Shown: piece after piece, positions 1 through 64,000 of the stretch
Position numbering within the stretch: the first letter of the stretch is position 1
Layout: every line of letters starts with the position of its first letter
Assembly (NCBI GenBank): GCA_963774265.1
Contig: CAVZDU010000003.1
Location: forward strand, 384,001-448,000
DNA length: 64,000 nucleotides
Direction: 5' to 3'
From: an uncultured Chloroflexia bacterium
GTDB lineage: Bacteria; Chloroflexota; Anaerolineae; CG2-30-64-16
Program-made: the position numbers and the translations under genes
Notes under the pieces: generated by a model
Databases searched by the model: none
What the model was told of the DNA's origin: nothing
The model's input: only the letters and a program-made list of their open reading frames with translations

Positions 1-896
1 GTCTTAAAGGGGGAGGTGGAGGTCGTCGGACAGGGCAAGGTGGTCAGAGTCCAGGCTGGTGAGGGCACATATGTCCTTAAGGATAAACCTCCGTTTCCGC
101 CGATTTGTGCGCATTTGGGGGACGTGAATGGATGGCTGGACAAACAACTGGGCACAGGATCGATCAAAGCCTTGGGTGAGCTTGTCGCAGGATGGAAGCA
201 GGAATCCTGTGCTGCCGCAACTGCAGCGGCGCCGGTTGCGGTGTACACCAGCCAGCCTCAGGCCCTTCCTTTGTCCGAGGGCATGATCAAGGTTGAAGCT
301 GGCGCCTATACGGTCGGCAGCACGCATCGGACGAGTTTCATATTCCTCCAATACAGAAGAAGCTGCCGACCTTCTGGATCGACATTCACGAAGTGACAAA
401 TGCGCAATATGAAGCGTTCTCAACCAGACCGGCCATCCGAAACCCGCTTCTTGGCCGGCAGGATAATCACCCGGTCAAGGGTGTCACCTGGGACGATGCG
501 GTTGCCTATTGCGCTTGGGCCAACAAGCGCTTGCCGTCTGAGGCCGAATGGGAAGTGGCCGCCCGGGGACCCAGCGCGGATCCGCCGTTGTATCCCTGGG
601 GTAGCGATCCGGAGGACGGTGGGAAGGTTGACTATCTCCCCCGCACCGAAACCTATGAAGTCGGCAGCGTTGCCTTTAACATGAGCCCCTTCGGTGTCTA
701 TGACATGGCCGGCAATGTCTGGGAGTGGGTGGGTGACCCATACTACCCCGTATCGGAAGGCATGAAGATCGTGCGAGGCGGCCGCTACGGGCGGATCAGG
801 GATATGGCTTACCGCCAGCAAGCAGAACCCAAGAGCGGACGTTTCGTCCCCTATGCCGGTTTTCGCTGTGCGGCCGATCAGGTGGAAGGAGAGTGA
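1..896 (+). CDS. Formylglycine-generating-enzyme (FGE-sulfatase/SUMF1) domain protein; 5' end probably outside window; frameshifted
   Basis: ORFs 16..396 and 393..896. Motifs VTNAQY, HPVKGVTWDDAVAYCAW, RLPSEAEWEVAARG, YPWG, DMAGNVWEW, GFRCA. Confidence 0.85.
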
Positions 897-899
897 GGG

Positions 900-2585
900 A
901 TGAAAAGGTCTTTTCGACTCTGGAGAGAGCATGGGTGCTGTTTCTCGTCTTAGCAGTCAGCAGTTGCACCGGTATGCAGTTCAACCGGCGCCAACCGGGG
1001 CTAAAGCTGTTGTAAGTCCTGCGCCGACAGGCAGATCCGGTCCGGCAGCTTCGGCGACAGCCCCGGCTGCAGCATCGGGTCCGAGGGCTTCCGCAACGCC
1101 GGCTTCGGCGCCGGCATGGGCGCTACTCCTGCCGCGATGGGTGAATCCGCATCCGCCGTGGCAGCCGCGCCTGTCAAGCAGGCAGTCGCCCAGAAGGGCG
1201 TGCTGTATCAGGATGATTTCACGGATCCGAAGAGTGGTTGGCCGAACAGTCTGGAGTATGGCAACTACTACATTGGCTATCATGAGCCGAATCACTACCA
1301 CGTGGAAGTCCATGTGCCGAACGATCGGGCGGTGGTGCCGTGCCGAAGCAGACCTTCGGCGACTTCACGATGGAGACGAAGGTCTGGGCCGATCCGAACA
1401 ACACAGCCAAGACCGGCGATTTCCGTTACGGTCTGGTCTTCCGGCGGTCGGGCAACCAGTACTATGCGTTCGTGGTCTCGCCGCGCACCAAGACCTGGTA
1501 TGTGCTGAAGAGTTCTCCGGGCGGTCTGGTGGACTCTGAAGAAAGGCAGCAATGATTCGATCCAGGGTCTGACGGCCGACGACACCTTGCGCGTGGATGC
1601 CAAGGGGTCGACCTTCTTCTTCCACATCAACGATCAGGAGCGTCGGCCAGGTCAGCGATGCCGACTACGCCAGCGGCGAGGCGGGCTTCCTGGTCGAGAC
1701 GCAGGACAGCCCCCGCGCCCACATCCATTACGGCACAACCACGATCCGCGAGGTCGAGACTGCTCAGCCTTCAGCGAGCATCCTGTATCGGGATGATTTC
1801 ACGGATCCTGAAGAGTGGTTGGCCGAACAGTGTGGAGTATGACAACTACTACATTGGCTATCATGAGCCGAACCACTACCACGTGGAAGTCCATGTGCCG
1901 AACGACCGGGCGGTGGTGCCGTGCCGAAGCAGACCTTCGCCGACTTCACGATGGAGACGAAGGTCAGGACCGATCCGAACAACACAGCCAAGACCGGCGA
2001 TTTCCGTTACGGTCTGGTCTTTCGTCGTTCGGGCAACCAGTACTATGCGTTCGTGGTCTCGCCGCGCACCAAGAGCTGGTATGTGCTGAAGAGTTCTCCG
2101 AGCGGTCTGGTGACCCTGAAGCAAGGCACGCAATGATTCGATCCAGGGTCTGACGGCTGACGACACCTTGCGCGTGGATGCCAAGGGGTCGACCTTCTTC
2201 TTCCACATCAACGATCAGGAGCGTCGGCCAGGTCAGCGATGCCGACTACGCCAGCGGCGAGGCAGGGTTCCTGGTCGAGACGCAGGACAGCCCGCGCGCC
2301 CACATCCATTACGGCACAACCACGATCCGCGAGGTCGAAACCCCACAGCTTGTGTGCACGGTAACCGCGTACGCGCTCAATGTTCGGAGCGGGCCAGGCA
2401 TGACGTACCCTTCGCTGGTCGTCATGCGAAGCGGCGCTCAATTCGAGCCGCTTGCCCGCGACGCTGTTGGATCATGGATCAATGTGCGTGTCATAAGTGG
2501 CGATATGAAGGGTTGGATTTCAAGCGCGCCAGCGTTCGTGACCTGTAACATGGCGGTTAACGACCTGGCGGTGCGCCAACCATGA
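900..2585 (+). CDS. Putative lipoprotein: Ala/Pro linker, two tandem ConA-like (DUF1080-type) domains, C-terminal SH3b; frameshifted
   Basis: ATG at 900; lipobox-like VLFLVLAVSSC in a shifted frame; DDFTDP.SGW...YGLVFR...GEAGF domain twice; LNVRSGPGMTY and GWIS SH3 motifs. Confidence 0.7.
1203..2339 (+). repeat. Near-identical ~580-bp tandem duplication (1203-~1760 and 1783-~2339)
   Basis: Direct comparison, e.g. GGATGATTTCACGGATCC at 1211 and 1791; ACGATCCGCGAGGTCGA ends both copies. Confidence 0.95.
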
Positions 2586-4631
2586 CTGAGTTCGCCGACC
2601 TGGAGATTGGGCTGCACCGTCGAGATGCCAGCGTCTACGTCATCGAGTTTCGTTTCAGCCAGCCCAACAGCGAAGCCGATGTGCGTCTTGATCAGGGCCA
2701 ATCGGCTCAGGCGGCTTTTGACCTCGGCTGAACTCATCAGCCTGGTCTACGACCCTGCGGCTTACGGACAAAACCTGACACAGTCCTTCTTCGCGGAGCC
2801 CGCCGTCCAGACCGCGTTCGTGCAGGCGCGTGCCAGCGCCCAATCGCTTGGCGCGCCTCTGCGCGTCCGGCTGCTGATCGGCGCCAGTGCCGGCGAGCTG
2901 CAGGCTCTGCATTGGGAGTTGCTGGCTGATCCGCAAGGGAACAGCCCGCTCTCTACCAGCGAGAACCTGCTTTTTTCTCGCTATCTGAGCAGCCTGGATT
3001 GGCGCCCCGTTCGACTGCGCGCCAAAGGTGAGCTGCGGGCTCTCGTCGTGGTTGCGAACCCATCCAACCTCTCCGACTATGGCCTGACGCCGATCGACGT
3101 GGCCGGGGAGCTGGTCCGGGCACGCGATGGGCTCGGCGAGATTCCCATCACCCCCTTGCCCGACTCGGATGGCGTCCGGCGGGCCACTTTGAACAATCTG
3201 GTCGCGCTGCTGCGCGAGACCGAGTACGATATTCTCTACCTGGTGTGCCACGGCGCCCTGGTCAAGTCGGAACCCTGGCTTTGGCTGGAAGACGATCAGG
3301 GTAAAGTGGCGCGCGCTTCGGGCGTCGAATTGGTTACTCGTCTTGGCGAATTGACGACGCGTCCTCGCTTGCTCGTGCTGGCCTCTTGCGAGAGCGCGGG
3401 CGACGGCTCCGGAGATGCGCTTGCTGCCCTCGGACCTCGATTCGCCGAGGCCGGCATCCCGGCGGTGCTGGCGATGCAGGGCAAGATCAGCGTGCAGACG
3501 TTGTCGCAGTTCATGCCGGTGTTTTTCCATGAGCTGCAACGTGACGGTCAGATCGACCGGGCAGTGGCGGTGGCGCGGGGCGCGGTTCGCCAGCGGCCCG
3601 ATCATTGGATGCCGGCTTTGTTCATGCGCCTCAAAAGCGGGCGCATCTGGTATGTTCCCGGTTTCGCCGACGAGCAGGAAGACTTTGAAAAATGGTCCAG
3701 CCTGTCCGGTTTCGTCCACGACCGGACCTGTACGCCGATCCTGGGACCCGGGCTAATCGACAGTATCATCGGCTCCCGGCGCGACATCGCGGTTCGCTGG
3801 GCCGAGCGACACGGCTTCCCCCTGGCCAGCCAGGACAGGGACAATCTCCAGCAGGTGGCCCAGTATCTTCTGACCCGTCAATCGCCGGCCTATGTGCCGG
3901 TTATCTATCGAGAGGCACTGCGCGAGGCAGTGCTGTGCCGCTTTAGCGCCGCACTACCCGCAGAGCTGCAGCAGGTCGCCACCTGGTCAACTCCTCAGTT
4001 GCAGCAGGCGCTCGGGTTGGTGTCTGACCGTTATTCGATGGACAACCCATCCGAGCCTTATGACTTGCTGGCGCGGTTGCGCTTGCCGATTTACGTCACC
4101 ACCTCGACACTCGATTTCATGACCCAGGCCCTGGTCGGGGCCGGCGCTGAGCCGGTCGTGCGGATCTGCCCATGGAACAAGTGGATCCCAAAGGAAAAGG
4201 CCATCTACGAAGACGAACCCACTCCGGAAAGGCCGCTGGTATATCATCTGTTCGGCCACTTGAGCGTGCCGAGCTCGCTCGTGCTCGCCGAGGACACGTT
4301 CTTCGATTATCTGATCGGAGTGACACAGAACAAGAGCCTGATCCCCAGCGCAGTGCGGGCAGCCCTAAGCAACACCTCCCTCTTGTTTCTCGGCTTCCAG
4401 ATGGACGACTGGGAGTTCCGGGTCTTTTTCCGTTTTCTCATAGGGCAGGAAGGGAAGGAAATGCTCAAGCTGTACAGCCATGCTGCGGCGCAGATCGAGC
4501 CGGAAGAGACCCGCATCCTGGATCTCAAGCGCGCCCGCAAGTACCTGGAAGAGTACTTCGAAAGCGAGCACATCGCTATCTACTGGGGCAGCACCGAGGA
4601 ATTCCTGAAAGCGCTATGGCAACATCTGTAG
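2582..4631 (+). CDS. CHAT (caspase-HetF) protease fused to C-terminal SIR2-like domain
   Basis: ATG 2582 (MTEFADLEIGLHRR) overlaps the upstream stop and joins ORF 2607..4631 by a frameshift near 2725. CHAT: LHWELL, LYLVCHG, VLASCES, VLAMQ. SIR2-like: PILGPGL, IYVTTS, VYHLFG, LLFLGF. Confidence 0.85.
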
Positions 4632-7600
4632 GTGAGCCCAATCCATATATCGGCCCGCGCGCCTTCCAATTGGGCGAGCGCATCTATGGCCGGGAGCACG
4701 AAGCCAGCCAGTTGGTCAACCTGATCATCGCTGAACGGGTCGTGCTGCTTCATTCCCCTTCCGGCGCGGGCAAGACCTCCCTGATCCAGGCCGCCCTGAT
4801 CCCAAGATTGCTGAAGAGCAGGTTCCAGGTGTTGCCTGTGGTGCGCGTCAATCTGGCTTCGCCGATTCGAAGGACCGGGACCCTGAATCCAACCGCTATG
4901 TCTACAGCGCTCTGCTGTCTCTGGAAGAAGGGCTGTCCCCCGGCCAGCAAGTTGGGTCAGCCGATCTGGCCCGGATGAGTCTCTCGGACTATCTGGCACA
5001 GCGGCCAGGCCGGAAGGCGCACTCGACATCCAGGTGCTCATCTTCGACCAGTTCGAGGAAATCCTCACCCTGGATCCCACGGACCTGGCTGCCAAGCAGG
5101 AGTTTTTCAGGCAGCTGGGCGATGCGCTGGCCGCGCCCAAGCGCTGGGCGCTGTTTTCCATGCGCGAGGATCATGTTGCGGCCCTCGATCCGTACAAGCT
5201 GCCTATCCCGAGCCTCTTGGCGAACACATTCCGACTCGACCTGCTGGGCCTGGAGGCGGCTCGCCAGGCGATCCAGCGACCGGCCCTGCAAGCCGGGGTC
5301 GAGTTCGAGGACGCGGCGGTTGAAAAACTGGTGGATGATCTGCGCCGGGTGCGCGTGCAGCAGCCGGATGGTTCGGTGGCGCCACAGCTGGGCCCACACG
5401 TCGAGCCGGTGCAGCTCCAAGTGGTTTGCCATCGACTGTGGGAAACCCCGCGTCCCGCCATGGGACGGATCACCGAGCAGGACCTCGCGGCGTTCGGGCA
5501 GGTGGACCAATCGTTGGTCGACCAGTCCCTGGCAGAGTACTATGCCGAGCGGGTGGCGGCTGTCGCGGCCGAAACCGGGACAAGCGAGCGCAGCATCCGG
5601 GAATGGTTCAATCGCCGGCTGATCACCGAGCAGGGCGTGCGCGGCACGGTGCTGATGGGAAAGGAACGAAGCGGCAGCTTGGACAACCGTGCTATCCGGT
5701 CCTGGTCGATGCCTATCTGGTGCGAGGCGAGAAACGCGGCGGGGCCACCTGGTTCGAGCTGTCCCACGATCGACTGATCGGACCGGTTCGCGGTGGATAA
5801 TGCTGCATGGTTCAAGGCCAACCTGAGCCTGGTCCAGCAGCGCGCCGACGTGTGGGAACAACAGGACCGGCCAGAGAGCCTGCTGCTGCGCGGGCAGGAG
5901 CTAGCGCAGGCCAGGTTGTGGGCGGAGGACCATCAGGCGGAGTTGCTGCCCTCCGAGGTGGATTACCTGGCCGGCAGCCAGGAGCAGGCTATCCGTGCCT
6001 TACGCCTGAGGCGACGCAACCAGGTCATTTTGGTGCTGGGAATAGCGTCGATGCTGCTTGCCTTCGTGGCTTCGCTAGCCTTCAGGACGGCAGCCCGTGA
6101 GCGGGACTTGGCCCGACGCCAGGAACGGCTGGCGCGTGCGGGCCAGTTGGCGGCGCAGTCGCAGGCCGCCCTGCAAGCGTTTCCGCCTCGCAGCATGTTA
6201 TTGGCCGTCGAGGCCCTGAGCGTTACGCTCAAGGCCGGTGAGCCGCGCCTGGCGAATGCCGAAAATGCTCTGCGCGGTGCTCTCAGCGATCCCCATGGGA
6301 TACCCTTGCCCGGTCACACGGGTGAAATCAAGGCCCTGGCCTTCAGCCCGGAGTGCGGCGGCTCACTCAGTGCGCCCGGCGGAGCTGTCCCTGGGACAGC
6401 GGCGCGGTGTGGACACTGGTTGGCCACCGGCAGCGATGACAATACCGTCCGGTTGTGGTCCATCGACGCCACGGATGGGGCCGCGAGTCCACTCATCCTG
6501 TCAGGCCACGAGAACCGCGTCACCGCCCTGGCCTTCAGCCCGGAGGGCCGTTGGCTGGCCTCAGGGAGCGCGGATCAGACCCTCCGGCTCTGGGACCTGC
6601 CGCGCCGCGGATCCCGCTGCGAATCCCCTGGTTCTGAACAGCCAGGGTGGTGACGTGTATGCATTGGCCTTCAGCCCGGAGGGCCGTTGGTTGGCCGCCG
6701 GCGGCCTCGACGGAAGGGTGCAGTTGTGGGACATGGCCGCGCCTGTAGCGGGAGCCACGCCGGTCATCCTATCCGGCCACCAGGGCTCGATCCTCATACT
6801 CGCCTTCAGCCCTGGCGGTCACTGGCTGGCAGCAGGCAGCGATGACAGGACCGTCCGGCTCTGGGACATGACCGCCGGGAATGTCGATGCGTCCCTGAGA
6901 GTTCTGCGCGGGCATGAGGGCGTGATCACCAGCCTGGCCTTCAGCGCAGACGGACGGTGGCTGGCCACCGGCAGTCGAGACAAGACGGCCAGGCTGTGGG
7001 ACCTGGCCGCGGCCGATCCGGAGGCTCAGCCGCGCGTTTTGCGCGGGCACAGCGATTGGGTCAACGCCCTCGCATTCAGCCCGGAGTGCGACCGCCTGCG
7101 CGAAGGGTCAGCGGATTCGTGTGTGCAATGGCTCGCGACCGGGAGCGGCGACAAAACCGTCATGCTGTGGGACCTGAGTGCTCCGGAGGCGGTCGCCTCT
7201 CCACGGGTTCTCACGGGTCACGAGGGGGCTATCAACACCCTCGCCTTCAGCCCCGAGGGTCGTTGGTTGGCGACCGGCAGTACGGACAAGACTGCTCGAC
7301 TGTGGGACCTGCGTGCGGGAGACCCCGGCCCGGCCCCAGTTGTTTTGCGCGGACATGAAGATTGGGTCAATACCCTCGCCTTCAGTCCGTGGTGCTACAA
7401 CCCGCCTGGGGCCTCCGGCGAAGCAGTCCTGGGGACAGGGGACGGGTGCCCGCGTCTGTTGGCCACCGGCAGCAAGGACATGACCACGCGGTTGTGGGTC
7501 GTGGGCGCCGTCGACCCGACCGCGGATCCCATCGTTTTGAACAGTCACAAGGACCAGGTCAACACCCTGGCATTTGACCCGGACGGACGTTGGCTGGCGA

Positions 7601-8874
7601 CCGGTGGGGGCGATCCGGCCGGATCGCCGGGCGGCGACAATACCGACAATGCCGTTCGGCTGTGGGATGTGGGAGCCGCTGGCCCGGCCGCGGCTCCCAT
7701 CCTCCTGAGCGGCCATGATAAGTGGATCAGCACGCTCGCCTTTAGCCCGAGGTGCGGCGCCCCATTCGGAGGGTCAGCGGCGCGGTGTGTGCAATGGCTT
7801 GCAACCGGCAGCGGAGACAGTACCGTCAGGTTGTGGGACCTAAGCGCCGGGGATGGTGTCGCCTCGCCCCGCGTCCTGACCGGCCATGCAGGGCCTATCA
7901 CTGCTCTCGCCTTCAGCCCACAGTGCGCCAACTCAACCGGAGCGACAAGCGTGCCAGCCCAGGGGTCAGCGGAGCAGTGCGCCCGCTGGCTGGCGACCGG
8001 CAGCCAGGACAAGACCGCGCGGCTCTGGAACCTGTCAGCCGCGGGCCCGGTCGGAGACGCACGCGTCTTGGCTGGCCACGAATCGATCGTCAGGGCGTTG
8101 GCGATCAGCCCGGATGGACGCTGGCTGGCCACCAACAGCGACTACACCACTTATTTGTGGGACCTCACCGCGCTGGGCGCGGATCCAATCAGGCCGGCGC
8201 ACACCCTGCACGAACACAGCGATTTCGTCACCAGTCTCGCCTTCAGTCCCGACAGCCGCTGGCTGGCCACCGGAGGTGGGAGCAGCGACAAGACGATCCG
8301 GGTATGGGACATGCGCGCTGCCAACCCCGCGGCCAATCCCAAAATCCTAACCGGTCCCCAGGCTGAGGTTAGCGTGCTGGCCTTCAGCCCGGGGTGCCCT
8401 GGCTCATCCCAAGCGCCGGCGGGGGGGTGCGGGCGCTGGCTGGCCGCTGGCAGCAAGGATAAGATAGTCCTGGTGTGGCCTGTTGGCGAGGACGGTCCGG
8501 GCGGGGAGCCGCTCGTCCTGCGCGGCCACTCGGGGTCGATCACCGCCCTGGCCTTTAGCACAGACGGCAATTGGCTTGCCACCGGCAGCGATGATGAGAC
8601 GGCCAGGCTGTGGGATCTGCATTCCCCGAACACTTCGGCCCAGTCTGCCGTGTTAGGGGGCCACGCGGCAGGGGTCCTCACCCTGGCTTTTGACCCGGAG
8701 GGCCGCTGGCTGGCCACAGGCAGCCAGGACCACACCGTTCGATTGTGGTCCTTGTCCCTGGACAACCTGATCAGCCTGGCCTGTTCTGGTGCGGGGCGGA
8801 ATCTCACCCAGGAGGAATGGGTGGAGTTCTTCCCCGGCGAGACCTACCGCAAGACCTGCACCCAGTGGCCCTGA
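4616..8874 (+). CDS. nSTAND1-type NTPase, transmembrane helix and 16 WD40 repeats (NLR-like receptor); several frameshifts
   Basis: NPYIGPRAF..GRE, Walker A SPSGAGKTS, Walker B LIFDQFEE, LQVVC..LW, ELSHDRL, TM VILVLGIASMLLAFVASLAF, 16 GH..AFSP..WLAT..LWD repeats, C-terminal C..AGRNLTQEEW..C cap. Confidence 0.9.
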
Positions 8875-8900
8875 CTTTGCCCGGCACCCGCCATCGGCCG

Positions 8901-10334
8901 TCAGGCGCGGTTCTCCACGTTCTGCCCTGTCGATAGGCGCACGGCCGGATCACCGATAATGGCGTAGCCGCGCGCATCATTGTTGGCCATCCACATGTGG
9001 GCCAACTCGTAGGGGTCGACCTTCAACCCCGCTTCGATCTCTTCCAGCTCATCGGTCAGCACCGTCGACAGCTCGGCCCAGCGTTGATTGAAGTATTCGA
9101 GCGCTGAGCCGATGGGGTGGCCGTCGAGCAGGCGCTGGAGCGTACTCTCGAAGACGGTTGTCTGCGCTCCCGCATCCGGCCAATCGAAGGAAAAGGACCA
9201 GGCGCGTTCGATGTGGCCGACCACTGCGAGCGCGCCGCCGCGGGGGTGGGATAGCATTTTCTTCGGCAGCTCCGCGGTAAAGGAGAATGGCGCGATGGGC
9301 CTCGGCTGCGCGAAGGCCTGTTTCGAATACTCGTCCACCCTGGGCGTGCCCGCCCCATAACATGCGAAGAAGAAGGCCACCATGCCCAGAAGGTTGGCGC
9401 TTTCAGCCAGGTCTTCGCCGGCAAAATAGTGGTCGCGTGAGATCGGCCGCCTGCCCCAGGCCTCTGGCCCAGGCCAATCCTGGCAAAGCAGAGCGCCCTG
9501 GTGCTGCATCTGACGCGGGTCGTCGAACGGAAACTCCATCCCGTGGCTCCCGGTCATGAGCAGGGCGGGCGCTTCGGGTCCCCCCAGAAGTGCCTGTAGT
9601 CGCGCCTTGGTCGCGCCATCCCGCAGGACCGACCGGATGTCCCAACCGGAACTCTTCGCACTGAAGGCCTTGTAGAGAGGTTCGATGAGGTTGCCGGTGG
9701 AGAGCGTCGTTGCACGGTCGCCGGGGTTGGCGACTCCGAAAAATGTGGCGGTGCGGGGCGGCGTGGTGTCAAGTTTTTCCGCGGCGACCACGCTGCCCGC
9801 ATAGCTGGCATACTCCTGTAATGTGTCAAAATCGAGACGGCCGACGGCATGTTGGACATCCAGCTCGTATTGAAACCGATAGGGGATCTCTTCAGGATGA
9901 CCGACAATCAAGAGGTAATAGGGAACCTTGTCAGGGTCGACCGGTCCCGGGCCAGCCCCGTAACGGCCGAGAAACCTCGATTTGGTGTCCGCGCCGCGGC
10001 GATAACCCTCCGCGCCGCTGAAGAGGCGAAAGTGGGGGCCGGCTTGCGTTTTGCGGAGCGCGAGGAGGTCTGTCAACGCCTCCTCGATGGCCGGGTCGGC
10101 GTCATCCGCGAAGATGATCCCCCAACCGGCCTCATCCAGCTTCTTGGGGTCGATCCCTTCCTTGAGGCCACGGTTCTCTTCGCTTTCGGTCAAGTGATAG
10201 CGAAGCTCCTTTGAATTCTCAGGTGTCCCAAGGCGCAGGATGACCGCCGCAAGTTCTTCGCCCGTCATGGGCGGTATTCCGTAGTCGCCGGTGGCGCCAT
10301 TGACGCCATTGAAGACGAGCTGCTTCTCGGACAT
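8901..10334 (-). CDS. Clan CD cysteine peptidase (C25/gingipain-caspase-like fold), no signal peptide
   Basis: Intact 477-aa ORF with PYYLLIVG, VGRL, His motif LMTGSHG, Cys motif FFACYG and terminal IIGDPA. Confidence 0.75.
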   Translation of the reverse strand: MSEKQLVFNGVNGATGDYGIPPMTGEELAAVILRLGTPENSKELRYHLTESEENRGLKEGIDPKKLDEAGWGIIFADDADPAIEEALTDLLALRKTQAGPHFRLFSGAEGYRRGADTKSRFLGRYGAGPGPVDPDKVPYYLLIVGHPEEIPYRFQYELDVQHAVGRLDFDTLQEYASYAGSVVAAEKLDTTPPRTATFFGVANPGDRATTLSTGNLIEPLYKAFSAKSSGWDIRSVLRDGATKARLQALLGGPEAPALLMTGSHGMEFPFDDPRQMQHQGALLCQDWPGPEAWGRRPISRDHYFAGEDLAESANLLGMVAFFFACYGAGTPRVDEYSKQAFAQPRPIAPFSFTAELPKKMLSHPRGGALAVVGHIERAWSFSFDWPDAGAQTTVFESTLQRLLDGHPIGSALEYFNQRWAELSTVLTDELEEIEAGLKVDPYELAHMWMANNDARGYAIIGDPAVRLSTGQNVENRA

Positions 10335-10403
10335 GGGGCCTCCCCATCCACTCCCCAGAACCGCCCTGTGCGCTTTGCCGATTCCGTCACGCTGTCAACG
10401 TGA

Positions 10404-10432
10404 ATTATACGTCCAGCCAGTCTTCCTGACAA
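10404..10432 (-). promoter_or_regulatory. Sigma70-type promoter of the peptidase gene
   Basis: Minus strand TTGTCA-17-TATAAT. Confidence 0.55.
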
Positions 10433-10499
10433 GACAAATCAGGCACAAACATTGGATAACCACCGGTCGGGTATCGTTTTGAGTGCGCAGGTAAGGGCA

Positions 10500-10546
10500 G
10501 CCGCGTAGGTAGGGGCAGCCGCAGGTGCTGCCCCTACCTACGCGGC
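10500..10546. repeat. Perfect 20-bp-stem GTAG-containing palindrome (REP-like or terminator) over the metY stop codon
   Basis: GCCGCGTAGGTAGGGGCAGC, 7-nt loop, GCTGCCCCTACCTACGCGGC. Confidence 0.75.
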
Positions 10547-11834
10547 GCTGGCCTCCAGCGCCTGATCCAGGTCCCACAGGATGTCGTCGATATCCTCGAG
10601 GCCGACGCTCAGGCGGATGAAGTCGGGCGTGACGCCGGCCGTCGCCAGCTCGTCCTCGCTGAGCTGGCTGTGCGTGGTGCGTGGCCGGATGGATGGCCAG
10701 GCTCTTGGCGTCGCCGACGTTGGCCAGGTGGCTGAAGAGCTTGCAGGCTCTCGATGAACCTGCTGGCCGGCCGCCACGCCGCCCTTGATGCCGAAGCCCA
10801 GGATCGCGCCCGGCGCCCTTGGGCAGATACTTCTTGGCCCGCTCGTGATCGGGATGGCTGGCCAGGCCCGGGATAGCTGACCCAGCTCACCCGCGGATGC
10901 GCCGTCCAGGAACTCGGCCACCGCCTGGGCGTTGGCCACGTGGCGATCCATGCGCAGGCTGAGGGTCTCGATGCCCTGGATGGTCTGCCAGCTATTGAAC
11001 GGCGCCTGGCAGGCGCCGATGTCGCGCAGGATCTGCACGCGCGCCTTGAGGATGAACGCCGGCGCGCCCAGGTCGGCGTAGACCAGCCCGTGGTACGATG
11101 GGTCGGGCGTGGTGAAGTTGGCGAAGCGGCCGCTGGTCCAGTCGAAGTTGCCGCCGTCGACGATCACGCCGCCGATGGTGGTGCCGTGGCCGCCGAGGAA
11201 CTTGGTGGTGCTGTGGACGACGATGTTGGCGCCCCACTCGAACGGCCGGCACAGGTAGGGCGTGGCGAAGGTGTTGTCGATCATGAGCGGGATGCGCGTG
11301 CTGCCTGGCCAGCGCCGCCACCTCCTCGAACGGGAAGACGCTGATGTCGGGATTGCCCAGCGTCTCGCCGTAGAGGATCTTGGTGTTGGGCCGGATCGCC
11401 TTCTCGAAGTCGCCCGGGTCGGTCGGATCGACGAAGGTCACGTCGATGCCGATGCGCGGGAAGGTGTAGGCGAACTGGTTGTAGGTGCCGCCGTAGAGCC
11501 GGCTGCTGGTGACGATGTGGTCGCCCGCGCCGCACAGGGTGAGGATCGCCATGGGCCTGCGCGGCGTGGCCGCTGACTGGCCGCCAGCGCGCCGACGCCG
11601 CCTTCCAGGTCTGGCCAGGCGCTGCTCGAGCACGTCGGTGGTCGGGTTCATGATGCGGGTGTAGATGTTGCCGAACTCCTTCAGGGCGAACAGATTGGCG
11701 GCGTGCTCGGTGTCGCGGAACTGGTAGCTGGTGGTCTGGTAGATCGGCACGGCGCGGCTGCCGGTGGTCGGGTCGGGCTGCTGGCCGGCGTGCAGTTGGC
11801 GGGTGGTGAAGCCGAGCTTGCGTTCGGTGATCAT
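10538..11834 (-). CDS. metY: O-acetylhomoserine aminocarboxypropyltransferase/sulfhydrylase; frameshifted
   Basis: PIYQTTSY, GNIYTRIMNPT, DNTFATPYL, HSTTKFLGGHG (PLP Lys), IRLSVGLE. Confidence 0.92.
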
Positions 11835-11900
11835 GGCTTGTTCCTCTCTTCATTCGGATGCGGCCTCCGCCGGCCGGGACTGTTGTTCACGCATCGCAAC

Positions 11901-11937
11901 AAAAACGCCCTCTCAGGCTGGCGTTCTGAGAGGGCGT
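11901..11937 (-). terminator. Second intrinsic terminator in the metY leader
   Basis: ACGCCCTCTCAG-loop-CTGAGAGGGCGT followed by a T run. Confidence 0.7.
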
Positions 11938-11973
11938 CCAAGATTCCTTCCGCTGTCAACGGATGCGCCTGCT

Positions 11974-12000
11974 AAAAAACAAATCCCCGCGGTCGGGGAT
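11974..12000 (-). terminator. Riboswitch-proximal intrinsic terminator
   Basis: ATCCCCG-ACCG-CGGGGAT-TTGTTTTTT; the 5' arm overlaps TTCCTGCTCATC, which can pair with the P1 3' strand. Confidence 0.7.
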
Positions 12001-12029
12001 GAGCAGGAAGCAACGGGTGACGGATGTTC

Positions 12030-12167
12030 CTCTCATCTTCCAGATCCTGTCTGTTCCAGATACTGTCTGCCGGAATTGGCACCCGGACGTGTGACGTGCA
12101 TCACTGCCGCCCTCACCGGGTTGTCGAGGCTTCATCGGGCCGGTCCCTCCGCCTCTCTGGATAAGAA
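12030..12167 (-). ncRNA. SAM-I (S-box) riboswitch
   Basis: CTTATCCAGAGAGGCGGAGGGACCGGCCCGATGAAGCCTCGACAACC...GGTGCCAATTCCGGCAG...CTGGAAGATGAGAG, upstream of metY. Confidence 0.95.
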
Positions 12168-12192
12168 ATGGGCATATTCGGTTGTGGGCGGG

Positions 12193-12222
12193 ACTATAGC
12201 AGAAGTTGCGGGAGGGTGTCAA
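12193..12222 (-). promoter_or_regulatory. Sigma70 promoter of the riboswitch-metY transcript
   Basis: TTGACA-18-TATAGT with extended TG. Confidence 0.7.
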
Positions 12223-12246
12223 ATCGCGGCTACGCCCCGCAGCCTT

Positions 12247-12951
12247 CTATTCACCCAATAGCAAGCGTCCGCAGTTGCCGCAATACACCAGCTCATCGCC
12301 GAACCGTGCGGCCTCCAGCTTGCTGGGCGGCACCGCGACCAGGCACGCGCTGCACTCATCGCCGTCCAACTCAGCCACTGCGCGGCCGCCGCGACGTGGT
12401 CGGAGAGTGTCGTATGTCCTCAGGATCTCCGCCGGGATGCCCCTGCGCGCCGCAGCCTGCCTGTCCTGCTCTCCGGGCAGCCGCGCTTTAAGCCTGGCCT
12501 GTTCGGTGCGAAGCGTTGCCTGCCGCGCGTCCCACTCAGCCGCCAGCCTGGCAACCTCGGCCCGCGCGTTGTCCAGCGTCACGGTCGCGGTCTCCAATGC
12601 CATCATGATTCCGAGCAGCTGATCCTCCACTGCGGCCTTCTGGTGTTGGTGTTGCGCAACATCGCGCTCCCCATCCTTCAACTCCCGCGGGCTCGTCACC
12701 TCGCCGCTGTAAAGCCGCTGCTCCGTCTTTTTGACCTTCTGCTCCAGCTCGGCCTCGTCCCGTTCGAGGCTCTGCTGCTCCGTGCGCAGGCGATCGACCT
12801 CCTTTTCGGCATCGCCGGCGCTGCGCCGCGTGGCAGTGAGCGCCGGTGGCTCGCGGAGAGCCTCTGCGATCTCGGTCAAACGCGTCTTTGTGGCGTCAAC
12901 GGCCAGGTCAATATCATTCAAATGCGCCAAGAGGAGAATGGATCGAGTCAT
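12247..12951 (-). CDS. Coiled-coil protein with C-terminal C4 zinc ribbon (DUF164/CT398-like)
   Basis: Long coiled coil, CSAC and CGNCGRLL; GGAGG RBS before ATG 12951. Confidence 0.85.
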   Translation of the reverse strand: MTRSILLLAHLNDIDLAVDATKTRLTEIAEALREPPALTATRRSAGDAEKEVDRLRTEQQSLERDEAELEQKVKKTEQRLYSGEVTSPRELKDGERDVAQHQHQKAAVEDQLLGIMMALETATVTLDNARAEVARLAAEWDARQATLRTEQARLKARLPGEQDRQAAARRGIPAEILRTYDTLRPRRGGRAVAELDGDECSACLVAVPPSKLEAARFGDELVYCGNCGRLLLGE

Positions 12952-13118
12952 CAGGCCTCCGAGGACGAAGTTGTCGGGGCAATTATACTTCATGCGGCGA
13001 CCTGTGCTACAATTTCCTGACTAATCCGGCGCCGCATCTCCTGCCGCGCCGCCACAGCGAACGCAGACCGATTGGGGATACGCCTCGGACTGCGGCGGCT
13101 GAAAGGGAGAATCACGCG

Positions 13119-13274
13119 ATGCGTAACCAGGGATCCAGCGCCAGCTTGATCGAGCTGGCCCTCATCATCGTTCTGATCGCCATCATCATCATGGCGATCC
13201 TGCTTATCATGGGCGATGATCTTCGGCTGTGGGTCGTCAACACCCTGCAGGGGCTTTTCGCAGGTCGCAGTTGA
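13119..13274 (+). CDS. Small Flp/type IVb pilin-like protein
   Basis: MRNQGSSASLIELALIIVLIAIIIMAILLIMG; GGGAGA RBS. Confidence 0.55.
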   Translation: MRNQGSSASLIELALIIVLIAIIIMAILLIMGDDLRLWVVNTLQGLFAGRS

Positions 13275-13281
13275 TTGGGCC

Positions 13282-14058
13282 ATGAGCCGGCAACAAGAAC
13301 GTCCGATGGCGGGCGTGCTCGACCGGCTGCAAGCTGCTGGCGGCCGTCTGTTGGACCTCATCTATCCGCCCCGGTGTCCCGGCTGCGGCCGCGTGGGCCG
13401 GCTTTTTTGTGCAGATTGCCGGGGGTCGGTCCAGGCGTATCCTCAATCGGTCTGCGTTCGCTGCGGCGGCGCGTTAGCGCATCGCGGCCTATGCGCGTCT
13501 TGCGCTGCCTCTCCCTCATGCCTCGAGGGCATCCACGCGGCCACGATATTCACCGATCCTATGCGGCAGGCAATCCACGAATTCAAGTATGAAGGTGTGG
13601 CTGACCTGGCCCTTCCGCTTGCTGAATGGCTGGTGGCCGCCTGGCACTTGCACCGCCTGGATGCCGACCTGATCGTCCCCGTCCCCTTGCACCCGAAGCG
13701 CGAGGCTGAGCGCGGCTATAACCAGTCCGCGCTGCTGGCGCGTGCGCTGGCCCGCGCGGTGGACGCGCCGGTGGCGCCTGCGGAGTTGGTCCGAACCGTG
13801 AGCACGCGGCCGCAGGTGGGGCTGACGGCCGAAGAGCGCAAGCGGAACATCGCGGGCGCGTTTCGCTGTGCGGGCGATGTCACCGGCCAACGCATCGTGC
13901 TGGTGGATGATGTGTGCACGACCGGCGCGACGCTGGAGGCGTGCGGCCAGGCGCTGCGCGACGCGGGTGCAGCCGGTGTGTGGGGTCTGACCCTGGCGCG
14001 GCCGGGTCCGGGTCTCAGTCGGGACGAAGCTGTTCGGGAATCCAACGATTCGCCGTGA
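13282..14058 (+). CDS. comF: ComF family protein (double zinc ribbon plus PRTase)
   Basis: PPRCPGC, VPVPLH, RGYNQS, LVDDVCTTGATL. Confidence 0.9.
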   Translation: MSRQQERPMAGVLDRLQAAGGRLLDLIYPPRCPGCGRVGRLFCADCRGSVQAYPQSVCVRCGGALAHRGLCASCAASPSCLEGIHAATIFTDPMRQAIHEFKYEGVADLALPLAEWLVAAWHLHRLDADLIVPVPLHPKREAERGYNQSALLARALARAVDAPVAPAELVRTVSTRPQVGLTAEERKRNIAGAFRCAGDVTGQRIVLVDDVCTTGATLEACGQALRDAGAAGVWGLTLARPGPGLSRDEAVRESNDSP

Positions 14059-14130
14059 TCCAGGCGCGCAGCTGATCCAGCCATGCGCGACCTTGACACG
14101 GGGCGGGCGCGGCCGTGATATAATGCGTTT

Positions 14131-14448
14131 ATGAATGATGAGGTTGCGTTTCATGTTCGGTCTGCGTTGCGCGAGGCTCACCCGACCTGGTCCATCCGCG
14201 CGGATCCGCCTGCGCTGACGCCTGAACGAATCGCCGCGGATGTGGCCGCGGCCTTCGCCGATCTGGATTGGCGACAGATCGAGCTCTCGCGCCAGTTCAC
14301 TCCCGCACAGAGGCTGCGACAGGTGGCCTCATTAAATGACTTCCTGCGCCACGCGGTGCTGGCCGCGATCCGGAGGGAAGAGCCGGACATCAGCACGGAG
14401 GCGCTGCAGCGCAGATATCTGGAGCGCATTGGGATACTGATCCCATGA
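14131..14448 (+). CDS. Small protein, putative antitoxin partner of the downstream nucleotidyltransferase
   Basis: 105-aa ORF with ATGA overlap to the next gene; TG-n-TATAAT lies 6 nt before the ATG. Confidence 0.6.
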   Translation: MNDEVAFHVRSALREAHPTWSIRADPPALTPERIAADVAAAFADLDWRQIELSRQFTPAQRLRQVASLNDFLRHAVLAAIRREEPDISTEALQRRYLERIGILIP

Positions 14449-15041
14449 GCGCGCCGGATTTCTCCGCGTTTTTGCATTCGGTCATCAACACACTCGAACG
14501 GCTTGGACTGACATACGCCATTGGCGGTTCGGTGGCCAGTTCCATCTACGGGGATCCCCGGTCAACACGCGATGTTGACATCAGCGTTGTGCTGCCTGCT
14601 GATGAGTCGTATCGCTTTGCGTCCGTGTTTCAGCAGCTTGGCTACTATTGCCCGTTCGACGTCGTCCTCGATGCGCTCATCGCCAATCAACCCTTCAACA
14701 TCATCGATGCCATGAGTGGGTTCAAGGCAGACATCTTCTTGATACCGCCAGACAATCCCTCTGACCACGAACGCGCGATCATACAGCGCAGGCGACGTCA
14801 GGTCTACGACGACAGAACACAAGCGGACGCCGTGCTCTACTCCCCGGAAGACGTCGTGGTGTACAAGCTCAAGTACTATGTGATGGGCCAGATACCGAAA
14901 CACCTGCGTGACATCGCGGGCATCCTGGCAGCGCAGGGTGATCGGCTCGACCTGGATTACATCGCCTACTGGGCCGAAAGGTTCGGAGGTGGGGATGTGT
15001 GGAAGCAGATCCTGCTGGAGTACCGCAACACACGCCCCTGA
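14445..15041 (+). CDS. Nucleotidyltransferase (DUF6036/AbiEii-like)
   Basis: YAIGGSVASSIYGDPRSTRDVD, SPEDVVVYKL, KHLRDI. Confidence 0.75.
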   Translation: MSAPDFSAFLHSVINTLERLGLTYAIGGSVASSIYGDPRSTRDVDISVVLPADESYRFASVFQQLGYYCPFDVVLDALIANQPFNIIDAMSGFKADIFLIPPDNPSDHERAIIQRRRRQVYDDRTQADAVLYSPEDVVVYKLKYYVMGQIPKHLRDIAGILAAQGDRLDLDYIAYWAERFGGGDVWKQILLEYRNTRP

Positions 15042-15146
15042 AGATCACGAATTTCAACACCATGATCATAATTACTAACTGGGACCGCCGTTACGTTGGC
15101 CCCATCTGGGGCGCCAGCCGGACCTCTTCGTTGTCCGAAGTTGCTG

Positions 15147-15175
15147 TTGACATTTCCCCACACCCCGCGTACAAT
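15147..15175 (+). promoter_or_regulatory. Sigma70 promoter of hpf
   Basis: TTGACA-17-TACAAT. Confidence 0.7.
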
Positions 15176-15286
15176 CGAGCCATCCACAGTCCGGCGGCCC
15201 TACGGCTTCGAGGCCATCAGTGCTTACCTTTCGCCGTTGGCAGCTCGGAGCAACGCTCCGCCACGATTACGGAAAGGAGACGGCGT

Positions 15287-15850
15287 ATGCAACTCACCAT
15301 TACCGGCAAGAACATCGAGATCAACGACACGGTGCGCAAGTACGTGGAGAAGAAAATCGGCCGGTTAGATCGCTATTTGGCCAACATTATTGATGGGCGA
15401 GTGGAACTCGAAAAGGATGAAGGGGCTCGCGCGGCCGATGACCGCCAGATCGCCCAGGTGACGCTCCGCACCAAGAACGTGGTGCTCCGCGCGGAGGAAG
15501 CATCAGGCGACATCTTCACTTCCATTGACGCGGTTGTCGATAAGATGCAGCGCCAGGCTGACCGGTACAAGGGCAAACGCTGGGCGAAGCGGATCGAGGA
15601 TGCACAGGAAGCAGCCACCGCGGCCGTGTTGCAGACCACCGAGGAGGAAGAGGCGGCGGAGGAAGAGCCGACAGTCTCACGCGTCAAGCACTTCCGCATG
15701 GTCCCCATGGATGAAACCGAAGCCATCGCGCAGATGGAGCTCCTGGGCCATGACTTCTATGTGTTCTATAATGCCAACCAGAGCCAGATCAACGTGCTCT
15801 ACCGCCGGCGGAACGGCCAATATGGCTTGATCCAGCCTGAGCTCGCCTGA
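15287..15850 (+). CDS. hpf: Long ribosome hibernation promoting factor (HPF/RaiA)
   Basis: MQLTITGKNIEI..YVEKKIGRLDRY; C-terminal MELLGHDFYVF..LYRR..YGLI; GGAAAGGAG RBS. Confidence 0.95.
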   Translation: MQLTITGKNIEINDTVRKYVEKKIGRLDRYLANIIDGRVELEKDEGARAADDRQIAQVTLRTKNVVLRAEEASGDIFTSIDAVVDKMQRQADRYKGKRWAKRIEDAQEAATAAVLQTTEEEEAAEEEPTVSRVKHFRMVPMDETEAIAQMELLGHDFYVFYNANQSQINVLYRRRNGQYGLIQPELA

Positions 15851-15905
15851 TCCTGTTGTTCGGATAGTCGCTGCCCCCGGGGATCATTGTCTCCGGGGGC
15901 CTTTA

Positions 15906-16415
15906 TTGGAGCCCTTGTTGAAGACGATTCTCTTCGTTTGTACGGCCAATATTTGCCGTTCGCCGATGGCGGCGGCCATCATGCGAGACCGGATCACTAC
16001 GGCTGGCCTGGCGGCAGAGGTCCAGGTGATCTCGGCGGGCGTGTGGGCCGAGTCGGGCGCCAGGGCCAGCGCTAACGCGGCAGTCGTATTGCGCGGCAGC
16101 GACATCGATCTCACAAGCCATCGCTCCCAACCCCTCACCCCGGCCCTGCTGCGAGAGGCGGACATCATCCTGGTGATGGAAGAGTCGCACCGCCGGTCCA
16201 TTTTCTACATGGCGCCCGAACACCTGGCGAAGGTGTTCCTGGTGACCGAGATGGTAGGCGGGTATGATGACATCTCCGACCCGTACGGCGGCCCCTTCGA
16301 AGAGTATGTGCAGACGGCCAGCCTTCTTGCCGCGCTCATCGACAATGGCATGCCCAGGATTCTGAAACGAATCGGCGTCACTTCGGGGGACGCACCAGGT
16401 ACCAGTGGGGCATGA
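15906..16415 (+). CDS. Low-molecular-weight protein tyrosine/arginine phosphatase
   Basis: ILFVCTANICRSPMA and DISDPYG. Confidence 0.9.
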   Translation: MEPLLKTILFVCTANICRSPMAAAIMRDRITTAGLAAEVQVISAGVWAESGARASANAAVVLRGSDIDLTSHRSQPLTPALLREADIILVMEESHRRSIFYMAPEHLAKVFLVTEMVGGYDDISDPYGGPFEEYVQTASLLAALIDNGMPRILKRIGVTSGDAPGTSGA

Positions 16416-17146
16416 AACCGTAATAGAATCCGAGCAGCGCGCTCAACTTGAACCCGATCCACCCATCGCGCCAGCCCTGTAAGGTGACATAACGCCGCCA
16501 GAATTCGCGAAGCGGCTGGCGCACGAACTTGTGGGGCCACGGCTTGATCCCGCGCTCCACCAGGATGCGGGCCTCCAGGGCCGCGTAGCGCCGCTGCTTG
16601 GCGTGGAACTGTGCCCAATCGTCATAGTTGTAGTGCAGCATCGGCTCTTGCAGGTGGCCTGATGCGCCCTCCAGTATGACCACCTCATGCACGGGTCGAT
16701 CGGGGTCGTATCGGGCACGATCCCGACGCAGCAGCCGGAGCTGATAGTCCGGGTAGAACCCCCCGTAGTGGACCTGTTTCCCAACGATGAAATTATGCCG
16801 CGGCACCCACCAGCCGTTCTCCTCGCGGACCAGCATCTGACGCACTTCGGTCGCCAGCAGCAGGGTGATGCGTTCGTCGGCATCGACAAAGAAGTATCCA
16901 CTCGGCATCCACGGCGTCCAACGCTGCGTTGCGTTGACCGGCGAAGTTATCGAAAGGCCGCTGGATCACCTCTGCGCCGGCGGCCTGCGCCAGCTCTGCG
17001 GTCCCATCCGTGCTGAACGAGTCGGAAACTACGATCCTGTCCGCGAAGCGCACCGTTTCGATGCAGTCGACGATATGCTTTGCGGCGTTCTTGGTCAATA
17101 TCACAACCGTCAATTCGACACGGTCCGGCTCACGATTCGGGATCAT
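16378..17146 (-). CDS. Glycosyltransferase family 2; frameshifted
   Basis: VVILTKN, DSFSTDGT, FAGQRN, DADER, YPDYQLRL. Confidence 0.85.
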
Positions 17147-18127
17147 GGCGCACCCCTTTGGGAGAACATCTCAGATACGGCAGCGGCAGCCTGCCTGCGA
17201 TCGGCCAGCTCGGCCGCGGTGATTTCCCCGCGCCGAGCGGCCGCCTGCGCCCTGCGCTGCTCCGCAGCCATGCCGAGCCGCACGATCCGCGCGGCCAGAC
17301 GTTGTCGCGACGGGCTATAGAATCTACGGTACAACCGCTGCCGGCTGCGCCAGAGGTTGAGCGTGGACTGGCTGCGAAATTGCCGGGTGCTGGCGCCGCC
17401 GTGATGAATCACCCGGGCACGCGGCACACAGAAGAACGACCAGCCCGCGCGTTGCATGCGCCAACACCAGTCGACTTCTTCCGCGTACATGAAATAGCCT
17501 TCGTCCAGCAGCCCGGCGGCCTCGATCGCCTCGCGGCGCACCATCAGGCTGGCGCCCAGGGCAAAGTCGATGGGGAAGGGTTGGCCCGTGTCATAGAGTG
17601 ATCGGGAATACCGGCCATTGAGTTGGGTGTCGAGCAGCCGGCGGGGTCGCGGTGGGAACAGGTCGAACCAGAGTTGGAGCAGCCCGGGAAACGCGAAATG
17701 CGCCGTGCTGGAACCTGCCGTCGGGGTATTGGAGCTGCGCACCAACGCCGCCCGCCTGGGGATGCGCCAGCAGGTGCGCCGCCATCTGCCCGATCGCGTC
17801 GGCCAGCGGCTCCGCGTCCGGGTTGAGCAGCAACACGAGGTCCGGCCGCGGCCCATCCCCGTCGCCGAACCCACATGCGCGTAGTGCGAGGTTGTTCCCC
17901 CCGGCAAAGCCAGGGTTGTCCTGCCGTGCGATCAGGGTCGCCTGGGGGAACTCGGCTGCAACCAGCTCCGCGCTGCCGTCACCCGATGCGTTATCGACGA
18001 CCCACACCGCCGCATCCAGCTCGGGACTGCGCGCCAGGCTCGCGTAGGTCGCAGCCAGGCACGCCCGGAGGAGGTCCCGCACTTTATAGCTGACGAGGAT
18101 GATCGCCAGGGTGGTTCGCCGCGTCAT
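17143..18127 (-). CDS. Glycosyltransferase family 2 (WbbL-like); frameshifted
   Basis: VVDNASGDGS, GFAGGNN, LLLNPD, YFMYAEEVDWC. Confidence 0.85.
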
Positions 18128-19443
18128 GGAACTCCGACGTTGACGCTGATCCGATCCACCGAGTCGTTGGCCACCTGGACGAACTCGTGAATCAGCCCGC
18201 CCCACCAAAACTGGGTGCCCACGGGCGGCACGGCATCCATCTCGATGCATCCGTGTACCTGTCCGCGTTTGCCCGGCAGCAGGTAGTACTGCGGCTCACC
18301 GTCGATGATGCGTTCCTCCAGGTCCTCTTTGCGCCCGATGGACCATCGGAACGGGAAATCCACACCGGTCGAATCGAAGTTCACGCCAAATCGCCACGAG
18401 CCAGCCTGCTGAAGCCATGACTCCTCGTCCTCGCGCACGGCCAGGGTGTTGTAGTTCTCACTGAATTTGTACGTCTGCCCTGCCCACGGCCCTGCCGTCC
18501 TGATCGGCACGGGTCCGTCGTTTTCGACGGTTGCGGTGAAACAGAACGAGTGTCCCAGGAGGACGCTCACGTCGCGGCTGACCTCGTCCGACCAGTCTAT
18601 CTCGCCGCCGAGGATGTTCGCGCGCGGTTTGCCACCCTCGCGGATGGTCAGGGTCGACGAGACCACGACGCGGTTCCCGACTTTGTCTGCCGCCTCAGCG
18701 AAGATGGCATAGTCGCCATCCGGCGGCGGCTCCGCGGACTGGTCCACGCCGCCATCGTAGTCGTAGCCGTGATAGCCCGCCATGCCGGTCTCGGAGATCG
18801 AGGCTGTGGGATTTTCAGCGATGGGATAGTGCAGGAGGGAGGGGCCCTTGTCAGTCTCCAGGGGCTGCAAGTACACCTCGATGCGCTCGGCATCCTTCAG
18901 CAGAAAATAGGAGATCGAGACGCGGTCGTGAATGCCGTCCTGGTTGGGCGTGAACTCCTGGGGCACGACGACGAAGTTGTGGAGTTCCGGCAGAGTCGTG
19001 TCGCCGTCCGACAGCGTGATCCGCCCTTCCCGCTTGTACGTCTGCCCGGAGAGATCCACGGCCTCGATCACCCAGGTGTATTCCCCATCGGGCAGGACGT
19101 GGCTGGACACGAGCATGGCGCCGCCCTCAACCTGTCGCACTTCGGGATCGACGGTCACGCCGCTCCAGTAGACCTGGTATTCCCCGCGCGAGCGTCGCTC
19201 GCCATTTCGGAAATAGTAGCGGACACCTTGGGCATCGATCACGTAAATCGACACGTGGGCCGTGCGTCCAACCGTATAGCGCATCAGGGTCACATCGTCC
19301 TGACCGTCTGCGTTGGGCGAGATCGCCTCGGGCTGCACGCTTACACCAGACAGCAACGGGCTCAACTCACACGCACTGAGCCCGAATGCGGCCGCAACCA
19401 GGATCAGGACCAGGGGAAACCATTGACGGGTGGAAACCCGCAT
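18124..19443 (-). CDS. Lipoprotein with FlgD-like Ig domains
   Basis: Lipobox LSAC; ISPNADG/FTPNQDG and PDGEY/PDGDY repeats. Confidence 0.7.
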   Translation of the reverse strand: MRVSTRQWFPLVLILVAAAFGLSACELSPLLSGVSVQPEAISPNADGQDDVTLMRYTVGRTAHVSIYVIDAQGVRYYFRNGERRSRGEYQVYWSGVTVDPEVRQVEGGAMLVSSHVLPDGEYTWVIEAVDLSGQTYKREGRITLSDGDTTLPELHNFVVVPQEFTPNQDGIHDRVSISYFLLKDAERIEVYLQPLETDKGPSLLHYPIAENPTASISETGMAGYHGYDYDGGVDQSAEPPPDGDYAIFAEAADKVGNRVVVSSTLTIREGGKPRANILGGEIDWSDEVSRDVSVLLGHSFCFTATVENDGPVPIRTAGPWAGQTYKFSENYNTLAVREDEESWLQQAGSWRFGVNFDSTGVDFPFRWSIGRKEDLEERIIDGEPQYYLLPGKRGQVHGCIEMDAVPPVGTQFWWGGLIHEFVQVANDSVDRISVNVGVP

Positions 19444-19499
19444 TGAAGAACCTCCATTGATATGGTGGGCATTCAGTCTAGCAGATGGTCGATGGACCG

Positions 19500-21560
19500 T
19501 CAAAAGCGCAGCGGCCCCAGCCGGATGCGTTTCCCGGCGGGGTTGTCGGCCACATCGCGAATATCCAGTCCTTCAGGCGCGCCGGGCGCATAGACGGCCA
19601 GCGAGACATAGAGGTCGCCGTTGGCCCCCGCAGGCGCCGGCAGCGGGTACCGGCCAAACACTGCCTTGTCCACGGACCAGCGAGTGGTCGGGTAGCCGTA
19701 GCCCGCAGGCCGGCCATCCCATCGTCCCAGGATGGCGCCCGCGGCATCCTCCAGGATCAACGACACCTGGTAGTCCTCGGTCAGCGTGTTCAGCGCGCGC
19801 CAGTAGACGGTCAGCTCGCCATCCTCCGGATCGTCCCACCCGAGCAGGGCCAGCTTGTGGTCGAAGTTCGCCGCATCCGCGTGCTGCGGCTCGGGCGAAG
19901 CCACATACCGGGCATCGGCCCGCAGGGTCCAATGCCGCAGGCCCAGGTGCCAGAACCGGGCAACGGGATTTGTTTCGACGCCGGCACGGTCGAGGAAATA
20001 GGGGACGAACCCCACCGGATCGACGACCTCATCCTGCCACGTCACCAGCCACGCGCCGTTCCCGCCCCTCAGGCCCTGTTCGAGCGCCGGCGCGTCCTCG
20101 AACCCGAGCACCGCATTCACGTCCAGGATGTCGATCTGGGGCAGCCGGATCGGCGCGATGTCTGCGGCGTAGACCTCCCACGCGGGCGCGGCATGGCCTG
20201 ACACCAGCACCACCCGTTCGCCTGGCCCTATTTGGCCTCGCACGTAAGCCGCCAGCTCGCGCCACTGCGCCTTGGTGAACGCCGGATCGCTGAACCAGTT
20301 GCGCAGGCCGATCACCGACGTGGCCAGCACCAGCGTGGCGATCGCGGCGGCCCCCGCGCGGCCCGCAAGCGTGCGGGCCTCCGAACCGCGAGCCGCCAGC
20401 CGGCCGCGGCCGGGCGCGGTCCACAATCCTGCCATCCCGCCGGCCAGGATAAGGAAGTACGCGGGCGACGCCAGCATCAGGTAACGCGGGTTGAACTTCG
20501 GATTCCTCGCTGCCAGCGCCAACACCATCGCCAACGGCAGCAGCAGGGCCACCAGGGGAACCCAGGCCTCCTGCCACCCGGCCTTCCCTCGGCGGCGTGC
20601 GCCTGCCCAGAGCCCTGCGAGTGCGACCGCCATTGCGACGGCAAACCAGGGCAACCATCGCTCGGCGTCGCTTTCCAGCATCGTTTCGGGCGCACCCGTG
20701 GTGAAGCTGACGAAGACATGCCGCAGCGCCTCGCCCAGCTTGAGATCACCCTGCCAGTACGACGCGTCAACCCGGTACCGATTCAGCATGGCCGGCAACC
20801 ACGGCAGATAGCCCAGGACGACCAGCGCGGCGGCGACGATGGCTTCACGAACCCGAGGTCCTGAATGCCGACCGTGTGCTGCTGCCAGGGCGACGATCGC
20901 ACAGGCGGCGTAAGCCGCGAGCAAGAAGAGCGCAAAGTAGTGCGTGTACAGGGCGGCCAGGGACGCCACGACAGCCGTTCCCCACCACATGGAGACGCGC
21001 CGGCCCCCTGCCGCGGCCTCCGCCGCGGAGACGGCGCGGAGCAGTGCATAGCCCGCCAACGCGCCGAAGAAGGTCAGCTGCGTGTACATGCGGGCTTCCT
21101 GCGCATAGTAAACGTAAAGCGGTGCGATCGCGGTCATGCCTGCGGCAAGCATCGCTGCCAGGAGACCGCGGCGTCGGCGGCCGAACAGTCTGCGCGCCAG
21201 GCTCCACAGGAGCGCTATAGTCGCGGTTCCAAACAGCGCGGAGGGAAACCTGAGCGCCCATTCGCCGTGCCCCGCGGCGCGCGTCCACCCTGCCAGGAGA
21301 TAGTAGTAGAGCGGCGGCTGGATATCGTCTGCGGTCCACCGCGTCAGCTCGGCCAGCCCTTTCGCGGCCACCTGCGCGCTGACCGCCTCGTCATACCACA
21401 GGCTCTGGCTGTCGAGCCGCACGACGCGCAGGGCCAGGGCCAGCAGCAGGATGGCCAACAGCAGCACGCCGTTCAACCCACGGGAACGGCCCACCGTGGA
21501 CTGCACGTGCGACCCCTCCCGCCCCGGGACGGGATCGTCAACACCTGGGCGAGGTCTCAT
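19500..21560 (-). CDS. GT39/PMT-like membrane glycosyltransferase; start uncertain
   Basis: QSLWYDEA, DIQPPLYY, YYAQEARMY, many TM helices, C-terminal Ig-like domain. Confidence 0.85.
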   Translation of the reverse strand: MRPRPGVDDPVPGREGSHVQSTVGRSRGLNGVLLLAILLLALALRVVRLDSQSLWYDEAVSAQVAAKGLAELTRWTADDIQPPLYYYLLAGWTRAAGHGEWALRFPSALFGTATIALLWSLARRLFGRRRRGLLAAMLAAGMTAIAPLYVYYAQEARMYTQLTFFGALAGYALLRAVSAAEAAAGGRRVSMWWGTAVVASLAALYTHYFALFLLAAYAACAIVALAAAHGRHSGPRVREAIVAAALVVLGYLPWLPAMLNRYRVDASYWQGDLKLGEALRHVFVSFTTGAPETMLESDAERWLPWFAVAMAVALAGLWAGARRRGKAGWQEAWVPLVALLLPLAMVLALAARNPKFNPRYLMLASPAYFLILAGGMAGLWTAPGRGRLAARGSEARTLAGRAGAAAIATLVLATSVIGLRNWFSDPAFTKAQWRELAAYVRGQIGPGERVVLVSGHAAPAWEVYAADIAPIRLPQIDILDVNAVLGFEDAPALEQGLRGGNGAWLVTWQDEVVDPVGFVPYFLDRAGVETNPVARFWHLGLRHWTLRADARYVASPEPQHADAANFDHKLALLGWDDPEDGELTVYWRALNTLTEDYQVSLILEDAAGAILGRWDGRPAGYGYPTTRWSVDKAVFGRYPLPAPAGANGDLYVSLAVYAPGAPEGLDIRDVADNPAGKRIRLGPLRF

Positions 21561-21565
21561 CGCCC

Positions 21566-24112
21566 CTACTCCATCGACGTGCAACATGCCTCCGCAGCCA
21601 AACAGCACGCATCCGGCCGGGGTCCGGCCATCGGATCGATCGTCACTGGTCCCAGGACGGCTTCTTCCCCTGCTGAGTTCCCCAGGCCCGACACGTGCGA
21701 GAGACGCTCTCCATTTCGCCCGTCGATCCACCCGACCACCAGCTCATAGCGCCCGGGTTGGACGTCCCCGGGCACGGCGATCGTATGGGCGTCGATAACG
21801 CCCGCTGCGCCATCGCTGCCCACCTGCCAGGTCGTCGCAGGACGCGGGGTGAACCAGGTTGGCTCCCCTTCGACCGCGGCGACGATTTTGCCAGTGACAT
21901 CAGCCAGGTGGAGGAACACGCTGTACGCCTGCGGCGCGGCGCCTGCAGCCTGCCAGTACAAGAGGATCGGGAGCTCGCCACCGGGCGCTGCGCTCATCGG
22001 CGCGCTCCACTCGGCAAGCCTCACCGTCCAGTCCGCCCCCGCGAAGGCCGCGCCGGACGTCTCGATGGAGGTCAACGGTCCTTCGTATAGCCGAAGCCTG
22101 CCTTCGCGGCGCGCGAAGCCGGGGAGCCGCAGCGTCCCGTCGCCCGCGACCTCCGCGGGGGTTGCGCTAGCGGCCGCATCAGGCCCCGACAGCTCAGGGC
22201 GTATGACCTGCCCCCCATCAGTGACCTGCAACGCCGGCGCGAACGCGCGCGGCAGGAACCACGGCGCCGTTTCCGTCACGACGACCTCGCCCGCCCCCCA
22301 CTGTCCTGGATCGCGCCAGAGCAGCGCGGGCAGGGGGCGCTGTTCGCTGCTATCCACCACCGCACCCGCCGGGGTCCTGGCCTCGTACCTGATCGCCAGG
22401 TTGGGGGGCAGTGTGGCGCCTGCCACCTGCCAGTAAAAGCGGAAACGGGTGAGCCGCGAGCGCACATCGTCGAGGACATCGAAGCCGAGCAGGCGCAGCC
22501 CGGGCCCGATTTGCGCGCCGACCGGAATCTCCGGCCGCTGCTCGCCCGCACGGGTAAACGAGTAAAAATCGTCGGGCAGCGCCCGGGCCGCTGCACCCCG
22601 GGCCAGCAACAGATAACCGTCCGCAGCGTCCACGACCCCGTAGCCTCCATCTTCGATCAGCCGGTCAACCGACGATTTGACGTCCCCAGGGGGCATGCCG
22701 GTGAACCCTGCGACGTCGATTAGCAGGTGGGTGGCATCGGACACGTCAGGGTAGACATAAATCTTATGCCGGTGGCTGAGGTGGGGATGCACGGCAGGCG
22801 TCGCGGAGACGGTCGCGCTGGGGGGAATCTGGCCGGTCAGCCGCGCCAGGGTGCGGTGGTGATCTGTCAGGGCCGGCCACTGGTACGGCCGCGCCAGGGG
22901 CGTCCATCCGCGCTCGATCTGCGCACTCCCAGCCCAGGCCAGCAGCCAGATCGCGCCGAGCACGCTGATGACGGTCGCGTTGGTGGCCAGCGGTGTCAGC
23001 CGGAAGGGCGCCTGGCGCTCGATGAATCGCTGCAGCCGCCGCGCACCGTATATCGACGCGATGATGAACACGGGCGCCAGGGGTGCGGCCAGCTCCCACA
23101 GCTCCCCGGCCGGTCCGGTCGGGGTCGTCAACGCGTGGGTGACGAGGAACGGCAGCCCCAGCAGCAGGATTTCGGGCGCGAGCAGCGCCAGCCAGCCGAC
23201 CGAACGGAGCAAGCCGCCCAGGGCGTCCAGCCAGGCTGGCTCCCGCAGGGCGGCCAGGTCTGCCAGCCTGCCCCAGGACCACGCGTTCTGTGCTGCGCCG
23301 CCGGCGGCTTGGCGCGCGGCCGGCGCCACGATGAGGAACGACACCGCGGCGCACCACCCGATGCTGACCAGCAGCAAGGCGAGCCCCTGCTTCGTGCGCT
23401 CGGGCCGGCGTTCGCTGAGGATCAGCAGCAGCCCCAGCATGGCGGTCAGCAGGGCATAATCCTCCCTTGCCGCCATGACCACCAGGGCCCAGCCCCACAT
23501 CGGTCGCCAACGCCCCTCGGTGCCGTACCAGAAAGCGAAGAGCAGCGGCGCGACCACCCACGTTGCGGTGTGGAATCCCGCGACGTTCGCCGCCTGTATC
23601 GCTGGCATGAGCAGGTAGGCCAGGGCAAAGGCCAACGCCAGCCACTCTGCGCGCCGGCGGTCGCCCGCACCTGGGGCGCCCCTGACGCCGGAGAATGTGG
23701 TCGGCGCATCCATGCGCGGCGCATAGGCGCGCCGCGCGATCCAGAACACGGGCAGCGCGCCGGCGGCCAGCGCCAGGGATTGGATGATCAGCATCGCGGC
23801 CACGTCGTCCCACAGGACATAGACGAGTGACAGCGGCAGGAGGATCAGCTCGAGGTGTCCGGTGGTGCGCGAGACCTGCTGCGTCCCAACGGTGCGTTCG
23901 AGGAACCGCCCGTGCACGGTGTTCCACATGGCCTGGTCGATGGAGGACAGGCCGCTCGCGGTGGTGTTCAGTGTGGCGTGTCGTTGCAGGGTGTAGACGC
24001 TGAAGAAGGACGCGTAGGCGACGATCAGCACCCAAAGAAGGGCGGTTGGCGCGAGGGAACGTCCTTCGACTACGCCGCTCCCGCGGCTCCGCTCACCGTG
24101 CGCTGCGTCCAA
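21566..24112 (-). CDS. DUF2079-type GT-C membrane protein with C-terminal Ig-like domains; start uncertain
   Basis: DQAMWNT..GR, HLELIL, FH, REDY motifs and multiple TM helices. Confidence 0.7.
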   Translation of the reverse strand: MDAAHGERSRGSGVVEGRSLAPTALLWVLIVAYASFFSVYTLQRHATLNTTASGLSSIDQAMWNTVHGRFLERTVGTQQVSRTTGHLELILLPLSLVYVLWDDVAAMLIIQSLALAAGALPVFWIARRAYAPRMDAPTTFSGVRGAPGAGDRRRAEWLALAFALAYLLMPAIQAANVAGFHTATWVVAPLLFAFWYGTEGRWRPMWGWALVVMAAREDYALLTAMLGLLLILSERRPERTKQGLALLLVSIGWCAAVSFLIVAPAARQAAGGAAQNAWSWGRLADLAALREPAWLDALGGLLRSVGWLALLAPEILLLGLPFLVTHALTTPTGPAGELWELAAPLAPVFIIASIYGARRLQRFIERQAPFRLTPLATNATVISVLGAIWLLAWAGSAQIERGWTPLARPYQWPALTDHHRTLARLTGQIPPSATVSATPAVHPHLSHRHKIYVYPDVSDATHLLIDVAGFTGMPPGDVKSSVDRLIEDGGYGVVDAADGYLLLARGAAARALPDDFYSFTRAGEQRPEIPVGAQIGPGLRLLGFDVLDDVRSRLTRFRFYWQVAGATLPPNLAIRYEARTPAGAVVDSSEQRPLPALLWRDPGQWGAGEVVVTETAPWFLPRAFAPALQVTDGGQVIRPELSGPDAAASATPAEVAGDGTLRLPGFARREGRLRLYEGPLTSIETSGAAFAGADWTVRLAEWSAPMSAAPGGELPILLYWQAAGAAPQAYSVFLHLADVTGKIVAAVEGEPTWFTPRPATTWQVGSDGAAGVIDAHTIAVPGDVQPGRYELVVGWIDGRNGERLSHVSGLGNSAGEEAVLGPVTIDPMAGPRPDACCLAAEACCTSME

Positions 24113-24128
24113 TTGAGATGCGCCATTT

Positions 24129-25415
24129 CTAGACCCCGCGGCGCTGCAACAACCCGCGCAGGTCTGCGATTTCCGATTCCAGTTGCCCGATCTCGGTGAG
24201 CACCTGCGGCGAGGCAGACAGCAATTCCTGGCCTCGCACCTTCTCGAGCTCGACCAGCCGCTCGCGTCGCAGATTGAGCTGCATGACGAGCGAACTGACA
24301 TCGTGCTCGCGCTGCCTGGCAAACACAGCCCGCATGGCGTCCTTCGACGTCTGCAGCGGGGGGACGCCGGCCAGCGTCGCGGCCTGAGTCTCGAGCCAGC
24401 CCCGCAGGAACTGGTTGCCGATGGCGTAACGCGTGCCGAGCCTGCGCAGGTAGCCCAGGTTGATGAGATTGGTCACGCGCTGCTTCAACTCGGCCGGCTG
24501 CTCGAAGTCCATCCGCTCCAGCTCGCGCGGATCTGCCCTGTGGATGCGATAGATGCTCAGGAACAGCTCACGGTCGGTTTCGGTCAACTGGCGGAAATCA
24601 TACACCAAAAAGCTCGCAACCATCGAATCGACGTACAGGTCAGCGTCGTCAGGCATGCGGAGCTCCCCATCCTCGCCTAACAGACGGGAGCAGAGGAGTT
24701 GCAGGAGCAGGGGGTGGTTGTTTGTGGCATCTTTGATGGCCGCCACGACTGCGGCTGCGGCCTTGACTCTTCCACCGCGCGGGGCGTGCGATTGAATGAT
24801 AAGGCTGCGCGCGTCCGGCGCGGACAGGCTGCCCAGCATGTAGGACATATCGAACCCGCTGAGGAAGGGGGAGGTGGTCCAGTCGCGACACACATCGTAG
24901 AGGCGGTAGATTCTGCGGGTCGACACCATGACCGACCGCACGCCCGCGCCTGCGGTGAGCAGGCAGTGCAGCCGCTGCATGGCCGCCGGCTCGTTGGCCG
25001 CGATGTCCAACAAAGCCTCGGTTTCGTCGCACAGCAGGAGCAGCTCTCGACCCGACCGCGCGGCCAGCCGCCGCAACTGCGCGAGCAAGGTCAGTGCATC
25101 CTCCTCGTCTGCGAGCGAGGGCGGCATCCCAAGCGGCGAGAACCGGTCGGGATGATCGCGGACCACTTCCGCTAGGCAGCAACCCAGGTCTGCGTAGGAG
25201 TGGCAGCCCTGCATGTCCAGGTACAGCGGGACGAGCCGGCCCCGGCGCGAGGTCAGCAGCTCGAGCTGGCGCAGCAGCGAAGTCTTGCCGATACATCGAT
25301 TGCCGACCACCCAGTGCGCGCGTGCGCCACTCTCCAGGAGCGTGGCAAGGAGCTCCTCCCGGCCATAGTATTCCCGGCCGGTGACGAAGGCTCCGATGAC
25401 ATACGGGTTGCGCAC
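24129..25415 (-). CDS. STAND-like AAA ATPase with C-terminal helical tail
   Basis: NPYVIG..YYGRE, Walker A GNRCIGKTS, Walker B LLCDE, HPLLLQLLC; GTG start after GAGG. Confidence 0.8.
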   Translation of the reverse strand: MRNPYVIGAFVTGREYYGREELLATLLESGARAHWVVGNRCIGKTSLLRQLELLTSRRGRLVPLYLDMQGCHSYADLGCCLAEVVRDHPDRFSPLGMPPSLADEEDALTLLAQLRRLAARSGRELLLLCDETEALLDIAANEPAAMQRLHCLLTAGAGVRSVMVSTRRIYRLYDVCRDWTTSPFLSGFDMSYMLGSLSAPDARSLIIQSHAPRGGRVKAAAAVVAAIKDATNNHPLLLQLLCSRLLGEDGELRMPDDADLYVDSMVASFLVYDFRQLTETDRELFLSIYRIHRADPRELERMDFEQPAELKQRVTNLINLGYLRRLGTRYAIGNQFLRGWLETQAATLAGVPPLQTSKDAMRAVFARQREHDVSSLVMQLNLRRERLVELEKVRGQELLSASPQVLTEIGQLESEIADLRGLLQRRGV

Positions 25416-25432
25416 GGCGACCTCGCGGTCTG

Positions 25433-27772
25433 TTAACGACCGGGCGACGATGTGGCCGCGGCGGCCGCGTCGTCCGCGGTGATGGCGATGCGCCCCGCGG
25501 CCAGGGCGCGCAGCACGGAGGTCGCCGCGACCTCCAGCAGCCGTTCGGGCCGGCCCGCAGCCTCTTCGACGACCCGGTCGACGGCGCCCGGCGCCCATGT
25601 ATAGACATCGCGCACCGGTTCGACCAACAGTTCTCGCGCTGCCGCGTCGCTCAACGGCTGGAGGTCCACCTGGCGGAACAGATCGCCCAGATCACCCAAA
25701 GACCGCGGGGCACGCTCGCCGGCCAGCACTGCGCGCAGTTGGCCTCCCATCGTCCCGACCAGGAGGCCACGGATGTTCTCCCGTGCGCGGGGCGGGTAGC
25801 TTTCGAGCGCCTGGGCTTCATCCAGCAGCAGCACGACACGAACCCGGCGCGGGGCAACCACCGGCTGCAGGGAGGCGAGGAGGAGTTTCAGGTCGGCGTG
25901 AAATTCGCGCGCGGCGTAGGCGGTTGACGAGGTTTCGTGCCACCCTAACCGCGGCTGCTCGCCCACCATCAGCGGTTCCATCCCCGCAATGACGCGATCC
26001 ATCAGGAGGTGGAGAATCACCTCCGGCCGCGTGGACGAGAGATCGAGAGTCGCCGGGATGGAGATCAGCTCGCCGCCTTGTTGGGACCTCAGCGCTGCAG
26101 CCACTCGCCGTAAGGCCGGCGTCTTCCCCATCCCTCTGGCCCCCACCAGCAGCACGTTCCCGCCCTGCAGCGCCGCTACCACCTCATGCGCGGGCCCGTC
26201 AGGCAGCCGCGCGTCGATGGCCCTGCCCGCCGCTGCGTCGTGCGCGTAGGGGTTGAATCCCTGCGCCACCACCGTCTGCACCCGGGCCAGCTCGGCCGCG
26301 GCAGCCCGCTCGGCAGCCCGGCGTCGCGCCGTGATCGCCGCGTTCGCGGTTACGCCGGCAACCAGCAACAGCACAATAGCGCCCATGATGGGATAGGCCA
26401 CTTCGCTTCGCAGGGCAACGCCACCCGGGAGGTACACCAGGCGAGGCGTGACCACCGTCACATCCGCCGGCACGGACCGGTTGAAGGCTTCGTCCTGCAC
26501 CCACACATGCAGGACCGTATTCCCTGCTGCAAGCCGCCGACCGCTGTACGCGGTGATCGCCTGGGCACGGTGCACCAGCGGCGCGTCATCCACCCCGTCC
26601 AGCCGCGTGAGGATGATCAGCCGGTCAGAGGGCGTAGTGCCGTCAGATGCGCGCACCTCCACGCGTTCGATGCGGTCCCGCGCCAGCTCAACTGCCCCCT
26701 TCTCAGGTCGCATACCGTTGACCGCGATAATCTCGACCCTGGGCGAGGACCGCTCGGGCCGGTATTCGACCAGCCCGACCCCTGTGCCAATCCAGAGCGT
26801 TCCATCCAGGGCAGGTGCGAAGGCAGTCGCCGAGGGGTCCGGCAAAAGCCTGGCGTCATAGTGCTGCCAGACCGTCGATTCGCTGGCCAACACACCCTCG
26901 CGCGTCCCCAACCAGAGCCGGCCGTTGCTAAAGCCAAGCGCCGTGACACCCGTCGAGACGGCCGCAGGCAGTTCCATGCGCTCCCAAACCACCCCGCGCG
27001 TCCGCCACAACTCGTCCTCTTCAGCCCAGACGTAAAGCATCCTCTCGGGGCTTTCGACAATGCCGCGGATGCGAGCTGCGCCGGGGCTTTCCTCAGCCGT
27101 TATGGCGGTCCACTTCCCCCCGGAGAGCTGCCACAGCCCGCGCTCCGTGCCGGCCCACAGCGTCCCATCGCGGCGAGCCTGGAGTGCGGTCACCCGCTGC
27201 CCCGCGAGCTCGTCCACAGATTGGAGGGCGCCGTCTTCGTGCCACCGGCTCAGGCCGGCGGCCGTGCCCATGTAGACCGCACCGTCCGGACCCTGCGCAA
27301 AAGCCAGGACGGGCAGGCTGGCCAGCCCCGCGACATCGAGCCGCCGGAACGCCATCGCATCAGGCGGTGCATCCGCGGGTGCGTAGCCCAGTCCGCCGCC
27401 GGTGGCAACCCACACCCGGCCCTGCTCATCCTCGTACAAGTTCAGGACGCGATTATCGGGCAGTCCATCGCGCGTGGTCAGCGATTTCCAGACCCCGCCA
27501 TCCCAAACAGCCGCGCCCCGCTCTTCTATGCCCGCCCAGAGGCGGCCCGTGCGATCCACGAGGAGCGCGTTGATCCGCTGACCGGCCACAGGTGCGGTTG
27601 GCACAATCCGCCACTCGCCGCCGGCGACCGGGGGTGTACGATGACTCAACGTATCGAGCGAGGAGCCAGCCTGGCTGGAGAGGATTCCGGCCCCGGACAG
27701 CATCAGTGCGCCCAACAGCGCACTGGCGGCCAGGCCGGTCTTGAATAGAAGGGGACGATCAATGAGTCGCAT
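25433..27772 (-). CDS. Reg_prop beta-propeller, TM helix and STAND-like ATPase
   Basis: N-terminal hydrophobic segment, DGLPDNRV and W.GT..GL blades, TM YPIMGAIVLLLVAGV, NPY, GARGMGKT, LLLDEA. Confidence 0.8.
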   Translation of the reverse strand: MRLIDRPLLFKTGLAASALLGALMLSGAGILSSQAGSSLDTLSHRTPPVAGGEWRIVPTAPVAGQRINALLVDRTGRLWAGIEERGAAVWDGGVWKSLTTRDGLPDNRVLNLYEDEQGRVWVATGGGLGYAPADAPPDAMAFRRLDVAGLASLPVLAFAQGPDGAVYMGTAAGLSRWHEDGALQSVDELAGQRVTALQARRDGTLWAGTERGLWQLSGGKWTAITAEESPGAARIRGIVESPERMLYVWAEEDELWRTRGVVWERMELPAAVSTGVTALGFSNGRLWLGTREGVLASESTVWQHYDARLLPDPSATAFAPALDGTLWIGTGVGLVEYRPERSSPRVEIIAVNGMRPEKGAVELARDRIERVEVRASDGTTPSDRLIILTRLDGVDDAPLVHRAQAITAYSGRRLAAGNTVLHVWVQDEAFNRSVPADVTVVTPRLVYLPGGVALRSEVAYPIMGAIVLLLVAGVTANAAITARRRAAERAAAAELARVQTVVAQGFNPYAHDAAAGRAIDARLPDGPAHEVVAALQGGNVLLVGARGMGKTPALRRVAAALRSQQGGELISIPATLDLSSTRPEVILHLLMDRVIAGMEPLMVGEQPRLGWHETSSTAYAAREFHADLKLLLASLQPVVAPRRVRVVLLLDEAQALESYPPRARENIRGLLVGTMGGQLRAVLAGERAPRSLGDLGDLFRQVDLQPLSDAAARELLVEPVRDVYTWAPGAVDRVVEEAAGRPERLLEVAATSVLRALAAGRIAITADDAAAAATSSPGR

Positions 27773-27845
27773 GGCATTGCTTCCGATCGTGGACGCGGTC
27801 CGATGGAGCGATCATAGCACAAGCCACGACAAAAAGCAACTATAT

Positions 27846-30674
27846 TTATTTGTCGACCAGGTGTACTTCATAGAATTGCGCGGCCATGCGCGGCTCGCTC
27901 AATGGCAGCCCCCAGGACACCTGCACCGGCCGCACGGCATCCGAGCCTTCCTGGGGCGTGACCCAGGAGGTGCTTGTGGCGCCGCCTGACACGCCGACCA
28001 CTGCGATGAACGCGTGGCCCCAGCGGAAATGCCCGCTCAGATCGGCGGTCAGCCCCAGCGAGCGCAGCGCGTCCAGCGCCGGACCTTCCAGGTGCAGCGA
28101 CGCCTCATCGCGCACCGCACCGGCCACCACCATTCCCGGTGGCTGCGCGGCCACCCATTTGGCCAGGTGTGCGCTTGCCACGGGGTCCGCGTGCGTATCG
28201 AAATTCGCAGCTGCCAGCAGGTTGCCTGCGGCATCGAGGCTGACCAGGTTGTAGCCCCGCTGGTTCGGTGAAACATCGCGGCCGTTCAGATAGATGTGGC
28301 CGAAGTCGCCGGCTTCCTGGCCCGCGCTGCGCACCAGGAGGCCCACCGGCCCCGCGCGGCTCAGCCGAGGCGCGAGCTCGTCGACGCTGAGCGTCCGGCT
28401 GAACCGTAGCCGCACCTCGCTGAGCGCGCCGCGCCGGGCATTGGCGGGCACGTCGAAGCTCACCCAGCCGGGAGCCATCGATAGAGGCTGTTCGCCGAGC
28501 ACTTCTCCATCGACCAGGACGCGCAGCCGCTGATCGGGGACCAGCGCGGCCGCGCGGAACCGGAGCACCGTCGCGCCGAGACCGACCGGCAGCAGCAGCC
28601 GCACCTCTTTCCGCTGTGCGATCACTCCCTCGTCCTCCGGGTTCTCCGTGTCCCCGGTGGCGCCTTCGTTCCCCGGCGGGCTCCAGCCCTCGCCGAGCGC
28701 GATGCGCCCCCCATCTGTGGCCAGGCGATAGGTCGTGGGCGCCGGCAGGTCCTGGGCCACCCGGTACAGCGCCAGGTCGCCCTCTTCGGCCACCAAGCTG
28801 AGGGGCAGCAGGTCCCGCGCCGCGGCCTCTGTCTCCGGCATCAATTTGTCCCGGTGCACCATCACATACCGGATGTTGTTGAAGGCCGCCCAGGCTGCGG
28901 CCTGGTCGCGGTCCGCCGCGGTCACCGGGGAGGCCGCCAGCGCGGCACGCAGGGCAGCATGCTGGGGCACGTCCGCCGCGTTCGTCATGGCGATCAGCCG
29001 CGCCAGCGACGGCTGCTCGCTGAAATACTGGAATTTGAACTCCGGATTGCGTGACGTGTTGCCTCCCAACACCCGCTTCCCGTGCGTCGTCTGATACCAC
29101 AGCTGCTGCATGATCAGCACATCTTGCTTGCCCGCCACCCGCGCGCCGTTCCGCCACCCCAGGGGCAGCTCCAGCAGTGCGAAATCTCCCGCCTCCTGGG
29201 CCACCCGCTCGTAAAGCGCGGGCACGCGCAGATCGGAGATGGGCAGCGGCGCGGACAGGTGCTCGAACAGCATCAGCGCCAATAATGCGGATGCGAGCAC
29301 GGGCAGGCCACGCAGCGACGCCCCGTGAACGGGGCCCTCCCGACGCGGTTGCCCGACGCCTCCCAGGGCAGCCAGCGCGCCGCCTGCCACCAGCGGGGCC
29401 AGGCACAGCAGCAGCATCACGGCGTACCGGCTGGGATACCGGTTGCCCTTGAAGAACGGGAGTTGTTCGATGATCCGGAAGGGCAGCGGGATGCCCGTAT
29501 CGGCTCCCGCCACGCGCAGGTTCGGCCCCAGGGTCAGCAGGAAGAAAAGCGCGGCCGCGCCGGCCCAGAGCCAGGTCGCGCGCCTGCGGCGTCCCCGCCA
29601 CACGCCTGCAACGGCCAGCCCCACGGCCACATAGCCCACGTAAATGTGCTGCCCCTTGTCGATCGCAAACTGGCGCCCATCGGCCTGCAGGCTGATCTCA
29701 TCCGACCAGCCCCGCACGATCCCCCCGAGCAGCGGGTGCAGCTGCGTCGGGACCGCATATCCGGCCAGGTCCGCGGAGAAGATATCCGCGAATCCCCCGC
29801 CCGAGGTGAAGAAATCGCCTTCCGCGGCGAGGTCCGGCAGCATGTTCGCCAGGACAGGCGCAAGGCCCACGGCAAACAGTGCGGCCATCACCGCAAACCG
29901 ACCCAAGAGCGGCAGGAACCTGGACCGCATCCCCCACAGGAAGGCCAGGACCGCGAAGATCACCAGGAACGACGCATAGGTCAGCTCGGCATATGCCTGC
30001 AGGACCAGGAAGAGCGCGGCCAGCGCGGCGTCCCGGGCGGTTCCAGCCGGCCGCGCCGCGCGCCAGATGTAGAGCGCTGCGAACGGCGCCCACTGGGAGC
30101 TGGCAATGTTGCCCTGTCCGAGGGCCGCATAGAACAGCTTGGCGGACGCGAAGGCGTACAGCGCACCGCCTACGAAGGCGGCGGCCTCGACCCCGCGTCG
30201 ACCTGGCCCAGCCAGCCGGTCCGGCCCGGTCCCCCCCAGGAACTCACGGGCCAGCAGGTATCCGCCCAACCCGCTCAGGACGAACGACGACAGCAGCAGC
30301 ACGTTGTAGGCGGGGATCAGCCCGAAGACCGCCTGGAGGGGGACGCTCAGCATGCCGTTGAGGACCGTCAGCGTGTAGAACGCCAGGTTGATGCCCACGG
30401 GCCAAAACTGCCACGCGCAGGAGAAAGGGTTCTGCGGCTGGTCGACAAGCGCGTGCTTCACCCACCACAGGTTCCAGGCCAGCGACGGGTCGTCGATGCC
30501 GTCGCCGGGCACGTGGGTCAGGAAACGCGCGGCGAGGGGCCAGGTCAGGGCCAGGCCGAGCACGGTGTAGGCGAGCACGACGGCCGCGACCCGGACTGCC
30601 GGGCGCCCAGGAGCGCGGTCTGCGTGGATGGATGACACGCCGGTGGATATCACCGCGCCATTATGCCACAGCAT
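27846..30674 (-). CDS. GT-C/YfhO-like polytopic membrane protein with C-terminal ILEI (PANDER-like) domain; start uncertain
   Basis: WNLWW, RYPSRY, LLELPLG; C-terminal RGYNLV..FDT..GAVRDEAS. Confidence 0.7.
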   Translation of the reverse strand: MLWHNGAVISTGVSSIHADRAPGRPAVRVAAVVLAYTVLGLALTWPLAARFLTHVPGDGIDDPSLAWNLWWVKHALVDQPQNPFSCAWQFWPVGINLAFYTLTVLNGMLSVPLQAVFGLIPAYNVLLLSSFVLSGLGGYLLAREFLGGTGPDRLAGPGRRGVEAAAFVGGALYAFASAKLFYAALGQGNIASSQWAPFAALYIWRAARPAGTARDAALAALFLVLQAYAELTYASFLVIFAVLAFLWGMRSRFLPLLGRFAVMAALFAVGLAPVLANMLPDLAAEGDFFTSGGGFADIFSADLAGYAVPTQLHPLLGGIVRGWSDEISLQADGRQFAIDKGQHIYVGYVAVGLAVAGVWRGRRRRATWLWAGAAALFFLLTLGPNLRVAGADTGIPLPFRIIEQLPFFKGNRYPSRYAVMLLLCLAPLVAGGALAALGGVGQPRREGPVHGASLRGLPVLASALLALMLFEHLSAPLPISDLRVPALYERVAQEAGDFALLELPLGWRNGARVAGKQDVLIMQQLWYQTTHGKRVLGGNTSRNPEFKFQYFSEQPSLARLIAMTNAADVPQHAALRAALAASPVTAADRDQAAAWAAFNNIRYVMVHRDKLMPETEAAARDLLPLSLVAEEGDLALYRVAQDLPAPTTYRLATDGGRIALGEGWSPPGNEGATGDTENPEDEGVIAQRKEVRLLLPVGLGATVLRFRAAALVPDQRLRVLVDGEVLGEQPLSMAPGWVSFDVPANARRGALSEVRLRFSRTLSVDELAPRLSRAGPVGLLVRSAGQEAGDFGHIYLNGRDVSPNQRGYNLVSLDAAGNLLAAANFDTHADPVASAHLAKWVAAQPPGMVVAGAVRDEASLHLEGPALDALRSLGLTADLSGHFRWGHAFIAVVGVSGGATSTSWVTPQEGSDAVRPVQVSWGLPLSEPRMAAQFYEVHLVDK

Positions 30675-30883
30675 GGCACGGGGTTCCAGAGAACGTCCCG
30701 GTGGAGCTTCTCAAGCAGGCACCCGGCACTGGGAACCGTCCCCGTAGGGGACCTCAAAAGGGCCGGGCGTCTTCTTGTGCACTGGAGCACTGGATTTCGG
30801 AGGGATATACCGCACGTCCTCACAAAGCGGTCAGGAGCGGGCAGCAGCGGCTGGTCAGCGGGGATACTGGGCGCGGGGCCAGT

Positions 30884-30927
30884 CCCCGGGTGTGATACGG
30901 ACGTCCTTGCGCCTAACACACCCGGGG
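30884..30927. terminator. Inverted repeat downstream of the large lipoprotein gene
   Basis: CCCCGGGTGTG...CACACCCGGGG, 11-bp stem, no T tract. Confidence 0.35.
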
Positions 30928-30945
30928 TGCCCTGCCTGGTCGGCC

Positions 30946-33900
30946 CTACTTGGCTTTCAGAGGGATGTTGTCCATTGGGGTGAGGGTGCCATCGATGACG
31001 GTTAGCTCATGGCCACAGGCGGTCGTGAATGCATTGTTGTACGAGTCACCGCTGTAGGCCGCCTGCCAGTAGAACTTGCCCGGGATCAAGGTCCCGTAGC
31101 CGGTGAGCGTCGCAGCTGCACGGGTGGCGCCCGCGTATGTGATCGGGACGATCTCGCTGTAGGGCGAGTTGGGCGAGCCGGGCATGAGCCAGGGATCCTG
31201 GCAGTTCTCATCCTTGAATAGCGTGAAGGTGACCTTGGCCGGGCTGTCGGCCAGGGGGCGGATGCCGGTGATGTGCAAGGTGTCGTGCAGCACCCAGGAC
31301 ATCGCCGTGGTGCCCGAGGCCTTGATTTCGATGCCGCCGCGGTTGATGATGCGGTCCAGCAGCCTGCCGAGGTTGAGCCCCGCTTTGGACTTCGTGACGG
31401 TCGTGGTCCCGCCGATTGCGGTGATCTCGTGGCCACAGCCGGTCTTGAATCCGGGGTTGTTCGGGTCACCGGTGTAGGTCGCCTGCCAGTAGAAGGTGCC
31501 CGAGTAGGGCGCACCCTCGACCGGGGCCGGTATGGGGTAGCCGGTGAGCGTCCGGGCCTTGCCGGTGGAACCCTCATACGTGATCGGGACTGTTTCGGCA
31601 TAGGGCGAGCCCTCCAAGAGCCAGGGCGCCTCGCAGTTCTTATCCTTGAACAGCGTGAAGGTGACCTTGGCCGGGCTGCCGGCCAGTGGGCGGATGTCCT
31701 CGATGGTCAACTCATCATGCAGCACCCAGGACATCGCCGTGGCGCCGCTGGGCGTGGCCGGGCTGTCGGAGTTGGTGATAGTGCAGGTCTTCTCGTCGCC
31801 GGGCAGGAGGGCGACCGCGCCGTCCGGTGTGCAGTCGCCGGACCAGGCGGAGGCCGTGTAACCCGCGGGGCCGGTCTCGCTGACGTCGTACGTGCCGACA
31901 TCGAAGCCGGTGAAGGCATTCCAGGCGACGTCCGTGCTGACCGCGCCATCCGTCACCGCAGCCTGGAAATCACCCGCGGTGGCCGTGCCGCCGTACTTTA
32001 TATTCATTGCCTTGACGAGCTCGAGCTTGGGCTGCACGTCGCTGTTCGTGATGGTGCAGGTCTTCTCGTCACCGGAATGGAGGGTGATCGTGCCGTCCGC
32101 TGCGCAGTCGCCGGTCCAGGCGGACGCCGTGTAACCCGCTGGGCCGGTCTCGCTGGCGACATAGCTGCCAACCTTGAGGCCGGCGAAGGTGTTCCAGGCC
32201 ACGTCCGTGCTGACCGCGCCATCCGAGACCGCAGCCTTGAAGTCAGCCGCGGTGGCTGTGCCGCCGTACTTGATGTCCATCATTTTGACCAGCTTGAGCC
32301 TGGGCTGCAAGTCGCTGTTCGTAATGGTGCAGGTCTTCTCGTCGCCGGGCTGGAGGGTGATCGTGCCGTCCGCGTCGCAGTCGCCGGTCCAGTCGGAAGC
32401 CGTGTAGCCCGCCGGGCCGGTTTCGCTGGCGACATAGCTGCCGGCCTTGAGGCCGACGAAGGTATCCCAGGCCACGTCTGTGCTGGTGGCAGCGCCACCC
32501 GACACCGCAGCCGTGAAGTCGGCCGCGGTGGCTGTGCCGCCGTACTGGATGTTCATCATCTTGACGAGCTTGAGCCTGGGCTGGATGTCGTCGTTGGTGA
32601 TGGTGCAGGTGATGTCGTCGCCATAGTTGATCGCGACCCGGCTATCCGTGACGACAACCTCGTCGGTGGTTCCGGTCTTCACACAGGTCCATGCGCTGGC
32701 AGTGTAGCCATCAGGGACGACAGGGTCGCTCCCCACGTATGTCTCGCTCAGCGTATAGGTGTCGAGCTTGAAGTTCGGCCACAAGACAGCGCTGTCGACC
32801 GGCGACGTCCCTGTGAGGTCGGTGGGTTCGTCGGTGCGGGCGCCCGCAGCCCCGAGCGTCCAGTCCGCCACGACAGCCGTGCCGCCGTCATCGTTGGACA
32901 CCTCCTTGACCAGGTGCAGCTGCGGAATGGCCCGGTTGGTAAAGATGCAGATGACATCGTCATCGGGCTTGAGGGGCAGGTTCACGGGTCCGGGTCCGGC
33001 GCCCGAGGCGAACGCCGCGGTTTCATCGTTTTTGGTGCAGGCGTAGGAGATATCGTAGGCGCTGAGGTCGGTGCCTATGTCGGTGCCTGTGTCGGTGCCT
33101 GTGTCGGTGCCGGCGCCCGTGCCGGGATGCGCCGCCTCGCCCACCGTGTGATCCGCGCCAGGAGCTGACTGCGTGCCGGCGCTCACCGCAATGCGTCCCG
33201 TGGAGCCTCCGTCGCCGACGCCAGCGCTCCCCGAGGCAACTGCGCCGTCGATGAGCAGGTCGAACAGCCCCGGATTGCTCTGGGGGATCAGGTCCTTGAC
33301 GACCTCAAGGTGAGCGACCTTCGGGACGGTCAGGCCGCTGATTGGAACATAGGAGCAGTTGCACTTCGCCTTGTTGTTCGGTTTGGTATCCGTGACCGAT
33401 AGGCAGACGGTGCTCGCGTTGGCCTGGTTGTCCCAGCTCACGCAGGTGCTGACATCGGCAACTCCGTCTGCACCGGGTTTGCCGTCCGCGCCCCCGTTAT
33501 CCTGGCATATCACGTCGACCGGCACTGGACCGGTATCTGCATAAGCTCCGGCAACCAGTAGCTCGCCGACATCGCGGAAAGTGTGTTCCCCCTGCTTGAT
33601 GTCGCCGCACAGGTCCCCCGCGTTTTCCGCGGTCAGGAAGGGTCCGCCGCCGGTGTAGACGGGCTGGCCGCCCTCTGCGGGCGGGGTGAACAGCTTGCCC
33701 GGGTCATAGCCGGTGCTCGCCAGCGGGGGCGCCAGGTAGTCCCGGTAACACATGCCGGTGAGCGCGTTCCCGCCGTCCTGCGCGATGAACAGGCCGATGT
33801 CGTAGCGTTCATGGGCGCCCCCCACCAGCTCGGCCTGCAGCTTAACCTGGAGTTTTTCGCCGGGCAGGCACTCTTCAGGGCCCTCGACCAGGTTGTACTG

Positions 33901-34116
33901 GCTGACGCGAACGTCTTCCGCCGTGCAGTTGAGCTTATCGGTATCGCTGAAAACGTCTTGCATGCAGTTCCCCGCAGCAGCGGCCTCTGGCACCGCCGGA
34001 GCAAGGGGGGCCGGGGCAACGGTGACCGCAGCGCATCCTGCGCACAGCAGGGTCGGAATGAGGAAAAGAATCCAGGCACGCCTGGTTGCGGGAAATCGTC
34101 GGGTGGGGAGTTGCAT
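30946..34116 (-). CDS. Large secreted or lipid-anchored surface protein with Ig/prealbumin-like repeats
   Basis: ATG 34116 after AAGGAGG; LLCAGC lipobox; Cys-rich N-domain; three ~91-aa repeats ending TCTITN; two C-terminal repeats (FYWQA.Y.GD). Confidence 0.8.
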   Translation of the reverse strand: MQLPTRRFPATRRAWILFLIPTLLCAGCAAVTVAPAPLAPAVPEAAAAGNCMQDVFSDTDKLNCTAEDVRVSQYNLVEGPEECLPGEKLQVKLQAELVGGAHERYDIGLFIAQDGGNALTGMCYRDYLAPPLASTGYDPGKLFTPPAEGGQPVYTGGGPFLTAENAGDLCGDIKQGEHTFRDVGELLVAGAYADTGPVPVDVICQDNGGADGKPGADGVADVSTCVSWDNQANASTVCLSVTDTKPNNKAKCNCSYVPISGLTVPKVAHLEVVKDLIPQSNPGLFDLLIDGAVASGSAGVGDGGSTGRIAVSAGTQSAPGADHTVGEAAHPGTGAGTDTGTDTGTDIGTDLSAYDISYACTKNDETAAFASGAGPGPVNLPLKPDDDVICIFTNRAIPQLHLVKEVSNDDGGTAVVADWTLGAAGARTDEPTDLTGTSPVDSAVLWPNFKLDTYTLSETYVGSDPVVPDGYTASAWTCVKTGTTDEVVVTDSRVAINYGDDITCTITNDDIQPRLKLVKMMNIQYGGTATAADFTAAVSGGAATSTDVAWDTFVGLKAGSYVASETGPAGYTASDWTGDCDADGTITLQPGDEKTCTITNSDLQPRLKLVKMMDIKYGGTATAADFKAAVSDGAVSTDVAWNTFAGLKVGSYVASETGPAGYTASAWTGDCAADGTITLHSGDEKTCTITNSDVQPKLELVKAMNIKYGGTATAGDFQAAVTDGAVSTDVAWNAFTGFDVGTYDVSETGPAGYTASAWSGDCTPDGAVALLPGDEKTCTITNSDSPATPSGATAMSWVLHDELTIEDIRPLAGSPAKVTFTLFKDKNCEAPWLLEGSPYAETVPITYEGSTGKARTLTGYPIPAPVEGAPYSGTFYWQATYTGDPNNPGFKTGCGHEITAIGGTTTVTKSKAGLNLGRLLDRIINRGGIEIKASGTTAMSWVLHDTLHITGIRPLADSPAKVTFTLFKDENCQDPWLMPGSPNSPYSEIVPITYAGATRAAATLTGYGTLIPGKFYWQAAYSGDSYNNAFTTACGHELTVIDGTLTPMDNIPLKAK
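31765..32584 (-). repeat. Three ~273-bp tandem domain repeats
   Basis: QP.L.LVK.M.I.YGGTATA.DF...DEKTCTITNSD three times. Confidence 0.9.
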
Positions 34117-34177
34117 TGGGTCCTCCTTAAACTGCTCCGGGAACTTTGACTTGTGGTTACCAGTAAATACTATATCA

Positions 34178-34206
34178 ATTATCGCGCGGGAGCCACGCAT
34201 TGTCAA
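34178..34206 (-). promoter_or_regulatory. Sigma70 promoter of the large lipoprotein gene
   Basis: TTGACA-17-GATAAT. Confidence 0.6.
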
Positions 34207-34224
34207 TAGTGAAAGAGAGATTGA

Positions 34225-34423
34225 TTTTGAACCATTGCATGATTTCCGGAAGGGGCGCACACGGTAGGGGCGCACACGCGGTGGGGGCGCACACACGGTG
34301 GGGGCGCACGCGCGGTGGGGGCGCACACGCGGTAGGGGCGCACGCGCGGTAGGGGCGCACCTGTGTGCGCCCCCGGGGGGGCCGACACGCAGGTCGGCCC
34401 CTACGGCGTCTGCGCCCGGTACG
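34225..34423 (-). repeat. Copy of the RAYT internal loop region, with an inverted REP pair and a 17-bp tandem array
   Basis: 34225-34249 identical to 34895-34919; 34411-34423 identical to 35013-35025; five GGTRGGGGCGCACRCRC units at 34263-34347. Confidence 0.85.
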
Positions 34424-34641
34424 CAGCAGCGCATGCGTGCCGCGCCAGGATCGAGCCGTACCCTTCATCCTGCCTTAGCGGGCTGCAGGAACGGCTAATT
34501 CCCCCTGGCGCGCTGCTGAAGGAGGTCGGCAACACCACGATCGATATCGAGGAACTATGCGAGGCACTGGCCCGGTGAGCGGGCCTGCGGTGCTCACCCT
34601 TTCCTGACGAAACCCCCGGGGTGCTGAGGTCTTTTCTGATT

Positions 34642-34686
34642 TTCGAGCGCGGCATCTTCGACAAGGGATTCGGTGAAGCGGGTCAT
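34642..34686 (-). pseudogene. N-terminal relic resembling type I restriction subunit HsdR
   Basis: MTRFTESLVEDAALE; ATG overlaps the RAYT stop (ATGA); similarity lost after about 15 codons. Confidence 0.5.
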
Positions 34687-35309
34687 GGTTTCAGGCCTCC
34701 GCGGGTGTACACCGCCGGGTTCTCGCGATCGAGCGCCCATCGCAATGGATTCTCATCGATGTAGCGCCTGATGCGGACTAACGCCGCATCATCCCGGATG
34801 ACATGGTCGTAATAGTTCCGCTGCCATAGTTTGCCAGGGAAGGGCGACCACCCCATTGTCTTAACGCCGCGAATGTATTCGTTCGTGGTCATTGTTTTGA
34901 ACCATTGCATGATTTCCGGTACGCCCGGGGGGCCGACACGCAGGTCGGCCCGTACGGGGTGTGCGTCCGGTGCGCATGGGGGGCCGACACGCAGGTCGGC
35001 CCCTACGTCGTTTGCGCCCGGTACGGCGGGCGCCGTGACAATCGCGATGATGCCATGGAAATGGTTTGGCATCACCACGAATGCATCTGTGTTGACATGG
35101 GGGAATTTGATCTCCAGTTCCTGCCACCAACGTTCAACCATGTGCCCGGCCTGGTTCAGGGCGATTTCGCCGGTCGGCGTCACATCACCCAACAGACATT
35201 CGCGCCCCTGTGTGCACACGGTGACGAAATACGCACCGGCCTGAGCGTAATCATAGCCGGGTAGACGCAGCGAACGGCGATGATGGTTGTCCGAATCGTA
35301 GGCCATCAT
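34683..35309 (-). mobile_element. REP-associated tyrosine transposase (RAYT, Y1 HUH family)
   Basis: RRSLRLPGYDY..GAYFVT, HUH motif MPNHFH, LWQRNYYDHVIR, YIDENP; flanking GTAG palindromes. Confidence 0.9.
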
Positions 35310-35312
35310 GTT

Positions 35313-35402
35313 TCATAGCCCGCGGGCCATCTCCTCCAGGGTTGTGTTGATGCGTCGGTTGAGCCCGATCTTTTCGTCCAGCGTGCCGAGGATGTGGTCG
35401 AT
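35313..35402 (-). pseudogene. Relic resembling the conserved helical region of type I RM specificity subunit HsdS
   Basis: IDHILGTLDEKIGLNRRINTTLEEMARGL. Confidence 0.65.
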
Positions 35403-35435
35403 CCCGGCCGACATGCGAACCCCCGGCATGTCCTC

Positions 35436-35650
35436 GTAGGGGGCGACCTGCGTGTCGCCCCGCGTGTGTGTCGTCCCGCGTGTGTGTCGTCCCGCGTGTG
35501 GGGCGGACACGCAGGTCCGCCCCTACCCGTGCCGGTTTCGAATCGCCCCGCGTGTGTGTCGCCCCGCGTGTGGGGGCGGACACGTAGGTCCGCCCCTACC
35601 TGCGCCGGTTTCGGATCGCCCTGGGGCGGACACGTAGGTCCGCCCCATAC
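35436..35650. repeat. REP cluster (BIME/REPIN-like) upstream of the RAYT
   Basis: GTAGGGG(C/G)-palindromes at 35436-35460 (+), 35501-35526, 35574-35599 and 35624-35650 (-), with 16-bp CGCGTGTGTGTCGTCC spacer repeats. Confidence 0.9.
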
Positions 35651-35811
35651 GGGAACGGATGTTACCACTAACTGCAATGACGGTAAAGACAAAATTGTCG
35701 CCTACACACTTGAAGCCAGTATCCTGCGGGCATAGGATGTGCATCTCGGCAAGAAACGCTATGGGCAGGGGAAGCCCTGGCGCAGGCGCTCGAGGCAAGA
35801 GGGAGTGATAC

Positions 35812-36375
35812 ATGGCCAAGTTGATCTACGGAATGATCACGTCGTTGGACGGGTACACCGAGGACGAGCGCGGCGACTTCGGATGGGGCGCTCCCGACGA
35901 GGGCGTACATTCTTACATCACCGAGCTCGCGTCATCGGTCGGCACCTACCTGTACGGGCGGAGGATGTACGAGACGATGGTCTACTGGGAAACAGCGGAC
36001 GCGATTCCCGACCAACCGCAGTTCATTCTCGACTGGGCGCGGCAGTGGCAGGCAGCCGAGAAGATCGTTTACTCCAGAACCCTCGCTAAACATCGCAGTG
36101 CACGGACGCGGATCGAGCGGGAGTTTGATGGCAATGCAGTCCGACGCCTCAAAGCTGATAGCCCGCACGACCTTTCCGTTGACGGTCCTGAACTCGCCGC
36201 GCAGGCGATTCGCTCGGACCTTGTCGATGAGTTTCAGATGATTATTTGCCCTGTAATCGTGGGGGGCGGAAAGCGGTTCTTCCCGGAGGGTGTGCGGCTG
36301 GACCTGGAACTCATGGAGGAACGTCGGTTTGGCAACGGCGTGATTGTTCTGCGTTACGCTGTCCGCCGCGACTGA
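35812..36375 (+). CDS. Dihydrofolate reductase-like (RibD C-terminal) protein
   Basis: MITSLDGY, YLYGRRMYE, LVDEF..PVIVGGGKRFF. Confidence 0.9.
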   Translation: MAKLIYGMITSLDGYTEDERGDFGWGAPDEGVHSYITELASSVGTYLYGRRMYETMVYWETADAIPDQPQFILDWARQWQAAEKIVYSRTLAKHRSARTRIEREFDGNAVRRLKADSPHDLSVDGPELAAQAIRSDLVDEFQMIICPVIVGGGKRFFPEGVRLDLELMEERRFGNGVIVLRYAVRRD

Positions 36376-36417
36376 CGTTCACAATTCGAAACGCGCAGAA
36401 ACCACGACCTTGACCTA

Positions 36418-36446
36418 TTGACGGCGGTCGCGCGGTGCCCTATAAT
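36418..36446 (+). promoter_or_regulatory. Sigma70 promoter
   Basis: TTGACG-17-TATAAT. Confidence 0.65.
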
Positions 36447-36496
36447 TCGAGCCAGCTCTGGGACGCACGGGGAATAATTTGCCAAGGAGAGCCGCT

Positions 36497-38464
<1,968 letters not shown>

Positions 38465-38597
38465 GGTCTCCTCTGATCTTCAGATGTCGGAATTTTCGAC
38501 ATTTGCCCGGGCGTATTGCACATTCCGGCGGGATCGCCCGGAGCCGCGATACGACCGGGCGCTTTGGCGGGACGGATAGCGGTGACAGTGATCTGCG

Positions 38598-38865
38598 CCA
38601 GGGCGCGGGTAAGGCTTCCGGCGGACAAGGCTGGGCCGACGTTTGGAAAAAGTCGTGCTTCGCGTGGGAGTACAAGGGCAAGCACATCAATCTGGATAAG
38701 GCGTATGTGCAGCTCCTGATGTACTACGGTTCGCTCGATAATCCCCCGATTCTCATCGTCTCCGACATCGACACCATCCGCATACACACGCACTTCACGA
38801 ACACTGTGCGGAAGGTCGAGATCATCACGCTGGATGACCTGCTGCGGCCCGATAAGCTGGATCAT
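38598..38865 (+). pseudogene. Fragment of an MmeI-like type IIL restriction-modification enzyme (nuclease region)
   Basis: GGQGWADVWKKSCFAWEYKGK..LDKAY.QL..Y..LDNPPILIVSD..IHTHFTN; no methylase portion follows. Confidence 0.8.
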
Positions 38866-38929
38866 GGCGCACGGTCTCGACCAGCAGCCATTCGTAACTA
38901 TCATCCCGGGCTGGCGGTCGGCCGCGCTC

Positions 38930-39579
38930 GAATCATTGCCGCGGAGGCGGCTGTGGCAGCCCTGGCAGGTCACCTGCGTACGCGTCTCGTTCAACCACAT
39001 GATATCCACGCGCCCGTCTGTGTGGTGCCCCTCGTGACAGTCGACGCACCTGGCCGCGTTGGGGTCGATGCCTTGCCACTGGCTCAGGAAGTAATGAAAA
39101 TGGTTCTCCATGGTGCGCTCGCCGGCGATCTGCGCGTGGCATTTGATGCAGTTGGCATCCGCCAGGAGGACGGTGATCTGAGCTGGCTGGACGGCGGTGT
39201 GGGTAACCCAGGCCAGCGCGTTGTGTGCGCCGAGCAGCTCCGCGCGGACGCGGCCGTCGACGCCCGGCCCAGAGTGACAGTCGATGCACCTCACGGACTT
39301 GGCGTGGTGCGCCGAGGCGAGATCGGTGACCGCGCTGGTCTCCCGGCCGAAGAAGGTCGTCTCGGGCTGCGTGTGGCACGAGGCGCAAAAGGGATCCCGC
39401 TGCTCCTGCGTTGCCGCAAAGGTGAAACCACCCGCGGTCAATAGGATAGCCGCTGCGAAGGCGATCGCCAACACGATGACAAGGCGCGGGATTTTGCGGC
39501 GCGGTTCGGGTTTAGCCTGCAGAGCAGGTCTGGGGCGAGAACCAGTGGTGGGCACAGGGCACCTCACAGATGACGGCAT
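38930..39579 (-). CDS. Membrane-anchored pentaheme cytochrome c (NapC/NirT-like); ends uncertain
   Basis: TM helix plus CASCH, CIDCH, CIKCH, CVDCH, CQGCH. Confidence 0.85.
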
Positions 39580-39679
39580 GGTTTTGTGATGGAATGCACG
39601 CTGAGTGAGATGTTACCACCGGCACTGTCGGATCGCAAGCGCGCGCAGGACTTGCACAGGGCGAAGTCATGTTTGCCGG

Positions 39680-39959
39680 CCGCCTGGGCGGGTCCGGCAC
39701 AGTTGGAGCAGGTCTGGCGCGGCCACTGGACCATCAAGAATCGCCTGCACTCCGTGCGGGACGAGACCTTCGGTGAAGATCGGTGTCAAGTACATACCGG
39801 CACCGCTGCCCAGGCCCTGGCGGCCATTCGCAACGCCGTCGTCTCCACCCTGCGCTTCCACGGTTGGAGCAATCTCGCCGCCGCCACCCGCTGCTACGCA
39901 GCCCATCCGCAACGTGCTCTGCGACTGTTGGGGGCTATTGCACTATGAAATCACCCTGG
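39680..39959 (+). mobile_element. ISAs1-family transposase C-terminal remnant with probable right end
   Basis: RGHWTIKNRLHSVRDETFGED..ALAAIRN; ends in ..ATCACCCTG. Confidence 0.8.
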
Positions 39960-40051
39960 TTTCCAATTGTCGCCTGACACACTTGAAATCAGTGTCCTGA
40001 GCGGATAGGATGTGCTGCGCGGCGACAAACGACACGAGCAGTGGAGGGATC

Positions 40052-40540
40052 ATGACAGAGCATCAGTTTTTCACCGACCTCCCTAAGGGCTGGGAGGCTT
40101 ATCAGCAGCTGCTGATCGACGCCATCCGTCCGCTAACCGCGGAGCAGTTGGCATTGCGGGTTGGGCACGATTTGCGCCCGGCCGGTATGATCGCAGCCCA
40201 CATCGTTGGGGCACGCGTGCGCTGGCTCCGGCGGGTGCTCGGAGAAGGTAACGAGGACCTGGAGCGTTGGGCGCGCTGGGACCGCCAAGGATCGCTTATC
40301 CCCAGCGGGGAAGAACTGTCGCAGGCGCTTGAGGCAAGCTGGCAGCCACTGAAGGCTGGGCTGGAGCGTTGGAAGCCCGGCGATTACGAGCACACGTTCA
40401 CACTCGAGGAGGACGGCCAGACGGAAAGTCTCACCCGGGGATGGGTTGTCTGGCACCTGATAGAGCATGACTTGCACCACGGTGGCGAGCTCTCACTGCT
40501 GCTCGGCTCGCACGGATTGCGGGGCGTCGAGCTCCCTTGA
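40052..40540 (+). CDS. DinB family protein
   Basis: IAAHIV and WHLIEHDLHHGGE His motifs. Confidence 0.85.
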   Translation: MTEHQFFTDLPKGWEAYQQLLIDAIRPLTAEQLALRVGHDLRPAGMIAAHIVGARVRWLRRVLGEGNEDLERWARWDRQGSLIPSGEELSQALEASWQPLKAGLERWKPGDYEHTFTLEEDGQTESLTRGWVVWHLIEHDLHHGGELSLLLGSHGLRGVELP

Positions 40541-40557
40541 CTACGGAAGGCGCGCAG

Positions 40558-41216
40558 ATGCAACATACTAAACCCGACGGCTACCTCGCCGTTCCCCCCA
40601 CCGGCAAAGGCAACGGCGTGTTGGTCCTCCACGCCTGGTGGGGGCTGAACGACACGATGAAGGCTTTCTGCACGCGACTGGCCGAATCCGGTTTCGTCGC
40701 CTTCGCCCCAGACCTCTATCATGGCAAGGTCGCAGACAACATTGCCGGCGCCGAAACCCTCAGCGGATGCGCTGGATGCAAACTCAGACCAGGCCAGGGC
40801 CGACATCGCAGATGCAACAATGTTCCTCGACGAACATACCGGCCAGGCCGACCGCGGCCTGGCGGTGATTGGCTTCTCGCTGGGCGCCTATTACGCGCTG
40901 GATCTCTCGGTCGACCGCTCCCGAGCACATCCGATCCGTCGTCATCTTTTACGGGACCGGGCCAGGTGATTACAGCAGCTCGAAAGCAGCCTACCTCGGT
41001 CACTTCGCAGAGACGGATGAGTTTGAGCCGCAATCCGACGTCGACAACCTGGAGGAATCCCTGAGGCGTGCTGGCCGCCCGGTGACTTTCTATCGTTACA
41101 GCGGCACGGGACACTGGTTCTTTGAACCTGACCGCTCGCAGGCATACAACCCGGCGGCAGCGAGCCTGGCGTGGGATCGAACCCTGGCCTTCCTGAGGCG
41201 TTCTTCCCCCTTGTGA
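40558..41216 (+). CDS. Dienelactone hydrolase family protein; frameshifted
   Basis: VLVLHAWWGLN, APDLY, GFSLG, GHWF. Confidence 0.85.
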
Positions 41217-41294
41217 GCCCAACCCATGCGCGGCCAGAATTGATGCTGATGTTGAAGCGGAGGCCAAGGTGCCTTTCGCTGCAGCGCGTAGGCT

Positions 41295-42065
41295 TCAAGC
41301 GCTGTGGCCTGGGATATGAAACCCGCGCTTGGCGAATTGATCGAGAATTTCCTGGGGCGCGGCGTCCCATTGACCCGTTTTCCTGGAGATGTGTTCGGTC
41401 CAACTGTAGCTCGAATAGGTGTGCGTCTCCCGGCGCCCGTCTTCGAGCGGGATCTTGGCGCGCTGCCCCCGGTAGTAATCTTGCGCCAGGTAGCCTTCGT
41501 CCATGGTCCGCATGGCGTCCTCGATCGCCGCATCGTCAGGGTCCGGGTAGGCGTCCTCGAACAAGGTGAACGCCAGCGGGTAGCGCGGCCGCGGGGGGCG
41601 TTCCTCAGCCGGGTAACCCATCGCCAGTTGCACCAACGGAAAGACGCGCGGGGGCAGCTTGTACTCGGCTGCGATCTTGTCTGCGATGTAGGGCGCCCCG
41701 CCGAGGAAGCAGCTCCCCAGCCCCAGGCTTTCCGCAGCGATCACCAAGTTTTCGCCTACCAGCGCGGCATCCTGCATCCCGAACATCAGCACAGACAGGT
41801 CGTTGGAGACCATGGACCAGCCCCGCCGCGCCATGATCAGCTCGTGCCGGTGCGAATCAACGCAGATCGTAAAGAGCAGCGGCGCGTGAAATGGATTGCG
41901 ACCCGCATGGCGTTTCAGCAGCAGGCTGCAAAGCTGATAGGCGAAGGGGGCCTGCTGGCCGGCCCGCACGATGGTCTCCACTACCTCATCAGGCGGTTGC
42001 TCGGCCCGGTACTTGCGGATGGACTTGCGGTTAAGAAGCGTGTCAATCACCGGATTGGTCAGCAT
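41295..42065 (-). CDS. Nitroreductase family protein
   Basis: RKSIRKY, DAALVGENLVIAAESLGLGSC; TTGACG-17-TATAAC promoter at 42118-42090. Confidence 0.9.
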   Translation of the reverse strand: MLTNPVIDTLLNRKSIRKYRAEQPPDEVVETIVRAGQQAPFAYQLCSLLLKRHAGRNPFHAPLLFTICVDSHRHELIMARRGWSMVSNDLSVLMFGMQDAALVGENLVIAAESLGLGSCFLGGAPYIADKIAAEYKLPPRVFPLVQLAMGYPAEERPPRPRYPLAFTLFEDAYPDPDDAAIEDAMRTMDEGYLAQDYYRGQRAKIPLEDGRRETHTYSSYSWTEHISRKTGQWDAAPQEILDQFAKRGFHIPGHSA

Positions 42066-42135
42066 CGGATCCTCCTCGGTTATGAACCCGTTATAAGTCC
42101 AAACTGCTCGAACGTCAAGCGGTTGCCGCGCTGAT

Positions 42136-43754
42136 CAGCAATTCTGAATTTGGCATGGCTCCAAGCCGGTGAAGTCAAGGTCGGAGGTAGCCGGGGGCTG
42201 CCTGCGTGCGGGTGGACAGCCGCGGTGGCAGATTGAGGGCCGGAAAGAGGCGGGTCGGGCGGCCGGGAGTGGAGCTGGCGGCACTGGGCGCTGGCGCTGG
42301 ACAGGCGACAGCCTCCGACCGGGGCCGGGATCAATGGGCGGTCAGGCCCACCGGGCATTAGGCGGGGGCGGCGGACCCAACTCCAGTTGGCGATACATGA
42401 AGCTCAGCAGGTGCTGGAAGCTGCGCCAGTACAGGTAGGTCGTCAAGCCCCGCAGGTCATCGAAGAACTTGCGCCGGGTGCGCAGCTTCTGGCGGATGGC
42501 CTGGTACATCAAGCAGGCCAGGTCGAGGGCCGTGTGGAAGAGGAAGGCCAGCAGCAGCAGGCTCAGCAGCACGGCGGAGAGGTGCTGGTCGCCATGCCCG
42601 TAGTTGTGCTCGAAATGGTAGCCGCGCTGCTTGAGCACGTTGATGCCCTCGTTCTCCACCTTCCAGCGGCTGCGCCCATCCTGGGCCACGGCCTCGACCG
42701 TCGTTTCGTCCAAAGCATGGTCGGTGAGCCAGGCGTTGTGATACAGCTGCTCACCGCTCTCCTGGTTGATCAGCCGCAGCTCACACCAGTTGACCTTGAG
42801 CGCGTCCGGCCCCTCGCGGATCGGCAACTCACTCGCCCAGCGATACTGCCAGACCTCATGATGGCGACCGTTCCAGCGCCGGATGCGCTTGCTTCCCACG
42901 GCCCCCTCGACCCGCTCCAGCAGCTGCAGCTCCTCGTAGAGCGCCGGGTGCGAGTCGGGCTTGCAGGTGAGGATGAAGTGCAGCTGGTGATCCAACAGTA
43001 ACTGACAGACCGGCTGGTGCGCATGCAGATCGTCGGTCAAGACGGTCGCACTCCAGGGCGCAAAGCGCCCGGCATGCTGCTTCACCCAGCGCTTGATGGC
43101 CTGCTGCTCGCAGTCCTGTTTCTCTGCCCCGTCCTGCGGCGTGATGAACTCCGGCGGCAGACAGACCACGTGCGGCTGTGCGGGCGCGCCCACCACTGCC
43201 AGCAACACTTGATGCGCATAATAGGTCCGTCCGTCGCGCACCGTCACCCGGCAGTTGTCACAGTGCACCTTCTGCGACGCAAAGTACTGCGTGCCGTCCA
43301 GCGACACCAACTGAGTACCAGTCGCACCGTGATAGTCCCGCAGCGCCCCACGCCGGGCCAGCAGTTCGTAGCTCGCCCAAAAGGGTTCGCCCAGCAGGAC
43401 CGGATCGACTGGATCGAGCAGGTTGCGAGTCTGCCCATCGCTGGGAATCTCCGCCACCCCAAACAGGCTCTTGGCGTTATTGCGCCCGTGGTTCTCCTGC
43501 ATGTTCGTTTGGTAGGCCAGAAAGGAGGGCTCCTGCATGAAGAACACCGAGAAAGCCGCTAGCCCGGCATCCGCAATCGCATAGTGCCCGTTCTCACCCC
43601 GCCGATGCTCCGGAATCCGTTCCAGACTGGCCCGCAAAAACCGCAGCAACTCGCTGAACTTCACCTGTTTCCCACCCATGCCTCGCCCCACCTCACGCCG
43701 GATTCGCTGGCTCACCTCCCAGTCTACCACTCCCCGCCATATTTAGAATTGCTG
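42136..43754 (-). mobile_element. Complete insertion sequence (ISNCY/IS4-like DDE), 1619 bp
   Basis: 14-bp terminal inverted repeats CAGCAATTCT(G/A)AAT; 9-bp direct repeat CGCGCTGAT at 42127-42135 and 43755-43763. Confidence 0.92.
42342..43680 (-). CDS. DDE transposase
   Basis: VSLDGT, KQDCE, GRSRWKVENE, GYHFEHNYGHG. Confidence 0.9.
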
Positions 43755-43948
43755 CGCGCTGATGGCCCGCAGCCTGTCGTCACGCCTGTTGACGTAAGCC
43801 CTCCGCCTTTGTGCAAAGACATTTGCCCGTCCGCGCGGCGGCCATCGCTGAGGAAAATGACATGCACGCACGTACAGTGCTATAATGCCCACGGTCGCTT
43901 ACATAATCACAGGGCCGCGGGCCCCGTCCGCTTCAAAGGGGTACGATC

Positions 43949-45983
43949 ATGACTATCGGATCAATTCTGCTCATCCTCGGGTTGATGGTGCTGGTGATGC
44001 TGGCGTTGCTCGTCTTGTCGGGCATCCGCTTCATCCCCAACAACCGCGTTGGCATCGTCGAGAAACGCTTCGGCGCCAAATCCATCGAGACCGGCCTTAT
44101 CGCGCTCAAGGGAGAGGCCGGCTTCCAGCCCAAGCTGCTGCGCGGCGGCCTGCACTACCGGATGCCGATCCAGTATCGTCGTCCACCGTTCGCCCCTGGT
44201 GACCATCACCCAGGGCAAGATCGGCTACGTCTTTGCGCGCGACGGGCATCCGCTGGAGCCGATGCAGGTGCTGGCTTCGAACGTCACCGCCAATGACTTT
44301 CAGGATGTAGCCGCGTTCCTGCAAGACGGCGGCCAGCGCGGACCCCAGCGTCAAATCCTGCGCGAGGGCACCTACGCCATCAACCTGGCGCAGTTTATCG
44401 TCATCACCGAGGAAAAGGTCTACTACCTGCCGCTCAACCGCGCCGAAGAAGGGGTCATCCAGAATATGGCCAAGGTGATCGGCGAGCGTGACGGCTTTCG
44501 GCCGGTGGTGCTCAAGGATCAGGACGACAAGACCGGCATTGTGACGGTCCACGACGGACCCTCGTTGTCGCCGGGCGAGATCATCGCGCCCATCGTGGGC
44601 GGCGACCCAACCAACGTGGAGACGTACCACAACAACTTTCAGGCGCCCGACCGGTTCCTGAAGGCCGGCGGCCTGCGAGGGCGCCAGTTGCAGGTCCTGG
44701 TCGAAGGCACCTACTATCTCAACCGGCTGTTTGCCACGGTGGAGATGATCCCCAAGACCATCATCGAAATCGGGACCGTCGGCGTGGTGGTCTTCTACAC
44801 CGGCGAGGCCGGCCGTGACCTGTCGGGCGACGACTATCGGCATGGTGAGCTGGTGGAGACGAGGCCATCGCGGCGTGTGGGACGTGCCGCTCATGCCGGG
44901 CAAGTACGCGTTCAACACCTACGCCGGCAAGGTCGTGCCGGTCCCCACGACCAACGTCATCCTGAAGTGGATCCGGGGCCAGGTCGGCTCGCACCACTTC
45001 GACGAGAACCTGGCGGAGATCTCGTTGATCACCAAGGACGCCTTCGAGCCATCGCTGCCGCTGTCGGTGGTCATGCACATCGACTACCGCAAGGCTCCCC
45101 TGGTGGTCCAGCGCTTCGGCGACGTGAAACGGCTGGTCGAGCAGACCCTCGACCCCATGGTGTCGGCCTACTTCAAGAACATCGGCCAGACGCGCACGCT
45201 GATCCAGCTCATCCAGGAGCGCGGCAACATCCAGCAGATTTCGAGCCAGGAGATGAAGGAAAGGTTCACGCACTATAACCTGGAGCTGGAAGAGGTGCTG
45301 ATCGGCACGCCGGTCGCGATGGCCGAGCGACAAGCAGTTCGAGATGATCCTGAACCAGTTGCGCTCCCGGCAGATCGCCGTCGAGCAGATCGAGACCTAT
45401 GGACGGCAGCAGATGGCGGCAGGGAAGGAACGGGAGCTGCGCGAGGCCCAGGCGCGCGCCGAGCAGCAGCGCAACATCACCGAATCGGAGCTGAGCATCA
45501 CGGTGCAGAGCAACCAGGGCAAGGCCGAATACGCCCGGGCGCTGCAGCAGGCGGCGCAGATCCGCGCCCTGGCCGAGGCTGAGGCCGAAAAGACCGCCCG
45601 CGTCGGCATCGGCCAGGCCATCGCCATCGAGGAACAGGTGGCGGCCTATGGTGGCCCGCAGTTCCAGGTCACGCAGCAGGTGATGAACCGCTTTGCCGAG
45701 GCGGTGCAGCAGTCGAGAGTGGACGTGGTGCCGCGCGTGGTGATTGGCGGCGCCGGGGGCACTGCGACCAGCAGCGGCGTGATGGAAGGGCTGTTGACGC
45801 TCCTGCTATCCGACAAGCTGGGCCTGGAAGTGAGCGACGCTCGGGCAGCGAGAACCGAACCCGCAAGCGGACCAGTTGCGGGCTCAGATCCGCGAGGGGC
45901 TCAAGGAGAGCCGGCAGGGCACACCCGGGCCGATGCCGCCCGCCCCGGCACCGGCTGGTCCGTCGGAGGGGAAGCCGGCCTAG
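43949..45983 (+). CDS. SPFH/flotillin family protein; several frameshifts
   Basis: IALKGEAGFQ, RGPQRQILREGTY, ISLITKDAF, coiled-coil AEAEAE; inferred stop TAG at 45981-45983. Confidence 0.85.
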
Positions 45984-46134
45984 CTCGACTCCCACCAAGG
46001 GGTAAAGCCCAAACTCGAAAATCACAGTTTGGGCTTTACTGTGACGAGGTCGTGGGGACCAAGATCCAAGCGGTAAGGGCGACGCGGTGCGGGGGAGTCA
46101 GCGAAGAGCCGGCTCCCCCATCCGCTATCAAGGG

Positions 46135-49100
46135 CTACTTGTGGATCACGATGCTGCCGACGGTGATAGCTTGCGGATTGGCGCCGTCCATGTCATCAGA
46201 GCGACCGAGGACGTTGTCATACGCCACGCCGGCGGCGTCCCAGATCTTGATCCGGAACTTGTCCACGTCGCCCCCGCCGTTGATCTGGCCGTCGGTAGCC
46301 GTGAGCAGGAAACTGTAGCTCCCGGCACCGTTGACCGTGCCCGTGCCCTTGTACTGCGCCTTCGGTCCGGCTACAACCAGCCATTCGTACGCCGTGGCAT
46401 CGAACCTGAAGTCAGCCACGCTGAACACAAACTGCGTCTGCCCCTCTGGGAGCTGCGCTCCCTTCCGATACTTCGAGACGAAGGCGAAGCGCGCCGGCCC
46501 GGTGAGCCTCGGATCCGCCGTGTAGGCGCCGGCCGGCGAGTCGAGGTGACCCGCGCCGGTCACGAACCCGGCGCTCGGATCGTATACCACGATCATGACC
46601 GTCTCGGTGTCCGAACCGAGGTCGTCGTCCGCGACCGTCACCTGGATGCTGTAGATGCCGGGTGCGGCGTAGGTCTTGCTCGCCGTGCACGCGCCGGCCG
46701 CTATTGTCCCGGCAGTCGTCGTCCCATCGTCCCACGCGATCTCACAACTCAAGGCGTCGTTCACACCCGCGTCCGTGAGGGTCGCCGAGACGTTGACAAG
46801 ATCGGTCAGCGGGAAGAGTGTATTCTCCGACGGTCCGGTGATGGTCAGCATCGGGTTCTGGTTGTTGACCGTCACCGTTGTCGACTGGCTGACAGTGGCA
46901 CCGTCGTCGTCGGACAACCCGACGCTGATCATCTTGGTGTCGGACGCGGTCCCGGTCGGGTCGTCATCCGCGTAGGTGTGGGCCACGCTGAAGGAAGTGG
47001 AACCGGCGGGCGGGCTGAGTGTTTCGGCCGCGCTGCCGTCGCCCCAGTCGATCTCGACCGAGAACGAGTCGGCACTGCTCGCATCGCTGATGTCGCCGGT
47101 CAGCGTCACGCTGCCGCCCTCGTCCACCGCGCTGATGTCGGTTGCCAGGTTGCTGAGGGTCGGGGCAACGTTGCTGACACTGACCGTTGTCGTCGTGGCG
47201 GCCATCCGGCCCGCCATGTCCTTCGCACGCACGCCGACGGTCTGCTCGACCGGCCCGTCGAGAGCCGCGGCAGAGAAGGTGGGCTGCTCATCCGTCGTCT
47301 CGTACTCTCCGTCGTTGTTCACGTCCCAGTCAAGGTCAACCGCCCCGCCGCCGGCATCGGACGCCTCCGCCTGCAGCACGACCGATCCACCCTCGTCCAC
47401 CGTTAGCGGCGCTGGCGCGGTGAGCTGCGGATCGTGCAGATCGGCCTTGAGTTGATAGACAAAGCTGGCCGTCTGGCCGGTACTGTCTTGCGCGGTGAAG
47501 TTGAAGTGATAGATGCCGTCCGCGGCCAACGCGTACGTCCAGGTCGCCGTCTTGTTGTTGTTGCTGAGCAACGGCCCGCTGCAGACGGCGCCGGCCGGGC
47601 AGGCCTCGGCCCCATTGACTGTCGAGGTCGCCCCGTGCAGCGTAGCCGTCGCATTTGCATCGGCGTTCGCCGTCACCTTCAACACGACCTTGTCCTCACA
47701 CGTGCCTGTACCGTTGGGGCCCGTGCAGCTCTTGATGAACCAGCCATTGACGGTGGCGAAGCTGGTGAGCGGGTCCACGGTCAGCGACGTCTGGAACTGT
47801 GGCGGGTTGGCCGGCAGCTGTACTGCGAGATCGGGAGCCATGTAGTGTAGTATGCGCTCCTCGTAGATCTGGTGCGCTCGGGCAGTTGGATGCAGTGTGC
47901 CCTTGGTGTCCTTCCTAGACGACGGCCCCTGCATCGGGGCCGATTCGTCAGCTCTGCGGATCCAGTTGTCGGTCGCGCAGTAGCCGTGGCCTTTGCCGTC
48001 CGGACCCGTGATGATTGGGACGGGCCGGGTCGGATCGTCCAGGTACCTCGCCATACCGTCCACATAGGTCCACCCGTACATGTCGGCCCGGTATTTCAGC
48101 GTGTCGTTTAGTGCCTTCAGGCCGAAGGTCATCGTCTCCTCGGCTTCCCACGACTCCATTGCCGCAAAGGGGTTCGGCCAAAGGATATCGTCCAGCATCC
48201 GGCAGTAGTTGCCGTTGTCATCGCGCGACCAATCCGGATATTCGGTGGCATAAATGTGCAGGGGCTTCACGTTCACGCCATTGACGGTCAAACCATCCAG
48301 AGCCTCGCTCAGCAGGCCGTAAGACCCCGGCAGTGTGATGTCAGGGCTGCCGAGTGCGGTGCCCAACGCGCGCCTGATAAGCGTCTTGATGGTCCAGCCG
48401 CCATTGCCCGGAGATTCGAACATGTTGGCATTGGCCCAGCAGTCCCAGGTAACGACGCATGCCATCGCGATCTCCCCGAAGAAGACGTCGTTGCCTCCGG
48501 CAGACATGATGAGGGCATCAGGCGTTCGGGGCGTCCGGCTATCCGGGGGCGTCAGCGCCGTCTCGAGCTGATCGATTTGCGAGGGCAGGTAAGGCTCATA
48601 CGATTCAACATCGAAGTTGTCCGGGGGATAGGGGTAGTTGTCCGGCACTTCCTGGCCTCGATAGCGGCCCAGTATGCCGGTCCCCCTGGCCTTATGCTCG
48701 TCGGGCTCCAGGAAATAGAAGGGCGGGACCCAGTCCCATCCGATCGGGTCCCATACCGGCCTGCCGACGGTCGCTCCTGAACAGGCGAAGGAAAGGAACG
48801 TCACCGAGGTGTGCGGGTCGCTTCTCTCGATCTCCAGGGCAGCCTTGGCCGGTCCTGCGATCGCCGAGCGATGGCAGCGTGCGTCCTGCCACTTGACCGT
48901 CGTGGGCGGGTAGGCTTGATTGGGGATGTCCGGGTTTCCTTCACCCGACGCATAGGAGTCGCCGATCGAGACGATCAGGTAGTCCTTGATGTACACGGGC
49001 TGCTCGTACGCCTCCCGGTCGTCGTCAGGCCAGACCTTTTCCCCGGTGGGGTCGTAAATGGTCATCTCCACTTTGTAGTTGCCCTGCGCCGGTAGGCTTA

Positions 49101-49584
49101 TCTCGAACCGGCAGCGATAGTCGTTAACGGGACCCGCGTAGTCATACACCAGGCCGCCTTGCCCGTGAATGTGCCACACGTAGATGTCGGATGAGGTCCC
49201 GGCCGCTTCGTCTGCGCCGGTGCGGCAGCCGTCGAGGACGATCGGCCAGACGTTGGGGTAGATGTGGGTGGGCTCGTAGGTGTTCGGGAATTGCGGATCG
49301 TTGCTATCCCGCCAGTGGTAGTCGATCATGTGGTCGTAAGGGTCAACGTCAAGCCCGAACCGGGCCGGCACGCTCCAGTCGAAGCCGTTGGCCGGCGCCA
49401 CATAGGGTTCCTCCTCGCCCTCGCCTCCTCCGATGGGAGGCGGGTCGATGGGATCTCTGGGCATCGCGAAGACGGGCAGTGTGCTCATCGCCGCGAGCAT
49501 GCCGATGACGACGAACAGCGCCGCGAGGTGCGCCGGTCGCCGGAAGGCGCCGAATGGCGAGGGTCTACGTTTCTGGGTGAACAT
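46135..49584 (-). CDS. Secreted SGNH/GDSL hydrolase with C-terminal PKD/Ig repeats
   Basis: Signal peptide, GDSYASGEG, ACSGA, GGND, LHPT, IDWGDG, VVYDPSAGFVTG. Confidence 0.85.
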   Translation of the reverse strand: MFTQKRRPSPFGAFRRPAHLAALFVVIGMLAAMSTLPVFAMPRDPIDPPPIGGGEGEEEPYVAPANGFDWSVPARFGLDVDPYDHMIDYHWRDSNDPQFPNTYEPTHIYPNVWPIVLDGCRTGADEAAGTSSDIYVWHIHGQGGLVYDYAGPVNDYRCRFEISLPAQGNYKVEMTIYDPTGEKVWPDDDREAYEQPVYIKDYLIVSIGDSYASGEGNPDIPNQAYPPTTVKWQDARCHRSAIAGPAKAALEIERSDPHTSVTFLSFACSGATVGRPVWDPIGWDWVPPFYFLEPDEHKARGTGILGRYRGQEVPDNYPYPPDNFDVESYEPYLPSQIDQLETALTPPDSRTPRTPDALIMSAGGNDVFFGEIAMACVVTWDCWANANMFESPGNGGWTIKTLIRRALGTALGSPDITLPGSYGLLSEALDGLTVNGVNVKPLHIYATEYPDWSRDDNGNYCRMLDDILWPNPFAAMESWEAEETMTFGLKALNDTLKYRADMYGWTYVDGMARYLDDPTRPVPIITGPDGKGHGYCATDNWIRRADESAPMQGPSSRKDTKGTLHPTARAHQIYEERILHYMAPDLAVQLPANPPQFQTSLTVDPLTSFATVNGWFIKSCTGPNGTGTCEDKVVLKVTANADANATATLHGATSTVNGAEACPAGAVCSGPLLSNNNKTATWTYALAADGIYHFNFTAQDSTGQTASFVYQLKADLHDPQLTAPAPLTVDEGGSVVLQAEASDAGGGAVDLDWDVNNDGEYETTDEQPTFSAAALDGPVEQTVGVRAKDMAGRMAATTTTVSVSNVAPTLSNLATDISAVDEGGSVTLTGDISDASSADSFSVEIDWGDGSAAETLSPPAGSTSFSVAHTYADDDPTGTASDTKMISVGLSDDDGATVSQSTTVTVNNQNPMLTITGPSENTLFPLTDLVNVSATLTDAGVNDALSCEIAWDDGTTTAGTIAAGACTASKTYAAPGIYSIQVTVADDDLGSDTETVMIVVYDPSAGFVTGAGHLDSPAGAYTADPRLTGPARFAFVSKYRKGAQLPEGQTQFVFSVADFRFDATAYEWLVVAGPKAQYKGTGTVNGAGSYSFLLTATDGQINGGGDVDKFRIKIWDAAGVAYDNVLGRSDDMDGANPQAITVGSIVIHK

Positions 49585-49668
49585 CTGAATCCTCCCGGGC
49601 CGAAAGCCCGAATTGAGAGTTGGCGCGCCTCTGCAGCAAGGCCCGCCGGGCGGAAATGCTCAAGCTAG

Positions 49669-50382
49669 TTACAGCGAAGCCAGATAGCCCGCCAGCTCTT
49701 GTGGTGCAGACAAGAACGGCGAATGGCTGGTGTTCATCGAGATGACCTCTTCGCAGGGCATGGCCCCGACCATCGCCCTCTGCGCCCGGGGCGTCACTGC
49801 GTTGTCACCGAGCGTATGGATATACACACGCGGCACCCGGCCGAAATTTCGCTCGCTCAGGTCCAGCGGCGTGGCGAGAGGTGCGATCGGCTCGGGCATC
49901 AGCAGGGCGGCAGCCAGGGCGACGTCCTCGTCCGAGCAGCCGGCGTACATCGCATCCCGGCAAGCTGTCTCCTTCACCGTGATGGTGCCCTGCGCTTCGT
50001 TCACGATGAGGTTCGGGAGAAGCAGTGACCCCGTGTCGTTCATGGCCGTGGGGAGCATGGGCTGGCCGCCGGGAAGCAGGAACGCGGCAAGGTAGACCAG
50101 CTTCTCGATCCTGGCCGGCCGCTGTTCGGCGGTCTGCGAGATGACGATGCCTCCCCGGCTGTGCCCGACCAGAATGACCCGCCCGGGCTGTTCGTCGATG
50201 GCTGCACAGACGCGATCGACGTAGCTTTGCAGCGAGACGTCGCGCAAGGGCGTCCGGTCTCGTCCGAAGCCGGGTAGGTCAACCGCGATGGCCGTGTGCC
50301 CCGCTTTCTCGAGCAGGGGCAGGATTTTGTACCAGCACCACGCTCCGTGCCAGGCCCCATGCACCAGAATATACGTACTCAT
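49669..50382 (-). CDS. Alpha/beta hydrolase (methylesterase-like)
   Basis: LVHGAWHGAWCW, GHSRGG, HSPF. Confidence 0.9.
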   Translation of the reverse strand: MSTYILVHGAWHGAWCWYKILPLLEKAGHTAIAVDLPGFGRDRTPLRDVSLQSYVDRVCAAIDEQPGRVILVGHSRGGIVISQTAEQRPARIEKLVYLAAFLLPGGQPMLPTAMNDTGSLLLPNLIVNEAQGTITVKETACRDAMYAGCSDEDVALAAALLMPEPIAPLATPLDLSERNFGRVPRVYIHTLGDNAVTPRAQRAMVGAMPCEEVISMNTSHSPFLSAPQELAGYLASL

Positions 50383-50446
50383 GTTCGCCTCCTTTGTTTG
50401 TGAACCGACTTGGTGCGGCGTCTCCGCTTGGTTTTTGTCGTCGATT

Positions 50447-50522
50447 CCGGTATACGCCCAGGCCGTTAAGTCATCGTTGAATGTCCGTCAAATCAGCGCT
50501 AACTATCGTTACGATTTTGCAA
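50447..50522 (-). promoter_or_regulatory. 11-bp-phased repeat promoter element, copy 1
   Basis: CG(T/C)(T/C) cores at 50464, 50475, 50486, 50497, 50507; aligns without gaps to 54567-54642. Confidence 0.6.
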
Positions 50523-50609
50523 GAAAGGGGCTAGACAATGTGCGGAATTTGTGCTAGAATTGTTTCATTCAGGCCCTGAGCGAAATGGACCTGAACACCG
50601 CGGCTGCCT

Positions 50610-53600
50610 ATGTCTACCGTTTGGGCCGCGACCGCCTCTGACGTGCCTGCGGCAGGTTCCCGACTGTCACTCCTCGGCCGCTTCAATCTGCAACATGATG
50701 GCCGGGTGATCCGCCTGCGCACGCGCAAAGAGGAAGGCCTGCTCGCTTACCTGGTCCTCCACCCCGGCAGCCACCCGCGCGAGGTCCTCGCCGAACTCTA
50801 CTGGGGCGATACGCCGGAAGAGCAAGCCAAAGGCTCGCTGCGCGCGGCGCTGGCCGACCTGCGGGCCGTCCTGGGCCCCGAGGCGCTGTTCAGCGACCGC
50901 GTGGCCGTGCAGTTCAGCCCCCCGCCGGGGTTCCGCGTCGATGTCCTGGAGTTCCGCGCCCAGGCCACGCGCTCTCTCGGCGATGCGGCGGCCGATCCTG
51001 CACTCTTCGACCCCAGCCTTTACGGCGGCGAATTGCTGGCCGGCCACTACGACGACTGGGTGCTGGCCGAGCGCGAGCGGCTGCGCCAGCTCTACCTGGA
51101 CGCCCTGCTGCACCGGGTCGGGCGCCTGCGCGACCTGGTGCGTTATAGCGAGGCCATCGCAGCCGCTCAGCAGGTGTTGGCGGCAGATCTGGCCGAGGAG
51201 CGGGCGCACCAGCACCTCATGGTTCTCTATGCGATCACCGGCAACCGGTCCGCCGCGCTGCGCCAGCTCGAGGTCTGCCGCCGCAGCCTGAAAGAGGCGC
51301 TCGATGTGGAGCCGTCGGCCGAGACCCTGGCGCTCCTCGACTCGATTTCTTGGCCTGCACAGGAAGGCGCTGCGGCAGCGCCAGCCCCGAGTCGCGTGGC
51401 CATCGCATCCCCCGCAGTTGCGGCGCCGACGGCCGAGGCCGAGCTCACTAACTTACCCACGCCGCTGACCAGCTTTGTCGGCCGGGCGCAGGAGCTGGCG
51501 GCCCTCTGCGCCCTCCTGCAGGACAGCGGTTCGTCCCCCGGAGGGCGCCGGCTGGTGACCCTGACCGGCGCAGGCGGCAGCGGCAAGACACGCCTCGCGA
51601 TCCAGGTGGCCAGGCTCCTGGCCCCAAAGAACCGTCACGGCGCCTGGTGGGTCGATCTGAGTTCCTTGCGGGATCCCGCGCTTTTGCCCGACTCGGCTCT
51701 GCGTGCACTGGGGATGACGCCAGCGCCGGGCCAGCCGGCCATGCAGGCGCTGATCAGCTTTCTACGCGAGCGCAGCCTGCTGCTGTTGCTGGACAACTGC
51801 GAGCACCTGCTGGAGGCGTGCGCTCACCTGGTGGCAGCCATCCTGCAGGCCTGCCCGGCGGTGTGTGTATTGGCGACCAGCCGCGAGCCGCTGGGCGTTC
51901 CGGGGGAGCAGCTATGGCCGGTGCCGACCTTCGCCGTCCCGGCCCCCGATGAAGACCTGGATGCGGAATGCCTGCTCGGTTACGATGCGGTGCGGCTGTT
52001 CATAGATCGGGCCAGGATGCACCGGCCGGCGTTCGAGCTGACGGGTGACAACGCGGCCCAGGTGGCTGAGATCTGCCGGCGTCTCGACGGCATCCCCCTG
52101 GCGATCGAGCTGGCCGCAGCCCGCGTGCGGACGATGGACCTTCGCGACATCCTTACCCGGCTGGAGAACCGGCTGCGGCTGCTGGCGTCCAGCAGCGCAT
52201 TGGCTCCGCCGCGCCAGCAGACTCTGCGGGCGTCCATCGACTGGAGTTATAACCTACTCTCGCCGGCCGAATGCCTGCTGCTGCAGCACCTGGCGGTCTT
52301 TGTCGGGGGGTGCACCCTCGCAGCGGCAGAGGCCGTATGCACGGATTGCGGTCTGGCCGAGGAGGAGGTCCTCGATTTACTCGTCCGGCTGGTCGACCGC
52401 TCGCTGGTCGTCGCCGAAGGGGGTCGCTATAGCCTCCTGGAGACAATCCGCGAGTATGCGCTCGAGCGGCTGATCGACACGGGCGCCGCGGAGGCGCTGC
52501 GCGAGCGCCACGCCGCGTACTTCGCCGGGATACTCGCCGAGCAGTTCGACGCGATCCGGAGCCTTGAACAGCACCAGGCGATCGTCGGAATCGCCGCGGA
52601 GATCGACAACGTGCGGGCCGCCTGGGCCTGGGCCGCGGCAGCCCGCCGTTGTGATCTTCTCTCACGCTCGGTCAACGGCCTGACGTGGTACTACGAGGTG
52701 CACGCGGGATTCCACGAAGGCGAAGTGGTGTTCGGGCGGGCGCTCGAGGCTCTGGGGGACGGCCCGGACGCGGACCCTTACCTGTTGGCCAGGCTGCACG
52801 TCTTCCATGGCAATTTCCTGGACCGCCAGGGTAAGCTGAGGGAAGCGCGCCCGGAACTGGAGCGGGGCTGCGCAGCGCTCCGCCACGCGGCCGCGCCGTT
52901 TGACCTGGCGACCGCACTCACGTTTCTGGGGAGGAACGCCTGGGAGCAGGGCGATTATGCTCGCGCTCACGATTTGCTAGAGGAAAGCCTGGCGATCTCC
53001 CAGGGGGCGAGCGTGGAGATGACAACGGCGTTGTCCCTGTTCTTCCTGGCACTGGTCGAGCACGCCATGGACAACGAACCCCAGGCGGACAGACGCTTTC
53101 GGGAAGCGTTGGCCGCCAGTCGCCTCCTCGGCGACCCGCGAATTATCTCCGTCACCCTGGTCCACTGGGCGCCGACACTCCTGGCATTGGGCCGGGTTGC
53201 CGAAGCCAGGGAGCGGCTGCAGGAAGCGCTGCCGATCGCGCGCGAGACCCAGGACCGGTGGCTGATTGGCGTGGCGCTGTTGCACCTGGGCACAGTCGTG
53301 CTGGCCCAGGGTGACCCGGCCGGCGCCAGGACAGCACTGCTGGAAGCCGTGGCGCTGACCCGAGAGGCCGGCGGCAGCTGGTACAGGGCGTGGAGTGAGG
53401 CGAGCCTGGGGGATGTCTATCTCGCAGAGGGGAACGTAGGGCAGGCGGAGCTTCAGTACCGCTCGGCACTGAAGCTCGCCGTGGAGGCCGACGCTATCTC
53501 CCTGGCACTGGGTGCGTTGGCCGGCTTTGCCGAGCTCCGGGCGCTGGCCGGGGATCGGGAGGGAGCTCTGGAGTTGGCCCGGCAGGTGTCGCTCCACCCG

Positions 53601-53765
53601 GCGAGCGCCGGCATTGCCCGCGCTCGAGCTGCAGATATCCTCCGCCGGCTGGATCCAGATAGCGAAAACCAGCCGGCCGTTCCTGCTGCCGACACTTTCG
53701 AGGAAGTGGTACATGGCATCCTCGCAGCCGGAGCTTCCACCGGCCAGACCGTCAGCCTGAGCTAA
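50610..53765 (+). CDS. AfsR/SARP-type regulator (wHTH-BTAD-NB-ARC-TPR); start uncertain
   Basis: LLGRF, LLAYL, BTAD DWVLAERERL, GAGGSGKTRLA, LLDNCEHL, LDGIPLAIELAAAR, TPRs; TAGACA-17-TAGAAT promoter at 50532-50560. Confidence 0.92.
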   Translation: MSTVWAATASDVPAAGSRLSLLGRFNLQHDGRVIRLRTRKEEGLLAYLVLHPGSHPREVLAELYWGDTPEEQAKGSLRAALADLRAVLGPEALFSDRVAVQFSPPPGFRVDVLEFRAQATRSLGDAAADPALFDPSLYGGELLAGHYDDWVLAERERLRQLYLDALLHRVGRLRDLVRYSEAIAAAQQVLAADLAEERAHQHLMVLYAITGNRSAALRQLEVCRRSLKEALDVEPSAETLALLDSISWPAQEGAAAAPAPSRVAIASPAVAAPTAEAELTNLPTPLTSFVGRAQELAALCALLQDSGSSPGGRRLVTLTGAGGSGKTRLAIQVARLLAPKNRHGAWWVDLSSLRDPALLPDSALRALGMTPAPGQPAMQALISFLRERSLLLLLDNCEHLLEACAHLVAAILQACPAVCVLATSREPLGVPGEQLWPVPTFAVPAPDEDLDAECLLGYDAVRLFIDRARMHRPAFELTGDNAAQVAEICRRLDGIPLAIELAAARVRTMDLRDILTRLENRLRLLASSSALAPPRQQTLRASIDWSYNLLSPAECLLLQHLAVFVGGCTLAAAEAVCTDCGLAEEEVLDLLVRLVDRSLVVAEGGRYSLLETIREYALERLIDTGAAEALRERHAAYFAGILAEQFDAIRSLEQHQAIVGIAAEIDNVRAAWAWAAAARRCDLLSRSVNGLTWYYEVHAGFHEGEVVFGRALEALGDGPDADPYLLARLHVFHGNFLDRQGKLREARPELERGCAALRHAAAPFDLATALTFLGRNAWEQGDYARAHDLLEESLAISQGASVEMTTALSLFFLALVEHAMDNEPQADRRFREALAASRLLGDPRIISVTLVHWAPTLLALGRVAEARERLQEALPIARETQDRWLIGVALLHLGTVVLAQGDPAGARTALLEAVALTREAGGSWYRAWSEASLGDVYLAEGNVGQAELQYRSALKLAVEADAISLALGALAGFAELRALAGDREGALELARQVSLHPASAGIARARAADILRRLDPDSENQPAVPAADTFEEVVHGILAAGASTGQTVSLS

Positions 53766-53800
53766 GATACTGCAGTGCCGCTTGCCGGCCGGCGCTCGCG

Positions 53801-54496
53801 TCAATTGTATGACGGCAGCGGCCGGTTGGGCGAAGTGTACTCAGGCAGGATGACCGGCAGCGCAGCCAACCTCTTCTCCAGGAGACGCACCCGGTCCTCG
53901 AGCCGTGCCGCCCGCTCGAGCGACTCGGTCGCGGCGATCATGGCGGGATTGGGCGCCGTCTGGTTGGTGGGGCGCGCCGGCACGCCGACCGCCGTGCACC
54001 CTGCGGGCACGTCGTGGAGCACCACCGCACCCGCGCCCACCCGCGCGCCGTCGCCCACGGTGATCGAACCCAACACGAGGGCCTGTGTGCCCAGAACCAC
54101 CCGGCTGCCGATAGTCGGATGGCGCTTGCCATGTGCCAGGCTGGTCCCGCCCAGCACCACGCCCTGGTAGATCAACACGTCATCGCCGATTTCTGCGGTC
54201 TCGCCGACGACCACCCCCATGCCGTGGTCGATAAAGACCCGTCGCCCGATGGTCGCTCCCGGGTGAATCTCGATGCCGGTCAGCGCCCGCGCGAACTGCG
54301 AGATCATGCGGCTGAGGAACAAGCGGCGGCGACGCCACAGGGCGTTGGCCACGCGATACAGCCAGATGGCGTGCAGGCCGGGGTACAGGCAGATGACTTC
54401 CCAGACGGACCTGGCAGCAGGGTCTCTGGCCAGGACGCTCTGGATATCTTCTTTGATCAGGTCGCGACTTCTTCGGCACCATGCCAGGACTTTCAT
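53801..54496 (-). CDS. cysE: Serine O-acetyltransferase
   Basis: [32 protein letters not shown]. Confidence 0.93.
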
Positions 54497-54566
54497 GTCA
54501 CATCCTCTCCGCTCTGGTTGATGAACTGAGTTGATCTTGCATTTCCTTCCAACTGCAATCCTGAGA

Positions 54567-54642
54567 CCGTTATACGACCCTACCGCAAAGCTGTCGTCGA
54601 ATGTCCGTCAAACCACCGCGAAAAATCGTTACGGTGCCGCAA
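54567..54642 (-). promoter_or_regulatory. 11-bp-phased repeat promoter element, copy 2
   Basis: Shares GAATGTCCGTCAAA, ATCGTTACG and TATACG with copy 1 at a constant offset of 4120. Confidence 0.6.
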
Positions 54643-54702
54643 AACCGGGGTGGACGGCGTCCCAGATTCGTGCTTGGGTGGCTTAGGGTGGTCACATGGC
54701 GG

Positions 54703-54743
54703 AAAAGAAAAGGTTGCCATCCCGCGACTGCGAGATGGCAACC
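54703..54743 (-). terminator. Intrinsic terminator of the 61832-54793 operon
   Basis: GGTTGCCATCTCGC-loop-GCGGGATGGCAACC followed by TTTTCTTTT. Confidence 0.8.
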
Positions 54744-54792
54744 CGGACCACCTGGTGCTGACATCGCCCGCCGGTCTGCGCCGGCCGCGGCC

Positions 54793-55212
54793 TTAGTGCA
54801 CGCTATACTGCGTCAGCGAGCCCTTCACAAACGTGTTGTTCTTCACCAGGTACACCTTGCACACCGCACCGGCCGGAACCTGCGTCAGGTACGCGGTCAT
54901 CGTCGCGTGCGGGATGGTCCCGTTGCTCGACGAGTAGACCCAGTTCACGATGTCGTCGCGCTGGTACGCGTCGGCTGGTCCCGAGGTCTTGCCCGAGAAG
55001 TAGCACGCGTTGACCATCGAGTATTCGTAGGCCACCACCGGCGTGGCGCTCACTACGGAGACGTCCACGTCGACCGACGAGCCCGCGGAAGCGGTGCCCA
55101 GTAAGGCAGTCGTTCCGGTGGCCGTGCCCACGCTCGCGGTGAGCACCGACCCGAGCACCAGGATCGCCACGACTGCGAAGAATATCGCTCGCTTCACTTC
55201 AGTCCTCCTCAT
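54793..55212 (-). CDS. Small secreted protein, unknown function
   Basis: Signal peptide, two Cys; start overlaps the upstream stop. Confidence 0.7.
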   Translation of the reverse strand: MRRTEVKRAIFFAVVAILVLGSVLTASVGTATGTTALLGTASAGSSVDVDVSVVSATPVVAYEYSMVNACYFSGKTSGPADAYQRDDIVNWVYSSSNGTIPHATMTAYLTQVPAGAVCKVYLVKNNTFVKGSLTQYSVH

Positions 55213-56351
55213 TGGCAGATGTTCGAGTTGGCCGCCTCACCATAGCCCAACTTCCACTTCAACGGCGTCGTGCCGGGATCGATGGTATCGGCTTCCCAGA
55301 TCGCATCGCCGATGCACTTCATGCCGTCCGAATTGACCCACACGCCCATGCCCGTGGTCGTCTGCGATTTCTTCTCGAGAACGCCGTTCAACGCGGGATC
55401 GAGATAGTCGGGGCTCTTGGAGCCGGTCGAACCCTCGATGTACCAGGGCGACGAGCAGCCGAAGTCCTTCTCCGAGTCGTGCTCATCGCTGTACTCGCCG
55501 TGGTTGACGGTTGTCTTGATGCTAACGTCCATCTTCATGCAATGGTCTTTGAACTTCGAGTAGATGTCGACGTACACCCAGCGGCTGCCGTTCGGGCCTG
55601 CCTGGAACGGCGCCAGCGCGTTCTTCAGCGTCGTGTTCATCTTCTGGAAGGCCTGGTCGATCGTGATGAGCGCGGGCGGGAACTGGGCCCAGCGCACCGT
55701 GCACGTGAGAATCGTGTCCACGAGCTTAGGGCACAGCTCAGCCAGGTTTGTCGTCGCCGAGGTGGCCGACGGGTATGGATTCGGGTAATTCAGCACTGCA
55801 ACCACCAGCCCCGGCCGCTGCGACGCCATGACGCGCGTCTGCTGCAGGATGGTGGTGTAGTTGTTCTGCAGGTTGGTCCACAGCCCCGAATTGCCCAGCA
55901 CTCCGGCCGCGCACGAGTTCGCGCCGCTGAAGTCGTGGTCCTTAGCCTTGTCGAAGCAGTCCTTGATCAGGTTGACAATCGTGCTGTTCTGCTCGCCCAG
56001 CTGCAGGGTGAGCAGGTCGGGACGCATGTTGTAGGCGCTGGACAGCCCGCCGCCCGTGATGTATGCGGACGAGGTCTGGCCGTTCTTGCCCTGGTTGTAG
56101 ACCGCCCAACCGGGCGAATTCAAGTGATCGGCGAGCAGCTTTTCCGGGTAACGGCTCGAGTCGTCGTTCAGGTCGTGCCCGGCGGGAATGTCGTCGCCGC
56201 TCGCGACGTAGATCCTGGGGCCGGCCGCGGCTTCGGCAGCCGGCGCAGGCAGCGTTATGGCCGTCCCTGCCGCCAGACTCAGCAGCATGAGGACCGCAAC
56301 CAGCCCGCCCAATCGTTCCTTAATCCTGTTGATGTTCCGCATATTTAACAC
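55209..56351 (-). CDS. Secreted SGNH-fold protein lacking canonical catalytic Ser and His
   Basis: Signal peptide; YVASGDD, GQTS, LQLGEQN, NYPNPY, GVWVNSDG. Confidence 0.7.
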   Translation of the reverse strand: MLNMRNINRIKERLGGLVAVLMLLSLAAGTAITLPAPAAEAAAGPRIYVASGDDIPAGHDLNDDSSRYPEKLLADHLNSPGWAVYNQGKNGQTSSAYITGGGLSSAYNMRPDLLTLQLGEQNSTIVNLIKDCFDKAKDHDFSGANSCAAGVLGNSGLWTNLQNNYTTILQQTRVMASQRPGLVVAVLNYPNPYPSATSATTNLAELCPKLVDTILTCTVRWAQFPPALITIDQAFQKMNTTLKNALAPFQAGPNGSRWVYVDIYSKFKDHCMKMDVSIKTTVNHGEYSDEHDSEKDFGCSSPWYIEGSTGSKSPDYLDPALNGVLEKKSQTTTGMGVWVNSDGMKCIGDAIWEADTIDPGTTPLKWKLGYGEAANSNICQ

Positions 56352-56515
56352 TCCAACTGGTGCGCCAGGAGCAAGGCTGAGGCGGCCGCATCTTGTGGCG
56401 CCGCTTCTTCCGCCTTGCCGTACGGGCGAGAAACCTGCCCCGGCAGTTGCGCCGGGGCAGGTTTGCTCGCCATGTCAGGGCGGGGAGCATGATCCTGCCC
56501 CCGCCCTGGGTAGGG

Positions 56516-59500
56516 TTACGGAACGATGTTGCTCGTATAGGTCGCCGTGTTGTTGCTGGTCGTGAACTCTGCGACCAACGCACCACTCAGCGTGCCGTCG
56601 ATATACCCGAAGATCGTGCCGCCGGACGCGCCTGCGGTCGCTGACATGTTGAAGACGGCGCCCGCGCCTGCGGCCAGGTTGCCGGTGCACTTCTGCCACT
56701 CGGCGCCCGGGACACTCACTACGCTCGTGCATGTCCAGCCGCTCGGCGCCGTCACGTTCACTGGTCCCAGGAAGTCGTAGAGCATGATCAGATCGACGGT
56801 GACGTGATCGCCTGACCCGTTGACCGTGGTCAGGTCACCCACGTTGACCAACTGGCCGGTGAACGTCTCAGTCGTGCCCGTCTTCACCGGGTCCGGCGTG
56901 CCGAGCATCTGCGCGGCCACCAGGTCGATGCAGTTGGGCGAACAGAGAGCGCCGGTCACGGTCGTCGTCTCCGACTTGTAGTTGTTGAGCTCGTCCGCCT
57001 CGACGAATTTGTCGGTCGGGTCGGCGATGGCCACCAGCGTCAGGTCCTGCGGGGCGCCGGTGACTACGGACGTGTTCACGGTGATGACGGTCGAGCCGCC
57101 GCCGAGGAACTCGCCGTTGCACGTGATGACGTTGCCCGAAGGCAGCTCGCAGTTGAAGCCGTTGGTGCCGGCCGCGGTCGTGGTGCCCAGCGAGAGGCCG
57201 GTCGGCGGCAAGATGATTTTCACCTGGGCCGGATCGCCCACAGTGCCTGCGGTGGCCGTGCCCGCGTTGGTAACAGTGAACACGTACTTCAGCGCGTTGC
57301 CCACGTTGACCGGGTCGGGCGTGTCGGCGATCGTGCTTACGATAAGATCGATACCGGTGCCGCCCACGGATGTGCTCGCGATAGCCGGGCCGTTGTTGGC
57401 CGGGTTGGTCTCGCCGGTGACGACGTTGACCGATGCCTTGTTTGCGAAGCCGTGCGTCACATCGGCGTTCACCGTGGTCACGATGGTGATCGCCTCGGAC
57501 TGGCCCTGAGTGAGGCCGCCAGTGCCCGTGCATGTCACGGTCGTGGGCGTGATGGCGCATGGCCAGCTGCTGCCGGTGGTTGCGCCGCTCACCGTCACCG
57601 CGGCAGGATTCGGCAGCGTGTCGACCACGGTGATCGTGTCCGTCGTGTCGGCCGTGCCCACATTCGAGACGTTGATGGTGTACGTCAACTGCTGCCCCGG
57701 CGTGGCCACGCTGGCGTCCGCGGTCTTGTTGATCATCAGGTCCGGCGCAGGCGGGACGACGGTCGTGATCTTGTGGACGCAGTTGTCCGTCTCGTTCTGC
57801 TCGGAAATCGTACGGTTCGGATCGACGCACGCCTCGTTGTCCAGCGTGCCGCCGTTCGCGGTCACGAACACGTGGACCGTGATGGTCACGATGTGCGTGT
57901 CGGGCGGCGTCGGGCTTGGCGCGGGCGGATCATAGCCCTCCGGCCCCATGTCGCCGAAGCAGTACACCCGGTTGACCGGGTTCTCCTGCACCTGGCACTG
58001 GAAGTTGGTCGCGTTCGCCGGCTCGGTCTTGATGTACAGCGGGATCAGGCCGACCGGCAGGTTGTCGACCACCTCGACTCCGGTTGCGGTCGCGCCGTTG
58101 CCATCGGCGTCCTCGTTGTAGACCTTGATGACGTAGTCCGCTTCCTGGTTCTGCGTCGCCTCGGTCGGGCCGTCCTTCGTCACCCTCAGGTTGATCTTCG
58201 AGCGAACCGTCGTCGGCCATTGCGACGAGTTGTTCGTCTCGTTGGACTCGGCGATGGCGTTGTCCGGGTCGATGAACGCCTGGTTGGTGATGGTCACGCT
58301 GATGTTGCCCGGGTCGAGCGCAATCGACTGGATGTCCGGCGGCGCGAGCACCTTAACGGTGATCACGCGTGTGGTCGGGACGTCGGGCGCCGGGATCAGG
58401 TCGAGCGTGCCGTCGAGCGTGCCGCCGGAACAGGTGACACTGCCCCCTGCCTGGCTGCAGCTGAAGGCGCCCGGAATGAGCGGGGTGCTGTCCGCTGCGG
58501 AGACGAACGTTGTGCCGGCAGGCAGATCGTCGCGCACCTTGACGTTGAACGCCGGGTCGGTGCCCAAGTTGGTGACGTTCAGGGCGTAGCTGATCAAGCC
58601 GCCTGGGACAACCTTTGCCGGGCCGGTCTTGGTGATCTGGAGGTCGATGTAGCCCGCGCCGACCACGACCTTCGTCGGGGCCTGCGACTGGTTGTTCGTC
58701 TCATCGCCTTCGGGGATCGTGTTGTTCGGGTCGACGATCGCGGTGTTGACGTAGTTGCCCGGCGCCGATGACGACTTCGCCTTCACGAGGACCGTGCGGG
58801 AGGTCGGCGCGCCGCTCGAGGCGATGACCGTACCGCTTAGCGTTGCGCCCGAGCAGTTGATGGTGTTGCCCGCGTCCGCCGTCGTATCGCACACGAAGGC
58901 CTGCGGGTCAGGCATGGCCGACTGGTCGACTGCGGACATAAACACGAAGCCTGCGGGCAGCGTGTCGCTGAACTTGACGTTGAAGGCAGGGTCGCTGCCG
59001 GTGTTCGCGATCACGATCTTGTAGGTCACCACGCTGCTGGTCGACACGGTGTTGCTCGCCGGGTCATCCTGCGTCTTGGTGATCGTCAGCTCGTTGAACG
59101 CGTTCTTGCCGCCGCTGCCAACAGTGCGGACCTGCGTCACGATGATCGAGTTGTTGTTGAACTCGTTGCCTTCGGGGATCGCGCCTTCCGGGTCGACGAT
59201 CGCCTGGTTCGAGTAGTCGCCGGGCGTGTTCGGCGCGAAGAGGGTCACGTCGATCGTGCGCGACTGCCCCATGGGGGCGACCAGCAGGTCGAGCGTGCCG
59301 TCGAGCGTGCCGCCCGTGCAGTCGATGTTCGGGACGGCGAAGGTGCAGTTGAAGGCATCTGGCCCGGGCACCGTGTCGACCGCCGAGATGAAGCGGGAGC
59401 CTGCGGGCACGACGTCACGCACGTGAATATTGCGCGCCGGATCGGTCGCGTCGTTGGTGACGGTCAGCGAGTACTTCAGGGTGCCGTTCGTCGCGACCGG

Positions 59501-61832
59501 CTGGGCCGCGCCCGGGATCGTCTGCGTCTTGACGATGCTCAGCTCGTTGAACGCGCTCAGGAGCGCACCGCCGTTCGTCACGGTGGTGTCCTGGGTCGCC
59601 AGGTTGTTCAGCTCGTTCGTCTCCGCGATCGTGTTGTCCGGGTCGACGCGCGCCTCGTTGTGCATGGTGCCGACGTTCGGCTGCGCAAAGACCTTGATCT
59701 TGATGGTCGCGAAGTCATCGCCGGGCGCGGGGCCGGAAGCACCCGGCGCGAGGTAGAACTCGCTCTCGGTGCCGAGCAGGTGGCCCCCGACGCAGGTGAC
59801 GACGCCGCCGGTGGCCGCGCCGTCAGACGCGCAGGTGAACCCGCGGTCGCCCGACACGGAGATGAACCGGGTGCCGGAGGGCAGGGTGTCGACCACCTTG
59901 ATGCCCGTGACGTCCTGCGTGCCCACGTTGTCGACGGTCAGCACGTACGTCTCGGTGCCGTTCGTGGCGATCGGGTCGAAGCCGCCGGGCACGATCTGCG
60001 CGCCGGGCGGGTCGGACGGACTATCTCGCTTGTCGATAACAAGGTCGATGCCGGTCGCCACCGTCGTGCCCTGGGTGAACGTGTTGTTGGTCTCGTCCGC
60101 TTCGTAGATCGCATTGTTCGGGTCGACCGTCACCGTGTTCGAGATCACGCCCACGGTGGGCGGCGCGGCGACCATGAACGTGATGTTCCTGATCGACTCC
60201 GCCAGGATCGTGCCGCCGCTGCAGGTGACGACGTTGGACGCGTCCACCGCGCACACGAAACCCGCATCGGTGCTGTAGCTGTCGAAAATCAGGCCGGCGG
60301 GCAGCGGGTCGCGGACGACGACGCCGGTCGCGTTCTGGATGCCGCTGTTACCCACGACAAAGGTGTAGGTCAGGCCGCCCTGACACACGGGCGTGCCCAA
60401 CAGCGTCGGTATGCTGCCGCTGCCCGCGAGCTTGCCCTGGGGCGGATTCGCCAGGCGATCCGCCGGCTGGGGCCATGAGGCCGCGCACACCGGATCGGGC
60501 GCATCGCTCTTGGTGATCGTCAGGTCGACCGCGGGCTTGACGGTGGTCAGGGCCGTCGCCGTGGCCGACACGCCGACATTCTTGATATTCGCGGTGCCGG
60601 TCGCCGTGTTCAGGATCGTCGAGCCGGCCGACGCGATGACCTGGCCCTTGAGGCTGACCGTTAGCGTTCCGCCTGCGTTGAGCGAGCGGATCGAGCACTG
60701 CACCTGCGGCGCGTTGACGACACAGCCGCCGGTGGTGCCGACCGTGCCGTTGACGACGGTCTGGCTGGCCGTGATGCTCGCTGCTTCCAGGCCCTGCGTG
60801 CCGTCAACCATCACGACGTCGTCGGCGCGGCTCGTCGCGATGTTCTTGATGACGATCGTGTAGCTCAGGATGGCTCCCGGTGTGACCGGGTCCGGCGAGT
60901 CGGTCTTGGTGATCGTGATGCCCTGCGGCGCGGGGCCCGTGGTCACCGACGTCGACACGGTCGCCGAGGTGTTGTTGAGCTCATTGCTTTCCGGAATCGT
61001 GTTGTTCGGGTCGACCACGGCGGTATTCGCCATGTTGCCCGCCGCTCCGGGCGCGGTCGCGTCAATCGTAATGGTCGCGTTCGAGCCCGCGTTCACCGCG
61101 CCGCCGTCACAAGTGACGGTGACCGGCGAGCCGGCCGACGTGCAGGTGAAGAGGCTGGTGCCGTTCGCGCCCACAAAGGCCATGCCCGCGGGCAGCGTGT
61201 CGACCACGCGCACGTTCAGTCGCGTTGGCGGCGCCCGTGTTGTTCACGGTCAGGATGTATGACATGGGGCTGCTCAGCACTACGCTGGCGGGGCCGGTCT
61301 TGGTGATCGAGAGGTCCGCGAGCGAAGAGCCGCTCGTGTTTTGAACCAGCGTCGACACACTGGCCGTCGTGGTGAAGTTTTGGGCCGATCTCGTGCCGGT
61401 AACGGACGCCGTGTTGTTGAGGCTGGTCCCGTTGGCAGCGGTAACAAGGCCGCGGATGGTGATCGTAACGCCAGCGCCGCCGCTCATGCTGCCGATGTTA
61501 CAGGTAACCTTGAGGCTGCTCTGCGTACAACTGCCTTGGGAACTGGTCAATTGCAGTTGGGGCGGGGTGCCCAATCCCGCGACGCCGTTCACCTGGTCGG
61601 TCATGACAACGTTGGTGACCTTGGCGCCACCCGTGTTGACGATCGTGATGGTGTAGGTGATCTGGGCCCCGGAGGCGACCGGGCTGGGATTCGCGGTCTT
61701 GGTGACCGTCAATGGGCTGACGGGATCCGCCAGCGCGACCGATACGGGGCTCATACTGGCGAGGACCAGTGCGAGAATCAGCACCGACGCCCACCGCCGG
61801 CGGAGGAATTGAGAGAACTCGGGCCACTTCAT
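56516..61832 (-). CDS. Giant secreted DUF11/CARDB-repeat protein; frameshift near 61215
   Basis: Signal peptide in ORF 61107..61832; repeated DL.ITK..P.P..G..L.Y and VDP.N.I.E.NE.NN motifs. Confidence 0.85.
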
Positions 61833-62497
61833 CCTGTTACTCCCTTTCTATCCTGTCCTGCTTGTTGAGATACACTGAAGCCTGCCTCTATATCTGCTTG
61901 ACCGACCGCCCCATCGCGGCTCAGGTCATTCAACCGTCTGTCACCGACCGGGCGACAATAAGTGGTGTACTTATGACCTCCTGGTTGTCATTTCGAGGCT
62001 GGCAAATTGGCGGGGCGCTGCTGACGCCGGCGTGGGCTCGATACTCGCGATACGTGGCGTCATGCGCGTGAGGCACGTTCTTACGCTTTGTGAACAGTGT
62101 GGCGAATCATCGTGTAGGGCATCGTGAACTCCTATCTTGGCCGATGCTGATGACAGTCTAGTGCCGACGGCGATTCAGTCATGTAGCACAGTCTACAATT
62201 GCTACTTTATTGTTCAGATATAGTACAGCTAATATATTAAATTTGAAACACACATGTGCCAACCCTACTTTGCTTGTGCGGCGCCCCTCCCCCCGGTGAT
62301 GATCGGGCCCGACACTCGCCAAGGACGGCCGAATGTCATCTAGCGGTGGACGAGACCGGTCGCCAGCTTCTGGGCGCGGCCATATGGAGTGAGTGGGCAG
62401 TCGAGCCAGAAAACTGGCTGTTTGAGTGGTTCGTGCCAGTGCGGTATATGGTACAATGGAGCCAATGTTTCCGTTCTTCAACTCGTGAGGTTGGCTG

Positions 62498-63001
62498 ATG
62501 CCTGGGATCGACATCCAAAGTCTCCAACGACGTATAGAAGCTATCGTCAACGCGCAAGGTCAGGTGCGGCTGGTATACCTCTTCGGATCGCAAGTCGGCG
62601 GAGAGATCGGGCCGCTCAGCGATGTTGACCTGGGTGTGCTGCTTGCACGCGACGCGCCGGTGGCGCGTATCCGCGCGCAATTGGCGCATCTCTTGTCCGC
62701 GGCCTTGGGTGGGAATTCCGTCGATTTGATCATCCTCAACCAGGCGCCGATCGAGTTGGCCTACGCCGTCATTGCGCAAGGCAAGATCATCTATCAGCGT
62801 GATCGCGCAGAACGGGTTGAGTATGAGGCAGATGTCATGAGCCGTTACGGGGATTATCTGCCGTTCTTGCGGGCACAGCGCCAGGATATCCTGGAAGGAG
62901 CGGGAGATGAACGTCGAGTTCAGCGGTATCGAGAGGCGCTTGGACGAACTCAGCGAGCGCTTGGCACGCCTGGCGCCCCTGTGCGACCGACCACAAGCTG
63001 A
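62498..63001 (+). CDS. mntA: Minimal nucleotidyltransferase antitoxin (MntA type)
   Basis: YLFGS-x10-DVD and VDLIILN.AP. Confidence 0.85.
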   Translation: MPGIDIQSLQRRIEAIVNAQGQVRLVYLFGSQVGGEIGPLSDVDLGVLLARDAPVARIRAQLAHLLSAALGGNSVDLIILNQAPIELAYAVIAQGKIIYQRDRAERVEYEADVMSRYGDYLPFLRAQRQDILEGAGDERRVQRYREALGRTQRALGTPGAPVRPTTS

Positions 63002-63332
63002 TTTTAGCAGCGACCCCTACTTGCGAGATATCGTCGAGCGCAATCTTGAAGTTGCTGCGCAATGCTGCATCGATATTTGTCACCGCATCATCGCGCTCGA
63101 AGGCGCCCAGAAGCCGCGCGACTACCACGAGGCGATCTTGCGCATGGGAGAGCTGGGTGTCCTGCCGCCTGACTTCGCCGAGCAGCTTGCCCCAATCGCC
63201 GGGTTTCGCAATATCCTGATTCACGAGTATCTGGCTGTGGACTGGGATGAAGTGTATGATAACCTGACGAATCTGGATGACCTCTCTCGTTTTGCGGCGC
63301 TTATCCGCGCCTGGTTGGCCAGCCAGGGGTAG
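62907..63332 (+). CDS. hepT: HEPN (DUF86) RNase toxin (HepT type)
   Basis: VERNLE and GFRNILIHEY (R-x4-H-x-Y). Confidence 0.88.
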   Translation: MNVEFSGIERRLDELSERLARLAPLCDRPQADFSSDPYLRDIVERNLEVAAQCCIDICHRIIALEGAQKPRDYHEAILRMGELGVLPPDFAEQLAPIAGFRNILIHEYLAVDWDEVYDNLTNLDDLSRFAALIRAWLASQG

Positions 63333-63339
63333 ACGACAA

Positions 63340-63724
63340 TCCAGACCTGATCACCAACGCCGACCTGGGCCTGACCCTGGTGCGCGACTTCGGGCGCTTG
63401 AGGAAGCCTGGCGCAAGGGCAACATAGATGCATTGGGGGAGGTCTATGCCGCCGGCTGCGTTGTTCACAAGCCGCCATATCCCGACCTCAACGGACTGGA
63501 GGCGAACAAACAATACGTTGCGGTTCATCGCCTTCCGGTGCACCTTTCGCATGAAACACACGAACGTTTCGCCGGTCGTCCCTGGCCCGCCCACCAGCAG
63601 AGAAGTGACCTTACAGGGCTGTGGTGTCGTTCACATCAAGGACGACAAGATCATTGAAGAGTGGGCCTATTCGGATTTCCTGGGCTTTCTGCAGCAGCTT
63701 GGCGTCCTGCCGCCGCTGGGATAG
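63340..63724 (+). pseudogene. SnoaL-like ester cyclase remnant
   Basis: EEAWRKGNIDALGEVYA and PPTSREVTLQG..KDDKIIEEW..DFLGFLQQLG lie in different frames; the central part appears deleted. Confidence 0.65.
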
Positions 63725-63769
63725 CGACAGGGTCAGCTAGCAAGGAGTTGGTGCCGAGCAAAAGCCTGA

Positions 63770-63909
63770 GATGGAGCAGGTCTGCGCTGCTATTGGTCAA
63801 CTTAAGCAGTATTCAGGAGCACCTGGCGACCGGCAGCCTCATCGCGTTTGAGCAGCAGCGTATCCGAGTGCGTTCGCTGCCATTTGCCTCGCGTCCCGAC
63901 TCCACCTAA
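63770..63909 (+). pseudogene. C-terminal fragment resembling DUF5615 PIN-like protein
   Basis: ALLLVNL..IQEHLATGSLIAFEQQRIRVRSLP. Confidence 0.55.
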
Positions 63910-64000
63910 GCCGCAGACTGGTTCCGGTCCAGTGCCGAGGACTCCGAGTTCTGGTTTTCCGTTCGCCTGTGATCGTTCCTTGTACGCGCCGCGAATGCTT

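Follow-up and report, generated by a model that had tools for sequence, protein, structure and literature searches.

Organisation of the locus

The window analysed here, a 64,000-nucleotide stretch of DNA from an uncultured Chloroflexia bacterium, opens with a five-gene block in which four coupled genes on the forward strand are followed by a convergent gene for a C25-like His/Cys protease (Table 1). The forward-strand genes encode, in order, an FGE-sulfatase lipoprotein, a lectin-fold/SH3 lipoprotein, a CHAT-SIR2-like protein and an nSTAND1-TM-WD40 protein. The FGE gene stops with TGA at 894-896 and the lectin gene starts with ATG at 900-902; the lectin and CHAT-SIR2 genes meet in an ATGA at 2582-2585, the STAND ATG at 4616 overlaps the CHAT-SIR2 stop codon (TAG, 4629-4631), and the STAND stop at 8874 lies 26 bp from the end of the C25-like gene on the opposite strand. 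On rechecking, this layout agrees in all its coordinates with that of the initial annotation, and the Pfam profiles it had proposed (FGE-sulfatase, CHAT, SIR2_2, nSTAND1 and Peptidase_C25) all gave matches, that to C25 being only marginal.

Compared with the same-genus genome G002, where about 760 bp separate the two flanks, the block is an insertion of about 11 kb. It is an accessory island, reaching from about -800 to 10,540 in window coordinates, whose core consists of the CHAT-SIR2-like, nSTAND1-TM-WD40 and C25-like genes. The FGE-sulfatase and lectin/SH3 lipoprotein genes arrived with the island and may assist sensing, and are not part of this core.

Table 1. Features of the block, in window coordinates
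Feature	Position	Strand	Basis
FGE-sulfatase (C-type-lectin fold) lipoprotein gene, 3' part	1..896	+	Pfam FGE-sulfatase, E 3e-39; lipobox upstream
Lectin/SH3 lipoprotein, one gene	900..2585	+	Three-frame reading; SH3_3, E 7e-7
Tandem DNA duplication in the lectin gene	~1203-1757 and ~1783-2338	+	Self-blastn, 96% identity over 557 bp, 3 gaps
CHAT protease fused to a SIR2_2-like domain	2582..4631	+	Pfam CHAT, E 3e-29; SIR2_2, E 3e-17
nSTAND1 NTPase, single TM helix and ~15 WD40 blades	4616..8874	+	Pfam; tblastn frame path
Predicted TM helix between NTPase and WD40 region	6024..6083	+	Hydropathy scan; position counted on translation
WD40 propeller region	6300..8780	+	Pfam WD40, E 4e-135, 13 stretches; 2 more in the preceding frame piece
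C25-like cysteine peptidase, 477 aa, intact	8901..10334	-	Pfam Peptidase_C25, E 1.7e-5; AF2; Foldseek

The nSTAND1-TM-WD40 receptor

Two frame pieces of the STAND gene match the nSTAND1 profile (PF20703) with 42.2 and 60.8 bits (E 1e-10 and 2e-16, against a cut-off of 27.1 bits), and intact orthologues match it at E 1e-32 to 1e-131. A Walker A loop of the GxxxxGKT type and a Walker B motif (hhhhDQFEE) are present in the translations. The gene is not a single open reading frame: five frameshifts lie near 4850, 5020, 5700, 5791 and 6630, and tblastn with intact orthologues gives the frame path 2>1>3>2>3>1. Residue 10 of the protein corresponds to position 1 of the nSTAND1 profile, in keeping with the earlier description of a STAND protein that lacks an N-terminal effector.

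About 50 residues past the NTPase lies a predicted transmembrane helix that is conserved in 48 of 57 homologues, with a hydropathy of 1.7-3.0 over 19 residues. Among these 48 proteins the flanks contain on average 5.7 K+R residues on the N-terminal side and 2.7 on the C-terminal side, the N flank being the richer in 44; in the window protein itself the two are equal, 5 and 5. Because of the charges flanking the conserved helix, the sensor is placed outside the cell and the NTPase inside, a predicted topology in which the single helix and its positive-inside bias lend support to the extracytoplasmic propeller of the initial annotation. The receptor would thus comprise an nSTAND1 NTPase in the cytoplasm, a single membrane helix and a large WD40 propeller outside, and is related to immune and cell-death receptors. 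The domain that follows the helix differs among relatives, where it is WD40, FGE-sulfatase or a weak dCache_1 match between two TM helices. Six WD40 blades of the window protein carry Cys...Cys loop insertions, none of which was found in homologues.

WD40 propellers are mostly cytoplasmic, and the hydrophobic segment might instead not span the membrane at all, leaving a cytoplasmic, Apaf-1-like sensor whose propeller binds an intracellular (phage) protein. The equal charges about the window protein's own segment fit such a sensor, as do the cyanobacterial cytoplasmic caspase-STAND-WD40 proteins that are called Apaf-1 orthologues, with the membrane unmentioned, in the available part of PMC12803255. 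The conserved position of the helix, the Arg-rich N flank of the 44 proteins, the siblings in which FGE-sulfatase, or a Cache-like segment with a TM helix on either side, takes the WD40 position, and the six Cys-pair loops of the window propeller all argue against it, however, and we regard a cytoplasmic sensor as very improbable.

The CHAT-SIR2-like protein

The true start of the CHAT-SIR2 gene is the ATG at 2582, with a single frameshift near 2725, and the N-terminus fits the orthologue consensus in frame 2 only. The His and Cys of the CHAT domain (PF12770, clan CD) are conserved in 17/17 orthologues, so that the HG and C motifs first described as intact represent an invariant dyad. The closest NCBIfam match of the CHAT part is only the cell-division protein HetF, at a very weak E of 0.005.

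The second domain scores 63.4 bits against the SIR2_2 profile (cut-off 24.5 bits), which matches ThsA with an E of 2e-11. A SIR2_2 fold is therefore held in common with the SIR2 NADases of the ThsA/DSR2 type, whereas the catalytic His that directly precedes the conserved Gly in the 'MHG' motif of ThsA is found in none of the 17 orthologues, which have Phe (15), Gly (1) or Asn (1) at this position. The Asn of the TTN(Y)D motif is kept in 10 of the 17 and is Ser in the window protein; in ThsA the two catalytic residues are N112 and H152. Since the canonical His is missing throughout the orthologues and the Asn also from the window copy, NADase activity is doubtful and the proposal of a SIR2 NADase effector is weakened. 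More probably, the SIR2-like domain serves as a linker or in regulation between CHAT and NTPase.

The C25-like protease

Pfam Peptidase_C25 matches the C-terminal part only of the convergent gene's product, with 24.7 bits against a 23-bit cut-off, and the protein has no NCBIfam match and no sequence match in the PDB. For its AF2 model (pLDDT 75.6, pTM 0.82), however, Foldseek ranks 1-5 are RgpB (E 2.4e-8) and then Kgp, with E values of 2e-8 to 5e-7 and a probability of 1.00. The modelled likeness to these gingipains (Peptidase C25) extends over ~440 columns at a TM-score of 0.45-0.5 and includes the His/Cys dyad, H264 and C325 being invariant in 12/12 sequences. Identity is only 12-13%, and gingipains are secreted virulence proteases, whereas the window protein is a short 'core only' form which begins at a conserved FNG motif and in which inspection found no signal peptide or hydrophobic N-terminus, pro-domain, Ig-like domain or T9SS tail. 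We predict it to be cytoplasmic and defence-linked. In relatives the core, 52-65% identical across phyla, is fused to effectors, namely TIR_2, trypsin plus endonuclease, S8, patatin or KAP. TIR_2 occurs in at least 62 among 120 listed long forms (hand count), and the third gene of six split loci in Acidobacteriota encodes a C25-TIR protein.

Conservation of the three core genes

The census of named genomes comprises the best 80 of 541 C25-like loci, about 30 of them from Nostocales, and its counts are not independent. A CHAT and/or nSTAND1 gene lies in the flank examined in 57 of these 80, on which ground the arrangement is far from chance: 14 have split CHAT-SIR2 and nSTAND1 genes, 30 a fused CHAT-nSTAND1, 9 another CHAT protein and 4, at contig ends, nSTAND1 only. 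The other 23, seven of them with full 10-kb flanks, have neither gene in the flank examined. Such loci have SH3-muramidase or patatin genes as partners instead, so the C25-like protease is not bound to CHAT alone.

The trio is mostly a single operon with the canonical order CHAT-SIR2 > nSTAND1-TM-WD40 > C25-like on one strand. In related genomes with a full-length orthologue, CHAT-SIR2 adjoins nSTAND1 in 4/4 and the C25-like gene is in the cluster in two; the C25-like gene itself is present in 9/41 related genomes, which divide into 5/5 with a full CHAT-SIR2 orthologue and 4/36 others. Co-occurrence in other genomes, on which the initial annotation had made its case depend, is thus found for the trio in 14 of the best 80 of 541 loci and in 2/4 related genomes.

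Fused forms support both the reading as a split system and the inclusion of the second clan-CD protease, which also rests on the adjacency in the 57 loci. In Cyanobacteria CHAT is fused to nSTAND1-TM-WD40 and the neighbouring C25-like gene is retained; in one genome of the window's own genus, SIR2_2 and nSTAND1 form a single protein. Single chains of CHAT-nSTAND1-C25 (P0249, P0356) and nSTAND1-C25(-TPR) (P0244, P0305) also exist, and a precomputed listing shows for P0323 the same two families as for P0244/P0305. Mapped onto the tree of C25-like sequences, the split label requires 15 changes; 209/500 label shuffles were as low, so the split form shows no clustering beyond that of shuffled labels. 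A predicted gingipain-like protease accompanies such receptors in many bacterial phyla.

The lipoprotein genes

The FGE gene starts ~510 bp upstream of the window and contains at least two frameshifts; a same-genus homologue is intact, with 562 aa and a lipobox. The lectin gene, in which about 10 frameshifts were read by eye, encodes a lipobox and a Pro/Thr linker, followed by two jelly-roll domains of ConA/galectin type in tandem and by SH3_3 at the C-terminus, and PF06439 matches were found in its homologues. An intact homologue of 533 aa from the same genus gave an AF2 model (pLDDT 83.7) whose top Foldseek matches are BT3469, tandem galectins, laminin LG4-5 and CBM66, and the modelled structure bears out the lectin fold first suggested from the window sequence.

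The initial annotation took these lipoproteins for co-receptors of the STAND receptor. Their genes lie inside the same 11-kb indel and the ATGA overlap couples them translationally to CHAT-SIR2; in G001, of the same genus, an FGE and lectin pair immediately precedes a SIR2_2-nSTAND1 gene; two sibling systems (L069, L065) have FGE-sulfatase fused behind the TM helix as their sensor, and the clusters of L013, L014, L031 and L079 contain secreted PPC or SH3 proteins. Yet both genes are missing from four related clusters and 14 named split loci, that is, from the other 18 split loci, and an nSTAND1 system with FGE and lectin genes is seen in this genus only. Moreover, G079 has an FGE>lectin pair with no CHAT, SIR2 or nSTAND1 gene within ~9 kb, and the lectin family is present in only 6/200 other genomes of the class. 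The proposal is weakened by this genus-limited association, and working co-receptors seem to us somewhat unlikely.

FGE-sulfatase and nSTAND1 also occur together, in multicellular bacteria, in the DGR-diversified nSTAND1-FGE (C-type lectin) antigen sensors described in the available part of PMC10907252. Here, in contrast, the FGE domain is on a separate lipoprotein and the genome has no template-repeat-like copy: a whole-genome blastn search (word size 7) with the 3' end of the FGE gene (551-900) returned only matches of chance size, 27-29 nt.

Frameshifts

With about 20 frameshifts, four of the five genes are broken and only the C25-like gene is intact, for which reason the window copy may be dead. 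If the frameshifts are real, the window holds a decaying pseudogene cluster of a system that is real elsewhere. They are concentrated in roughly 6 kb (FGE, lectin, CHAT-SIR2 and the 5' part of STAND), sparing the WD40 half and the C25-like gene, at a density above that of most of the remaining window, where ORFs of 950-1575 aa remain open, and their junctions are mostly non-homopolymer. Assembly indels are nevertheless the probable cause of the breaks, since housekeeping genes on the flanks are disrupted as well: an antiporter runs through frames 2>1>3 here as opposed to an intact 528-aa ORF in G002, and the Cys/Met PLP enzyme, DLH and DUF11 genes are split. The genome, in 10 contigs, has a completeness of only 84%, and a long-contig assembly from the same genus contains two copies that are 95-97% identical with 18-26 gaps over 5-7 kb. 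In amino acids the broken parts are 57-63% identical to their orthologues, no lower than CHAT-SIR2 at 51%, and in the lectin repeats 2/3 of the frameshift sites per repeat fall in sequence identical between the copies, as systematic errors would. We therefore hold decay to be rather unlikely and assembly indels to be the better account.

Proposed function

What is retained of the initial interpretation is the split system, the outward sensor and the second protease; the SIR2 NADase and the lipoprotein co-receptors are unsupported or weakened. The core is, with reasonable probability, a three-gene conflict system of the nSTAND1 class, in split form and serving immunity or programmed cell death. 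The outside propeller would bind an envelope or extracellular cue, upon which the NTPase would switch and oligomerise at the inner membrane face. The oligomer could gather CHAT-SIR2-like molecules and so activate CHAT; in fused relatives CHAT and NTPase are on one chain. CHAT may then act on, or jointly with, the co-conserved C25-like protease, which in relatives carries a fused killing domain (TIR, nuclease, patatin or serine protease) and at the window locus may itself be the executioner, with growth arrest or cell death as the outcome.

The same components could also serve filamentous bacteria as a device for development or envelope signalling, in which regulated proteolysis follows a neighbour or cell-wall cue with neither suicide nor immunity involved. 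The host taxa are filamentous or multicellular (Chloroflexota, Nostocales and others), the sensor is predicted to face outward, the neighbouring genes encode lipoproteins with lectin, SH3 and FGE domains, the identity of the C25-like core across phyla is unusually high for a defence gene, and the very weak HetF match points the same way. Against this stand the patchy, island-like distribution, with the C25-like gene in only nine of the 41 relatives and the block an indel against G002, the fusions of the C25-like core to the typical killing domains TIR, endonuclease and patatin, and the variable sensor domain. Patchiness, killing-domain fusions and variable sensors are hallmarks of conflict systems in the part of PMC7159879 available, and we consider a developmental or signalling role unlikely.

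Within the conflict-system reading it is conceivable, though we advance it only tentatively, that the trio is a membrane-spanning bacterial equivalent of the apoptosome in which proteases act in two tiers, leading from the outward sensor through nSTAND1 to a CHAT 'initiator' and a gingipain-fold 'executioner'. If so, a propeller, FGE or Cache-like domain would relay through the membrane that a threat is present outside the cell or in the envelope, and the executioner would degrade cell proteins or free a fused TIR, nuclease, lipase or protease. The C25-like core would then be a previously undescribed and very widespread effector platform on which thousands of systems draw, in Chloroflexota, Cyanobacteria, Acidobacteriota and other phyla.

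Comparison with known systems

The block contains no recognised PADLOC system. The PADLOC models gave weak matches only, SAVED_CHAT (E 7e-6) being the best, followed by ThsA (3e-5), and a further one, HEAT-ARM_XIII, fell in the WD40 region. No model matched the NTPase or the C25-like protein, and none of the Avs models gave a match. The block shares with Avs, the NLR-like proteins of bacteria whose effectors are SIR2, TIR or protease domains, the tripartite logic of effector, STAND NTPase and repeat sensor. An Avs is one chain in the cytoplasm and detects phage proteins, according to the sections of PMC10907252 consulted, whereas the present system is split, predicted to span the membrane and provided with an extra protease.

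The CHAT-STAND-WD40 proteins of multicellular bacteria, as presented in the available portions of PMC7159879, PMC8195603 and PMC12803255, draw on the same nSTAND1, CHAT and WD40 families. Here, by contrast, CHAT is on a separate polypeptide with a SIR2-like domain and a C25-like gene constantly accompanies the system; neither 'C25' nor 'gingipain' appears in those portions of the three key texts, and we found no description of a C25-like partnership with CHAT/nSTAND1 in the literature. The EACC1 system has TM helices and extracellular domains after its caspase-STAND part (PMC7159879, in part); the genes here abut or overlap and leave no space on the 5' side of the caspase gene for a small EACC1 gene with one TM helix. 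As a precedent for an extracellular WD40 sensor there is EsrA1 (PMC13622651, as excerpted).

In the type III-B CRISPR/CBASS hybrid described in the accessible part of 10.1101/2023.06.23.546230, SAVED-CHAT cleaves and activates PCaspase, which degrades many proteins. Both systems encode CHAT and a second clan-CD cysteine protease. PCaspase, however, is a Peptidase C14 with the dyad H79/C146, as against the gingipain-like C25 fold and 477 aa found here, and SAVED-CHAT senses cyclic oligoadenylate through SAVED where we find a STAND receptor; CHAT and C25 are tied here by adjacency and fusion. The protease-effector modules freed by site-specific cleavage (10.1101/2025.11.14.688446) likewise set a sensor-linked protease beside a latent death effector; in the part of that source available, the ten named families include no C25-like protein, and 'Transmembrane STAND ATPases' are among the sensors given for these modules.

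Gene organisation and genomic context

The source genome (5.5 Mb in 10 contigs) encodes five genes in region 1-10334 of the window (Table), and the named relatives of the window's proteins belong mostly to Caldilineaceae and other Chloroflexota. The junctions between these genes were all correctly placed by the initial annotation, whose observation is confirmed as a whole; its interpretation, a split NLR-like system, stands in part, and the locus is read as a split and membrane-spanning form of an already known type of system, in which a CHAT-SIR2-like protein and an nSTAND1-TM-WD40 receptor are encoded separately and are accompanied by a C25-like (gingipain-fold) cysteine protease.

In G002, a genome of the same genus, the sequences that flank the block are separated by ~760 bp containing a small nitroreductase-like gene, and the five genes are therefore a single indel of ~11 kb. 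Of 40 related genomes, only four (G022, G014, G033 and G007) yielded a full-length CHAT-SIR2 orthologue, which adjoins an nSTAND1-WD40 gene in every case. Nine of 41 genomes carry the C25-like gene, among them the source genome with its single copy; the gene is co-oriented within the same cluster in G014 and G007 and lies on another contig in G022 and G033. Conservation of the neighbourhood, suggested as a check at the outset, is seen both in related genomes and at C25-like loci of several phyla.

Table. Positions of the genes and other features discussed (window coordinates unless a locus, L, is named)
Feature	Position	Strand	Description
Gene 1	from ~510 bp upstream of window to 896	+	FGE-sulfatase lipoprotein; lipobox at upstream start
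Gene 2	900-2585	+	Single gene (lectin/SH3); lipobox, Pro/Thr linker, two tandem ~190-aa domains, C-terminal SH3_3
Gene 3	2582-4631	+	CHAT fused to SIR2_2-like domain
Gene 4	4616-8874	+	nSTAND1, hydrophobic helix, ~15 WD40 repeats
Gene 5	8901-10334	-	C25-like protein, 477 aa, intact; marginal Peptidase_C25 match
Cys-bracketed loops	6300-8780	+	Insertions of 9-21 residues in six WD40 blades; 12 of the 14 Cys of the protein
Island flanks	-1935..-801; 10548 onward		
Empty site	L106 (G002:C128) 6908-7453		182-aa nitroreductase-like gene, absent from window
Lectin-repeat frame changes	1318-1365, 1898-1945; 1630-1680, 2210-2260		Sequence identical in both copies
Small ORF	14119-14445	+	Weak Rv0078B-related antitoxin match (E 8e-7)
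Second STAND-type locus	24132-27811	-	Overlapping ORFs: nSTAND1 (E 2e-7), AAA_22, Reg_prop repeats; likely a further NTPase-repeat gene with frame breaks
Surface-type protein	30949-34464	-	Very large; SpaA-like prealbumin-fold repeats
SARP/MalT-like STAND regulator	50595-53762	+	1056-aa BTAD-AAA_16-TPR protein
Surface-type protein	56519-61847	-	Very large; DUF11 x8 and CARDB; gene split by frame change near 61110-61243
~446-479-aa family	L029:8511-9878; L095:11458-12795		Directly adjoins C25-like gene; L029 and 29 other cyanobacterial loci, and L095
~290-aa family	L024:12878-13678; L035:11866-12768; L040:11971-12849; L068:8184-8987		Directly 3' of C25-like gene; 11 loci (7 more)
PPC-domain proteins	L013:3513-5285; L014:11160-12968		Secreted, ~600 aa; within CHAT-SIR2/STAND clusters of G022 and G014

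A gingipain-fold protease family travels with CHAT and STAND genes

A sequence search of the PDB found no relative of the C25-like protein, and NCBIfam offers no name for it or for its neighbours. The five best solved structures matching its model (pLDDT 75.6, pTM 0.82) are the gingipains RgpB and Kgp (E 2e-8 to 5e-7 over ~440 aligned columns), followed in rank by separase and TPR-CHAT; His264 and Cys325 are invariant among 12 sequences and the whole core is strongly conserved among 120. The family comprises at least 6,584 proteins of near-equal length at E <= 0.001 among 8,000 candidates scored, and 541 loci, at 52-65% identity, were confirmed in species-representative genomes of Chloroflexota, Cyanobacteria, Acidobacteriota, Planctomycetota, Latescibacterota, Thermodesulfobacteriota, Pseudomonadota and other phyla.

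The best 80 of these 541 loci, which are not independent since some 30 are from Nostocales, were scanned with HMMs built from five CHAT-SIR2 and five STAND orthologues. A fused CHAT-nSTAND1 protein occurs at 30 and the split form, with separate CHAT-SIR2 and nSTAND1 proteins (one fragmented), at 14; another CHAT protein (CHAT-TPR or CHAT-HEAT) is encoded at nine, nSTAND1 only, at a contig end, at four, and neither partner at 23, seven of which have full 10-kb flanks. The fused relatives support the proposed division between effector and receptor. Intact STAND orthologues are encoded in the operons of, for example, L055, L068 and L095. The usual split operon runs on one strand in the order CHAT-SIR2, nSTAND1-TM-WD40, C25-like, relative to which the C25-like gene of the window, convergent to the STAND gene across a gap of 26 bp, is inverted.

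The second clan-CD protease of the initial annotation is tied to the system by this clustering and also by gene fusion. Longer relatives of the C25-like protein number 491 at E <= 0.001, 120 of them listed. CHAT, nSTAND1 and C25 are joined in P0249 and P0356, nSTAND1-C25(-TPR) fusions checked against Pfam are P0244 and P0305, and P0323 has nSTAND1 and C25 in a precomputed listing. Many proteins bear an effector placed after the C25-like core: among the 120 listed, TIR_2 is found in 62 (counted by hand), Trypsin_2 plus endonuclease in 17 and S8 in seven, and others have patatin, KAP NTPase, chitinase, lipase or a C14 caspase. A C25-TIR gene is the third gene of six split loci in Acidobacteriota, and at loci with no CHAT nearby the C25-like gene is paired with SH3-muramidase or patatin genes. 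In these fusions, third genes and pairings the C25-like core thus acts as the fixed unit, and the killing domains attached to it or encoded beside it vary.

The idea that the C25-like protein co-evolves with its type of partner was considered and rejected: on the C25-like tree the fused label tracks the cyanobacterial clade, and the split label, which is scattered with 15 changes (209 of 500 shuffles gave a number as low), is unsupported.

Several other families lie beside the C25-like gene. That of ~446-479 aa, two members of which have no Pfam match (nor, for the first, an NCBIfam match), may be a further component; two scanned members of the ~290-aa family have no Pfam match either. Proteins of ~690-1030 aa with SH3_3 and N-acetylmuramidase domains are encoded directly 5' of the C25-like gene in loci L032, L046, L074, L028 and L031, and a patatin gene lies directly 3' of it in L031, L032, L046 and L079.

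The STAND receptor is predicted to face outwards

Membrane helices are oriented by the charge of their flanks according to the positive-inside rule. Exactly one hydrophobic helix, ~50 residues past the NTPase, is present in 48 of the 57 STAND proteins scanned at these loci, split and fused, that of the window being among the 57. The 15 residues before the helix hold a mean of 5.7 Lys+Arg, as against 2.7 in the 15 after it, and the N-terminal flank is the richer in 44 of the 48 proteins and equal in four, including the window's own copy. Because the N-terminal flank is rich in Lys+Arg, the rule predicts a cytoplasmic NTPase and repeats exposed on the outside; the outward-facing sensor proposed for this protein is supported by the conserved helix and the charge bias of the family, with the window copy itself neutral in the latter respect.

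The domain that follows the helix varies. WD40 repeats are found in most STAND proteins, FGE-sulfatase in one split protein (L069) and two fused proteins of one locus (L065), and a multi-helix region at L027 and L049; at L030 a dCache_1 match between two helices is weak (E 6e-5, below the cut-off). The Cys-bracketed loops of the window's WD40 blades were found by pattern search in none of 56 homologues; disulfides in them would fit an outside location, which is only a hint.

The SIR2-like domain as a putative connector

A profile of the SIR2-like domain built from 17 orthologues gives alignments with ThsA and further SIR2 NADases (E 3e-12 to 4e-8). At the position of the catalytic His of ThsA, the residue before an invariant Gly, all 17 lack His (Phe in 15, Gly in one and Asn in one), and a His lies three residues earlier in 13; the Asn position of the TTNYD motif is Asn in 10 and Ser in the window protein. 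The four orthologues with neither the earlier His nor the Asn (L026, L036, L052 and L090) all come from the six loci with a TIR-bearing C25-like gene, and in the same-genus genome G001 SIR2_2 is fused directly to nSTAND1. Given the noncanonical His and Asn, this distribution and the G001 fusion, we read the domain as a putative element that would link CHAT with the NTPase or regulate between them, and not as a proven NADase; the suggestion that SIR2 is a NADase effector is not borne out.

Proposed mechanism and relation to known systems

Bacterial STAND and NLR-type receptors have so far been understood as cytoplasmic sensors of phage proteins. Here, in contrast, the sensor is predicted to lie outside the cell and the effector is split off from the receptor. 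Alongside the observed gene content, motifs, folds, conservation, fusions and charge bias, we propose that the WD40 propeller would sense outside the cell, that the NTPase would drive assembly, that assembly would activate CHAT by proximity and that CHAT would act on, or together with, the C25-like protease. A loop at residues 34-56 of the C25-like protein, conserved but modelled with low confidence, is a candidate cleavage site. When the CHAT domain (residues 42-356 in the 674-aa reading) and the C25-like protein were co-folded, the score was 0.00, a value which, obtained without controls, speaks neither for nor against this.

The closest tested precedent is SAVED-CHAT, which cleaves and activates PCaspase (10.1101/2023.06.23.546230); because PCaspase is a Peptidase C14 protein, the identification of the C25-like protein as PCaspase was rejected. 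Other sources describe EsrA1, an extracellular WD40 sensor of epibionts (PMC13622651), nSTAND1 and caspase-STAND conflict systems with TM helices (PMC8195603, PMC7159879), cyanobacterial caspase-STAND-WD40 'Apaf-1 orthologues' (PMC12803255) and protease-effector modules together with 'transmembrane STAND ATPases' (10.1101/2025.11.14.688446). Neither C25 nor gingipain occurs as a word in the available texts of PMC8195603, PMC7159879 and 10.1101/2025.11.14.688446, and our full-text literature search found no paper linking a C25-like or gingipain protease with CHAT, STAND or TIR; supplements may list the family as 'caspase-like'.

The widespread and apparently undescribed gingipain-fold partner is the most interesting feature of the system, which points to a large protease family travelling with CHAT/STAND receptors and carrying TIR, nuclease, patatin and protease domains. 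Should CHAT activate these proteases, the result would be a bacterial initiator/executioner protease cascade behind an Apaf-1-like receptor, which would have direct bearing on how caspase cascades originated.

The lipoprotein genes

The model of an intact same-genus homologue of the lectin gene (pLDDT 83.7) matches tandem jelly-roll proteins, namely BT3469, tandem-repeat galectins, laminin LG4-5 and CBM66, and several homologues reach PF06439 in Pfam (E 4e-7 to 2e-5); the lectin fold ascribed to gene 2 is therefore right. The FGE and lectin/SH3 pair is found again in G001, where a SIR2_2-nSTAND1(-HEAT) gene follows it directly, and in the genome G079, where ~9 kb around it are free of CHAT, SIR2 and nSTAND1 genes. 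Of 200 other genomes of the class, only six contain the lectin family (E <= 1e-20), and neither gene occurs in any of the other 18 split loci. As judged from this distribution, the lipoproteins suggested as co-receptors are not core. A helper role seems to us rather unlikely, and is entertained because the genes lie in the same island as the core, with the ATGA coupling, and because FGE-sulfatase is a fused sensor in sibling systems.

The homology of the lectin gene to secreted proteins of L031 and L079 is confined to the SH3 part. PMC10907252 describes nSTAND1-FGE proteins as DGR targets; no DGR-type template repeat of the 3' end of the FGE gene was found in the whole genome, and this idea was dropped.

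Frameshifts within the block

Intact orthologues used as tblastn queries follow the STAND gene through frames 2>1>3>2>3>1, with five shifts in the interval 4616-6650. At least two frameshifts interrupt the FGE gene, ~10 (read by eye) the lectin gene and one, near 2725, the CHAT-SIR2 gene, since its N-terminus agrees with the orthologue consensus only from the ATG at 2582, in a frame differing from that of the long ORF; the C25-like gene and the WD40 half of the STAND gene have none. The shifts are much denser in the block than across most of the window and homopolymers host few of them, both of which favour real frameshifts. We nevertheless consider this the less likely explanation and assembly error, rather than decay, the probable cause, because the conserved antiporter gene that borders the island on the left, an intact 528-aa ORF in G002, is likewise broken in this genome (frames 2>1>3), because the window has further split genes (Cys/Met PLP enzyme, DLH and DUF11), because the genome is only 84% complete despite its 10 contigs, because the broken gene parts match orthologues as well as the unbroken parts do, and because near-identical copies of a related locus in the long-contig assembly G001 differ by 18-26 gaps.

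These copies, L104 (G001:C9) and L105 (G001:C22), are 95-97% identical and each comprise FGE, lectin/SH3 and SIR2_2-nSTAND1-HEAT genes; one of them, on a 15-kb contig, may be a haplotig. The tandem domains of the window's lectin gene are encoded by a 557-bp duplication of 96% identity, and at two of the three frame changes per repeat the two copies have identical sequence (Table). Several indel sites adjoin GGCC or CCWGG motifs and may reflect systematic base-calling error at methylated sites.

What the first reader, a model, noticed from the sequence alone, without database searches (positions are those of the whole stretch)
6354..8430. Six Cys-stapled variable loops in the WD40 sensor, alternating C-x17-C and C-x10-C
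Seen: blades 1, 6, 8, 10, 11 and 14 of 16 carry an insert at the same position (between AFSP-x and xx-W/L-LA), each bounded by two Cys: C-GGSLSAPGGAVPGTAAR-C, C-DRLREGSADS-C, C-YNPPGASGEAVLGTGDG-C, C-GAPFGGSAAR-C, C-ANSTGATSVPAQGSAEQ-C and C-PGSSQAPAGG-C. The lengths run 17, 10, 17, 10, 17, 10. The loop sequences diverge strongly while the blade scaffold is conserved. The propeller follows a TM helix, so disulfides are plausible. Inference: modular, CDR-like recognition or interaction loops that could be shuffled between blades. I do not know of a description of this feature.
Basis: partly seen in the sequence, partly recalled or inferred. Interest (0 to 1): 0.8.

Follow-up and report, generated by a model that had tools for sequence, protein, structure and literature searches.

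The report
Cysteine-clamped loops in a membrane WD40 sensor
A bacterial membrane-spanning alarm protein carries six extra surface loops, each closed by a pair of cysteines, on its propeller-shaped sensor; they are real and rare, but look like a copied structural add-on rather than antibody-like recognition loops.

Summary
The gene at 4616-8874 encodes an nSTAND1 NTPase, one hydrophobic helix and 16 WD40 blades. Blades 1, 6, 8, 10, 11 and 14 carry C-x17-C or C-x10-C inserts at the tip of the A-B hairpin. The reading frame is broken five times, most likely by assembly indels.

- **Relatives:** two metagenomic orthologues (P0121, P0020) keep Cys-flanked loops at the same blades, with lengths of 10, 17 or 24 only. 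The 17/10 alternation is not conserved. Colinear sister orthologues have no loops.
- **Divergence:** loop interiors are about 30% identical against about 75% for the scaffold. They are A/G/S/P-rich, fold with low confidence and share a motif, so they are copies of one insert.
- **Second lineage:** P0361 has nine nearly identical C-DSPPEAxAER-C loops. This argues against a generally CDR-like role.
- **Location:** helix conservation, charge bias, all-paired cysteines, VKOR and DsbA-like genes, and a relative with a PPC domain favour an extracytoplasmic propeller with disulfides. None of this proves it.
- **Rarity:** 3 of 360 listed homologues and 0 of 150 library representatives carry such loops.

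Verdict: a real new variant of a known sensor type, function unknown, moderate interest.

The parts
2607..4631 (+). Upstream gene for a CHAT (caspase-like peptidase) plus SIR2_2 protein, the likely effector partner. Its end overlaps the start of the sensor gene by 16 nt.
   Evidence: Pfam CHAT 102.7 bits and SIR2_2 63.4 bits. ORF coordinates.
4616..8874 (+). Sensor gene: nSTAND1 NTPase, one TM-like helix, helical stalk, 16 WD40 blades and a Cys-pair tail. The frame is broken at about 4879, 5004, 5700, 5790 and 6600.
   Evidence: Three-frame translation. tblastn of orthologue P0121 runs colinearly through frames 2, 1, 3 and 1. Pfam nSTAND1 42.8 and 58.1 bits on the two pieces.
6024..6080 (+). 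Hydrophobic helix VILVLGIASMLLAFVASLA, a predicted single membrane span.
   Evidence: Mean Kyte-Doolittle 2.66 over 19 aa; flank net charge +4 (N side) against +2 (C side). A comparable helix is found in 180 of 240 homologues, with mean flank charge +3.7 against +0.8.
6303..8760 (+). 16 WD40 blades, probably two 8-bladed propellers.
   Evidence: Blade list. AlphaFold model of blades 9-16: pLDDT 85.9, pTM 0.86, eight A-strands plus an N-terminal closing strand. The best Foldseek TM-scores are to 8-bladed propellers such as Tako8 (TMt 0.88-0.89) and ODA16.
6354..6410 (+). Blade 1 loop, C-GGSLSAPGGAVPGTAAR-C (x17).
   Evidence: The orthologue P0121 has x24 here.
7087..7122 (+). Blade 6 loop, C-DRLREGSADS-C (x10).
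   Evidence: P0121 has x10 (DRPPEKTTEQ).
7393..7449 (+). Blade 8 loop, C-YNPPGASGEAVLGTGDG-C (x17).
   Evidence: P0121 has x17.
7753..7788 (+). Blade 10 loop, C-GAPFGGSAAR-C (x10).
   Evidence: P0121 and P0020 have x17 here. Model pLDDT is 71-74.
7924..7980 (+). Blade 11 loop, C-ANSTGATSVPAQGSAEQ-C (x17).
   Evidence: P0121 has x24 and P0020 x17. Model pLDDT is 50-56, and residues 152-158 are below 50.
8395..8430 (+). Blade 14 loop, C-PGSSQAPAGG-C (x10).
   Evidence: All three orthologues have x10. Model pLDDT is about 62.
8755..8871 (+). C-terminal helical tail, LAC..AGRNLT..EW..FFP...Y.KTC.QWP, with a conserved Cys pair (codons 8782-8784 and 8857-8859).
   Evidence: In alignment A1 (35 sequences) the second Cys is invariant and the first is at least 90% conserved. 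The model shows helices at 420-431 and 437-443.
8901..10334 (-). Downstream convergent gene with a weak Peptidase_C25-like match. Whether it belongs to the system is uncertain.
   Evidence: Pfam PF01364 24.7 bits against a cut-off of 23. No hit at E<=1e-5 on the longer frame.

Best explanation
The six inserts are copies of one small loop cassette, Cys-x10-Cys, lengthened in 7-residue steps to x17 and x24. The cassette is spliced exactly into the tip of the A-B beta-hairpin of a WD40 blade, between the D/E and the G of the canonical 'SP[DE]G[RH]W' turn.

The protein is a membrane-spanning STAND (NLR-like) sensor. The nSTAND1 NTPase is in the cytoplasm, where it would act with the co-transcribed CHAT-SIR2 effector. 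One helix crosses the membrane, and two 8-bladed WD40 propellers lie outside the cytoplasm. There the two cysteines of each cassette form a disulfide. The disulfide re-closes the opened hairpin, so the blade tolerates an exposed, flexible, A/G/S/P-rich acidic loop on the bottom face of the propeller.

The cassette arose once and was copied between blades by recombination through the highly conserved flanks (AFSP... / ...WLATGS). In one lineage (P0361) it is kept as a near-identical motif, DSPPEAxAER, on nine blades. In the window's lineage only the cysteines and the loop lengths are kept, while the interiors have drifted.

I therefore read the loops as a repeated bottom-face decoration: a contact or spacing surface towards the envelope, a cation or a common partner. 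I do not read them as the variable ligand-recognition site.

**Shown:** position, Cys conservation, length classes, homology between loops, rarity, and low model confidence.
**Inferred:** disulfides, outside location, copying mechanism, and role.
For: - **Anatomy:** each insert lies between SP-x and x-x-W of an otherwise canonical blade. In the model, strands A and B keep their canonical register around the loops. The two Cys therefore stand where sequence neighbours stood, an adjacency enforced by chain topology (inference).
- **Selection on Cys:** 16 of 16 loops in the window protein, P0121 and P0020 are Cys-flanked. Interior identity is 26/81 and 11/37 positions against scaffold identity of 577/774 and 314/416. 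In P0361 nine further loops are Cys-flanked, and all 20 Cys after its helix are paired.
- **Length classes:** all 16 loops are 10, 17 or 24 residues long, and orthologous changes are always +/-7.
- **Common origin:** a shared 17-mer consensus (G5 in 9/10, G13 in 8/10, A6, S7 and A10 in 7/10) and a shared 3' DNA block.
- **Outside location:**
  - a strongly hydrophobic helix (KD 2.66) with a more positive N flank, seen in 180 of 240 homologues;
  - Cys after the helix are even in number in 117 of 180, with a mode of 2;
  - the tail Cys pair is conserved;
  - the genome encodes VKOR (87.6 bits) and four DsbA-like Thioredoxin_4 stretches (81.7-101.7 bits);
  - relative P0192 carries a PPC domain, typical of secreted proteins, after the propellers (32.4 bits against a cut-off of 25.9).
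- **Not a recognition site:** 61% A/G/S/P composition, pLDDT of 50-74, and near-identical loops in P0361 (85% against 38% for flanks, 6 of 9 loops measured).
Against: - No experiment and no coordinates: the Cys-Cys distance was not measured, and disulfides are only inferred.
- The parity bias (117 even, 63 odd) is modest, and the 180 proteins are related, so it overstates support.
- The charge bias at the window's own helix is small (+4 against +2).
- The PPC evidence comes from one distant relative.
- The gene is frameshifted five times here. If these breaks are real, this copy is a pseudogene and its loops may be decaying.
- The strict 10/17/24 length classes and the residual motif show some constraint on the interiors that a mere decoration does not explain.
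- I have no DNA for the orthologues, so neither dN/dS nor conversion tracts could be tested.
- The loop homogeneity in P0361 could reflect recent gene conversion rather than selection.
Confidence: 0.5

Rival explanations
1. The loops are CDR-like recognition loops. They are disulfide-stapled, hypervariable and under diversifying selection, and they form or extend the ligand-binding surface. They are shuffled between blades to create new specificities.
For: Interiors diverge far faster than the scaffold between orthologues, about 30% against about 75%. Presence (blade 3) and length (blades 1, 10, 11) differ between orthologues. The host protein is a sensor of a conflict-type STAND system next to CHAT-SIR2, a class in which sensor diversification is known (passages of PMC10907252; PMC8195603).
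Against: The loops are on the bottom-face A-B turn. Their composition is A/G/S/P-rich with almost no Y, W or F, and they model as low-confidence coil. They share a conserved motif. P0361 has nine near-identical loops. No template repeat or second copy of any loop exists in the genome. No dN/dS could be computed.
Confidence: 0.12
2. The loops are a tolerated, essentially functionless low-complexity insertion. A GC-rich in-frame insertion at the hairpin tip survived because a Cys pair (or simply the turn geometry) keeps the blade folded. It spread by repeat recombination and is now drifting.
For: Composition typical of disordered linkers in a genome of about 63% GC. Low pLDDT. Colinear sister orthologues P0002, P0132 and P0127 function without any loop. 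Shorter Cys-less G/S/T/P inserts occur at the same site in other family members such as P0028, P0031, P0164 and P0131. The feature is rare.
Against: There are no small indels: only lengths of 10, 17 and 24 are seen in 16 loops despite about 70% interior divergence. Every Cys is conserved. Loops persist at six of seven blades across orthologues about 25% diverged. The loop sequence is strongly conserved in P0361, above its flanks.
Confidence: 0.25
3. The propellers are cytoplasmic or membrane-associated. The Cys pairs act as metal ligands or as a redox-sensitive switch rather than as structural disulfides.
For: Characterised STAND sensors such as Avs and Apaf-1 are cytoplasmic (recalled). Necks of loops on neighbouring blades (10 and 11; 8 and 1) could lie close enough to share a metal (inference). 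The charge bias at the window's helix is weak.
Against: A single strongly hydrophobic helix must put the NTPase and the propellers on opposite sides, and the NTPase needs cytoplasmic ATP (inference). Isolated loops (blades 6 and 14) have only two Cys and no conserved His or Asp partner. A PPC domain follows the propellers in P0192. All Cys after the helix are paired within loops.
Confidence: 0.1

Closest known systems
nSTAND1 NTPase conflict-system sensors with C-terminal repeat arrays (Kaur et al. 2021, eLife, PMC8195603; passages read)
   Same: The NTPase family is the same: PF20703 scores 42.8 and 58.1 bits on the two frame pieces, and 325 bits in relative P0361. The protein has a C-terminal WD40 array and a neighbouring caspase-like/SIR2 effector gene.
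   Different: The passages I read do not mention a membrane helix between the NTPase and WD40, nor Cys-flanked blade inserts. Here the helix is present in 180 of 240 homologues, and the loops occur in only a few.
Fungal HNWD/HET-E type NLRs with WD40 repeats under concerted evolution and diversifying selection (PMC1805685, PMC2873952; seen only in a search listing and abstract starts; details recalled)
   Same: Both are WD40 sensor arrays of STAND proteins in which sequence is exchanged between repeats.
   Different: There, variation sits at a few positions of highly similar repeats, on the top face as I recall. Here a whole 12-26-residue Cys-bounded cassette sits in the bottom-face A-B turn of otherwise ordinary blades that are only 38-58% identical to one another.
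DGR-diversified C-type-lectin sensors on nSTAND1/NACHT proteins (Dore et al. 2024, PNAS, PMC10907252; passages read)
   Same: Both show variable sensor segments on STAND conflict proteins of multicellular-type bacteria. Some of those sensors are predicted to be periplasmic.
   Different: The fold is different (CLec/FGE), and the mechanism there uses a template repeat and a reverse transcriptase. No second copy of any loop was found in this genome.
Ca2+-binding hairpin loops on the lower face of the integrin alpha-subunit beta-propeller (recalled; not tested against any call)
   Same: Both are extracellular beta-propellers with functional loops in the hairpin between the first two strands of several blades, on the bottom face.
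   Different: The repeat family is different (FG-GAP) and the motif is DxDxDGxxD without Cys. The loops here lack that motif (one search list).
Disulfide-bounded variable D-region of type IV pilins (recalled)
   Same: Both are surface loops closed by two Cys whose interior varies while the Cys are kept.
   Different: The fold is unrelated, and each pilin carries a single loop. Antigenic variation is documented there and not here.

Membership tests
WD40 repeat beta-propeller (PF00400) | Repeated units of about 40-45 residues matching the WD40 profile | tested here: met
   438.4 bits with 13 stretches on 6601-8871, and 79.5 bits on 5793-6602. 16 blades listed.
WD40 repeat beta-propeller (PF00400) | Closed propeller fold of four-stranded blades | tested here: met
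   AlphaFold model of blades 9-16: pLDDT 85.9, pTM 0.86, eight blades. Foldseek E 1e-23 to 1e-26 to WD40 propellers, with the best TM-scores to 8-bladed ones. This is a prediction, not a solved structure.
nSTAND1 NTPase (PF20703) | Match to the family profile above the curated cut-off, including the P-loop | tested here: met
   42.8 bits (profile 1-71, contains GAGKTS) and 58.1 bits (profile 118-264) against a cut-off of 27.1. Colinear with P0121 and P0002.
nSTAND1 NTPase (PF20703) | One intact open reading frame | tested here: not met
   Five frame changes in the window. They are probably assembly errors. Contigs of relatives in run X1 differ by +/-1 at 5003, 5701 and 6600, and a Cys/Met-metabolism gene at 10541-11849 is split in the same way.
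Extracytoplasmic disulfide-bonded domain | Domain lies outside the cytoplasmic membrane | tested here: inconclusive
   Indirect evidence only: helix hydrophobicity and charge bias, and a PPC domain after the propellers in P0192. No topology predictor or experiment was available.
Extracytoplasmic disulfide-bonded domain | Cys occur in pairs that are spatially adjacent and oxidised | not testable with these tools
   Pairing in sequence is shown: 14 of 14 Cys in the window protein and 20 of 20 in P0361. Adjacency is inferred from hairpin topology.
Extracytoplasmic disulfide-bonded domain | Organism has a disulfide-forming system | tested here: met
   VKOR at 87.6 bits, over its cut-off. Four Thioredoxin_4 (DsbA-like) stretches over their cut-off.
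DGR variable region | A near-identical template repeat elsewhere in the genome | tested here: not met
   blastn of the six loops against the whole genome found only self hits and chance matches of 18-19 nt with E>=0.1.
Hypervariable (CDR-like) recognition loops | Sequence diversity concentrated in the loops, with no conserved loop motif, across family members | tested here: inconclusive
   Met within the window lineage (30-32% against about 75%). Contradicted in P0361 (85% loop against 38% flank identity) and by the shared 17-mer consensus. dN/dS was not computable.

The most novel reading that the evidence does not exclude
These proteins would be transmembrane NLR-like receptors whose extracellular WD40 propellers carry a mobile, disulfide-stapled loop cassette. 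The cassette is copied between blades through the conserved flanks and resized in 7-residue quanta. In the window's lineage it is diversifying into a second, bottom-face recognition surface. This would be a bacterial counterpart of the variable loops of immune receptors, generated by repeat recombination rather than by a retroelement.
Probability: 0.12. Interest if true: 0.75.

Novelty: new variant of a known kind. Interest (0 to 1): 0.4.

Why it matters
Characterised bacterial STAND/NLR-like sensors, as far as I recall, detect their triggers inside the cell. In this family every cysteine after a conserved membrane helix is paired. If these pairs are disulfides, the WD40 sensor of this nSTAND1 family lies outside the cytoplasm. 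The proteins would then be receptor-like and would signal across the membrane to a CHAT/SIR2 or TIR effector.

That idea can be tested directly with this protein by topology fusions and disulfide mapping.

The loop cassette is also a clean natural example of how a beta-propeller blade tolerates and propagates an insertion. The strict 10/17/24 length classes remain unexplained.

I found no description of the loops in four text searches or in the passages I read. These searches cover open-access papers and preprints only.

Tried and rejected
- **Own genome:** a six-frame regex for the motif gave 43 loose hits, of which only the six in this gene have the FSP...WLA context.
- **Forty relatives:** of 19 best WD40 loci from other genomes, none has a WD40-type Cys insert. 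One regex hit in L010 is not in a WD40 context.
- **Genome contigs peptide-pattern scan:** 16 loci, all at most 36% identical, so no close relative.
- **Metagenome contigs DNA-pattern scan:** this used a strict codon pattern. Its single hit, L042, encodes no WD40, so it is a false positive.
- **Pattern for C-DSPPEAxAER-C** with up to 1 mismatch in 401 genomes of the phylum: 0 hits.
- **phmmer of P0260** against 1.84 billion representatives: none of the 139 new proteins among the best 150 has a Cys-bounded A-B insert. The other 11 were already held and loop-free.
- **Sequencing runs:** one soil run held 5% of the words and no RNA holder was listed. Laid at 80% likeness it gave short contigs of relatives only. 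A 'joint' from 7086 to 7795 is just a canonical loop-less blade of another gene. This was not usable for loop polymorphism.
- **DGR idea:** rejected, because no template copy exists.
- **Intein or mobile-element footprint:** considered and dropped. The inserts are 36-78 nt and in frame, and I saw no terminal repeats by eye.
- **Model coordinates:** not available in the script box, so no Cys-Cys distance.
- **Literature:** Kaur 2020 and 2021, Hu 2017 and Dore 2024 were read only as 'find' passages. None mentioned the loops.
Full report
**What is there**

The finding lies in one long gene on the + strand (4616-8874). Three-frame translation shows the parts in order.
- An NTPase starts at MATSVGEPNPYIGPRAFQ. 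Pfam nSTAND1 scores 42.8 and 58.1 bits on two pieces against a cut-off of 27.1.
- A strongly hydrophobic helix follows at 6024-6080. Its mean Kyte-Doolittle value is 2.66.
- A helical stalk of about 75 residues comes next.
- Then come 16 WD40 blades. WD40 scores 438.4 bits with 13 stretches on blades 3-16.
- A C-terminal helical tail carries two conserved Cys.

The upstream gene (2607-4631) encodes CHAT plus SIR2_2 and overlaps the sensor's start by 16 nt. A convergent gene downstream has a weak Peptidase_C25 match (24.7 bits). Further out are an FGE-sulfatase domain (297-893) and housekeeping genes.

**Broken frame**

The frame changes at about 4879, 5004, 5700, 5790 and 6600. The full-length orthologue P0121 aligns colinearly through all of these places.

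Three lines of evidence point to assembly indels.
- A Cys/Met-metabolism gene at 10541-11849 is split in the same way, with Pfam positions 2-167 in one frame and 167-381 in another.
- Contigs of relatives in a soil run differ by one base at 5003, 5701 and 6600. Each difference rests on a single contig at depth 2-2.8, so this is weak evidence.
- The genome has 10 contigs but only 84% completeness.

I therefore treat the breaks as assembly errors, but a pseudogene is not excluded. None of the breaks touches a loop.

**Check of the observation**

Blades 1, 6, 8, 10, 11 and 14 carry inserts of 17, 10, 17, 10, 17 and 10 residues, each between two Cys, at the stated coordinates.

At the DNA and protein level the insert sits exactly between the D/E and the G of the canonical turn SP[DE]G[RH]W. 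It replaces the tip of the A-B hairpin.

After the helix the protein has 14 Cys in 929 residues. Twelve flank the loops and two are in the tail.

**Relatives**

| Search | Result |
|---|---|
| Own genome, six-frame regex | No other gene has the motif |
| 19 best WD40 loci from 40 related genomes | None has it |
| 360 homologues listed by three searches of the 5.8-billion-protein collection | Three have it: P0020, P0121, P0260 |
| Peptide-pattern scan of species genomes | No further case |
| Strict DNA-pattern scan of metagenomes | No further case |
| Motif pattern in 401 genomes of the phylum | No further case |
| Best 150 of 1.84 billion representatives | No further case |

The three loop-bearing homologues are these.
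- P0020 is a 460-residue C-terminal fragment, 70% identical.
- P0121 is 1450 residues long and 67% identical.
- P0260 is 348 residues long and 42% identical. Its cluster holds the full-length P0361 of 1470 residues.

The feature is rare.

**Comparison with orthologues**

P0002, P0132 and P0127 are colinear. They have the same helix, 16 blades and the same tail, but no loops. P0121 and P0020 have Cys-flanked loops at the same blades as the window.

| Blade | Window | P0121 | P0020 |
|---|---|---|---|
| 1 | 17 | 24 | not covered |
| 3 | none | 17 | not covered |
| 6 | 10 | 10 | not covered |
| 8 | 17 | 17 | not covered |
| 10 | 10 | 17 | 17 |
| 11 | 17 | 24 | 17 |
| 14 | 10 | 10 | 10 |

All 16 loops are 10, 17 or 24 residues long, and every orthologous difference is 7 residues.

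Loop interiors are 26/81 (32%) and 11/37 (30%) identical to the window. The scaffold is 577/774 (74.5%) and 314/416 (75.5%) identical. Every flanking Cys is kept.

**The loops are copies of one insert**

The ten 17-residue interiors include the first 17 residues of the two 24-mers. They share x-x-P-[SP]-G-A-S-x-E-A-x-x-G-T-x-E-R, with G5 in 9/10 and G13 in 8/10.

In the window's DNA, blades 1, 6, 10 and 11 share the block GGG WCA GCG NNN NNG TGY before the second Cys. No copy of any loop lies elsewhere in the genome, so a DGR-type template is excluded.

The flanks AFSP and WLATGS are the most conserved part of every blade. They would serve as homology arms for copying between blades. This is an inference.

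Shorter G/S/T/P-rich inserts without Cys occur at the same site in other family members, such as P0028, P0031, P0038, P0039, P0164, P0030, P0131, P0051, P0196 and P0087. The A-B turn is therefore an insertion hot spot in this family.

**A second lineage changes the picture**

P0361 has nSTAND1 (325 bits), a helix (LRWLALGLTIVLVLAAAAAVVA) and about 15 blades. Its N-terminus looks TIR-like by eye, which I did not test.

It carries nine C-x10-C loops, nearly all reading DSPPEAxAER, plus the tail pair. All 20 Cys after the helix are paired.

Among six of the nine loops, interiors are 85% identical between blades while 36 flanking residues are 38% identical. In the window protein the figures are 17-27% and 55-58%.

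The cassette is thus a conserved motif in one lineage and degenerate in the other. P0121's DRPPEKTTEQ and GAAHEAPAAG still resemble DSPPEAxAER. This argues against a generally CDR-like role.

**Structure**

I modelled blades 9-16 plus the tail with a 35-sequence alignment. The model has pLDDT 85.9 and pTM 0.86. It shows eight blades closed by the N-terminal strand. The best TM-scores are to 8-bladed WD40 propellers.

The three loops are coil with pLDDT of 71-74, 50-56 and about 62. The A and B strands beside them keep the canonical register.

By textbook WD40 topology (recalled), A-B turns lie on the bottom face, opposite the usual binding face.

The two Cys occupy the positions of two sequence neighbours of the canonical turn.

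**Inside or outside**

A single membrane span must separate the NTPase from the propellers. Several observations favour an outside location and disulfides.
- A comparable helix is found in 180 of 240 homologues, with mean flank charges of +3.7 (N side) and +0.8 (C side).
- Cys after the helix are even in number in 117 of 180 (mode 2). These proteins are related, so this is weak evidence.
- The tail pair is conserved. One Cys is invariant and the other is at least 90% conserved in 35 sequences.
- The genome has VKOR and DsbA-like genes.
- One relative, P0192, carries a PPC domain after the propellers.

Together these favour, but do not prove, an extracytoplasmic location.

**Reading**

Most likely (0.5) the loops are disulfide-closed copies of one cassette that decorate the bottom face of extracytoplasmic propellers. 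Only the Cys and the lengths are constrained in this lineage.

The rivals are:
- a tolerated, functionless insertion (0.25);
- CDR-like recognition loops (0.12);
- a cytoplasmic metal or redox site (0.10).

The strict 10/17/24 length classes are not explained by any of these readings.

**Literature**

Text searches and passages of PMC8195603, PMC7159879, PMC5587647 and PMC10907252 gave no description of such loops. They also gave no description of a helix between nSTAND1 and WD40. Only open-access papers and preprints were searched, and supplements were not opened.

Noticed in passing
window 4879, 5004, 5700, 5790, 6600; also 10541-11849 (-): There are five single-base frame breaks in the sensor gene and one in a Cys/Met-metabolism (PF01053) gene. 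Several lie next to CCGG-like contexts. This suggests systematic indel errors in the assembly rather than pseudogenes.
   Followed up: partly
window 8755-8871: The C-terminal tail LAC..AGRNLT..EW..FFP...Y.KTC.QWP, with a Cys pair, is conserved across 35 aligned family members. The second Cys is invariant. It forms two short helices in the model. Its role is unknown; it may be a further disulfide.
   Followed up: partly
window 6024-6080, and homologues P0001-P0240: A single hydrophobic helix between the nSTAND1 NTPase and the WD40 array is present in 180 of 240 listed homologues. This implies a receptor-like, membrane-spanning STAND architecture. I did not find it described in the passages I read.
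   Followed up: partly
P0361 (1470 aa; cluster of P0260): This protein has a TIR-like N-terminus (by eye, not tested), nSTAND1, a helix and WD40 blades. Nine blades carry the almost identical loop C-DSPPEAxAER-C, which is far more conserved than the blades around it.
   Followed up: partly
window loops, and P0121 and P0020 loops: All 16 loops are 10, 17 or 24 residues long. Orthologous loops differ only by 7 residues (21 nt), and blades 1 and 11 change together (17/17 in the window, 24/24 in P0121). This is unexplained.
   Followed up: partly
window 7567-7734 (blade 9): Blade 9 has a separate B-C insertion (GGGDPAGSPGGDNTDNA). Its core, DP...DNTDN, is conserved in both the loop-bearing and the loop-less orthologues.
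   Followed up: no
window 297-893 (+): An FGE-sulfatase (C-type-lectin-like) domain ORF scoring 135.6 bits lies about 1.7 kb upstream of the CHAT-SIR2 gene. Such domains are sensors in other nSTAND1 conflict systems (PMC10907252 passages). Two ORFs with no Pfam family lie between them (904-1536, 1556-2086).
   Followed up: no
P0192 (1553 aa): This family member extends past the Cys-pair tail with three TPR-like repeats of about 50 residues and a PPC domain (32.4 bits).
   Followed up: partly
window 19503-21743 (-) and 17594-18295 (-): PMT_2 family and family-2 glycosyltransferase genes lie about 10 kb downstream. A link to the S/T/P/A-rich loops, for example by O-glycosylation, is pure speculation.
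   Followed up: no
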